Part shown: in pieces, positions 1 to 32,000 of the stretch
How the letters are laid out: every line of letters starts with the position of its first letter
Numbering within the stretch: the first letter of the stretch is position 1
Assembly (NCBI RefSeq): GCF_000192865.1
Contig: NC_015276.1
Coordinates: 1,994,364 to 2,026,363, forward strand
Source of the DNA: Marinomonas mediterranea MMB-1
GTDB taxonomy: Bacteria; Pseudomonadota; Gammaproteobacteria; Pseudomonadales; Marinomonadaceae
Length of the DNA: 32,000 nucleotides
Reading direction: 5' to 3'
Translations under genes and position numbers: made by a program
Notes under the pieces: generated by a model
Database searches by the model: none
What the model was told of the DNA's origin: nothing
The model's input: only the letters and a program-made list of their open reading frames with translations

Positions 1-767
1 CAGCGCCAGAAGACCCGTGGGAAGGTTATAACCGGACGATGTCGAGTTTTAACGATACGCTTGATAAGTACGCCTTGAAGCCTTTGGCTGAAGGGTACGA
101 TTACGTTACCCCAAGCCCAGTTCAACGAGGTGTCGGCAACTTTTTTAACAACCTAGGTGAAGTTGGCAATATCACGAACAACCTTCTGCAAGGAAAATGG
201 GATGAAACGGCGGCGTCAACGTTTCGTTTCCTGATCAACAGCACGGCAGGCTTTTTAGGGATTTTTGACGTCGCCAGTGAAATGGGACTAAAGCGTGAAC
301 CCGAAGATTTTGGTCAGACATTAGGGTATTGGGGCGTTGGATCAGGGCCTTACCTTGTTTTGCCTTTTTTAGGGCCATCGACGGTAAGAGATGCGACAGG
401 TACAGCGGTCGATTATTTCAACTATGATCCAATTGAGCTTTTAGACCCGACGACGAACGAATATTGGTCAGCAAAGGCGCTTGAAATCGTTCAAATTCGA
501 TCAAAACTGTTGTCGTCCGAGCGTTTGATTTTCGGAGACCGATACAGCTTTATTCGGGATGTTTACCTACAGTCCAGAAACGCCGCTATTTACGACGGCG
601 AAGTCGGCGGTCAACCTGCAAAAGTTAGTAATGAGGAAGAGGGAAGTTGGGACGAAGAGTCTGATGACAGTTGGGGAGAGGACGATAGCTGGGGTGACGA
701 TGACAGTTGGGGAGATGAAAGTAGCTGGGGCGACGAGGAGTTTGGTGACGAAGAGGCTGTAAATTAA
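1..767 (+). CDS. mlaA: MlaA/VacJ family outer-membrane lipoprotein, 5' end off-window; unusual acidic SWG-repeat C-terminal tail
   Basis: The frame is open from the window edge (..APEDPWEGYNRTMSSFND..), so the ATG at 39 is internal. It has the MlaA-like core (PWEGYNR, FNDTLDKYALKPLAEGY, GNFFNNLGE, GPYLVLPFLGPSTVRD). The C-terminus reads SWDEESDDSWGEDDSWGDDDSWGDESSWGDEE. Confidence 0.85.
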   Translation, partial: APEDPWEGYNRTMSSFNDTLDKYALKPLAEGYDYVTPSPVQRGVGNFFNNLGEVGNITNNLLQGKWDETAASTFRFLINSTAGFLGIFDVASEMGLKREPEDFGQTLGYWGVGSGPYLVLPFLGPSTVRDATGTAVDYFNYDPIELLDPTTNEYWSAKALEIVQIRSKLLSSERLIFGDRYSFIRDVYLQSRNAAIYDGEVGGQPAKVSNEEEGSWDEESDDSWGEDDSWGDDDSWGDESSWGDEEFGDEEAVN

Positions 768-1091
768 GCTCAAATTTAAGTAAGTCAGCATAGTCGTGTG
801 CAGTAGAGAAACAAAATTCAACAAACTATTGCTTTCGAAATTATCATTGAGCAGTAATATTACACTCATAATAGGCCGCGTGATGCCAGTTGTTAGAAAT
901 CAAGAGCATATCAATTGGATCATTGAGTATTGAGTTGATTTCTTTGGATAGAGATGGCCGATCAAATAAAGCGTAGATCTTAATATCTATGAGCGGCGTT
1001 AGTCATGAATAAGAGTTTGGGTGCGCGACACGAAGGCACGTCAAACCATATATATAAATCATATATATAAAACGAATGTGATCAGGAACTT

Positions 1092-3392
1092 ATGACCCTA
1101 ACTAAACGCCTAATTATGCTTGTATTGCCAGTTCTCATTGTAGGCTTTGGCGGGGCAACCTGGGGTGTATTTTCCGCTCAAAAAAGCTCGCTTATCGAAC
1201 TGGAAATGTCGAAGTTAAACTTTAATTTGCTTAACCTTCGATACTCCATGGAAGAAGAAATCTATTTCGCGACCGGCATTATGAGTATGCTAACGGAAAA
1301 ACGTGAAATACGTATGCCATCGCAGGCACAAGTGAACTCGCAAGCGTCATTGACCGATTTGGTTGATCGATACACAAATGATGTCGCATATCGTTTGGCA
1401 GGTGATATCGCTGTTTATATTTTGAATGAAGAGGGCATGCCTCTTTATACCTATGAACGAAAATCTGAAAATAACGATCGCGTAGATTGGCTTATTGATA
1501 AGCTCAGCAGAAACAGCAATGCCATTGCAGATTTAGATAACTTCGAGGTGTTTAAAAGCCCTGAAGACCATCATGTTATTCTTCATTCACACTCACTCAA
1601 TGGCTCATCGACTCACTCTGGCGTGTTATCACGATTTAACGACGCGCGTTATATTTTTGTGACCATTAGTTCCCCAGAATTTGACAGTGCGTTAAGAAAC
1701 ATCAATCAAAAATACGGTGTCCAAGCAAAGGTTGTCAAAAGCAGTACGGTTGAGCCCTTAACGGTCTCGATGCCTATGTTGGCGGGCGGCTATGTCAATA
1801 TTTCACTCACTGACCGCTATGTTGATCAGCAACTTAAGACCTTTTTGTACTGGTATCTCGGTGCAGGAACAATATTAGGTTTACTGACCTTTTGCGTGTT
1901 ACTTTTCCTTATTAAGCGCTACATCATTCAACCGATAGGGACGCTCGATAGACAGCTTTCTCTTGTCATGTCTAACAGACAAGAGAATATCCTACAGCCT
2001 ACTGGGCAAGATGAAGTCAGCCGTGTTGGCGTAAAATTTCATCAGCTGTATGAGCAACTTAATCAAAACCTTCAAGCTTCTCGCGATATGGCGGTAACCG
2101 ATGCATTAACAATGTTGCCCAACCGTCTGCGATTCCATGAATTCGCCAAAAAAGCACTCACAAGAAGTAAATCGAAAGAGACGTTTTTGTCGCTCATCTA
2201 CATTGACCTCGATAACTTCAAATTTGTTAACGATCGATTTGGTCATGAAGCGGGTGACGAACTGCTAGTCGAAGCATCCACCTCCTTCTTCGAATTGATA
2301 AAGCAGGGTGGCAGGCGACGATACGGGTCAATGGTATCGAGACTTTCAGGTGATGAATTTGCCATCGTATTGTCTCATAACGAGCTGAAAGAGCGTGAGG
2401 AGCTGGGTGAGCGTATCGTGTCTCTTTTTGAAGGCGGGTTTCAGACGAACCGCTATCGCATGCCTGTTTCAGCCAGTGTGGGGATCGCGACCTACCCTCA
2501 AGATGGAAATGAGTTGCGAGGCTTGATTGCCAACGCCGATATGGCCATGTATCACGCCAAACGCTCAGGAAAAAATCGATTTGACGTCTATTCCGAAGAT
2601 ATTGCTCAAGAAGCGCGCAGAACAAAAGCGATCGAAGACGCTTTGAAATTTGTAGATTGCGATAAAGAGTTCTCATTGGTTTACATGCCGTATACCAATA
2701 GAGATGGCAAAGTAGTGGGCGTTGAAGTGCTACTGCGCTGGTTTTCACCTTCTCTTGGGGTGATTCAACCTGATGAGTTCGTCCCCATTGCTGAGCAAAC
2801 GGGCAGTTTTTCTAAAATCGATGGTTGGGTATTCGAGAAGGCGTTCGAACAGATTTCTGCGCTTCAAGGTTTGCTTAATGATGACATCATCGTTTCCGTT
2901 AATCTTTCTGCGGCCGAGTTGGGAAGACCTTCTCTAGTCGAGCGTCTTGTGGAGCTGCAAAAGCAGTTTAACTTACCGGCTGGTGTGATCGAGCTGGAAA
3001 TTACCGAAACGTTTGGTTACTTCGAGGTAGAGCAAGTGCTTGAAGTGCTGGTGGATCTTCGCTCATTAGGGTTCGGTATCACGATTGATGACTTTGGAAT
3101 TGGCTATACACCACTGCTACAAATGATCGACTACCCAGTGGATAAAGTGAAACTGGATAAAGCGTTGGTGAACCGTATTACCCACGCCGACTATAAGATG
3201 CTATTGGAGCCAACGATTCAATTATGTCATCTACAAAACATTAGTGTGACGGCAGAAGGCGTAGAAAACGATGTGCAGCATCAATACCTCCATCGATTTG
3301 GTTGTGACTACTTCCAAGGGTACTGGCTAGCTGTGCCAATGACATTAGAAGATCTCGGAAACTGGTACAAAGAATATACAAATGGCGAATAA
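1092..3392 (+). CDS. Membrane-anchored GGDEF/EAL domain protein (c-di-GMP signalling)
   Basis: N-terminal TM helix, a periplasmic-like region, then a second TM. GGDEF domain has an SGDEF variant motif (RLSGDEFAIV). EAL-domain motifs are present: EVLLRW, ELEITE, DDFGIGYT, KLDK, EGVE, QGY. Confidence 0.9.
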   Translation: MTLTKRLIMLVLPVLIVGFGGATWGVFSAQKSSLIELEMSKLNFNLLNLRYSMEEEIYFATGIMSMLTEKREIRMPSQAQVNSQASLTDLVDRYTNDVAYRLAGDIAVYILNEEGMPLYTYERKSENNDRVDWLIDKLSRNSNAIADLDNFEVFKSPEDHHVILHSHSLNGSSTHSGVLSRFNDARYIFVTISSPEFDSALRNINQKYGVQAKVVKSSTVEPLTVSMPMLAGGYVNISLTDRYVDQQLKTFLYWYLGAGTILGLLTFCVLLFLIKRYIIQPIGTLDRQLSLVMSNRQENILQPTGQDEVSRVGVKFHQLYEQLNQNLQASRDMAVTDALTMLPNRLRFHEFAKKALTRSKSKETFLSLIYIDLDNFKFVNDRFGHEAGDELLVEASTSFFELIKQGGRRRYGSMVSRLSGDEFAIVLSHNELKEREELGERIVSLFEGGFQTNRYRMPVSASVGIATYPQDGNELRGLIANADMAMYHAKRSGKNRFDVYSEDIAQEARRTKAIEDALKFVDCDKEFSLVYMPYTNRDGKVVGVEVLLRWFSPSLGVIQPDEFVPIAEQTGSFSKIDGWVFEKAFEQISALQGLLNDDIIVSVNLSAAELGRPSLVERLVELQKQFNLPAGVIELEITETFGYFEVEQVLEVLVDLRSLGFGITIDDFGIGYTPLLQMIDYPVDKVKLDKALVNRITHADYKMLLEPTIQLCHLQNISVTAEGVENDVQHQYLHRFGCDYFQGYWLAVPMTLEDLGNWYKEYTNGE

Positions 3393-3477
3393 AGCACTTA
3401 TATAAAGCACTTATATAAAGTATGTGTATTTTATTCGCCCCATTTCATTTATTGAACTCGAATAGTCTAAAGTCAGA

Positions 3478-4692
3478 CTAAGGGGTGAGTCGCAATACCT
3501 TTCCAGAGTCCGTAGTGACGATCAAAGACGAATCCGGCGCTTGAGTAATACTGCGAAAGCGCTCGTCGAGATTACGCAAATAGCGTTGTTCCTGTTGTGC
3601 TTCATCATCGTTTTCATTCAGACGTAATCTGTTTATATGGCGAAGAGCGAGGGCCGTCGAGATAATGTCGTCATTCCAATCTGAAAAAAGACGACCGTGA
3701 TAAATTAAAAGATCGCTGGGCGCGATGGATGGAATAAATACCTTTTTGGCATCTTCCATTCCTTTCTTCTGAGTGCCTTCGCCAACCGCACTAAACGACC
3801 AGTATTCTTTACCGTAAGATACAACGGGCCAACCGTAATTTTCCCCTTTTAGAATCTTATTGATTTCGTCACCGCCTCTTGGCCCATGTTCATTTGACCA
3901 AAGTGTTTGAGTACGCTTATCGAAAAATAACCCTTGTGGGTTTCTATGGCCGTAACTCCAAATTTCGGCACGTGCATTTAGATCATTATAAAACGGGTTG
4001 TCTTTAGGAACGCTGCCATCTAAGTTCAGCCTGATGATACTACCAGCGTGATTTGATCGGTCTTGAGCGCTGTCTCGGGCGCCTCTGTCACCAATTGAAA
4101 TATAAAGGTGTTTGTTATCATCGAAAGCAATGCGTGAGCCAAAGTGTACCGTAGCGTCTGAATGGGTATCTGCGATAAACAACGTTTCCCATTCAACCAA
4201 GCGGTCTTTATCTAGCTTTGCGCGCCCAAGCGCCGTTGTGAGACTGTTCGATGCTGTTGCGGAGTAGGTGAAGTAAATCCAAAAGGGTGGCGCTTCTTTG
4301 GTTTGATGGTCTGGAGCAGTAGTATCTAGAACGGCAACATCGAGTAGTCCGCCTTGACCGACATTCACCACACCCGGTAGGCCTTCAATATAATGAATCT
4401 TTCCTGTTTCTAGATTGATGGTAGCGAGTTTTCCGCTCTTCAGAGTGACGAGGAGGGTGTCACTATCGAGAAAATCAGCTCCCCAAGGAATGTCGTTAAA
4501 TCGAGCGAGTTCGGTTACTGTGATTGACTGGTTTGGTGAAAACGGATTTTGCTGAGGAGCGCTGGCTGAGCAAGCAGAGAATAAAAAACAAAGTGGCAGC
4601 AGTGTCGTTTTCAAAACCATACGACGAGCGACGTTACGGTACTCGAATTTCGATAAAATGTTTGATCGGTTTTTAACAGTGAAAAAAGTCAT
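3478..4692 (-). CDS. PQQ-dependent sugar dehydrogenase (soluble aldose/sorbosone dehydrogenase, YliI-like), probable lipoprotein
   Basis: Motifs HGPRGGDEIN, GENYGWP, GHRNPQGL and DRGARD fit this beta-propeller family. An internal Met at 4620 followed by LLPLCFLFSAC looks like a lipobox signal, so the true start may be 4620. Confidence 0.85.
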   Translation of the reverse strand: MTFFTVKNRSNILSKFEYRNVARRMVLKTTLLPLCFLFSACSASAPQQNPFSPNQSITVTELARFNDIPWGADFLDSDTLLVTLKSGKLATINLETGKIHYIEGLPGVVNVGQGGLLDVAVLDTTAPDHQTKEAPPFWIYFTYSATASNSLTTALGRAKLDKDRLVEWETLFIADTHSDATVHFGSRIAFDDNKHLYISIGDRGARDSAQDRSNHAGSIIRLNLDGSVPKDNPFYNDLNARAEIWSYGHRNPQGLFFDKRTQTLWSNEHGPRGGDEINKILKGENYGWPVVSYGKEYWSFSAVGEGTQKKGMEDAKKVFIPSIAPSDLLIYHGRLFSDWNDDIISTALALRHINRLRLNENDDEAQQEQRYLRNLDERFRSITQAPDSSLIVTTDSGKVLRLTP

Positions 4693-4804
4693 CGAGTCCT
4701 GCCTTATCGTTTGGCTACTTTAAGGTATGTACAGTTTTACTATAGTAGATGCCTTTTTAAGTTGTTGCTATTTCCTTCATATTTGATGTTCGGCTTAAAC
4801 AAAA

Positions 4805-4834
4805 AGAGCAGATGCCTAGATGGGCATCTGCTCT
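4805..4834. terminator. Bidirectional rho-independent terminator downstream of talB
   Basis: Stem of 12 bp, AGAGCAGATGCC / GGCATCTGCTCT, flanked by an A-run on one side and a T-run on the other. Confidence 0.6.
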
Positions 4835-4875
4835 TTTTTCTTTCTTTTTTTATTTCTTAGTGAGTCAAGAAAGTT

Positions 4876-5826
4876 TTACAATTTAGCAGTAAGTAGGTCT
4901 TCCAGCTTACGTTGGTCAACAGCGAAGTTACGAATGCCTTCCGCTAGCTTTTCCGTAGCCATTGCGTCTTCGTTCATTTCCCAGCGGAAAGCGGATTCAG
5001 TAATAGATTCGCCAGCCGGTGTTGTCGAAGACACTGGCGTCAATTTGCGCTCCAATGTGCCCTCGTCATTTTTAAGTTCTTCTAGAAGTGCAGGGCTAAT
5101 GGTTAGACGGTCACAGCCGGCCAGTTGCTCAATCTCGCCGATGTTACGGAAGCTCGCACCCATTACAATGGTTTTGTAACCGTGTTGCTTGTAGTAGTCG
5201 TAGATTTTCGTGACGGAGACAACGCCTGGGTCTGTTTCAGCTGTGTATGCTTCGCCTGTCGATTTTTTGTACCAATCTAAAATTCGACCTACAAAAGGCG
5301 AGATCAAAGTAACATTGGCTTCAGCACACGCTTGCGCTTGAGCAAAAGAGAACAACAAAGTAAGGTTGCAGTTAATGCCTTCTTTTTCCAGCTCTTCTGC
5401 TGCTTTAATCCCTTCCCAAGTGGAAGCGGCTTTAATCAAAATGCGGTCACGTGTAATGCCGGCTTCTTCGTACAGCGCAATTAAGCGACGTGCTTTTTCG
5501 ATTGTTGCCTCTTTGTCGTAAGACAAACGAGCATCAACCTCGGTAGAAACGCGGCCAGGCACGTATTTTAGAATTTCGCAGCCGATAATAACGGCTAACT
5601 TGTCTCCTGCGTCGATCAATTGTTGCGCTGCATCATCGCTTTGTTCTTTCGCCCAGCTAATCGCTTGATCAATAAAAGGAGCATACTCAGGAATAAGCGA
5701 TGCTTTGAGCATCAAAGAAGGGTTGGTTGTCGCGTCTTCAGGCAAAAACTCTTTAATAGCGGTAATGTCGCCAGTATCAGCAACAATGGTCGTGAATTCT
5801 TTTAGTTGGGATAACTTATTGCTCAT
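4876..5826 (-). CDS. talB: Transaldolase B
   Basis: [27 protein letters not shown].. is collinear with E. coli TalB. The ATG at 5826 has an AAGGA SD upstream. The 19 extra codons in the ORF track (to 5883) are judged spurious. Confidence 0.95.
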
Positions 5827-5839
5827 TGCTTTATCCTTT

Positions 5840-6886
5840 TTATATGCATGTGTGTTTCGTTGTTTGTTTGCGAACAATTTCAATTGCTTCTAATAATATA
5901 TCGATTTTCGCGTCGGTTTTGTGACCGTTTTCGGAAAGGTAGCGTCTAAACTGCTTTCCACCGGGCAATCCGTGAAAAATGCCCAGAATATGGCGTGTCA
6001 TGTGCATCAACCGTTCGCCTTTAGCCAGTTGCTCCTCAACATAGGGAACAAATCTTTCCAAGGCTTCAAAGCGGTTATTTACACAAGCAGACGCACCATA
6101 CACTTTTGTATCAATGTCGCTTAGAATCCATGGGTTGTTATAGGCTTCTCGGCCCATCATAACACCATCTACATGATCCAAGTGAGAAATAGTCTCATCT
6201 ATTGTCTTAATGCCGCCATTAATAATGATTTCAAGGTCAGGAAAATCTTTCTTTAGCTGATAAACATAATCGTATTTAAGCGGCGGAATTTCGCGATTTT
6301 CTTTTGGACTCAACCCCTGCAAAATGGCGTTTCGTGCGTGCACGATAAAAGTCTGAATGCCCGTATCAGCGACGGTCCCCACGAAGTCTCTTAAAATACT
6401 GTATTCTTGCTGATCGTCTAACCCAATTCGGTGTTTAATAGTAACTGGAATAGACGTCGCGTCTTGCATTGCTTTTAGTATATCGGCGACCTTATCAGGG
6501 TAGGCCATCAAACAGGCTCCAATAAGACTGTTTTGAACGCGGTCACTCGGACAACCAACGTTGAGGTTCACCTCATCATAGTGAAACGTCTCCGCTATTT
6601 TAGCGCACGTCGCCAATGCCACCGCATCAGAACCGCCTAACTGCAATGCGATAGGGTGCTCACAATCGTCATACTTTAAAAAACGCTCAGGGTTGTCGCC
6701 CTGTAAAATCGCGCCCGTTGTTACCATCTCAGTGTAAAGCAGAGTATGTTTCGTCAGAGTACGTGCAAAGACTCTGTAATCGCGGGTTGTCCAGTCGAGC
6801 ATGGGCGCAACGCTAAAGCGTCTGTCTATTGTATCCCTTGATTTATAAGGGTTTGAGCTTGTTTTTTCGCTGTTTTCTTGTAGCAT
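5840..6886 (-). CDS. dusA: tRNA-dihydrouridine(20/20a) synthase DusA; its 5' end abuts the prophage integrase
   Basis: [51 protein letters not shown] and MGREAY are collinear with E. coli DusA. Confidence 0.93.
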
Positions 6887-6940
6887 ATTTAAGTCTGTTA
6901 TTGGGTGTTTTTTGGCGTTCTAGGTAGTATGTTGCTACTC

Positions 6941-6968
6941 ATTTACTACAAAAATCTTTGTAGTAAAT
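6941..6968. promoter_or_regulatory. Perfect 12-bp inverted repeat between the dusA start and int
   Basis: ATTTACTACAAA-aatc-TTTGTAGTAAAT lies in the dusA/int intergenic region. It could be an operator, a recombinase or accessory-factor site, or a hairpin. Function is unknown. Confidence 0.3.
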
Positions 6969-7078
6969 TGCTTGTTGAGAAGCCTATGTATTGGTGTGTA
7001 ATTTTTTTACACCAGCAACGCATAACACCAGATTTTGTCGCTCTATTATGTCACATACTTACAAGGATGCTAACCAGC

Positions 7079-8221
7079 ATGGCTACATTTAAAACTAGGA
7101 AAAAAAAGGATGGGACAGTTGTTCACTCTGCTCAGATTCGAATAATGAAAGCTGGAGTGCAAGCTTTTAGTGAGGCTAAAAGCTTTGAAGGGCGTGGTGC
7201 TGAAAAAAATGCTCGATTGTGGGCAGCAAATAGAGAAGCCGAAGTTAAAAAACTGTTGGCAAATGGAAAGTCATTGTCTGATTTATCGATTGCGCAGGCT
7301 ATGGCAAGGTATCTAAAAGAGCATGAAAACGTACCGAAACCTTTAGGTAAGACAAAGCGTGGAACAATGAGGCTAATGAGTGAAGAGCCCATATTATCTA
7401 CGATTGCTTTAGCAGAAATAACAGCGTCTGATATTTTGAATTATTTACGAAAACGTCATGACGAGGACAACGCTAAACCTGCAACAGTACTTCAAGATTT
7501 AGCGTACATTCGAGTGTTAGCCAAATATGCAAGAGTTGCCTGGTCAATACCGGTTAACCTACAAGAGATAGAGGACGCATCAGGCGTTGCTTCTCAGCTT
7601 GGCATCGTCGATCGTTCAACATGCCGAGACCGACGACCGACTTATGACGAACTGCAAAAAATCTGTTCATACAAGCACAGGGAAAAAAATGGCAAAGGTC
7701 GCATGTCTGAATTTAAAACACCTCTCGACGACATCGTACTATTTGCCGTGTTTTCAGCGCGTCGTTTAGGAGAGATCGTTCGATTGGAATGGAATGACCT
7801 TGATGCACTGAAGGGAACCATTCTCGTCAAAGACATGAAGCATCCTCGTAAAAAAATAGGGAACAATATGACATTGTTTCTTCCGCGCCGCGCAATTAAA
7901 TTGATCGAAAAACAGCCTAAAGTAGAAGGTGAGTCTCGGATATTTCCGTATGCTGAAAGTACAATAGGTGCCGCATTTCAAAGAGCGTGTCGCTGGGCTG
8001 ATATAGAAGATTTAACGTTTCACGATCTACGGCACGAAGGGGTGAGTCATCTATTTGAGCTACAACTCAGTGTGCCAGAGGTAAGCATGGTTTCAGGGCA
8101 TCGAAGCTGGTCAAATCTTGCTCGATATACGCATTTAACCCAAGCAGGTTATTACGACAAATATTCAGTATTGGGTAAAGAGCTTGGTGAGGCTGGGCTT
8201 ATTGGCCAGCCATCACCGTAG
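7079..8221 (+). CDS. int: Tyrosine recombinase / phage integrase, probably dusA-specific integrase (DAI) type
   Basis: N-terminus MATFKTRKKKDGTVVHSAQIRI. Catalytic signature: RRLGEI.., HDLRHEG.., SGHRSW..LARYTH. It sits next to, and divergent from, the dusA 5' end. The upstream 58 codons of the track ORF look non-coding. Confidence 0.85.
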   Translation: MATFKTRKKKDGTVVHSAQIRIMKAGVQAFSEAKSFEGRGAEKNARLWAANREAEVKKLLANGKSLSDLSIAQAMARYLKEHENVPKPLGKTKRGTMRLMSEEPILSTIALAEITASDILNYLRKRHDEDNAKPATVLQDLAYIRVLAKYARVAWSIPVNLQEIEDASGVASQLGIVDRSTCRDRRPTYDELQKICSYKHREKNGKGRMSEFKTPLDDIVLFAVFSARRLGEIVRLEWNDLDALKGTILVKDMKHPRKKIGNNMTLFLPRRAIKLIEKQPKVEGESRIFPYAESTIGAAFQRACRWADIEDLTFHDLRHEGVSHLFELQLSVPEVSMVSGHRSWSNLARYTHLTQAGYYDKYSVLGKELGEAGLIGQPSP

Positions 8222-8558
8222 CTTTTTCTCGTCTGCCTCGTCTATTAGAAATAACAGGCGGGGGATTTTTAGACGCTCTCTCGATAATCGGCGCTTTACC
8301 AGAGAGCAAATAACTGCTCTCCATCGCTTTTTTGCGCGCTGCATCGATGCAAACAGCCAGATCTTCCAAATGAACCATATACGGGCTCTTTTGTGAATCC
8401 GCCATACGAAATGCAGGAATAGACAATGTTGCTGCATTAGCAGCTTTGTTGGCTTCTGCTAGGGTTGTGTAGTTTGTGTAATGCAAGGCCTCAGCAAGCG
8501 GGACTGCCGTTCGCCCCTCAAACTCAGCCATTAGTAAAAATAACGTTTTAGAAGTCAT
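8199..8558 (-). CDS. PrtN-family (pyocin activator-like) protein, candidate excisionase/regulator
   Basis: FLLMAEFEGRTAVPL..IPAFRMADSQKSPYMVHLEDLAVCIDAARKKA resembles the PrtN family as I recall it. It overlaps the int 3' end convergently by 23 bp. Confidence 0.55.
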   Translation of the reverse strand: MTSKTLFLLMAEFEGRTAVPLAEALHYTNYTTLAEANKAANAATLSIPAFRMADSQKSPYMVHLEDLAVCIDAARKKAMESSYLLSGKAPIIERASKNPPPVISNRRGRREKATVMAGQ

Positions 8559-8778
8559 ATTTGTTCCTGTTCTGTCCTTTTATTATTTCTGTTAACAGCA
8601 GCTTGAATTCATCAAACCCTTGCGCGGCGCCATATTTTTGTTCATCAATGGCAATGCCCATCAAATACAAAACATCCTGAAAGATGAGCTCCGGTGAATA
8701 GCATTGCTTTTCCGGCGTTTCGTCTTCAAGGTACTTGAGTAGCAGGTTTCTATATCGTTGAATTTGTCGCTCGGTCAT
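8548..8778 (-). CDS. Hypothetical phage protein (76 aa)
   Basis: An ORF tightly packed in the minus-strand operon: 11-bp overlap with the downstream gene and a 2-bp gap from the upstream gene. No domain recognised. Confidence 0.45.
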   Translation of the reverse strand: MTERQIQRYRNLLLKYLEDETPEKQCYSPELIFQDVLYLMGIAIDEQKYGAAQGFDEFKLLLTEIIKGQNRNKYDF

Positions 8779-8780
8779 GA

Positions 8781-9212
8781 TTAATGACGCCTTTTTTGTG
8801 TTGGATTAAAGTCTTCCCACTTAGTTTCAAACTTACCGGGTTTCTTTGAGGATTCGCAGCGTACTCGTTGTCTAATCGTCATTCTCAAAGCCCCAAAGCG
8901 TTTAGCGAGACTAATAAACTCATAGCAACGCTCCGGTGCCCCATAAAGAGGAGAGACCTGTTTGGGTTTCATCGACTTCATGTTGACTTGTACAAGTTCC
9001 TGAAACGCTTCGACCCAAAGTGTCTGAGGAATCTCTCCAGTCTTTGCGACGGATTCTATGCAGCGGTCGGAAATAGTTAGCTTTTTCTGAGGATTCCATT
9101 TCCCAACCTTCTCAAGGCAAGTGCTCATGCCATCCTTCTCAATCTTTGATAGGCGCTTATGGGCAAGCTTTTTAGCATCTTCAACTGATGCTCCGAATAC
9201 AGCGAAACTCAT
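8781..9212 (-). CDS. Hypothetical phage protein (143 aa)
   Basis: An ORF in the same minus-strand operon downstream of the csrA-like gene. No domain recognised. Confidence 0.5.
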   Translation of the reverse strand: MSFAVFGASVEDAKKLAHKRLSKIEKDGMSTCLEKVGKWNPQKKLTISDRCIESVAKTGEIPQTLWVEAFQELVQVNMKSMKPKQVSPLYGAPERCYEFISLAKRFGALRMTIRQRVRCESSKKPGKFETKWEDFNPTQKRRH

Positions 9213-9231
9213 AACTAAGTCCCCCTTATTG

Positions 9232-9420
9232 CTACGCTACTTCCGCATCCAAGGCTTTTTGAGCTTGGATTCGCTTATAGATTTCTTCTCGATGGATTGT
9301 AGTTTCTTTGGGGGCTTCAACGCCTAGGCGCACGCTATTCCCCTTAACACTTAAGACAGTGACTTCGATGTCGTCACCGATGTTGATTACTTCGCCAAGT
9401 TTACGTGTGATTACAAGCAT
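9232..9420 (-). CDS. csrA: CsrA/RsmA-family RNA-binding translational regulator homolog, prophage-encoded
   Basis: [52 protein letters not shown] is collinear with CsrA (MLILTRRVGE..GVKGNQVRIGVNAPKEV.VHREEIY.RI). The ATG at 9420 is preceded by AAAGGA. The 22 upstream codons in the track are rejected. Confidence 0.85.
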
Positions 9421-9681
9421 GATTCCTATCCTTTGGTTGTAAAGTGTTAGACAAATATACAACCAAATATTAGGTTTAGTCAACACTAAAAAGTTGTTAT
9501 GCAGATTTCTTATGTTGTTTGTGTAAATTTAAAAATTTCGTTTTTTATCTATTTAATGCTGAATGTATTGCCAAGACGCTTATAGTTAAGTTTTAATCTG
9601 TCTACAGTCATGGATTGGCTTTCTTTTCGACCTCCTTTCTTTGGCTATACTTTAAGAATTATCTATCTAGGTTTATCTACT

Positions 9682-10806
9682 ATGAGCAAAGCACTTATTA
9701 ACCCTGCCAATATTATTTGGGCGCGCGTGCGTGCGGGTATGTCTGTGTCTCAACTCGCAGATGCCTTAGGTGTTAAGGAGGAAAAAGTAATAGCTTGGGA
9801 AAATGGTGAAAATGCGCCATCTATGGCACAAGCCAGAAATATTGCAGATAAAACCTTAATTTCTTTCGGTTTACTTTTTGCCAAGCAGCCGCCAGCCGAC
9901 GATCTACCAATACCAGATTTACGAACTATTGATGGAAGAGAGCTACAAAAACCTAGCGCTTCTTTGATAGCAATAATCCGAAAAGTGTTAGAGCGCCAAG
10001 AGTGGTATAAGGAATATCGTAAAGATAACCTTAAGCTTGAGAATTCCTTTATAACTCAATTTACTATGGATAGTGATACGTCTTCGGTCGTTGCTGATAT
10101 GCGCAACAGGCTTTCATTGCCAGCGAAACGTTCAGGTAGATGGGATGATTATGAAAGAGTTGTGCGCCAACACATTGAGAAGTTGGGCATAATGGTAATG
10201 AGAGAACGAGACCTTGGTGGGAAAAGTAAACCGCTATTAGTTCAAGAATTTCGAGGTTTTGCTATCTGTGATGACGTTGCCCCAGTTATTTTTATTAACA
10301 GTGCAGATGCGCAAACGGCGCAACTTTTCACCATGCTTCATGAGTTGGCTCACATTTGGATCGGTCAGAGCGGCCTTTCAGATGTTAGTCCAAGCAACCA
10401 TCGTAAAGAAGAAGCCAAATGCAACGCAATTGCCGCTGAGTTTCTAGTACCAGAAGATGAATTCCTTCAAGTCTGGATTGAGAAAGATTGGCGACTACAT
10501 GTTAGTGCAATTGCTAAGCATTTCCATGTGAGTCGATGGGTTATTGTCAGAAGGGCGTTAACGCTAGGGTTGATTACGGAAGCTCAATATTACTCAATGA
10601 TCGAAAGCTACAAGAAAGATCATGAGCGTAACTCCAATGGTGGGCCATCTTACTATACGACCAAAATTTCTCGGCTTGGAAAGAGTTTTGCTAGTGCAGT
10701 TGTATCCGAAGCACTAAGCGGACGTATGTTACTGCGCGATGCAGGGCATTTATTAGGCACCAAGCCTTTAAACGTAAAAAATTTAGCCAAGGAACTAGGT
10801 ATTTAA
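9682..10806 (+). CDS. Fused XRE-type HTH / ImmA-IrrE family zinc metallopeptidase
   Basis: The N-terminal HTH is MSVSQLADALGVKEEKVIAWENGE. An HEXXH motif occurs in MLHELAHIW. I prefer the start at MSKALINP (9682) over the track start at 9610. Confidence 0.8.
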   Translation: MSKALINPANIIWARVRAGMSVSQLADALGVKEEKVIAWENGENAPSMAQARNIADKTLISFGLLFAKQPPADDLPIPDLRTIDGRELQKPSASLIAIIRKVLERQEWYKEYRKDNLKLENSFITQFTMDSDTSSVVADMRNRLSLPAKRSGRWDDYERVVRQHIEKLGIMVMRERDLGGKSKPLLVQEFRGFAICDDVAPVIFINSADAQTAQLFTMLHELAHIWIGQSGLSDVSPSNHRKEEAKCNAIAAEFLVPEDEFLQVWIEKDWRLHVSAIAKHFHVSRWVIVRRALTLGLITEAQYYSMIESYKKDHERNSNGGPSYYTTKISRLGKSFASAVVSEALSGRMLLRDAGHLLGTKPLNVKNLAKELGI

Positions 10807-11354
10807 TGCTGTACTTACTAGATGCGAATATTTACATTCAGGCACAAGGGTCTTATTACGATATGGATTTTTGTCCTGGATTTTGGGCATTCTTAGACAA
10901 GTCGTACAAAAGTGGCCAAATAACGTCAATTAAGCAAGTTCAAAAAGAGCTGAAACAACCGAAGCCAGCGAAAGCCAGAGCTGGTGAAACTCAAAAGCAA
11001 GAGGACAAACTTAGTCTTTGGGTTAAAGAACGCGATGAGCATTTCATTGATGATGAGGACGACTTAACACAAAATTGCTTTGTAGAAGTTGTGGAATATT
11101 TAATGGATCAACCGCACTTAAATGAGGCTAATAGAGACAGCTTCTTGGATGGCGCTGACCCTTGGATAATTTCTAAAGCAATGTCAATAAAGGAATTGGG
11201 TGGGGAAGTTGCTGTAGTCACTCACGAAAAGCTAGTTGCTGAAAACTCAACCAAAGTAAAAGTACCTAATGTATGTAAACATTTTGGTATTGAGGTAATT
11301 GACTGTTTTACCTTACTTCGTACGCTTGAAGCAAGGTTTAGCCTTAGCGCTTAA
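10806..11354 (+). CDS. DUF4411-like (PIN-like fold) protein, putative nuclease/toxin partner of the upstream gene
   Basis: MLYLLDANIYIQAQ..YYDMDFCPGFWAFL.., GADPWIISKA, VVTHEK and KVKVPNVCKHFGIEV match my recollection of DUF4411. Its start overlaps the upstream stop by 1 bp (TAATG), consistent with translational coupling. Confidence 0.65.
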   Translation: MLYLLDANIYIQAQGSYYDMDFCPGFWAFLDKSYKSGQITSIKQVQKELKQPKPAKARAGETQKQEDKLSLWVKERDEHFIDDEDDLTQNCFVEVVEYLMDQPHLNEANRDSFLDGADPWIISKAMSIKELGGEVAVVTHEKLVAENSTKVKVPNVCKHFGIEVIDCFTLLRTLEARFSLSA

Positions 11355-12001
11355 AGTTTCACTTTTGCTTCTTTTACAACACCGACTATACGGCAATTCC
11401 CGTTGATTTCAAAAGGGCGGTAGTTCGGGTTAAGTGGCTTTAGATACTTCTGCCCAGCATCAATATATAACTTTTTAAAAGTTACCTCATCTGTGCCGTC
11501 AAGTTTCGCCACAACAAGGCTTCCGTTGTCAGCCGGAATATCAGGATCGACTAGAATTAAATGTCCCTCTGGAATGCTAGTTCCAACGGGTGATGTCATG
11601 CTGTCGCCCACGACTTTTAGCCAAAAAGCGTTATCACTTGCAGAGAATGGGCTTTCTTCCCACTCAATATCGTCTGCCAATGAGCGATAATCAATAGCTT
11701 CGCTCCATGCACCAGCTTGAACATGGCTTACAACAGGCAGCTTTTTACTAGGAGCTTTAAACGGCGCTGCTTCAACATTGCTCTCGGCTTCACCTGAACT
11801 GACTCCCTCAATACCAAATTGCAACCACTCAGGCGTGCATTCAAGGGCTTTCGCAAGTGCTAATAGCTTTCTTGGATTGCTTGTCCGAGCATCTTCAATT
11901 TTCTGCAATGACTGTTGGCTTATTCCAACTTTATTAGCCAACTCTGTTTGAGTTAGTCCTAAGTGTATTCGTTGGGTTTTAACTCTTTCTGCGATGTTCA
12001 T
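11351..12001 (-). CDS. cI: CI-type prophage repressor (XRE HTH + S24 LexA-like autopeptidase)
   Basis: HTH is LTQTELANKVGISQQSLQKIE. There is a VQAGAW putative Ala-Gly cleavage region, a GDSM serine and an FKKL lysine. It is divergent from a cro-like gene. Confidence 0.9.
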   Translation of the reverse strand: MNIAERVKTQRIHLGLTQTELANKVGISQQSLQKIEDARTSNPRKLLALAKALECTPEWLQFGIEGVSSGEAESNVEAAPFKAPSKKLPVVSHVQAGAWSEAIDYRSLADDIEWEESPFSASDNAFWLKVVGDSMTSPVGTSIPEGHLILVDPDIPADNGSLVVAKLDGTDEVTFKKLYIDAGQKYLKPLNPNYRPFEINGNCRIVGVVKEAKVKL

Positions 12002-12030
12002 TTTTAGTTTTTCAGTCTAGTTAACTTCTT

Positions 12031-12093
12031 GTTGTGATGATTACAACTTTACGTGTATTTGACAAACACATATAAGTTGTATTTAAATACAAC
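12031..12093. promoter_or_regulatory. Immunity-region operators and back-to-back divergent promoters
   Basis: There are two GTTGT-N7/8-ACAAC palindromes: GTTGTGATGATTACAAC (12031-12047) and perfect GTTGTATTTAAATACAAC (12076-12093). A rightward TTGACA lies at 12059-12064. The leftward TTGTCA -35 overlaps it on the other strand. Each operator overlaps a putative -10. Confidence 0.5.
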
Positions 12094-12114
12094 AAAAATA
12101 TGTAGGGATGGAAT

Positions 12115-12327
12115 ATGACCGCAATACAAAAAGCTATAGAGACCGTTGGAGGTCAAACCGCATTGGCTGAAAATTTAGGAGTAAAGCAGGCACATGTTTG
12201 GAACTGGTTATGGCGGAACAAACGTGCGCCAGCCAAATATATTCGCCAGATCTCCAAAGCAACGAATGGCTCAGTGTCGGAATCGGACTTGTTACGCGAT
12301 CACGAACAGCAAGCCATTAAAGACTAA
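12115..12327 (+). CDS. cro: Cro/YdaS-like small HTH regulator
   Basis: 70 aa, with GGQTALAENLGVKQAHVWNWL. Positioned divergent from cI. Confidence 0.75.
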   Translation: MTAIQKAIETVGGQTALAENLGVKQAHVWNWLWRNKRAPAKYIRQISKATNGSVSESDLLRDHEQQAIKD

Positions 12328-12374
12328 CTAACTTTACCGTATTCAGCCACGTTTCATTAATCAAGGAGAAAACA

Positions 12375-12815
12375 ATGGACCATATTGATCAGGCCATTTA
12401 TGACACGGTTCACGATTCTGATATGCCGCCGAAGGAAATTGCACGACGTTTGGGGTCGAATTATCAAGTGATGATTAACAAAGCCAACCCACAAAACGAA
12501 ACGCACCGACTCACACTACGCGAATCCGTCGCGATTCAGTTGCTTACAGGTAATCACGCCATCTACCGAGCGATGGGGCTAGAGCTGTCGATCAAAGCAG
12601 AGGAGAGCAAAAGTTTAAGCATTCTCGAATGTGTGCTCAACGCGGGCAAAGAACACGGTGATGTGCTTTCGACGATACAAAAAGCGCTTGCCGACGGCCG
12701 TTTGACTCTTCGTGAACAAGAGCAGTGTCAGCGCGAAATCACAGAAGCGATAGAAGCTTTGATGGCTCTACGTAAAGCCGTGCTACAGCACGGAATTGAT
12801 CAACTCAAGGGGTGA
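12375..12815 (+). CDS. Phage regulatory protein CII-like (CP76-type)
   Basis: Positioned after cro. The pattern ..INKANPQNETHRLTLRESVAI..LTG.. and a C-terminal helical region resemble the CP76-type CII family as I recall it. Confidence 0.55.
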   Translation: MDHIDQAIYDTVHDSDMPPKEIARRLGSNYQVMINKANPQNETHRLTLRESVAIQLLTGNHAIYRAMGLELSIKAEESKSLSILECVLNAGKEHGDVLSTIQKALADGRLTLREQEQCQREITEAIEALMALRKAVLQHGIDQLKG

Positions 12816-12818
12816 GTT

Positions 12819-13508
12819 ATGTCGAATCGTCGGTATGAAGAAAAAATTCGTAAGTTGCTCGCTCTTTCACAAAGCGATAATCCACATGAAGCGGAAATCG
12901 CTAAACGTCAAGCCATGGCGTTGATGAAGAAGCATAAGATGGATGAAGGGGATCTTTCTATCTTAGAAATGAAATCACGAACGATCCGTAGAAAGTCGCT
13001 AAAAGAGTTTGAGTGCTACCTGATTAAAGCGATCACTCAAATTTCCGGTACATATTGCACGATCGAAAAGACTGTCGATGTCAAATCTAATCGTTATCAA
13101 TGGCTTTCAAGCGTTGTATTTATTGGATTTGATACGCACGCTCAACTTGCCAGCTATTCGTTTGATGTGCTTTACACTCAGTTAGAGCGTGAAAGAAAAA
13201 ACTTCAAAAAGAAGTATAACGCCAATGCAATGCTACAAGACCAGTTTTGTTTGGGTTGGGCGTACTCGGCATGTGAGAAGTTGATCAATGTCTTTGGTAA
13301 AAAGAACGTACCAGAGGACGTAACGAAACACCGTACTAAAGTCTCCAAAGATCATAAACCGGTTAAGTTTAAAAGCATTCAACTAGACGATTCGAAAGAT
13401 GGACTTACCTGCGGAGCGCTTGGGTTCAAAGCAGGACAGAGCGCGAAGCTTAACAATGCGACGACAAGCCAACGCGCCACACAACTTCGTATTGGTGGAC
13501 TTTCATGA
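12819..13508 (+). CDS. DUF2786-like phage protein
   Basis: The N-terminus EEKIRKLLALSQSDNPHEAEIAKRQAMALMKKH is the typical DUF2786 signature. Confidence 0.6.
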   Translation: MSNRRYEEKIRKLLALSQSDNPHEAEIAKRQAMALMKKHKMDEGDLSILEMKSRTIRRKSLKEFECYLIKAITQISGTYCTIEKTVDVKSNRYQWLSSVVFIGFDTHAQLASYSFDVLYTQLERERKNFKKKYNANAMLQDQFCLGWAYSACEKLINVFGKKNVPEDVTKHRTKVSKDHKPVKFKSIQLDDSKDGLTCGALGFKAGQSAKLNNATTSQRATQLRIGGLS

Positions 13509-14443
13509 CAATTACAAAGGCAGTCGCCGATATTGGGCGTTTAGGTTTTACTGGTAATGTGACGCCTAAAGTGTGGTACAAACAAATCTTAACACCTTCT
13601 GGTAAGCCTGACTTTAAAGCGGTTGCGTTGCTGTCAGAGATTGTTTATTGGTATCGCCCAAGAGAGCTGAGAGACGAGCATACAGGTGCGGTAACAGGTT
13701 ATCAGAGGCGATTCAGCGATGACATGTTACACCGCTCTTACGCTTCGTTTTCTGAAGACTTTGGGATGACAAAGCGTGAAGCACAAGAAGCCATTAAAAG
13801 GTTGCGTGATGCTGGCTTGATTCGTTGTGAGTTGCGTAACAAACAAGTCAATGGAACTCAGCTATCCAATGTTTTATATATCGAACCTGTTGCTCAAAAA
13901 ATAGAAGAGATCACTTTTCCTAAAGCGGTTGAGACCGCCGATGTGACCCCTATCACAAATATTTGTGATACCCCCCAACACGACGATGTGACCCCTATCG
14001 CAAATAATTGTGATACCCCCCACAAAAATTTGGGACACCCCCCACAAATAATTGGGACACCTCCCACAAAAAAACGGGGGACGTATACAGAGATTAACTC
14101 AGAGATTAACTCAGAGACTACACATGAGATTGGTTTGCCCGTTCCGGCAAACCCCAAGCCGAAATCAAAACGCGCCTCGAACGTTCCCGATCAGTTCATC
14201 GTCGATCAGCGAATGCTCGACTGGCTCGTTCAAAACCAAATCACGACCGACTGGCAAAACGAAACCAAGAAATTTATGGATTACCACCAAGCGAACGGCT
14301 CGACGAAAAAAGATTGGGTCGCCGCGTGGCGGCTGTGGATGCGTAACTCCATGAAATTCTCCCAGCAGCGACCGACACCGCCCGCCACAGCGCGGGATCA
14401 AGTTCAGAACAGTCTGTCGAACATTCACGACACAAACTGGTAA
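13505..14443 (+). CDS. Replication initiation / replisome organiser protein (lambda O-like role)
   Basis: There is an N-terminal winged-helix-like region (MTKREAQEAIKRLRDAGLI). An iteron array is embedded mid-gene. It follows the cII/DUF2786 genes with an ATGA overlap. Confidence 0.7.
   Translation: MTITKAVADIGRLGFTGNVTPKVWYKQILTPSGKPDFKAVALLSEIVYWYRPRELRDEHTGAVTGYQRRFSDDMLHRSYASFSEDFGMTKREAQEAIKRLRDAGLIRCELRNKQVNGTQLSNVLYIEPVAQKIEEITFPKAVETADVTPITNICDTPQHDDVTPIANNCDTPHKNLGHPPQIIGTPPTKKRGTYTEINSEINSETTHEIGLPVPANPKPKSKRASNVPDQFIVDQRMLDWLVQNQITTDWQNETKKFMDYHQANGSTKKDWVAAWRLWMRNSMKFSQQRPTPPATARDQVQNSLSNIHDTNW
13940..14120 (+). repeat. Putative phage replication origin: four 22-bp iterons plus 12-bp direct repeats inside the replication gene
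   Basis: Iterons of form ACAAAWAWTTGKGAYACCYCCC occur at 13955-13976, 14000-14021, 14022-14043 and 14044-14065. The first two lie within 37-bp repeats starting GATGTGACCCCTATC at 13940 and 13985. CAGAGATTAACT appears twice (14088-14111) plus a partial third copy. Confidence 0.6.
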
Positions 14444-14452
14444 GGAGCGAAC

Positions 14453-14800
14453 ATGAGAGATTTATTCAACGAGTTTCCAGACACCGAAGCAGCCTACCTT
14501 GAAGTTGCGAACAATGCCCACGACCTAGCGCGCTGGAAACCAAGCCACGAGGTTTTGTACGAAGCGGGGCGCAGAGTTGGGTTCTCCAAAATTCGGCGAC
14601 GTGACACCGGAGCGGGGAAACGGGCGTTTGGCAAAATATACAAAGAAGTTTGCAAAGCCCATATGCGAGGAGAGCGCTTCCCTCGCTCCGTGATAGAACC
14701 GCAAAACACAGGCGAAAAACTCACTGCACGAGAAGTGCACGCCCGTCGTCAGATTGGCCGTGAACGAATTGGAGATATACGAGCGATATTAGAAGGATAA
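14453..14800 (+). CDS. Hypothetical phage protein (115 aa)
   Basis: The ORF has an AAGGAG SD upstream (14442-14447) and sits in the early operon. No domain recognised. Confidence 0.5.
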   Translation: MRDLFNEFPDTEAAYLEVANNAHDLARWKPSHEVLYEAGRRVGFSKIRRRDTGAGKRAFGKIYKEVCKAHMRGERFPRSVIEPQNTGEKLTAREVHARRQIGRERIGDIRAILEG

Positions 14801-14802
14801 CG

Positions 14803-14997
14803 ATGGAACACAAACCCCGAATCAGAGTAAAGCAACTAACACACGCCGTATCGCAACAGGATGTCGATACAACTTGGAAAGCGTTAATGAGCAAGGCACA
14901 CGAGGATGTTGTAAAAGCAAAGCTTCAATATCAGTGCCTAGCCGTCGCCCAACAATACGGATATAACCCATGCGTTGGAAAGACAAAGACAAACTAA
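14803..14997 (+). CDS. Hypothetical phage protein (64 aa)
   Basis: The ORF follows 2 bp after the previous stop. No domain recognised. Confidence 0.4.
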   Translation: MEHKPRIRVKQLTHAVSQQDVDTTWKALMSKAHEDVVKAKLQYQCLAVAQQYGYNPCVGKTKTN

Positions 14998-15497
14998 ACA
15001 CACTCGGTTCGCTCTCATGGCGGATCATAAACGACCACGTAACGTACCTCATATCGAGCACAGCCGACGCAGGATGGAAAGGGGTCGGCAACACAGGGCG
15101 CATTTGTGAATCCTTGATGTTTGGCGTTTCCCCGACCTTTAGTGGTGGCGGTGACAGCAACGCCGCAATGATCCGCCATATAAAAGCCCTGTCAGTAAAA
15201 GACAAAGGGTTCAGTTGGCTCTTTCGTGACCTGTCACGCATGCAAAAGCTTTGCTTATTTGCCGCAGTACTTGCAGAAGGGCGACGAACAATAAAAGGAC
15301 GACCGCTCTCAAACGCCCGTATAGCAGCAACCCTGCCCACCTTCGCCGCAGAACTCAGGCTAGGCCCAGCGCATACCGTGCCGTCTGAAAAGACGTTCGC
15401 GAACAACGTCTCAGAAGGTAGAAAGCGCTTTTTGGCAACGTTAGAAGAAGAGTTGCAATCAAGACTCTCAGAGGACGAGCTGAAAGCGATTGCATGA
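14970..15497 (+). CDS. Hypothetical protein (175 aa) coupled to the second recombinase gene
   Basis: The ORF ends in an ATGA overlap with the gene at 15494. The start is uncertain because it overlaps the previous ORF by 28 nt. A longer antisense ORF exists but is rejected. Confidence 0.45.
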   Translation: MRWKDKDKLNTLGSLSWRIINDHVTYLISSTADAGWKGVGNTGRICESLMFGVSPTFSGGGDSNAAMIRHIKALSVKDKGFSWLFRDLSRMQKLCLFAAVLAEGRRTIKGRPLSNARIAATLPTFAAELRLGPAHTVPSEKTFANNVSEGRKRFLATLEEELQSRLSEDELKAIA

Positions 15498-16660
15498 CCA
15501 AAGCTGTAACGAAGAAAATAACCGACGCATCGATTCGAGCGGCGTTTAAAAAAGAGGTGCGATACCTCTACGACTCCCGCCGAGTCGAATTCCACATCAA
15601 TGCCGCCCGCACGGGTGGCACCTTTTACGATGTCGTATACAAAGGGAAAAAGCGCCAACGTACCAAGCTTGCCAAATGGCCAGCGATCACCGCCGCGAGT
15701 TTGTTTCAAGAGTTACCCGCGATCCGTGCCAATGCGTTGGCCGATCGTAAAGCGCGCCTTGCCGTCTCTACGTATCATACAGCGGGAGAAGTGCTCATGT
15801 GGTTTATGCAACATATCGATGCCGACAAAACGTACTCCGTCTCATACGTTTCTACCGCGTCGAGCTACATTGGCAATCACTTGCTTGCTAAGCTCTCAGA
15901 GGCGACCCTAAGCGAGTTAAACAAAACACGCTTATACAGAACGCTCTACATGCCTATGCAGGCCGATTACGCGCTTTCAACGATAAAAGGTGTAATAAGT
16001 GTATTAAAAACCGCATTCGCCCGCGCATACGAACTAGGGTTGATTGCCAGAAACCCGATTGCAGACATCACCTTTAGCAGCTTCACCACCACACAGCCCG
16101 AAGCCAAGCCCGGCAAACTGAAACCTCACGACTTAAAGGCATTGATAAAAGCCATAAACGGCCAGCCGACACAAAAGCGCGTGTTCTTCATGACGCAACT
16201 GCTCCACGCAACCCGAATAGGGGAGACATCGCTCGCAGAGTGGAAGCAATTTTCCAACGCGCCATTGGAATGGAGCATTCCCGAAGAAAACACCAAGAAC
16301 AACACCGAGCACCGGCTCCCGATCACCCAACACGCTTACGACCTCATACACACACTGCCAAAGCGCGGCGACTATATCTTCTCTTCCAACGGCGACAAAC
16401 CCTATGCCATACGCACTTTAGAGCGTTGGTATCAAAGCCTAAGCGACGAAGTCGGCATCAAATTCACTAGCCACGACATACGCAAACTCGCCCGTGACTG
16501 CTGGCAAGACATGGGCATCGACTGGGTAATAGGGGAAATGCTACTCAACCACGAACGGGATGGGTTGGATAAACGGTACATGCACGCCCATTCCAGAGAA
16601 CAGATGAAAAGGGCGTTGGGAGAGTGGGGGGATGTATTTTGTGTATGTAGTGTTATTTAA
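15494..16660 (+). CDS. Second tyrosine recombinase, P4-like integrase family
   Basis: It has an N-terminal arm-binding-like region, an ATRIGE arginine, and SHDIRKLARD..LNHERDGLDKRYMH (HxxR..H..Y). The family differs from the dusA-adjacent integrase. Confidence 0.8.
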   Translation: MTKAVTKKITDASIRAAFKKEVRYLYDSRRVEFHINAARTGGTFYDVVYKGKKRQRTKLAKWPAITAASLFQELPAIRANALADRKARLAVSTYHTAGEVLMWFMQHIDADKTYSVSYVSTASSYIGNHLLAKLSEATLSELNKTRLYRTLYMPMQADYALSTIKGVISVLKTAFARAYELGLIARNPIADITFSSFTTTQPEAKPGKLKPHDLKALIKAINGQPTQKRVFFMTQLLHATRIGETSLAEWKQFSNAPLEWSIPEENTKNNTEHRLPITQHAYDLIHTLPKRGDYIFSSNGDKPYAIRTLERWYQSLSDEVGIKFTSHDIRKLARDCWQDMGIDWVIGEMLLNHERDGLDKRYMHAHSREQMKRALGEWGDVFCVCSVI

Positions 16661-16682
16661 TGTAATGACTTCTCTTTTGGGT

Positions 16683-16711
16683 TTGACAATCTAAAACAAT
16701 GAGCCAATATT
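16683..16711 (+). promoter_or_regulatory. Candidate sigma-70 promoter for the AT-rich island operon
   Basis: TTGACA (16683-16688), a 17-nt spacer, then AATATT (16706-16711). Located about 90 nt upstream of the first ATG of the 456-aa ORF. Confidence 0.35.
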
Positions 16712-16796
16712 AAACTAACAAAATGCATGGAAACAGACGTATTCTAACATTGTAGTGAGAGATATTGAATTTTGAGGTTCATTTATTCTTTTGGGG

Positions 16797-18161
16797 ATGT
16801 TCATGGATATTGTACTTTTTAATAGCTATGGTAATTTACTAGAAAATAATTATTTCTTTTTGTTTCTCCCAATAATTTTTACTATATTTGTACGTAGTTA
16901 TTTCAAACTTAATAACTCTCACTCTACAAATATTCTTCTTTTAAAATCAAGTGTCTTTCTATTACCAACTTTAATTTTTGTGACGCTGAACTTTCTTAAT
17001 ATGTACAATAAGGATAGTAGTGAAGTTAGTGAACTAAGTGAAGTTAGTGAACTAAGTGAAGTTAGTGAAGTCAGTGAAGTCAGTGAAGTCAGTGAAGTCA
17101 GTGAAGTTAGTAAATTTAGTAAAGCCTCAATTGCACTTGTTTTATCCGATCTTGACTTCGCAGGTATGTTACTATGCTACTTGTTATATGCTATGGCATC
17201 AGCATGGATTACTAATTGTTTATGTCGTAAATATAGTGTGTACAACTACAAGCGGAAGAATAAACATCAGAACATTTCGGAACCTTGCTTAACAAATTCA
17301 CAGAATGATGAGCAACCGTCCTGTTTTACTCCAAAGCAGGACGAGGTCTTTGGCTATCCCTTTGAGCCACTTACAGAGAATTCGCCTTCCTACTTTACCA
17401 GAAATCAAAAGGAGGAATGTCGCCTTATCCCAGAGCCAGACGACTTGCCTCGAAACTATTTACTGTCTCTTGAAAGTGCTCGATATACTTTCTTTAATTG
17501 CTCTAAGAGCAATGAGGAGCTAACTTTGTTCGAAAAAATAGATTTTAGTCTTTGTTGTTTTATTTCGCAGGCTAATAATATTAATGCCGATTACAGCGAA
17601 AAGTTTGCAAAACTTAAGAAAGGCTTTTGGTTAAATAGAGGTGAATTTGGCCGCAAACTAAACTGCCTTCACGCTGAACGTATTAGCTTGATAACCACGA
17701 GCTTTAATAAATGTTTACTACCACAGAATTCTACTTATCTGTCTGTGAGGTTGCGTATTGAAGATGATGGGGTTTATCGCTGTGTTTTCTCAACTCGACC
17801 AGACGGTCATAGGTATCCAGGCGATATTCCAATTGAGTCCGTAAACTTGATTGATGTGTCGCATCAGAAAAAAAAGATAATTTTGATGTCGGAATACCCT
17901 GATTATCATTTCAATACAGTGAATCGAAGCAATATGAAAAGGACTTGCTATTTAGATTATTTAGTCTACTCAATGGGAGGGGAAAGTAGTGATCATAGTG
18001 ATATCAGTTGTGCTATAGAAATTTTGGACGAAAAAGGCATTAATATTATTAAATATTTAATATCCTTAAAGAAGGTTTTTCCCGCGTTTTCACAAGCGCT
18101 TGACTGGGAATATATCCCTTTAAATAACTTTGAAACAGAGTCATTAAAAGAAAATAAATAG
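16797..18161 (+). CDS. Orphan multi-pass membrane protein with an SEV/SEL tandem repeat and ~300-aa C-terminal domain of unknown function
   Basis: A long ORF in very AT-rich DNA. Hydrophobic segments flank a (SEV/SEL)n loop. ATG candidates are at 16797 and 16803, the latter preceded by GGGGA. No family recognised. Confidence 0.6.
   Translation: MFMDIVLFNSYGNLLENNYFFLFLPIIFTIFVRSYFKLNNSHSTNILLLKSSVFLLPTLIFVTLNFLNMYNKDSSEVSELSEVSELSEVSEVSEVSEVSEVSEVSKFSKASIALVLSDLDFAGMLLCYLLYAMASAWITNCLCRKYSVYNYKRKNKHQNISEPCLTNSQNDEQPSCFTPKQDEVFGYPFEPLTENSPSYFTRNQKEECRLIPEPDDLPRNYLLSLESARYTFFNCSKSNEELTLFEKIDFSLCCFISQANNINADYSEKFAKLKKGFWLNRGEFGRKLNCLHAERISLITTSFNKCLLPQNSTYLSVRLRIEDDGVYRCVFSTRPDGHRYPGDIPIESVNLIDVSHQKKKIILMSEYPDYHFNTVNRSNMKRTCYLDYLVYSMGGESSDHSDISCAIEILDEKGINIIKYLISLKKVFPAFSQALDWEYIPLNNFETESLKENK
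17016..17123 (+). repeat. In-frame 9-bp tandem repeat (AGTGAAGTN/AGTGAACTA, ~10 units plus 2 degenerate)
   Basis: Read directly: agtgaagtt agtgaacta agtgaagtt agtgaacta agtgaagtt (agtgaagtc)x4 agtgaagtt agtaaattt agtaaa. It encodes SEVSELSEVSELSEVSEVSEVSEVSEVSEVSKFSK. Confidence 0.9.
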
Positions 18162-18211
18162 AGCTGTCTCAGTGCCTTTATAATATAATGGGGTAGAGAT
18201 AGGGGGAGTTT

Positions 18212-18394
18212 ATGAAAAGAAAAATTCATATTTGTCAATCACCATCATCTTTTAACTTTGAAGATAGTGAAATATTAAGTCCTAATAAAAAATTAAAGAA
18301 GAAAAAGTCTGTGTACGAGCTTTGTCAATATCAAGTTAACTATACAGAATCTGATTTTAACCTAGTTAAAATATTAAGGAATCGCTTTCAATAA
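18212..18394 (+). CDS. Small hypothetical protein (60 aa), lysine-rich
   Basis: A good SD (GGGGGAG) precedes the ATG at suitable spacing. Same strand as the 456-aa gene and 50 nt downstream of it. Confidence 0.4.
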   Translation: MKRKIHICQSPSSFNFEDSEILSPNKKLKKKKSVYELCQYQVNYTESDFNLVKILRNRFQ

Positions 18395-18522
18395 TATGTT
18401 TTTGTGATTGAGTGGGTCTTGATTATTCGCTAAATTTTCATCGTGAAGGCAAGAGGTGGGGTTGTTATTTAATATTACAGATATTAAATCTTAAGTGTAT
18501 TGATCGTGCCATCGTCCTGATC

Positions 18523-18727
18523 TACCATTACCTTGCACTGGCAAAATCCAGTGTCGGGATTAGTACCCGTTTAACCGTAGCGGCCTAGAACACGCTCCGC
18601 GTGTTTTTTTGTGGCCGGAATCCGCCTGTATGGTGGGTCGGTATCAGGCTAGCTTCGGCTAGGCCGTACCTTTGGGCGGTAGTCTCAACCTGTTATTTGA
18701 CCCACCACCTCTATTGAGATTGAGACC
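18523..18727 (+). repeat. Copy 1 of a ~205-bp direct repeat (promoter -10, leader hairpins, structured RNA unit, target motif)
   Basis: It aligns along its full length with 19486-19691, with scattered substitutions and small indels. A putative promoter is TTGATC-17-TACCAT (18500-18528). Hairpins are CACTGG/CCAGTG, CGGG-attagta-CCCG, and CACGC-tcc-GCGTG followed by T7 (18591-18610). Confidence 0.85.
18632..18709 (+). ncRNA. Candidate c4-like (immI-type) antisense RNA, allele 1
   Basis: A ~78-nt unit is closed by GGTGGGTC/GACCCACC and followed by ACC. It has an internal C(UUCG)G-capped hairpin. GTCTCAA (18682-18688) is complementary to TTGAGAC (18720-18726). Structure is conserved in copy 2 with compensatory changes. 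Confidence 0.45.
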
Positions 18728-18765
18728 TTAGTTTTGGGAATCACAGGCAAGTTGGACGATGTGGT

Positions 18766-19374
18766 CTAGTCTTGGTTATTATACAATGCTAAGATTTTTT
18801 TGGTTCCTTCATTTGCAAAATTCCTCAGCTCTCCATCCCAAGAACCACCATCTTTGGCAATTTTACATACACTTTTTTGAAGGCTAATTAGGTCATTAGG
18901 TTGATAGCCATTCAGTATCGTTTCTGTATAGAATGATTGCGTGAAAATTAAAGAAGATTTATATCTGGCCCAACTTTCATTAACTTTCTGAAGTTTTCTT
19001 TTAGTATCGTCTTCCTTTTTGCTATGCCCTTCATCATGGGTTCTATTTTGACGTATGTATTTTTTAAAGTGATATAGCTCGTCAAGATACACAAATAGCT
19101 CCGAAATATGCATTTCATAGCAAAGGCTAAGCTCTTTAATAGCGGCTGTTTTATTCTCTAAGAAATGCTGTTTTTTTGTTCTCTCTTCCCAAGTGCTGAA
19201 AGATTTATAAGCAAAAAATGCCGCGAAGGCGGTGGCGCATCCGGCAACAATGCCTGCGAAACTAGCAATGTGGGATAGAGCAATGTCTCCTCCGACAGCC
19301 CCTAGCATGTAGCAAAATAACCCAATAAAAAAACTGCACACCCACCAACTAGCATCCTTGAACATACTTTTCAC
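18766..19374 (-). CDS. Orphan membrane protein (202 aa; two N-terminal TM helices plus helical soluble domain)
   Basis: The ORF lies on the opposite strand between the two repeat copies. TM segments are WWVCSFFIGLFCYMLGAVGG and IASFAGIVAGCATAFAAFFAY. AAGGTG lies upstream of the ATG. No family recognised. Confidence 0.6.
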   Translation of the reverse strand: MKSMFKDASWWVCSFFIGLFCYMLGAVGGDIALSHIASFAGIVAGCATAFAAFFAYKSFSTWEERTKKQHFLENKTAAIKELSLCYEMHISELFVYLDELYHFKKYIRQNRTHDEGHSKKEDDTKRKLQKVNESWARYKSSLIFTQSFYTETILNGYQPNDLISLQKSVCKIAKDGGSWDGELRNFANEGTKKILALYNNQD

Positions 19375-19485
19375 ACCTTTTCTGACTGTTTTTGCATTGT
19401 AATCGTCGTATTAAATTTTATGGCGTTTAATATAGCACTTATTAAATTAAAGGGCTTAATGCTTGAAATGCATTCAAGCTAATAC

Positions 19486-19691
19486 TAACATTACCCTGCA
19501 CTGGCAAAATCCAGTGTCGGGATTAGTACCCCGTTTAACCGTAGCGGCCTAAGACACGCACCGCGTGTTTTTTTGTGGCCGAAATCCGCCTGTTATGGTG
19601 GGTCTATTTTGGGCTAGCTTCGGCTAGGCCGTTCCTACGGGCGGTAGTACTAACCTGATTTAGATCCACCACCTTAATAGAGATTAGTACC
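19486..19691 (+). repeat. Copy 2 of the ~205-bp direct repeat, immediately upstream of the KilA-N gene
   Basis: The putative promoter is TTGAAA-17-TAACAT (19463-19491). The hairpin series matches copy 1, including CACGC-acc-GCGTG followed by T7 (19555-19574). Confidence 0.85.
19597..19673 (+). ncRNA. Candidate c4-like (immI-type) antisense RNA, allele 2
   Basis: A 77-nt unit is closed by GGTGGGTCT/AGATCCACC, with one G-U pair tolerated only in plus-strand RNA. GTACTAA (19647-19653) is complementary to TTAGTAC at 19684-19690 and 19524-19530. GGCCGTTCCTACG (19627-19639) is complementary to CGTAGGAGGCC (19716-19726), which covers the downstream SD. Confidence 0.5.
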
Positions 19692-19727
19692 TCTTTAGGG
19701 TGGTCAAACTTCGACCGTAGGAGGCCA

Positions 19728-20306
19728 ATGATGGCTCACTTAATGATTGCTTCAAAAGACATCCGCACACTCGACGGATTGTATTCCCTTAATGATCTTC
19801 ATAAAGCGTCTGGCTCAGAATCGCGCCATTTACCCGCTCAGTTCCTAAGAAACCAACAAACAAAAGAATTAATAGCTGAAATTGATAACTATGCTAATTC
19901 GCATAGTTTAGCGGTAAATAAAAATCAGGGTAGAAGCGGTGGCACTTGGGTCTGCAAAGAACTGGTTTATGCTTACGCCATGTGGATCAGCCCGAAGTTC
20001 AATCTAGAAGTAATTCGCGCCTTCGATCAAGCCCAAACAGAACAACCGCCAGAACCCATTCAACAAAGCTTACCCGCCCCAATCCAAGACGACGAAAAAC
20101 TCAAACTCATTAACGACGTTGCCAAATCTTTAGGCATTACCGAAAGCATCGCCGTCGTCTCCGCCACCGACATCATGGCCATGATCCAAACCATCCGAAA
20201 CTACCAACAACAACTCGCCAGAATCCAAACCAACCCCGCATGGGTCGACCAAACCATCGAACGTGTGAAAACCGCAACAGGACGGGGTTTTGGTGATGGG
20301 ATATAA
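19728..20306 (+). CDS. KilA-N domain protein, antirepressor-like
   Basis: The N-terminal region LYSLNDLHKASG..PAQFLRNQQTKELI..GGTWVCKELVYAYAMWISPKF is a typical KilA-N domain. The AGGAGG SD at 19719-19724 favours the second ATG (19731) as the start. Confidence 0.8.
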   Translation: MMAHLMIASKDIRTLDGLYSLNDLHKASGSESRHLPAQFLRNQQTKELIAEIDNYANSHSLAVNKNQGRSGGTWVCKELVYAYAMWISPKFNLEVIRAFDQAQTEQPPEPIQQSLPAPIQDDEKLKLINDVAKSLGITESIAVVSATDIMAMIQTIRNYQQQLARIQTNPAWVDQTIERVKTATGRGFGDGI

Positions 20307-20344
20307 CACAACTTTTTCTTGAGCGAATGTGATAGTTATCGCTA

Positions 20345-20364
20345 TACTGTATAAATATACAGTA
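20345..20364. promoter_or_regulatory. LexA (SOS) box upstream of umuD
   Basis: TACTGTATAAATATACAGTA is a near-perfect match to the gammaproteobacterial CTGT-N8-ACAG consensus. It ends 1 nt before the umuD ORF. Confidence 0.85.
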
Positions 20365-20365
20365 T

Positions 20366-20821
20366 ATGGTGCTTGCTATGCGTGTGACTTACCTTGGGTC
20401 GGCGGAATCGTCGGCTTTTTTGTCTTCGAACAAGATGCAGATCCCGCTTTATGTCGAGTCTGTGTCTGCCGGGTTTCCGTCTCCAGCGCAGGATTTTGTT
20501 GAGCGTACGCTTGATTTAAACGAGCTGTGCATTCAACACCCCAGTGCAACGTTTTTTGTACGTGCTCAGGGGGATTCGATGATAGAAGCGGGGATTCATT
20601 GCGGGGATGTTCTGGTGGTCGATCGCTCGCTAACGTCTAAACATGGCGACATCGTTATTGCGTGTGTGCATGGGGAAATGACTGTTAAGGTATTGGAGTT
20701 AATGCCTGCTGTCGCGTTGCGACCACGTAATAAAGCGTACCCTGTTATCCCTATCTCGGAAGAAAGCGGTTTAGAGGTGTTTGGTGTTGTCACTGGTGTC
20801 GTGCGTAAGATAGAACGATGA
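20366..20821 (+). CDS. umuD: UmuD-like S24 peptidase (translesion polymerase V accessory subunit)
   Basis: [54 protein letters not shown] is collinear with E. coli UmuD. The start could alternatively be the Met at 20378. Confidence 0.9.
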
Positions 20822-22089
20822 GTACGGTCTTTGCGTTGGTTGATTGCAATAACTTCTATGCAAGCTGTGAAAAGCTGTTCCGCCCAGATCTAAAATACAA
20901 ACCCGTTGCGGTGTTGTCGAATAATGACGGCTGCATTGTCGCGCGCTCAAAAGAGGTAAAAGCGCTCGGTATTAAAATGGGCGTGCCCGTCTTTAAGATT
21001 CGAGACGAGATCGAAAAGCACGGTATTGTCTGTTTCTCGTCGAATTATGCGCTTTATGCGGATCTATCAAATAGGGTAATGACGCTATTAGAAGAGGAGG
21101 CGCCCCGCGTTGAGGTGTATTCGATTGATGAGGCGTTTATGGATTTATCAGGCATTGAAACCGCGATAGATTACGAAGCCTTTGCTCGTCGTGTAAAACA
21201 TAAGATTGATACATGGACAGGCATTACGGTTGGTATCGGCATTGCGCCCACTAAAACACTTGCCAAGCTTGCTAACCATGCCGCCAAAAAGTACACCGCG
21301 ACGGGTGGCGTGGTGGATTTAATGAATGCAGAGCGACAAAGAAAACTCATGGCATTGGTGGAGGTTGGAGACGTGTGGGGTGTCGGTCGTCGAATCTCTG
21401 AGAAGTTGAGAGCGCTAGGCATTTACACTGCGTTGGATCTCGCAGACAGCGACCCTAAATCTTTACGAAGTGAGTTCTCCGTTGTGTTGGAGCGCACGAT
21501 CCGTGAATTGAATGGCGTGTCGTGTCTTGAGCTTGAAAGCGTGGCCCCCACTAAAAAGCAGATTGTATGCAGTCGCTCGTTTGGGAACCGAATAACGGAT
21601 AAAGCCGAGCTACGAGAAGCCATTGCCAAATACACGACCCGCGCGGCGGAAAAGCTAAGAGGGGAGAAGCGGCTCGCAAGAGTGGTACAGGTGTTTATTC
21701 GGACAGGTGTGTTTAACCCGAATGATCCTCGATATTCCAATTCGTTAAGCGTTGAACTTCCAAACCCGACGGACGATACGAGAGACCTGCTAGAAGCCAC
21801 CGATGTTCTCTTTCGGCGAATTTTCAAAGCGGGGTTTCGTTACGCAAAAGCAGGCGTAATGCTTAGCGACTTTTACGAACACGGCACCTTTCAGGCTGAT
21901 TTATTTCGATCTAACGCTCAACGCGACAATGCAAAACATCTAATGGAAGTGGTTGACCGAATCAACCACAGCGGCCTTGGTAACGTCTTCTTCGCCGCCC
22001 AAGGCACGACACCACAATGGTCAATGAAACGCGACCATCTATCACCGGCTTATACGACTAGGTGGGAGGACTTGCCTAGGGTGAGGTGA
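20818..22089 (+). CDS. umuC: UmuC-like Y-family DNA polymerase
   Basis: [34 protein letters not shown] and [15 protein letters not shown] are present. It has an ATGA overlap with umuD. Confidence 0.93.
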
Positions 22090-22203
22090 GGGGGTGAAAT
22101 TTTTCTAAATGTCGCTGCTAATCGTAAGATGTTGAGTGATTTTTAGTCTAATCTTAAATTGCGGTTTGATCGTTTTTCTTTTTTTATTTGCGGAGGGATT
22201 CAG

Positions 22204-22464
22204 ATGGAATTAATAATCGTTTTTATTGTAGTCGTTGTAATTATTAATGCTTTAACTAATTCAGGGTCAGCGAAATCTAACAGTACCCATTCAAAAAATT
22301 CTGGCAGCGCTCAAAAAAAGCCGATTGCGTGTATGAATTGTGCTGGTACTGGGAAGGTTTGGAAAACATATACAGAGCCTGAAAATAACTTATCAGGGGC
22401 AAGGATGGTTCAAAAGCGGCGTGAAGAGGCTTGTATGGTATGTTTCGGAAAAGGGTATCATTGA
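22204..22464 (+). CDS. Small membrane-anchored protein with DnaJ-type zinc-ribbon motifs (86 aa)
   Basis: GGAGGG SD lies 6 nt before the ATG at 22204. The N-terminus is hydrophobic (MELIIVFIVVVVIINAL). Motifs CMNCAGTGK and CMVCFGKG (CxxCxGxG x2) follow. A strong terminator lies downstream. Confidence 0.55.
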   Translation: MELIIVFIVVVVIINALTNSGSAKSNSTHSKNSGSAQKKPIACMNCAGTGKVWKTYTEPENNLSGARMVQKRREEACMVCFGKGYH

Positions 22465-22482
22465 AGTATTAGTAAAATCTAG

Positions 22483-22504
22483 ACCACCTTCGGGTGGTTT
22501 TTTT
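22483..22504 (+). terminator. Rho-independent terminator after the zinc-ribbon gene
   Basis: ACCACC-ttcg-GGTGGT followed by a T7 run. Confidence 0.8.
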
Positions 22505-22746
22505 ATGCCTAAACTAAACATATCCATCAAAAAAGATATGTGTTTTGCCGCCAACATGCCGCCATTGAGTTGTGAAACCGCTTTGCTCTAGCCCAATAAA
22601 CACAAGGCTTTATATACAAAATGTCGCTTTCATAAGAAGAGAACGACATTTTAAAATCTCGCGCGTAACGCTTGCGACCTCGGGAATTAGACGTTAAAGT
22701 TTCCTCAAGCTGTGAAGATTGTATCTGAGCGGCACGCAAATCATTT

Positions 22747-22775
22747 AAGCCCAGCCAATGTGTTGGGCTTTTTCA
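22747..22775 (+). terminator. Rho-independent terminator 1 upstream of the lysis genes
   Basis: AAGCCCA-(10 nt)-TGGGCTT followed by TTTTC. Confidence 0.6.
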
Positions 22776-22781
22776 TTTCTA

Positions 22782-22805
22782 GCCTCGCGAATTGCGGGGC
22801 TTTTT
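22782..22805 (+). terminator. Rho-independent terminator 2 upstream of the lysis genes
   Basis: GCCTCGC-gaatt-GCGGGGC (one G-U pair) followed by TTTTT. Located 24 nt before the holin ATG. Confidence 0.6.
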
Positions 22806-22828
22806 CGTTTCTGGACTGGACGCACTGT

Positions 22829-23122
22829 ATGAAGTACCTACCGGATGAGCTTCTTCAAACGGCAGTATTTGTGGTGGTCGGTGTGCTGGGTGGCGCTGTG
22901 AAATACCTCCGTGATTTTCAGCATAAAGCTAAAAAATTCTCATTAATTCATATGCTTATCGCCGTGTTTACAGGTGGTTTCTTAGGGATGTTGACGTATT
23001 TTTTATGTACTTCCATGAATATGGGAGGCCCACTTACTGGCTTTATGGCAGGTGTCGCAGGTCTGATGGGCGACGAAGCAATCAAACTATTTATTAACCG
23101 TTTTAAACGAGGCCTCTCATGA
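22829..23122 (+). CDS. Holin-like protein (97 aa, about three TM segments)
   Basis: I prefer the ATG at 22829 because the track's GTG at 22712 would read through two terminators. The hydrophobic segments and charged C-terminus (KLFINRFKRGLS) fit a holin. It overlaps the endolysin start. Confidence 0.6.
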   Translation: MKYLPDELLQTAVFVVVGVLGGAVKYLRDFQHKAKKFSLIHMLIAVFTGGFLGMLTYFLCTSMNMGGPLTGFMAGVAGLMGDEAIKLFINRFKRGLS

Positions 23123-23637
23123 GCTTAGACCTTGCGCAGTTACGTGACCTTGTGGTCGTTCCAACGCTTTCAAACCTAGGAATGTACAGCCTAGCAGCGG
23201 AGCAGCTTGTAATGGGGACGATTGCTCAAGAGTCGCGTGGAACGTACTTAAAGCAACTCGGAAAAGGCCCCGCACTGGGTTTGATCCAGATGGAACCCGC
23301 CACACACGCCGATATTTGGCGTAATTTCGTACGTTATACAAAGCGATTAACGGTAGATCTACGAGCATTGCTCTCAGCAGAAGCCGACGATGTGTTTGAA
23401 GTGTGTGGTGTTCCTGATGACACAGAGTTAATTACCAACCTCAAGTATGCGGTCGCAATGTGCCGTGTTCATTACTGGCGTAAACCTCAAACATTGCCAG
23501 AAGCCAATAATATCAAGGCTTTAGGTGAATACTGGAAAGATCATTACAACACGTTTAAAGGCGCGGGGACTGTTGACGAGTTCATTAACCACTTCCCGTA
23601 TGAGTTATATGGAATCGATAAGGAGCAATACGTATGA
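23119..23637 (+). CDS. Endolysin, lytic transglycosylase (SLT-like)
   Basis: GTIAQESRGTYLKQLGKGPALGLIQMEPATH fits an SLT catalytic E-S motif region. Positioned after the holin. Confidence 0.7.
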   Translation: MSLDLAQLRDLVVVPTLSNLGMYSLAAEQLVMGTIAQESRGTYLKQLGKGPALGLIQMEPATHADIWRNFVRYTKRLTVDLRALLSAEADDVFEVCGVPDDTELITNLKYAVAMCRVHYWRKPQTLPEANNIKALGEYWKDHYNTFKGAGTVDEFINHFPYELYGIDKEQYV

Positions 23638-23801
23638 GCACAATTTTATTAGCTATTTTGAAGACATTACTCACTAAATTGGTTACGGAAAAGGTGTTAA
23701 TTTCCGTATTTCTACATGTGGCCGAATTCCTGACAAAAAAGACCACGAATACTCTCGACGATAAGCTAGTCGAGGAAGTAAAAAAGGCATTGAATGCATA
23801 G
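23634..23801 (+). CDS. Small lysis-cassette protein (55 aa; not in the ORF track), possible lysis accessory/spanin-like
   Basis: My own translation from the ATG at 23634 (ATGA overlap with the endolysin stop) gives MSTILLAILKTLLTKLVTEKVLISVFLHVAEFLTKKTTNTLDDKLVEEVKKALNA. The N-terminus is hydrophobic. The call rests on position only. Confidence 0.3.
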   Translation: MSTILLAILKTLLTKLVTEKVLISVFLHVAEFLTKKTTNTLDDKLVEEVKKALNA

Positions 23802-23982
23802 TTTTGGTGCATTTTTGCTCCAAAAAGGTCTGGGACCCTGGCGTTCTGGAATGTACGCGAGGCGGCAGCCGTCCCTGCGTTCTTTGCGTATTTTTCGCAA
23901 AAAAAGGGATCGTCAGCACTACCTTTCTTAACTATCTGAATTAAAAGACTTTCATACTGACGGTGCTGCCTAAAAATCTACT

Positions 23983-24462
23983 ATGAGTTCTAAATATGTT
24001 TTTAATATTACTGAGCTTGCAGAAGCGTTTAGTTTGCATCGTGACACGGTAAGGAAACGATTGAGGAAAGCTGAGGTATCTGCTCATACAGTGAAGGGAA
24101 ATACTGCTTACTATCATATGAATGTGGCAGCTCCGGCCATCATTTCTGAACTGATCGTAAATGAAAGTGTTATTAATCCCGATACGATGACACCGGGCGA
24201 ACGGAAAGCTTGGTTTGACTCTGAAAATGCCAGAGTCAATTTTGAGATAAATTGTGGTGAGTTGGTTCCTGCAGATGAAGTGGCGAGAGGGTACGCCGAG
24301 TTTGCAAAAGCAATTGTAAACCCACTGGACAGCCTACCTGATTTATTGGAACGAAAAGCGGGTCTCAATGCGGATCAAGCTGAGATTGTTCAAAAGCAAG
24401 TCGATAGCATTAGAGAAAATATGTATCTGTCTGTGGTTAATAACGGTGGTGATCTCGAATAG
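23983..24462 (+). CDS. Terminase small subunit (Nu1-like, N-terminal HTH)
   Basis: ITELAEAFSLHRDTVRKRLRKA is an HTH. It lies immediately upstream of the GpA-type large terminase and overlaps it. Confidence 0.7.
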   Translation: MSSKYVFNITELAEAFSLHRDTVRKRLRKAEVSAHTVKGNTAYYHMNVAAPAIISELIVNESVINPDTMTPGERKAWFDSENARVNFEINCGELVPADEVARGYAEFAKAIVNPLDSLPDLLERKAGLNADQAEIVQKQVDSIRENMYLSVVNNGGDLE

Positions 24463-26513
24463 TGTATGCATCCGCAAATAGTTTAAAACGAGACACGGCG
24501 CTTTTAATTAAACCACCGACTAGGTTAGCAGTATCGGAAGCCGTCGCTCAGTACGTCAAGACAAAAACGCCATCAGGGAATTGGGATTACTGGGACATTG
24601 AAACCGCGCCCTATATGGTCGAGCCCATGGATATTATCTCTTCTCGGAAAAAGAAGGGGCTGATATTTGTAGGTCCAGCCCGATCAGGTAAAACCCAAGC
24701 ACTTATCGATGGTGGTGTAGGTTATGGGGTGGCTGTTGACCCTAGCGACATGTTGGTCGCTCAGATGTCGCAAGTCAAAGCGGCAGAGTTTGGTAAGAAG
24801 CGAATTACTCCCATGTTGGAGAATTCCCCAATACTCGCCGACTGTCTAAGCCCTCGCACTCACGACAATAACGTGACAGAAAAGATTTTTAAGGCGGGTA
24901 ATTATCTTCGTATTGGTCATCCTTCGAAAACCATTCTAGCGTCGTCTGATTATCGTTTTGTTTTCTTAACAGATTACGATCGATGGCCGCTTGATGTAGG
25001 CGGTGAAGGTTCTGGTTGGGGCTTGGCGTTTAAACGTATCCAAACGTATCAGAGTTTGGGAATGGCTGTGTGTGAAAGCAGCCCCGGTTATGAGGTGATG
25101 CCAGATGGAGATAAGAACCTTCAACATCACGAAGCGCCAGCCTCACTCGGGATTTTGTCTCTATACAATACGGGTGACAGAAGGCAGCTCTATTGGGCTT
25201 GCCTTGATTGTGGTGAATTTTTTCCTGCAAAGTTTGAGTATCTAAGGTTTGATGAAAATGAAACCAATATTCGAAAGGCGGCAAGAAACGTAACGGCGTT
25301 TTGTCCGCATTGTGGCTCCAATGATATTAAGCCTCAACACAAGTTTGAACTGATACAAAAGGCGCGTTGGGTTCCTGGTGGTTGTGAGATTTCGCGCGAT
25401 GGTGAGATCACCGGTGAAATGATCGATTCGCCTTTAGCGTCTTTCTGGATGGAAGGGCCAGCGGCAAACTTTCAGACGTGGGAAGAGTTGGTTTATCTCC
25501 ATCTATCCGCAAAAAGAGACTATGACAAAACGGGCAGTGAAAAGCAGTTAAGAACCACGGTCAATGTGGATCAGGGTAGGCCATATACACCGATGAGCCT
25601 TCAGGCGAAAGGTAAAGCTGAAGAACTGAAAGAACGCGTTGTCCCCCTTGAGCAATTGTTAGTTCCTAAATGGGTTCGCTTCTTAACGGCGCAGATAGAC
25701 GTGCAAAACGGTAAGAAGAGTCGTTTCTCTGTGATGGTCTTAGGTTGGGGGGAAGGCCTGCAACACACGGTTATTGATCGATTTGAAATCGTGAAAAGTA
25801 ATCGTGTTGAAGACGGTCAAGAAAAGCGCGTTGACCCTGCAAAATATTCGGAAGATTGGGATCTGATTACGGATCGCGTAATTAACCAGTCTTATCAGAT
25901 TGAAGACCATCCTGACTTGCGAATGCCTATAACTATTACGCTTTGTGATAGTGGTGGTGAAGATGGTGTAACGGATAATGCCTACGAGTACTATCGCCGC
26001 CTAAAAAAGCTAAAAATGCATGAAAAGTTTTGGTTACTAAAAGGTGACGGTAAGAAGCTTGAGTCTGATTATATTCGAGTGAGTTACCCGGATAACTCAA
26101 AGAAGAAGCATAGAAAAGCCAGAGCACGGGGTGATATCCCCTTGCTTCTACTAAATTCCAACCGCTTTAAAGATATCGTCAATAACTCCTCAATAGGTCG
26201 AGATGAGCCGGGCGCGAAATACTGTTATTTCCCCGACTGGTTGCCTGAGAGCTTTTATGACGAGCTGACATATGAAATCCGCGGTGTAGATGGCCGCTGG
26301 ACCAAACCTGGCAAGAAGGCGAACGAAGCATTTGACCAATTCTATTATGGATGGGCGGCTATTTATCAGTTGAGAGCACATACCGTTGACTGGGAATTAC
26401 CACCTGTTTACGCAAAACCTATAGAAGAAAATCCTTTCATAATACGGCCCAATCAGCTTGAAAAAGCGCATAAAACCAAGCGAGAGCGCAGAAGTAGGAT
26501 TCAGATAGCATGA
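24462..26513 (+). CDS. Terminase large subunit, lambda GpA family
   Basis: 683 aa with a Walker A motif (VGPARSGKT). A zinc-ribbon-like CLDCG..CPHCG is present. Size and layout are typical of GpA. GTG start at 24462. Confidence 0.9.
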   Translation: MYASANSLKRDTALLIKPPTRLAVSEAVAQYVKTKTPSGNWDYWDIETAPYMVEPMDIISSRKKKGLIFVGPARSGKTQALIDGGVGYGVAVDPSDMLVAQMSQVKAAEFGKKRITPMLENSPILADCLSPRTHDNNVTEKIFKAGNYLRIGHPSKTILASSDYRFVFLTDYDRWPLDVGGEGSGWGLAFKRIQTYQSLGMAVCESSPGYEVMPDGDKNLQHHEAPASLGILSLYNTGDRRQLYWACLDCGEFFPAKFEYLRFDENETNIRKAARNVTAFCPHCGSNDIKPQHKFELIQKARWVPGGCEISRDGEITGEMIDSPLASFWMEGPAANFQTWEELVYLHLSAKRDYDKTGSEKQLRTTVNVDQGRPYTPMSLQAKGKAEELKERVVPLEQLLVPKWVRFLTAQIDVQNGKKSRFSVMVLGWGEGLQHTVIDRFEIVKSNRVEDGQEKRVDPAKYSEDWDLITDRVINQSYQIEDHPDLRMPITITLCDSGGEDGVTDNAYEYYRRLKKLKMHEKFWLLKGDGKKLESDYIRVSYPDNSKKKHRKARARGDIPLLLLNSNRFKDIVNNSSIGRDEPGAKYCYFPDWLPESFYDELTYEIRGVDGRWTKPGKKANEAFDQFYYGWAAIYQLRAHTVDWELPPVYAKPIEENPFIIRPNQLEKAHKTKRERRSRIQIA

Positions 26514-26710
26514 CAACAAAAATAGATGAGCAATTGACAGATGTTGACGAGGTTATCAGTGGTGGCGAAAAGCGGGTTCGTAAGGGTGACCGAGAAATTG
26601 AATACCGCAGCATTGACGAGTTAGAAAGGATTGAGAAACGCCTCCAGCGTAAGAAACGGCGTTCACGTCCACTTCATGCTGTTACCACGTCTGTAAACAG
26701 AGGTTTCTAG
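26510..26710 (+). CDS. Head-tail joining protein, lambda gpW-like
   Basis: 66 aa between the terminase and portal genes. The pattern ..GEKRVRKGDREIEYRSIDELERIEKRL.. resembles gpW. Confidence 0.6.
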   Translation: MTTKIDEQLTDVDEVISGGEKRVRKGDREIEYRSIDELERIEKRLQRKKRRSRPLHAVTTSVNRGF

Positions 26711-28209
26711 TGATTGTTGACCATCGAGGAAATCCGCTATCCAGTGTCGCAAATCTATCCTATGAAGGGGCGACTCGCGGTAAGCGCGCGGCCAGTCTGC
26801 ATTCTCCAAGATTAGGGCCCAATAAAACGGTTGCGCCTGATCAAGGTTCATTACGCGATCGCACATTGGCAGGTCATAGAAACATGCCTTTGGTGTTCAG
26901 CGGCATTGAAAAGAATGTTGTCAATGAAGTGGGTTCAGGCGTGGCGATTCGCGCCAAAACAAGTGATGAGCAATTTAATATTGCGGCGAATGAGCTATGG
27001 CAACAGAGAGTTCAATACTCTGATCCTGAGCTTGTAATTAACTGGCACGGTCAGTTAACACAGGCTGTTAGAGCGAGAAGAACTCAGGGAGAGGTTTTCA
27101 TCCGTAAACGCTATCGCTCGCTTAGCGATGGACTTCCGGCTCCGTATCAAAATCAAATCTTAGAATCCTGTTTTTGTCCAATAGAGCTAAATCAAGATCT
27201 TAGAAATGGACGGAAGATTCGTGAAGGCATTGAGTTCGATAGAAAGGGAAGGCGATTAGCCTATTACTTTTACCGAGAACATCCACATGATGGCGAGTTC
27301 AGCATAAACCTTTCTGACTATGTTCGTGTAAGAGCAAAGGACGTTATTCATCATTACTTACCAACGCGACCAGGACAAAGGCGCGGTACACCAGATGGAA
27401 CTTCTGGGTTGATTAAGGCAATCACCTTTAACTCTTACGATGATGCAGAGCTAGTACGAAAAGAGCAGAGAGCGCCTTATACGGGATTTATGAAGCGTGC
27501 CGTTGATTACTCTCATTATGAAGAAGATAAGCATTGGCAGTTTGACCCGATAACCGGCGAAGAAATCCACCCAGATTCTACGAATGAAATACCGAACGTC
27601 AGTGTTCAGGCGGGAACGGTCTTAAATGGTTTCCCCGGAGACGATCTGACCCTTTTCAATGGTGATGATGCGGGGCAAGGTTACTCTGATTACATGCGTT
27701 GGCAGTGCATTAGCTTGGCGCTGTCTTATAACCAACCTTATGAGCTTTTAACAGGTGACTGGTCACAAGTGAACGATCGTCTGGTTCGAATCATCATGCA
27801 GCAATATTACCGACAGATTGAAGCGATTCAAGATCAGTTGTTGGTTTATCAGATTTGTATGAAGGACTGGAAGTGGTTTATCGAAGCCTGCGTCTTTTCT
27901 GGAAAGCTGGATGCACCCTTTTACTCAGCAAGCCCCGAACAATATTTCAAGGCAGATTACAGACCACAAGGGTGGGATTACATCCACCCAGAGCAAGATG
28001 TAAATGCGAAGATCAAAGCGCAAAAGCATGATCTAACATCAACCGATCTGGAAGTGGCTCGCAAAGGGCAAGACCCGGAAGAAATTGAAACAACCAATCT
28101 GAAAAAGCTCCTGCGAAAAGTTCAGAAAGCCAAGGAGCTTGGTATTACCGAAGACGATTTAGGCTTTTTGCAGAAAGTCGAAAACTACCTCACAAACCCC
28201 GCATCTTAG
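26710..28209 (+). CDS. Portal protein, lambda gpB family
   Basis: 499 aa positioned after gpW. GTG start overlaps the preceding stop. Size and position are typical for a lambda-family portal. Confidence 0.85.
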   Translation: MIVDHRGNPLSSVANLSYEGATRGKRAASLHSPRLGPNKTVAPDQGSLRDRTLAGHRNMPLVFSGIEKNVVNEVGSGVAIRAKTSDEQFNIAANELWQQRVQYSDPELVINWHGQLTQAVRARRTQGEVFIRKRYRSLSDGLPAPYQNQILESCFCPIELNQDLRNGRKIREGIEFDRKGRRLAYYFYREHPHDGEFSINLSDYVRVRAKDVIHHYLPTRPGQRRGTPDGTSGLIKAITFNSYDDAELVRKEQRAPYTGFMKRAVDYSHYEEDKHWQFDPITGEEIHPDSTNEIPNVSVQAGTVLNGFPGDDLTLFNGDDAGQGYSDYMRWQCISLALSYNQPYELLTGDWSQVNDRLVRIIMQQYYRQIEAIQDQLLVYQICMKDWKWFIEACVFSGKLDAPFYSASPEQYFKADYRPQGWDYIHPEQDVNAKIKAQKHDLTSTDLEVARKGQDPEEIETTNLKKLLRKVQKAKELGITEDDLGFLQKVENYLTNPAS

Positions 28210-28216
28210 CGGGGTT
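28195..28216 (+). terminator. Hairpin overlapping the portal stop codon (possible attenuator or weak terminator)
   Basis: AACCCCGC-atctta-GCGGGGTT followed by TCTTATTT. The U-tract is weak. Confidence 0.3.
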
Positions 28217-28237
28217 TCTTATTTATAGGGTTCAATA

Positions 28238-29266
28238 ATGAAATGGTATGAAATCCTCAACTTAACAGGCGGGGCAGGCGATAAACCTCGCTCAGTGACC
28301 ATTAATATTCATGGCACCGTAGGCGGGAGTTTTTTTGATCCCGATGCCGTGGCCGCAAGTGAGTTTATTCAAGCGGTTCAAAGCATGGGTGACTTGGATG
28401 AAATTCGTGTTTCTCTCGCCACACCGGGCGGCAACTTCTTCGACGGCCTTGCTATTGCGAACTTTCTAAAAGGGCATAAAGCCGAAGTAATTATTGAGAT
28501 CCTTAGTGAAGCGTCCAGCGCGGGTTCTGCTATTGCGATGGGTGCTTCTGCTGGAAAGCTTAGAGCTTACCCAGCTTCATTTATGATGATTCACAACCCC
28601 CTAACGGGAATGCAGGGCAACGCGAACGACTTCCGTGCGATGGCTGATAAGCTGGATATTCTGAAATCTGGTTTGTTACGGCTCTATGCAGAAAGAACAG
28701 GTATTGAAGGCGCCACATTGTGGGAAATGCTTGATCAAGAAACGTTGATGACAGCGGAAGAAGCGGTTTTGAAAGGCTTTGTTGATGAAATTATTGTAAC
28801 AGAAGCGCCTGTTCTCAATTGCAATCTAGCAAGTCGTGAACAAGTTAAATCAGAAGTACTTAATAGCCTTAAGGGCGCTGTGAGCGCACAAAACTCTCCA
28901 CCAGTGAATGGAAGTGATAATGATGCGGTTCAAATCATCAAAATGTGTCACGACAAGAATCTATCTTTCCTCGCGTCTGATTTTGTGACTCAGAATCTTT
29001 CAATCACAGATGTACAGAGTCGTCTTACGACAGCGAATGATATTCAAAATATCTGTGCAACTGCTGGCCTAAATACTGTGACTCAAAACCTCATACAGAA
29101 CATGAATAATCCGGCGGAGTTGCTGCGTATCGCCGTATCTGAAACCAAGGCGGAAATGGATGAAGACATTGATTCAGGTGGCCCTAAAGACTTAACGCAA
29201 AACAAGCAAAACAATGAAAACATCAAAAACTCATGGTCTCGTGCCATTTCCGCAGTGAAGCGCTAA
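28238..29266 (+). CDS. Prohead serine protease / scaffold (ClpP-S49 type, lambda gpC-like)
   Basis: TPGGNFFDGLAIANFL, SEASSAGSAIAMG and MMIHNP are present. Positioned after the portal. Confidence 0.85.
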   Translation: MKWYEILNLTGGAGDKPRSVTINIHGTVGGSFFDPDAVAASEFIQAVQSMGDLDEIRVSLATPGGNFFDGLAIANFLKGHKAEVIIEILSEASSAGSAIAMGASAGKLRAYPASFMMIHNPLTGMQGNANDFRAMADKLDILKSGLLRLYAERTGIEGATLWEMLDQETLMTAEEAVLKGFVDEIIVTEAPVLNCNLASREQVKSEVLNSLKGAVSAQNSPPVNGSDNDAVQIIKMCHDKNLSFLASDFVTQNLSITDVQSRLTTANDIQNICATAGLNTVTQNLIQNMNNPAELLRIAVSETKAEMDEDIDSGGPKDLTQNKQNNENIKNSWSRAISAVKR

Positions 29267-29299
29267 GCCACTGCAAACGTTTATTAAAGAGGGTTAACA

Positions 29300-29662
29300 A
29301 TGGTTACCAAAACGAAAGCGCCTGGCGCGGGGCAATATATTGTCGAAGAAGTCGGCCAATATTTAAGTCGTGATAAGAAAGTCATTACAGCGGGTAAATA
29401 CAGTGCTTGTACGGTCATGGGGAAAGTGTCTGCTTCTTCTAAGTTTAAACAGCTAGATCCAACCGTGACGGACGGCGCCGAAAATGCATCTGCCATCTTG
29501 TTTGACGCTGTGGATGCATCTTCTGGAGATGTTGAAGGTGTGCTTTCCACTGCATTAACTGCCGCTCGAGCTTCAGACCTCGTTTGGCCTGAAGGTATTT
29601 CAGACGCCCAAAAAACCGCTGCCATTGCAAAATTGGCAGTGAATGGCATCAAAGTAGTTTAA
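29300..29662 (+). CDS. Head decoration protein, lambda gpD-like
   Basis: The C-terminus ..LVWPEGISDAQKTAAIAKLAVNGIKVV parallels lambda gpD (..[25 protein letters not shown]). Positioned before the major capsid gene. Confidence 0.75.
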   Translation: MVTKTKAPGAGQYIVEEVGQYLSRDKKVITAGKYSACTVMGKVSASSKFKQLDPTVTDGAENASAILFDAVDASSGDVEGVLSTALTAARASDLVWPEGISDAQKTAAIAKLAVNGIKVV

Positions 29663-29671
29663 GGAGCTAAC

Positions 29672-30691
29672 ATGGCTGAACTAGTCGATATTTTTAACGA
29701 TGATGCATTCTCTGTCGCTTCCATGACAGAAGCGATCAACGAAGTAGAAGTCGCTCCAGATTATTTGGGGCAGTTAGGTATTTTCCGTCGAAATCCAGTG
29801 CGTAGTGATGTGATCGCGATTGAGACAAAGAGTGAATCTCTCTCTGTTGTACCTGTCTCATTGCGCGGAGAACCTCTTCCGCAAAAAGAGAAGGGTGACC
29901 GTAAAATCAGAAATTTGAATGCGGTCCGTGTTGCTCAAGCCGATAAAATCACGGCATCGGAATTGGCTTTCGTTAGAGCATTAGGTCTAACGGATGCAAT
30001 TACCGAAGTTCAATTAGAATTTGCTCGCCGTATGATGAGCGTGAAAGAGGACATCGTCGCAACGCATGAAAATATGCGCTTAGCATCCGTGCAAGGTAAG
30101 TTAGTTGACGCAGATGGGTCCGTTATCTACGACTACTTTAGTGAGTTTGATATCAGTGCAAATACTGAAATTAACTTTGATCTAGCGAATAAGAAAGACG
30201 GCGATCTACGTAAGTTAATTACCGAAAAAGTAATTCGTCAAATGAGACGAAGTGCAAAAGGGGCTCGATACTCTGAAATTCGAGCGATTTGTGGAGACGC
30301 ATTTTGGGATGATTTGATCAGTAACTCTGAAGTACGAGAAACGTACAAAGTTCAACAAGCGGGCCACGAGCTTAGAGCCCCCGGAACAGACTTTGAACTG
30401 GATTTCGCAGGTGTGAAGTGGGTCAACTACGTAGGTACGGACGATAACTCGGAAATCGCTGTTAATGTTGATAAATGTCATATTTTCCCGGCTGGTAAAA
30501 ACGCCAATGTCTTTGAAATGGCTTTAGCACCGGGGGAATCCTTTGCTGATATTGGTAAATTGGGTGAAGAGTTTTATTCACTGCAACTATTGGATGATAA
30601 ACGTCAGCAGTTTGTCGAGCTGGAATGTTATAGCTATCCGCTTTTCTATCCACGCCGCCCCAAGATGTTGTTTAAGGGTAAGAAGGGTTAA
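29672..30691 (+). CDS. Major capsid protein, lambda gpE family
   Basis: 339 aa. The N-terminus LVDIFNDDAFSVASMTEAINEVEVAPDYLG is typical of the gpE family. Positioned after gpD. Confidence 0.88.
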   Translation: MAELVDIFNDDAFSVASMTEAINEVEVAPDYLGQLGIFRRNPVRSDVIAIETKSESLSVVPVSLRGEPLPQKEKGDRKIRNLNAVRVAQADKITASELAFVRALGLTDAITEVQLEFARRMMSVKEDIVATHENMRLASVQGKLVDADGSVIYDYFSEFDISANTEINFDLANKKDGDLRKLITEKVIRQMRRSAKGARYSEIRAICGDAFWDDLISNSEVRETYKVQQAGHELRAPGTDFELDFAGVKWVNYVGTDDNSEIAVNVDKCHIFPAGKNANVFEMALAPGESFADIGKLGEEFYSLQLLDDKRQQFVELECYSYPLFYPRRPKMLFKGKKG

Positions 30692-31056
30692 TGTCTTTCG
30701 ATAAGGCGTTAAACCGCGCAAATAAGCGGGTGTTCCGAAAGGTCGGAACGCCCGTTTTTGTTTATAGCGCAGAGGAAAGCTTCGAGACGTCGGGAATATT
30801 CGATAACCCAGAGCTTCTTGAAAAACTTAACGGGCTCAAAGGGCGACATTCCAATGTCGAATTCAAAACGACTGAGAAGCTGCTTTCAATCCCGTCGCCG
30901 CTGCAAGAAATTGAGGACTGGCATTGCAGAATCGCAAATGAAACCTTCTTTATCGAAAACACTCTGCACGATGGCAGTGGTGAAACACTGTGCATTCTCT
31001 CTACTCAAACACCCGAAAAATTGACTCATACCGAGAATAGCGATTATGGCCTTTGA
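30691..31056 (+). CDS. Head-tail joining protein, lambda gpFII-like
   Basis: The pattern FD..L.RA......G......S......GIFDNPE...SPL.....W.C.I..E.F.IE....DG.GE.L.IL parallels lambda FII. Confidence 0.55.
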   Translation: MSFDKALNRANKRVFRKVGTPVFVYSAEESFETSGIFDNPELLEKLNGLKGRHSNVEFKTTEKLLSIPSPLQEIEDWHCRIANETFFIENTLHDGSGETLCILSTQTPEKLTHTENSDYGL

Positions 31057-31537
31057 TTACTCGTTAGAGTTGGATATGCCTTTAGAGGTTGTGGGCGAGC
31101 TTAAACGAAAGTTAACCAGTGCGATTAGAAAAGCCCTTCGAAGAGCGGTTGCATGGCTTAGAACAGAAAGCCTTAAGCGTTTATCGCAAGAGTTAGGAGT
31201 AAAAAAAACGGCCTTGAAAAACCGCTTTCGGATTCGAGTGTCGAGAAAAGGTCACTCTGCCCGCTTGTGGGTGGGGATTTTGCCCATCTCGGCGGTAAAG
31301 ATCGGCGCAGCTCGTCAACAAGAGGGCGGTGTAAAAGTGCGCGACTACTTCTTTAGAGGCGCATTTTTAGAGACGGTATACGGAGAATTTGCTATTTGGA
31401 AGCGCCTTGGAGCGAGCCGCCACCCTTTGAAGAAACAAACTATCGACTTCTCTAGCGAAGCGGAACGCATTATTCGGCAGCTGGAAGGGCAACTAAATCG
31501 TAAGTTCGCCCAGTGGATACGGGAAGCATTACAGTGA
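31046..31537 (+). CDS. Tail completion protein, lambda gpZ-like
   Basis: Its position after FII matches lambda gene order. ..ALKNRFRIRVS..ARLWVGILPISAVKIG.. resembles the minor tail protein Z family as I recall it. Confidence 0.45.
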   Translation: MAFDYSLELDMPLEVVGELKRKLTSAIRKALRRAVAWLRTESLKRLSQELGVKKTALKNRFRIRVSRKGHSARLWVGILPISAVKIGAARQQEGGVKVRDYFFRGAFLETVYGEFAIWKRLGASRHPLKKQTIDFSSEAERIIRQLEGQLNRKFAQWIREALQ

Positions 31538-32000
31538 AAAGCATACTTGAATACTTCGATGCCTTAAAAGCGGGTTTAAACACATCAGCCTCTAACAAAG
31601 GGGTTCAGATACCGCTGGTAGAATTTGCCACTTCAATTGAATCATGGGATGCGTTGCCAGAGATGGCGATTCTCATAGATTTCCCAGAGTTGAATGAAGC
31701 AACGGGACACAGTGCATCGGGAACAAATCAAGAGAAAGTAGGCGTATACCTGCATTGCATTCTATCCAATAGGGTCGAAGTATCGGAATTAAAAGTCATT
31801 AACCTGGCTAGCTTCGTTAAGCGTTTGCTCGTTAGAAATCGATGGGGGCTTTCGGATATTGGTATCCCTGAGAATATTGTCGCTTATCCGAGTGATTTCA
31901 AACGTGGAGACAAAGGGTTTAACTGTTGGACAGTTGAATTCAGTCAAGTTGTTGAGATGGATGAATCGTTACTAGAAGAAGATCGAGCCTTGAAGTCCAT
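31534..32000 (+). CDS. Phage structural protein, 3' end off-window (gpU-position tail gene)
   Basis: My own translation from the GTG at 31534 (overlapping the upstream stop) is open to the window edge: VKSILEYFDALKAGLNTSASNKGVQIPLVEF... It is not in the ORF track because there is no stop in the window. Confidence 0.4.
   Translation, partial: MKSILEYFDALKAGLNTSASNKGVQIPLVEFATSIESWDALPEMAILIDFPELNEATGHSASGTNQEKVGVYLHCILSNRVEVSELKVINLASFVKRLLVRNRWGLSDIGIPENIVAYPSDFKRGDKGFNCWTVEFSQVVEMDESLLEEDRALKS

Follow-up and report, generated by a model that had tools for sequence, protein, structure and literature searches.

Comparative evidence for a variable cargo slot with putative exclusion genes beside the immI-type control region of prophage MEDPRO1 in Marinomonas mediterranea MMB-1

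The AT-rich DNA beside the antirepressor control region of an M. mediterranea prophage is best explained, as a whole, as a variable cargo slot holding a putative sensor-effector (GV053_09220), a putative exclusion or immunity protein (GV053_09225, hereafter tm199), and a relic RNA leader. We give this reading a probability of about 60%. The window, i.e., the whole 32,000-nucleotide stretch analyzed and to which all positions refer, is an exact match to CP047696.1, the MMB-1 record. Its prophage has been published under the name MEDPRO1 (M. mediterranea MMB-1), with GV053_09220 and GV053_09225 listed only as "Hyp" (Table S1 of PMC10870725). Judged by sequence comparison with relatives, the region from 16.64 to 19.50 kb is a variable cargo slot in a family of temperate phages, extending from a recombinase gene to an immI-type control region. 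The locus is of a known kind, a prophage defense hotspot, and its cargo here is uncharacterized. In the explanation that we favor, recombination at the conserved flanks of the slot would swap AT-rich accessory genes in and out, and the MMB-1 slot would hold two independent modules, GV053_09220 and tm199.

Composition and content of the island

GC content falls from 0.511 at 14100-16660 to 0.336 at 16661-18521, a segment that ranks third from the lowest of 1507 overlapping 1861-bp windows, of which the one starting at 16641 has the minimum of 0.333 (window mean 0.441, sd 0.029). The compositional island described in the original prediction is, therefore, real. Its left edge is sharp and coincides with the end of homology among related phages, ~20 nt before the recombinase stop codon. 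The island had been placed as a single block between the recombinase and the immI-like locus; the boundary at the recombinase holds, but the interior is not one unit, and a complete extra isrK and C4 leader with a GC content of 0.527 (18522-18728) sits amid the AT-rich DNA. Part 1 of the island (16661 to ~18500) consists of GV053_09220 followed by a 60-aa ORF, part 2 is the extra leader, and part 3 (18766-19365, minus strand) is GV053_09225.

Three ORFs had been claimed. The 452-aa and 199-aa genes were confirmed, but the coding status of the 60-aa ORF (18212-18394, plus strand, with a Shine-Dalgarno-like GGGGGAG upstream) is unsupported. This ORF is absent from the NCBI gene calls, has one non-synonymous difference compared to strain MMB-2, and had neither a family match nor a tblastn homologue in the fetched loci outside the sister strain. 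As had been stated, none of the three ORFs belongs to a recognizable family: no Pfam, PHROG, PADLOC, or NCBIfam family was found for GV053_09220, the 60-aa ORF, or tm199, and the best PADLOC result, a 2TM effector model for tm199 (E = 0.039), was not a match. A promoter belonging to the island was not sustained. The site exists upstream of the 452-aa gene (TTGACA-17-AATATT, 16683-16711, plus strand; 10 of 12 matches in a consensus scan), but promoter-like sites are not enriched (8 observed versus 10.3 +/- 3.7 in shuffles), and this one lies within cargo-specific DNA and is without comparative support.

The slot in related phages

The left boundary of the slot is the 3' end of int388 (GV053_09215; 15494-16660, plus strand), a tyrosine recombinase gene (Pfam Phage_integrase 1e-14, PHROG 1) that is 51-77% identical in 12 related loci sharing upstream genes. 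The right-hand conserved flank is the KilA-N antirepressor gene (19728-20306, plus strand; Pfam KilA-N 7e-23, PHROG anti-repressor families), which is controlled by the immI leader and kept at 76-87% in 5 loci (L015, L017-L019, and L022). The backbone of recombinase, slot, isrK-C4, and KilA-N antirepressor, or remnants of it, is kept in 14 related loci outside MMB-1 and MMB-2; the recombinase or a remnant is present in all 14, and the upstream cI, CP76, repO, P, and o175 are also kept in 7 (L017-L020, L022, L025, and L030). Homology among the relatives stops at the left edge given above and resumes at the isrK -35 element. Between these flanks, the cargo sets are mutually unrelated, and slot GC is 0.27-0.36 compared to 0.34-0.44 for the whole related loci. 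These 14 loci support the prediction that the island is accessory DNA of foreign composition in a variable position of the prophage, since the slot carries a different AT-rich gene set in each relative.

Strong PADLOC matches to slot cargo were obtained in 4 loci: AbiO/Nhi in L018 (5e-162), NsnA/PD-T4-2_A (4e-58) with a MAE_28990 HEPN protein (3e-29) in L019, dCTP deaminase in L020 (3e-118), and PDC-S35 in L026 (2e-82). Prophage-encoded anti-phage hotspots are known from P2-like phages and P4-like satellites (Rousset et al. 2022, PMC9122126). The present slot resembles them in its fixed position between conserved phage genes, in its different and compositionally foreign cargo in each relative, and in the known defense among that cargo (AbiO/Nhi, NsnA/PD-T4-2-like, dCTP deaminase, and PDC-S35). 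It differs in belonging to another phage family, in being flanked by the 3' end of a tyrosine recombinase gene on the left and the immI isrK promoter on the right, and in that the MMB-1 cargo matches no described system.

Some relatives have cargo unlike defense, i.e., a lipoprotein and a WG-repeat protein in L022 and a haemagglutinin-like protein in L024, so position alone is no proof of an anti-phage role. That such proteins fill the slot in other family members, and that the MMB-1 cargo is without a PADLOC match, would suit a reading in which the cargo consists of ordinary morons without an anti-phage role, e.g., factors acting on the envelope or on host physiology; the 452-aa protein would in that case sense a host metabolite from the membrane, and tm199 would serve as a scaffold there. 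However, bona fide defense genes occupy exactly the same slot in four relatives. We regard ordinary morons as a rather improbable explanation and return to it below with each protein.

GV053_09220

GV053_09220 (16803-18161, plus strand) encodes a 452-aa orphan protein from the ATG start called by NCBI; a 456-aa version, from a TTG start at 16791, was set aside. It is a real gene: its stop-free run is 461 codons versus a maximum of 153 in 1000 shuffles, it is intact in both MMB-1 and MMB-2, and pN/pS between these strains is 0.17. Among the loci compared, it occurs only in these two. An in-frame 9-nt tandem repeat within it (17018-17124, plus strand; consensus TAGTGAAGT, 11.9 copies by Tandem Repeats Finder and repeat search) encodes (S-E-V/L)n in the loop between TM2 and TM3. 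The MMB-2 repeat has 117 extra nt, or 13 more units, with the frame kept (12 copies in MMB-1 versus 25 in MMB-2).

These observations weigh on the idea that the DNA of the island is decaying within a defective prophage and that the ORFs are relics without present function. MEDPRO1 is reported to be defective, with no products detected after induction (PMC10870725). The confinement of the 452-aa protein to two strains, the pN/pS of 0.68 for tm199 between them, and the truncation of the first leader copy could also be taken as signs of decay. In contrast, neither ORF is disrupted in either strain, the 117-nt repeat change left the frame unbroken, pN/pS is low for the 452-aa gene and, over larger distances, for tm199 (0.18-0.35), and a 461-codon open frame in 35% GC DNA would not long survive neutral decay. 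We, therefore, consider decay very improbable.

Two of the ORFs had been described as membrane proteins, and both descriptions hold, with 3 hydrophobic helices in the 452-aa protein (~aa 17-33, 43-66, and 109-137 by hydropathy scan) and 2 TM helices in tm199. From the three helices and their flanking charges, we infer for GV053_09220 a layout of 3 TM helices, a periplasmic acidic SEV-repeat loop, a cytoplasmic linker, and a C-terminal alpha/beta domain at ~aa 290-440. This C-domain is homologous to those of P0016 (TM plus the same domain) and P0017 (Cap12/Pycsar TIR plus the same domain), with E = 4e-5 library-wide and 1e-13 and 9e-13 pairwise, and to those of the TM-fused P0023 and P0024. The AF2 model was poor (pLDDT 42 overall, 50-64 within the C-domain). 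Foldseek matches to this model were nearly all GAF or GAF-like (IclR-type), with a best E of 1.4e-3 and a range of 1e-3 to 0.1, and included PtsP, PDE5/6, CyaB2, fRMsr, and Lcd1; target TM-scores against single-domain GAF structures were 0.5-0.6. Neither a Pfam GAF match nor a PDB sequence match was found for the C-domain, which we tentatively call GAF-like on the basis of the model.

In the favored explanation, GV053_09220 would be a single-protein sensor-effector expressed in the lysogen. Its cytoplasmic C-domain, probably GAF-like and ligand-binding, would control the N-terminal 3-TM domain, which upon activation would damage or gate the inner membrane and so abort infection or exclude a superinfecting phage. 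An exclusion or Abi mechanism had been offered as a guess; it would gain new support from the tentative GAF-like domain, which is also fused to a Cap12/Pycsar-type TIR. Pycsar (PycTM/PycTIR) and CBASS (Cap12 TIR, Cap14/15 TM) likewise pair a domain that senses a small molecule with an effector of membrane-spanning or TIR type, and their alternation of TM and TIR recurs here, with the C-domain standing behind 3 TM helices (GV053_09220, P0016) or a Cap12/Pycsar-type TIR (P0017). Unlike in those systems, the sensor is tentatively GAF-like and not cNMP-binding, SAVED, or beta-barrel, and the effector occupies the N terminus. None of the PADLOC models matched, and a cyclase gene is lacking in the neighborhood: the 22.6 kb surrounding the island contain neither a nucleotide cyclase nor another signal generator among their called genes.

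The C-domain also bears on whether the cargo could be ordinary morons. General signaling is the main role of GAF domains, and P0016, the closest TM homologue, stands alone in an unremarkable chromosomal context in Pseudoalteromonas, among housekeeping-type genes. The fusion of the same domain to a Cap12/Pycsar-type TIR, an NADase effector typical of abortive infection, argues the other way.

tm199

The second module, tm199 (GV053_09225; 18766-19365, minus strand), encodes 199 aa from its ATG start; the 202-aa version starts at a GTG and was not kept. An N-terminal 2-TM hairpin is followed by a cytoplasmic all-helical bundle, and the AF2 model (pLDDT 81.6) is all helices, with no significant match in a fold search of PDB and BFVD. 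Twelve homologues were found in Marinomonas and marine metagenomes, and the full-length ones are 41-89% identical. The gene is under purifying selection across the distant homologues, as the pN/pS range cited above indicates. A frameshift in L015 and a split gene in L030-L032 show that it is dispensable.

The original prediction had counted this minus-strand ORF as an island member. In all 6 independent contexts (MMB-1/MMB-2, L007/L008, L009-L011, L015, L029, and L030-L032), however, tm199 adjoins isrK and is divergent from it, whereas the 452-aa gene is confined to MMB-1 and MMB-2, and we, therefore, place tm199 in the immI neighborhood. This constant tie to the phage immunity region also speaks against ordinary moron cargo. 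The conserved region between tm199 and isrK-2 (19366-19497) always travels with tm199; in alignments, this type of region was found only beside tm199 homologues (the window, L007, L009, and L015). It contains the copy-2-type isrK promoter (TTGAAA-17-TAACAT, 19463-19491, from the promoter-like site scan), whereas the isrK genes that are single-copy in this family have promoters of the other type, and it presumably carries the tm199 promoter as well.

Membrane proteins for superinfection exclusion are encoded beside the immunity regions of several prophages, as with P1 sim beside c4, lambda rexB, and P22 sieB. Like these, tm199 is a small inner-membrane protein beside an immunity control region, on the strand opposite the antirepressor operon. 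The analogy to P1 sim is by position only; unlike sim, rexB, and sieB, tm199 is without sequence or fold similarity, its main domain is cytoplasmic by topology, and its function is putative. We suggest that tm199, which lies directly upstream of the isrK leader and moves together with its own intergenic region, may be a lysogen-expressed superinfection-exclusion or immunity-associated membrane protein.

The isrK and C4 RNA leaders

The extra leader (18522-18728) is a 207-bp direct repeat of 19485-19692. It comprises isrK-1 with its intrinsic terminator (18535-18609; Rfam RF01394, 58.9 bits) and the antisense RNA C4-1 (18626-18712; RF01695, 54.7 bits). The resident immI unit comprises isrK-2 (19498-19573; 66.2 bits) and C4-2 (19591-19676; 56.2 bits). 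All four are on the plus strand and pass the Rfam gathering scores (50 for RF01394 and 45 for RF01695). The extra leader was missed in the original prediction. An ORF at 18412-18588 is spurious and overlaps isrK-1. The isrK-1 promoter (TTGATC-17-TACCAT, 18500-18528, plus strand) is of the type canonical for the phage family; in alignments, a TTGAyC...CCTGATCTACyAT block precedes the single isrK of L017, L018, L019, and L022, and it also precedes the copy-1 isrK of L007 and L009.

C4-2 has computed complementarity to both of its targets: a' GUACUAA (19647-19653) to a2 TTAGTAC (19684-19690) over 7 nt, and b' UCCUACGG (19633-19640) to b2 CCGTAGGA (19715-19722) over 8 nt, the latter overlapping the KilA-N Shine-Dalgarno. 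In C4-1, a' GUCUCAA (18682-18688) retains its target, a2 TTGAGAC (18720-18726, plus strand; a 7-nt Watson-Crick complement), and the complement of b' ACCUUUGG (18668-18675) occurs nowhere else in the window. No b2 was found in this leader, the b2/SD site and controlled gene are missing, and clear homology ends at ~18737. The a1/b1 sites of isrK-1 match C4-2 and not C4-1, as those of isrK-2 match C4-2. Across relatives, the C4 loops co-vary with their target sites, and the a'/a2/a1 and b'/b2/b1 complementarities of complete leaders are self-consistent, with at least four specificity types.

As in the P1/P7 immI (c4-icd-ant) and Gifsy-1 isrK-orf45-anrP loci, isrK and C4 pass Rfam thresholds, and a'/b' of C4 are complementary to a2 and to the RBS-overlapping b2 of the antirepressor gene. 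The MMB-1 locus differs in having two leaders, the first chimeric and without b2 or a controlled gene, and in the opposite-strand membrane-protein gene between them. An upstream ORF of the icd or orf45 kind is also lacking in this locus, because the KilA-N Shine-Dalgarno is itself the pairing target of C4-2.

In the favored explanation, the extra leader, which lies between the two modules, is a truncated chimeric relic; it would derive either from a second immI unit or from the recombination event through which tm199 arrived. At least two isrK-C4 units per phage are present in about one-tenth of viral contigs, so an extra leader needs no special function. A quite unlikely alternative is that tm199 and isrK-1 act together as a regulator within the immI switch and not as an exclusion device. 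The two are convergent, and no intrinsic terminator was found between tm199 and C4-1; transcripts reading through isrK-1 would cover the 3' end of the tm199 mRNA in antisense, and a tm199 mRNA without termination would in turn be antisense to both isrK-1 and C4-1, and nearly antisense to isrK-2, so that control of the antirepressor would be linked to expression of the membrane protein. In 3 of the 6 independent contexts, and with two different junctions, tm199 is followed downstream by a second isrK, isrK-1 is 95% identical to isrK-2 and bears the a1/b1 sites of C4-2, and C4-like RNAs with antisense partners have been reported in Acinetobacter (PMC5320573). However, only one isrK is present beside the tm199 homologues of L015, L029, and L030-L032, tandem immI units are common without any tm199, and leader copy 1 looks as a relic should, being chimeric and not the same in MMB-1 as in MMB-2. 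The leader complementarities agree with the P1 mechanism (PMC5320573), and the leader findings agree with IsrK biology (PMC4825925).

The MEDPRO1 accessory island

The prophage integrated beside dusA has been named MEDPRO1 and described as a defective, VP882-related element of ~52 kb, shared by MMB-1 and MMB-2 and missing from MMB-3 (PMC10870725). Table S1 of that study lists the recombinase GV053_09215, GV053_09220 and GV053_09225 (each as "Hyp"), and the KilA-N gene GV053_09230, and annotates no RNA genes at this locus (PMC10870725). CP047696.1 (strain MMB-1) was identical to the window sequence. Megablast of 14000-20400 against phage and E. coli collections returned no match.

An abrupt shift to AT-rich DNA after the recombinase had been proposed from the sequence, and the GC content bore this out, falling from 0.511 at 14100-16660 to 0.336 at 16661-18521, the lowest-GC 1.86-kb stretch in the window (window mean 0.441, sd 0.029). 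The island was uneven, with GC of 0.346 in the 452-aa gene GV053_09220 (16803-18161, plus strand), 0.308 at 18162-18521, 0.527 at 18522-18728, 0.380 in the 199-aa gene GV053_09225 (18766-19365, minus strand; hereafter tm199), 0.294 at 19366-19484, and 0.500 at 19485-19692. The promoter-like site TTGACA-17-AATATT that had been pointed out in the island is present; such sites were not enriched over shuffles.

Two isrK and C4 leaders

An isrK RNA (Rfam RF01394) was called where the covariance model reached its gathering threshold of 50 bits, with two 5' hairpins and an intrinsic terminator, and a C4 RNA (RF01695) when the C4 fold was found above the gathering score of 45 bits. Two such pairs were detected on the plus strand. 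Copy 1 comprises isrK-1 at 18535-18609 (58.9 bits) and C4-1 at 18626-18712 (54.7 bits), and copy 2, the resident immI unit before KilA-N, comprises isrK-2 at 19498-19573 (66.2 bits) and C4-2 at 19591-19676 (56.2 bits). Together they form a direct repeat of ~207 bp, 76-96% identical by segment, that flanks tm199 on both sides. Because the first pair, overlooked in the original prediction, lies within the island, the immI-like locus begins there; the island does not simply precede that locus, as had been claimed.

In phages P1 and P7, C4 arises by processing of the immI transcript; its b' loop then masks the ribosome-binding site of the gene that precedes ant, and its a' loop confers specificity (summarised in PMC5320573). 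In Gifsy-1, the read-through isrK-orf45-anrP mRNA is the target of short IsrK, acting in trans (PMC4825925). We defined a P1-type immI unit by a' and b' loops complementary to downstream a2 and b2, where b2 overlaps the controlled gene's ribosome-binding site. Copy 2 has this pairing: a' GUACUAA is complementary to TTAGTAC (7 nt), and b' UCCUACGG is complementary to CCGTAGGA (8 nt), which overlaps the Shine-Dalgarno sequence of KilA-N. Both C4-2 target sequences (a1 and b1) are also carried by isrK-2. Copy 1 lacks the full pairing; it retains a'/a2 (GUCUCAA/TTGAGAC) and has neither a b2 nor a downstream gene, and the complement of its b' occurs nowhere in the window. The a1/b1 sites of isrK-1 fit C4-2, not C4-1, and copy 1 of MMB-2 is also chimeric, in another way than that of MMB-1. 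Given the lone a2, the C4-2-type sites and the different chimera in MMB-2, copy 1 is a truncated, recombined leader.

Three-way consistency among C4 loops, a2/b2 and isrK a1/b1 was also found, with other sequences, in four related loci (L017, L018, L019, and L022), which gives at least four specificity types. Since the a1/b1 copies of the C4 target sites change in step with the C4 loops across at least four specificity types, isrK resembles a built-in mimic of that target. In both window copies and in these four loci, a1/b1 lie in the second isrK hairpin and the single-stranded stretch after it. In the chromosomal island L015, C4 and its targets were mismatched.

We considered whether the two copies of the direct repeat are the borders of an inserted cassette. 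This was rejected as the main reading because the repeated segment is a complete, functional RNA unit, because its length varies (isrK plus C4 here, isrK alone in relatives L007 and L009), and because tandem immI units are common in other phages. Phages with two or three isrK-C4 units are not unusual: ~8 of ~78 listed IMG/VR contigs (roughly one in ten) have them, and L038 carries tandem units around a Bro-N-type antirepressor. The isrK core motif was present in more than 120 viral stretches of IMG/VR, and in the multi-unit contigs L038, L065, L098, L103, L104, and L110 the units were tandem, inverted or divergent. A role for the orphan C4-1 in extending immunity to another phage type was unsupported, its a' fitting L017-type leaders and its b' fitting none seen. 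Nor was extension of copy 1 to a relic ATG at 18759 accepted; the alignment past ~18737 was unconvincing.

The slot in related phages

Related contexts were collected with the recombinase as query (L017-L020 from IMG/VR, L021-L028 from metagenomes) and by way of tm199 homologues (L030-L032, L007/L008, and L015). The gene order common to them by tblastn was cI, CP76, (DUF7168), repO, P-like, o175, recombinase, gap, KilA-N, (gap), umuDC, and holin. Homology was lost ~20 nt before the recombinase stop and regained at the isrK promoter, and the gaps were AT-rich and different in gene content in each relative. Cargo consisted of AbiO/Nhi in L018, NsnA/PD-T4-2_A (DUF262) with HEPN in L019, a split dCTP deaminase in L020, two unknowns and a PDC-S35 TIR-like protein in L026, a lipoprotein and a WG-repeat protein in L022, an HTH_37 protein in L017, and a 532-aa TM orphan in L027. 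The cargo preceded tm199 in L030 (345-aa and 529-aa unknowns) and L007 (DUF4747, 194-aa, and 383-aa proteins). The 15 fetched contexts held 13 distinct cargo sets (MMB-1 and MMB-2 counted as one), four of them with PADLOC matches at E <= 4e-58, and all-against-all BLASTP of the slot cargo detected no relationships among the proteins. The slot is a hotspot, with conserved flanks around unrelated cargo that includes known defense genes, and the comparison of related prophages supports the suggestion, made with the original prediction, that cargo at this position varies.

The recombinase gene was reduced to its C-terminal part in two chromosomal islands, L007 (13550-14301) and L015 (9343-10278), where the remnant abuts a small RNA gene (SRP RNA in L007, a tRNA cluster in L015); such remnants may bear on the role of the second recombinase. 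The gene of a 175-aa protein of no family (14970-15497, plus strand) shares 4 nt with the start of the recombinase gene. All relatives keeping the upstream flank retain this protein along with the recombinase, at 64-78% identity, and because the two are conserved together it may be the recombinase's partner.

GV053_09220

GV053_09220 is a real gene, seen only in MMB-1 and MMB-2, and the main difference between the two versions was 13 more 9-nt repeat units in MMB-2. The repeat is in frame (17018-17124), with 12 copies in MMB-1 and 25 in MMB-2, and codes for an acidic loop that varies in length and is predicted to be periplasmic; elsewhere the two versions are only a handful of substitutions apart. 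From hydropathy and flanking charges (positive-inside rule), the protein would have 3 TM segments with the N-terminus out, the C-terminus in, and the acidic SEV repeat in the periplasm. Alternative starts (TTG and ATG 16797 for this gene, GTG for tm199) gave no exact-sequence match; the NCBI-called ATG 16803 and ATG 19365 matched.

A word-indexed search with the 452-aa protein returned no matches, the SEV repeat having probably swamped it, and a full HMMER scan gave weak matches only. Two eukaryotic Ig-repeat proteins in that scan were dismissed as a spurious likeness to "LRIEDDGVYRC". A C-terminal region of ~130 aa was similar to homologous proteins P0016 and P0017 (E ~4e-5 by exhaustive HMMER; pairwise 1e-13 and 9e-13). 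In P0016, P0023, and P0024, a C-domain of the GV053_09220 type comes after a TM region, and in P0017 it comes after a Cap12/Pycsar-type TIR domain. By sequence comparison, this predicted effector-swap architecture (TM or TIR on a shared C-domain) is solid. A 282-aa TM protein of L026 was ruled out as a further carrier of the C-domain (hhalign probability 0.8%). In the numbering of the 452-aa protein, invariant positions of the C-domain (aa ~280-452) include R316, E320, T331, R332, P339, G340, H369, and Y383/386/389.

The GAF fold is a central antiparallel sheet with flanking helices. The AF2 model of GV053_09220 was of low confidence (pLDDT 42 overall, 50-64 at aa 290-440), and its C-domain ran helix, two strands, helix, strands, helix. 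In the PDB, Foldseek matched this low-confidence model almost entirely to GAF or GAF-like (IclR) domains, with a best E of 1.4e-3 and target TM-scores of 0.5-0.6 against single-domain GAF structures. Pfam GAF families (e.g. PF01590, PF13185) were not matched even at E <= 10 by the C-domains of three family members, and a PDB sequence search with the C-domain matched no GAF protein. The model tentatively suggests a GAF-like fold, which the sequence profiles do not confirm.

A putative effector, TM or TIR, on a shared C-domain that may bind a signal would resemble those of Pycsar and CBASS. In those systems the effector gene is found in one operon with that of a nucleotide cyclase (PycC or CD-NTase). 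The neighbors of GV053_09220 are the recombinase and the isrK leader, and no cyclase family was found among the genes called at 6803-29365 of the window.

GV053_09225 (tm199)

The tm199 protein has a 2-TM hairpin and a confidently modelled helical bundle. PDB and BFVD searches returned generic helical bundles only, with no fold or family match. Its sole match in PADLOC-DB 2.0 was a 2TM effector model that was not significant (E = 0.039, 11.7 bits), and the 452-aa and 60-aa proteins had no match there at E <= 0.1. The original view that the island's ORFs belong to no recognizable family holds, as none of the three has a Pfam, PHROG, PADLOC or NCBIfam family. Superinfection-exclusion proteins (sim, sieB, rexB, and others) are prophage-expressed and block a superinfecting phage at or soon after entry. 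In a comparison with BFVD viral proteins, tm199 had no sequence or fold similarity (best E 0.047).

Homologues of tm199 occurred in six independent contexts, divergent from the isrK leader in all. The intergenic region is conserved and provides an isrK promoter unlike the canonical one of the family. A second isrK lay downstream in three of the six contexts, and tm199 was disrupted in two. Genes beside the homologue in L009 (10965-12358) had weak Pfam matches to CTD10 and MC6, domains from conflict-system surveys, and no PADLOC match.

Proposed function

The best-supported description of the locus is a recombinational cargo slot holding a relic immI leader and two membrane proteins that are candidates for protecting the lysogen. 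Its hotspot character and the anatomy of its RNAs are established here; the functions of both proteins are proposed by inference. A more specific proposal, to which we give a little under one chance in five, is that GV053_09220 and its few relatives form an undescribed stand-alone abortive-infection family and that, separately, tm199 is cross-wired to the isrK/C4 switch. A GAF-like cytoplasmic sensor would be wired to exchangeable killing modules (membrane-acting with 3 TM helices, or a TIR NADase of Cap12/Pycsar type), and its trigger would be a nucleotide or another small molecule appearing in phage infection, making a dedicated cyclase in the operon unnecessary. tm199 would be an immunity-region membrane protein with its expression tied to the RNA switch via the convergent extra leader.

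Should the inference from position prove right, new anti-phage genes could be mined from the recombinase-to-isrK slot in this family of marine phages, where four known systems and no fewer than seven unannotated cargo sets have already come to light. Signal-gated membrane and TIR effectors would gain a further sensor domain through the 452-aa protein, and tm199 would be a conserved companion of the widespread isrK/C4 antirepressor switch. If the genes are inert, the locus would be merely another moron slot in a defective prophage. These predictions are cheap to test because the laboratory strain MMB-1 has genetic tools, native phages and transcriptome data, and its sister strain MMB-3 is free of the prophage.

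Other features of the prophage

In the interval from the dusA-side integrase to the cI repressor, at 9610-11354 (plus strand), a 398-aa HTH and M78 peptidase protein matched PADLOC RmrA (E 1e-22) and was followed directly, with a 1-nt overlap, by a 182-aa DUF4411 protein; the pair is RosmerTA-like. The prophage also encodes a 62-aa CsrA homologue (PF02599; ~9232-9420, minus strand), and another is present in the related phage L030. A second variable point lies between KilA-N and umuD (~20306-20340), where MMB-2 (L005) has ~740 extra nt with a 211-aa ORF that had no PADLOC match. KilA-N was the gene most diverged between MMB-1 and MMB-2.

Follow-up and report, generated by a model that had tools for sequence, protein, structure and literature searches.

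A P1 immI-type c4/IsrK switch and a chimeric orphan copy in a Marinomonas prophage

In phages P1 and P7, the immI region reportedly encodes a c4 antisense RNA that controls icd-ant together with the sites a1/b1 and a2/b2, a scheme said to have been worked out by Citron and Schuster in 1990. The C4 RNA of P1 is cut out by RNase P. The sar RNA of phage P22 is a true cis-antisense transcript, made from the opposite strand. This small phage RNA blocks antirepressor translation by pairing at the ribosome-binding site (review PMC12197685). In the isrK-orf45-anrP region of Gifsy-1 in Salmonella, IsrK arises through partial termination and stimulates translation of the antirepressor in trans (Hershko-Shalev et al. 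2016, PMC4825925); the c4 repression framework was not used in that paper, and Hfq binding and trans-activation are features known only from Gifsy-1 (PMC4825925). The idea that a1/b1 act as competitors has been described as well (PMC2864571 supplement). The P1 record annotates a1, b1, c4, a2, b2, and icd-ant, the leader with a1 and b1 preceding C4. P1's own c4 scores 68.8 bits with the Rfam C4 model, and its leader is a weak IsrK match. In Gifsy-1, isrK (79 bits) is followed by C4 (69 bits) and then by an antirepressor-like gene. Control through icd is a feature specific to P1 and not one of the C4 RNA family.

Family membership and architecture of the two modules

The window analyzed here, a 32,000-nucleotide stretch of the Marinomonas mediterranea MMB-1 genome, carries a c4/IsrK switch of this known type, now in a Marinomonas prophage. 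Regions 18523-18727 and 19486-19691 are copies of one module in the same orientation, as a preliminary description made from the letters alone had proposed, and are identical at 182 of 209 aligned positions (87%); a repeat search splits the pair into a leader part with 94-96% and a C4 part with 83% identity. Copy 1 and copy 2 score 58.9 and 66.2 bits with the Rfam isrK model (RF01394; gathering score, 50) and 54.7 and 56.2 bits with the C4 model (RF01695; gathering score, 45), the E-values of the two copies being 3e-12 and 2.3e-10 for isrK and 1.9e-08 and 4.3e-08 for C4. The Rfam search suggested in that description thus places both copies above both gathering scores and, at the level of sequence, they are P1 immI-type c4 antisense-RNA modules on the plus strand, each with an isrK-type leader followed by C4. 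The c4-a1b1 model (RF03163), which covers the same two leader hairpins as the isrK model, gave 31.5 bits for copy 1 and 38.9 bits for copy 2, below its gathering score of 46.7. With our own model (R1), the C4 of copy 1 scored 71.7 bits and that of copy 2 scored 77.4 bits. A blastn search of the module region against 50,697 phage records returned no match; relatives were collected with a DNA pattern of the leader and with the KilA-N protein, and the 46 related modules of the covariation set come from prophages of Marinomonas and Vibrio.

Each copy is preceded on the plus strand by a putative promoter, TTGATC (18500-18505)-17-TACCAT (18523-18528) in copy 1 (18500..18528) and TTGAAA (19463-19468)-17-TAACAT (19486-19491) in copy 2 (19463..19491). 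These aligned sequences, already pointed out from the letters, have counterparts at the same place in nearly all 46 modules, where a TTGAC-like -35 and a TAnnnT -10 element stand at a fixed distance from the RNA start; the -35 element of copy 1 is weaker than the TTGAC of most relatives. Support for the promoters is taken from this conservation and not from a generic promoter scan, whose count was at chance and which listed the copy 2 promoter and left that of copy 1 below the cut-off. The IsrK-type leaders (plus strand, 18535..18609 in copy 1 and 19498..19573 in copy 2) comprise hairpins 1 and 2, followed by a GC hairpin and a U7 run that together are predicted to be a terminator, at 19554-19574 in copy 2. 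A generic terminator scan did not list the IsrK terminator of either copy. The preliminary description had left the T7 hairpin unexplained, offering a short leader sRNA or an attenuator; with the isrK scores given above, it and the two leader hairpins correspond in sequence to the known IsrK/c4-a1b1 leader, the hairpin being the putative IsrK terminator. The tRNA-like closing stem of C4, followed by ACC, is formed by GGTGGGTC/GACCCACC, with GATCCACC and a G-U pair in copy 2, and the C(UUCG)G hairpin is found in both.

In the proposed working of a module, a constitutive sigma-70 promoter would start an RNA whose first ~75 nucleotides form the IsrK-type leader, with two hairpins, a1 in the loop of hairpin 2, b1 just after it, and then an intrinsic terminator. 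Transcripts ending at the terminator would give the small IsrK RNA, and read-through transcripts would carry the ~78-nucleotide C4 RNA, from which, after processing, two guides would be exposed, b' as the loop of the third hairpin and a' as a single-stranded heptamer. Pairing of a' with a2 just downstream of C4 and of b' with b2 over the ribosome-binding site would block translation of the antirepressor, and the CI-type repressor would keep the prophage silent. The leader sites a1/b1 may be decoys for the same guides, with IsrK titrating C4 so that the gene is released. Specificity would reside in the a heptamer and a b site of ~7-8 nucleotides, which vary together between phages.

The modules resemble P1 immI in the order of promoter, two-hairpin leader (a1 in the hairpin 2 loop and b1 after it), terminator-like hairpin, C4, a2, and b2, in a C4 of ~77-78 nucleotides with the same fold and with a' and b' at the same places, and in a b2 over the ribosome-binding site; as in P1 and P7, specificity appears to change through compensatory guide and target substitutions. 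They differ from P1 in that no icd-like leader ORF is present and b2 covers the regulated gene's own Shine-Dalgarno sequence, in that the regulated protein is a 192-amino-acid KilA-N protein unrelated to P1 Ant1, and in the presence of two tandem modules, one of them orphaned. P1 is, moreover, a plasmid prophage with C1, whereas the element here is a dusA-integrated siphovirus-like prophage with a CI/LexA-type repressor. With Gifsy-1 the locus shares the direct succession of isrK, a C4 homolog, and an antirepressor-like gene, an IsrK-family leader with a terminator able to give a short sRNA and a read-through mRNA, and an IsrK middle hairpin that pairs with the downstream C4 region; a translated ORF such as orf45, which overlaps the C4 region of Gifsy-1 and is coupled to anrP, is absent here. 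The likeness to P22 sar is limited to a small-RNA block of ant translation at the ribosome-binding site, whereas C4 lies on the same strand as its target and upstream of it, uses two short guide sites, and has no homology to sar.

Covariation of guides and targets

Under the P1 naming of sites, the two complementary heptamers are a' and a2, the site in the leader loop is a1, and the pair at the Shine-Dalgarno sequence is b'/b2. The positions reported earlier for the guide and target heptamers of both copies and for GGCCGTTCCTACG and CGTAGGAGGCC were recovered in the sequence, as was the leader TTAGTAC of copy 1; that of copy 2, placed at 19524-19530, actually lies at 19523-19529, one nucleotide away. 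The leader-loop, C4, and downstream heptamers co-vary almost perfectly over the 46 modules, which hold 11 heptamer alleles: a1:a' is 99.4% paired and a':a2 is 96.6% paired, five of the seven pairs change on both sides in each case, and none of 500 shuffles reached the observed values. The heptamer and its downstream complement therefore do not vary independently among related prophages, in agreement with their earlier interpretation as guide and target. The b site, in which the P3 loop faces the Shine-Dalgarno region, also co-varies, the exact complement averaging 6.9 nucleotides within a module versus 3.9-4.0 nucleotides in non-cognate combinations. In total, 11 a' alleles and 33 P3-loop variants occur in 37 combinations, co-varying with their targets, which lends indirect support to allele-specific repression, or heteroimmunity, through the a and b sites.

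The fold of C4 is conserved over the same set. The closing stem P1 is 98.6% paired, with five pairs changing on both sides, and is so rich in G-U pairs that it fits the plus strand only; the P3 hairpin is 99.5% paired. The P2 hairpin has a UUCG loop in both copies and two-sided changes at all five pairs, and its pairing of only 47.6% in alignment A3 reflects P2 columns that are misaligned there across genera. The RNAalifold consensus of 44 sequences recovered the three-way C4 fold. The hairpin that presents a2 was given no column-based covariation count, its pairing register differing between genera in the alignment.

A complete copy 2 and a chimeric copy 1

Copy 2 (19463-19727) is complete and self-cognate, with a of the UAC type and b being CCUACGG. 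On the plus strand, its leader carries a1 (UUAGUAC, 19523-19529) and b1 (CCGUAG and CGGCCUA, 19539-19551), cognate to the guides of its C4 (19591..19676; a ~77-78-nucleotide unit with a fold energy of -37.5 kcal/mol), namely b' CCUACGG (19634-19640) and a' GUACUAA (19647-19653). The a2 target UUAGUAC (19684..19690, plus strand), the complement of a', is followed by the b2 target CCGUAGGAGG (19715..19724, plus strand), which overlaps the Shine-Dalgarno sequence of the KilA-N gene 52 nucleotides downstream of C4; GGCCGTTCCTACG (19627-19639) is complementary to CGTAGGAGGCC (19716-19726), and b2 covers the AGGAGG of this gene, as it does in ~40 relatives. The gene (19728..20306, plus strand) encodes 192 amino acids with a KilA-N domain (Pfam; E = 6.8e-23), and its product matches PHROG transcription-regulator and anti-repressor families; it is presumed from this domain and PHROG annotation to be an antirepressor. 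Homology of the protein to P1 Ant1 was rejected (E = 0.063). The CI/LexA-like repressor with an HTH and an S24 peptidase domain (Pfam; 11351..12001, minus strand) would be the target of the antirepressor. At copy 2, a search for a coupled leader ORF like icd or orf45 found none that terminates at the ant start or runs across it. In the close relatives examined with the Rfam models (L002-L004 and L007), one module lies directly upstream of the KilA-N gene. Site-limited duplexes, calculated in this way because whole-RNA prediction gave long meaningless duplexes, have energies of -39.6 kcal/mol for the copy 2 C4 guides with leader 1, -37.2 kcal/mol with leader 2, and -32.4 kcal/mol with their own a2/b2 region. 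The proposal that copy 2 controls the antirepressor, made from the letters, fits all the sequence evidence, with a1/b1, a'/b', and a2/b2 mutually cognate and b2 placed over the AGGAGG of the KilA-N gene.

In sequence, copy 1 (18500-18736) is a chimera, with leader sites that match the C4 of copy 2 and not its own. The a1 site in the hairpin 2 loop (UUAGUAC, 18560..18566, plus strand) is the only a1/a' mismatch among the 46 modules, and b1 (CCGUAG and CGGCCUAG, 18575..18588, plus strand) is likewise of copy 2 specificity, the a1/b1 patch equaling that of copy 2 except for one missing C. The C4 of copy 1 (18626..18712, plus strand) has as b' the P3 loop CCUUUGGG (18669-18676) and as a' GUCUCAA (18682-18688), and the a2 target UUGAGAC (18720..18726, plus strand) is the exact complement of its own a'. 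The best match of copy 1 (18521-18736) is L069, an intact module of Marinomonas sp. TW1, with 92.6% identity, and in the alignment with L069 homology to intact modules ends at a right breakpoint at 18736..18739. Since homology ends ~10 nucleotides past a2, copy 1 lacks the 3' strand of the a2 hairpin, the b2/SD site that would be its Shine-Dalgarno target, and the gene; L069 continues past this point into CCCAAAGGAGG and a KilA-N gene. A unit of ORF202, module 2, and ant was probably joined at this point, removing the b2/SD site and gene of copy 1. The C4 and heptamer target of copy 1 match the L069 allele (a of the CUC type, b being CCUUUGGG), so that the earlier view of copy 1 as a second specificity allele that has lost its gene is borne out by the same allele standing intact, with its Shine-Dalgarno target and a KilA-N gene, in L069. 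Short-patch recombination between the copies is the most likely source of the leader patch.

Between the modules lies ORF202, an open reading frame on the minus strand (18766..19374) that is predicted to encode a membrane protein; neither ORF202 nor ORF456 has a family in Pfam, PHROG, NCBIfam, or PADLOC. Homologs of ORF202 recur as the divergent left neighbor of isrK-C4 modules, and a weak similarity (pairwise E = 4e-4) links ORF202 to an ORF in reverse orientation in L003. Beside distant ORF202 homologs, isrK copies on the left-hand side have been kept as well.

CCAAAGG is absent from the plus strand of the whole window, and no second full target of the copy 1 C4 was found in the window; other TTGAGAC sites (13929 and 29820) lie inside genes without a nearby b site, as chance predicts. 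The site-limited duplexes of the copy 1 guides have energies of -18.6 kcal/mol with their own downstream region, -40.4 kcal/mol with the L069 leader, and -30.9 kcal/mol with the L069 a2/b2 sites. A second C4 species is probably still produced from the orphan; with no full target in the prophage, this RNA could work only on TW1-type relatives, in trans. Taken together, we assign a probability of about 0.85 to the joint reading of copy 2 as the working regulator of the KilA-N gene and copy 1 as the orphan remnant of another allele.

Over most of window positions 13000-24600, a sister strain, L100, shares 99-100% identity with the present sequence; among a few divergent patches are the specificity region of the orphan and the middle of the antirepressor gene. 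The layout and copy 1 breakpoint of L100 are as here, and a ~150-nucleotide patch in copy 1 differs: the L100 orphan has a' GUUGCAA and b' UCUUUGGG, resembling L094, and its leader has a1 UUGCAAC and b1 CAACAG, without a match to the copy 2 C4. The a' of the L100 orphan no longer fits its own a2, and a1/b1 are only half cognate. Copy 1 differences between the two strains cluster in specificity sites or keep pairing. Truncated modules occur elsewhere in L054, L064, L102, and L104; in L102 and L104 the left copy keeps isrK and its C4 part has decayed, C4 being missing in L102 and truncated in L104 (19.8 bits). In other prophages (L045 and L089), two or three c4 cassettes of differing specificity form arrays.

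Persistence of the orphan copy

That copy 1 is a recombination scar without a selected role is somewhat favored. A scar does not predict a copy 1 whose promoter, leader, terminator, C4 fold, and a2 have stayed whole in both strains, nor strain differences that cluster in specificity sites or preserve pairing; either could reflect selection on the orphan. The left-hand isrK copies kept beside distant ORF202 homologs also speak against a scar. It is possible, though doubtful, that copy 1 is kept as a second immunity allele acting in trans, its C4 silencing the antirepressor of TW1-type (L069) relatives that superinfect the lysogen or reside in it alongside the prophage. This antirepressor would otherwise escape the copy 2 C4 and could inactivate the resident repressor; two immI specificities would then be stacked, as in a P1 lysogen also carrying the P7 c4. 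Both copy 1 guides fit the L069 allele, whose targets precede a closely related KilA-N gene, the duplex predicted with these targets is stronger than that with the region downstream of copy 1, and neither strain has lost the promoter, leader, terminator, or C4 fold. The guides of the L100 orphan have been swapped for a pair resembling an existing allele (L094), the patches in the orphan specificity region and mid-antirepressor look like an immunity arms race, and hetero-specific arrays are known from other prophages. However, a complete orphan occurs in one lineage only, in two near-identical prophages, the left-copy C4 has decayed in L102 and L104, neutral gene conversion from intact donors can also swap patches while keeping the fold, and the a'/a2 mismatch and half-cognate a1/b1 of L100 look like shuffling and not design.

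Copy 1 might instead matter through its leader, its IsrK adding to the decoy pool that titrates the copy 2 C4 and tuning antirepressor release, which we consider improbable. The a1/b1 patch shared with copy 2 down to one C, the predicted binding of the copy 2 C4 to leader 1 as well as to leader 2, the ~140-fold rise in antirepressor translation caused by Gifsy-1 IsrK in trans (PMC4825925), and the persistence of left-hand isrK-only copies in L102 and L104 point this way, but the a1 and b1 of the L100 orphan do not fit the copy 2 C4, so that this cross-talk is not conserved even between near-identical prophages, and the isrK copies of L102 and L104, with C4 absent or truncated, are without an intact local partner. 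An origin of the copies as attL/attR-like duplicated ends of a cassette inserted by a site-specific recombinase, and not as regulatory RNAs, was rejected as very unlikely. The direct repeats do flank a single reverse-oriented gene, and 2 kb upstream of them stands a tyrosine recombinase (15494-16660), a second integrase that is kept in relatives next to a variable cargo region; att duplications are, however, short and identical, whereas these repeats are 205 nucleotides long, 83-96% identical, and different from each other by allele-specific compensatory changes. In addition, each repeat is a complete member of two RNA families, the segment bounded by the repeats does not include the integrase, and relatives sharing the integrase have a single module.

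On its own, the finding annotates a Marinomonas prophage with a P1-type c4/IsrK immunity switch. The marine modules form a natural mutagenesis table, in which the heptamer alleles, second-site variants, and their combinations are each matched at three places, and which supports the two-site guide model of c4 far beyond P1 and P7. Two literatures that have been treated separately are joined, in that Gifsy-1 has a c4 module whose a1/b1 leader is IsrK and whose C4, a bona fide one, lies in the "orf45" region. The chimeric orphan and its patch-swapped twin in L100 provide a simple experimental system in which extra c4 alleles that widen immunity can be set against debris at module boundaries. More tentatively, stacking and swapping of c4 specificities may give temperate phages of marine gammaproteobacteria a repertoire of RNA-based immunity, with an orphan C4 kept as a trans guard that silences heteroimmune antirepressors and with short-patch recombination trading guides and decoys, in an arms race that might also drive the variable middle of the antirepressor.

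Identity and architecture of the isrK-C4 modules

The two same-orientation copies proposed in the preliminary description, 18523-18727 and 19486-19691, form a direct repeat in which 182 of 209 aligned columns (87%) are identical; with an independent repeat finder, the repeat separates into the leader, at 94-96% identity, and the C4 portion, at 83%. The motifs listed in that description are all present at their positions, except that the leader TTAGTAC of copy 2 lies at 19523-19529, not 19524-19530. When the whole window was searched with the Rfam models at their curated thresholds, four matches were obtained, all on the plus strand: isrK (RF01394) in copy 1 (18535-18609, 58.9 bits) and copy 2 (19498-19573, 66.2 bits), and C4 antisense RNA (RF01695) in copy 1 (18626-18712, 54.7 bits) and copy 2 (19591-19676, 56.2 bits). 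Relaxing the thresholds adds a match of the c4-a1b1 motif (RF03163) on each leader, overlapping isrK. Each copy therefore consists of a promoter, an IsrK-type leader with a terminator, and C4, and the T7 hairpin that had been left unexplained is the IsrK terminator. The earlier reading of the copies as c4/immI-like modules is correct, with both matching RF01695, and the module is of an already well-known kind that curated models detect.

In the nomenclature of phage P1 (leader sites a1/b1, C4 guides a'/b', downstream targets a2/b2), the paired heptamers described earlier are a' and a2, and the loop of leader hairpin 2 holds a1; the two sites that pair over the Shine-Dalgarno sequence are b2 and b' (loop of the third C4 hairpin), and b1 comes right after leader hairpin 2. 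All six sites of copy 2 (19463-19727) are mutually cognate: UUAGUAC (a1), GUACUAA (a'), and UUAGUAC (a2), and CCGUAG (b1), CCUACGG (b'), and CCGUAGGAGG (b2). The b2 site spans AGGAGG, four bases 5' of the ATG at 19728, in agreement with the claim that a copy 2 guide pairs with the Shine-Dalgarno site of the KilA-N gene (19728-20306), the presumed antirepressor gene. The closest relative of copy 2 is a module of Marinomonas sp. SBI8L (90.9%).

The P1 record annotates the same order, with promoter P1c4, a1, b1, a 77-nt c4, a2, b2, and icd-ant; its leader gives a c4-a1b1 match of 51 bits and a weak isrK match (35 bits, E = 5e-6). Gifsy-1 shares the architecture: isrK (79 bits) directly precedes a C4 homolog (69 bits), both lying within 34131-34316 of NC_010392 (minus strand), and an antirepressor-like gene comes next. 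Whereas icd and orf45 are leader ORFs in P1 and Gifsy-1, no icd- or orf45-like ORF was found ahead of the window's KilA-N gene, so a block would hit that gene's own ribosome-binding site directly. In P1, RNase P frees c4 from its precursor, and pairing of c4 with a2/b2 stops translation. The a1/b1 sites are proposed as competitors in the supplement of PMC2864571, citing Citron & Schuster 1990, and in Gifsy-1 partial termination yields IsrK, which in trans raises antirepressor translation ~140-fold (PMC4825925). Homology and covariation suggest that the c4 block, a1/b1 competition, IsrK activation, and RNase P release would also occur in the window modules. The IsrK paper (PMC4825925), whose text has no mention of "phage P1" or "RNase P," describes an "orf45" region and a ~80-nt processed species that probably correspond to c4, given that a bona fide C4 homolog lies between isrK and the antirepressor-like gene in Gifsy-1. 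A 2025 review (PMC12197685) treats IsrK and c4 as unrelated RNAs; they are the two parts of a single module.

As an alternative to the C4 closing stem, the 3' strand of this stem can form pairs with conserved sequence right after a2 (19663-19710, e.g., CCACC...GGUGG), giving a hairpin with a2 in its loop that is mutually exclusive with the C4 fold. The same pairing is possible in P1 (locus L107, ~510-545) and in the loci L045 (CCGUCGC...GCGACGG), L047, and L071 (CCGCCUCC...GGAGGCGG), and it was recognised by eye, a column-based count being foiled by a pairing register that differs between genera. The copy 1 breakpoint removed the partner strand of this hairpin.

Covariation and arrangement of modules among relatives

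Searching for a DNA pattern that fixes the invariant leader hairpins but leaves the loop free yielded 19 loci from viral sequences and 36 from genomes, belonging to Marinomonas, Vibrio, Motilimonas, Endozoicomonas, and Pontibacterium. Among 46 distinct modules, with 11 heptamer alleles, a1 is the exact complement of a' in all but one, and a2 is identical to a1 in nearly all complete modules. In the alignment of these modules, a1:a' is 99.4% and a':a2 96.6% paired, each with both-sided changes in 5 of the 7 pairs, and pairing in the C4 closing stem reaches 98.6%, with many G-U pairs, which fits plus-strand RNA only. None of 500 shuffles reached the observed values, and pairing collapsed to 23-45% in slid controls; the heptamers thus vary together, which sustains the claim of compensatory guide/target changes. 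The second site varies in concert with its partners as well: exact complementarity between the P3 loop and its own b1/b2 regions averages 6.9 nt, compared with 3.9-4.0 nt in non-cognate combinations. The a sites assort independently of the b sites, with 33 P3-loop variants and 37 a×b combinations in 42 modules: the CUC a allele occurs with CCUACGG in L092 and with CCUUUGG in L069 (Marinomonas sp. TW1), and UGC occurs with CCUACGG in L090 and with CCUUUGG in L094. In nearly all modules, the spacing from the leader start to a TTGAC-like -35 and a TAnnnT -10 element is constant.

A search of 73 loci used a covariance model derived from 44 C4 sequences. L045 (IMG/VR 3300003177_000099) carries a pair of complete cassettes of different specificity, separated by 952 nt, and L089 (Vibrio sp. 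99-8-1) carries three complete tandem cassettes. In both arrays (180-1433 and 2000-5400, respectively), each cassette is self-cognate, with distinct a/b specificity and its own paralogous small gene. L058, L061, and L092 have two modules several kilobases apart, and L054, L064, L102, and L104 have truncated ones; in L102, an isrK remnant without C4 lies directly upstream of umuDC. Homologs of ORF202, the reverse ORF between the two window modules, lie divergently upstream of isrK-C4(-KilA-N) modules in L109 to L111, and in L102 and L104 a second isrK-like copy, with a decayed C4 part, flanks the homolog on its other side. ORF202 (18766-19374, minus strand) is predicted to carry membrane helices at the N terminus and a helical C-terminal part, and it matched no family in four libraries. 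It and its homologs, including that of a sister strain (L100), recur divergently beside isrK promoters, and read-through from copy 1 would run antisense to ORF202.

Prophage context

The window contains a prophage beside dusA, with an integrase (6905-8221), a CI/LexA-like repressor (11351-12001), a CII-like gene, a second tyrosine recombinase (15494-16660, plus strand), the KilA-N gene, umuDC-like genes, and genes for a LydA-type holin, terminase, portal, protease, and capsid. The first integrase directly adjoins dusA (5840-6886, minus strand), as in the known class of dusA-targeting integrases. At 9610-11354 (plus strand), genes for an HTH and ImmA/IrrE metallopeptidase protein (PADLOC RmrA-like, E = 1e-22) and then a DUF4411 protein lie beside the repressor gene and may form a toxin-antitoxin or defence pair. 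The umuD- and umuC-like genes (20366-22089, plus strand) directly follow the antirepressor gene. An identical KilA-N protein is encoded on chromosome CP047696.1.

The related viral contigs L002 to L004 and L007, examined with Rfam, have a single isrK-C4 module directly upstream of a KilA-N gene, and in L002 to L004 variable cargo DNA separates the second recombinase from the module. This recombinase, located mid-prophage and overlapping the stop of the upstream ORF, is conserved in L002 to L004 and L100, directly upstream of cargo that differs in every phage, such as a toxin-antitoxin-like pair, a 496-aa ATPase-like ORF, or an unannotated ORF pair (363 and 256 aa). ORF456 (16791-18161, plus strand) carries a 9-nt repeat (17018-17124) that occurs ~12 times and encodes SEV/SEL triplets, and it matched no known family; the sister strain's version has 491 aa, so its length is polymorphic. 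In L006, a more distant relative, a match to sRNA-Xcc1 (RF02221, 66.7 bits; 5876-5962, plus strand) takes the place of C4 just upstream of a KilA-N homolog and may be an analogous or related regulator.

Copy 1 as an orphan and chimeric module

Copy 1 (18500-18736) is orphaned as well as chimeric. It matches the TW1 module best (92.6% over the module), with the C4 and a2 part nearly identical. Beyond a2, TW1 continues with the a2-hairpin strand, b2 (CCCAAAGGAGG), and a KilA-N gene sharing its 5' end with the window's gene, whereas the homology of copy 1 ends at ~18736 and the reverse-oriented ORF202 comes next. This intact counterpart substantiates the proposal that copy 1 is a second specificity allele now ahead of a reverse ORF. 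CCAAAGG is absent from the plus strand of the window, so the C4 RNA of copy 1 (C4-1) has no full target there. Copy 1 shares its a1 (UUAGUAC) and b1 (CCGUAG) sites with copy 2 and has a terminator loop and C4 of TW1 type, and its a1/a' mismatch is the sole case among the 46 modules. Duplex energies predicted from the guide/target sites only agree with this assignment: the guides of C4-2, the C4 RNA of copy 2, give -39.6 kcal/mol with leader 1, -37.2 with leader 2, and -32.4 with their own a2/b2 region, and those of C4-1 give -18.6 with their own downstream region, -40.4 with the TW1 leader, and -30.9 with the TW1 a2/b2 region.

The sister strain, named Marinomonas mediterranea (CP047695.1), has a prophage (L100) with the same layout and copy 1 breakpoint. 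It is 99-100% identical to the window over 13000-24600, copy 2 included, except for a few patches in copy 1 (18500-18700, 84-93%), ORF202 (19000-19100, 82%), and the middle of the antirepressor gene (19800-20000, 62-68%), and it has an extra ORF after this gene. The divergent antirepressor middle may be a swapped repressor-recognition segment. The L100 orphan has UUGCAAC (a1), CAACAG (b1), UCUUUGGG (b'), and GUUGCAA (a'), with a2 (UUGAGAC) as in the window, indicating that the orphan specificity region was swapped in one of the two strains; the remaining differences in its C4 preserve pairing via G-U pairs. In the simplest history, a resident TW1-allele module would have been present first, a unit of ORF202, module 2, and the antirepressor gene would then have joined right after the resident a2 site, and short-patch recombination would have followed between the modules.

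As for its present role, copy 1 is slightly more likely than not to be an expressed remnant without a selected role (probability about 0.55). That it acts in trans as a second immunity allele against TW1-type relatives, whose leader and a2/b2 region its guides are predicted to pair with, is a tentative alternative. Leader 1 could also serve as an added IsrK decoy for C4-2, with which it is predicted to pair, but this cross-talk is not conserved in the sister strain, and such a role is unlikely; other roles account for the small remainder.

Of more interest than the module itself are the extent and combinatorial character of a/b allele diversity, together with the chimeric orphan and its patch-swapped twin and the recognition of IsrK and c4 as two halves of one module.
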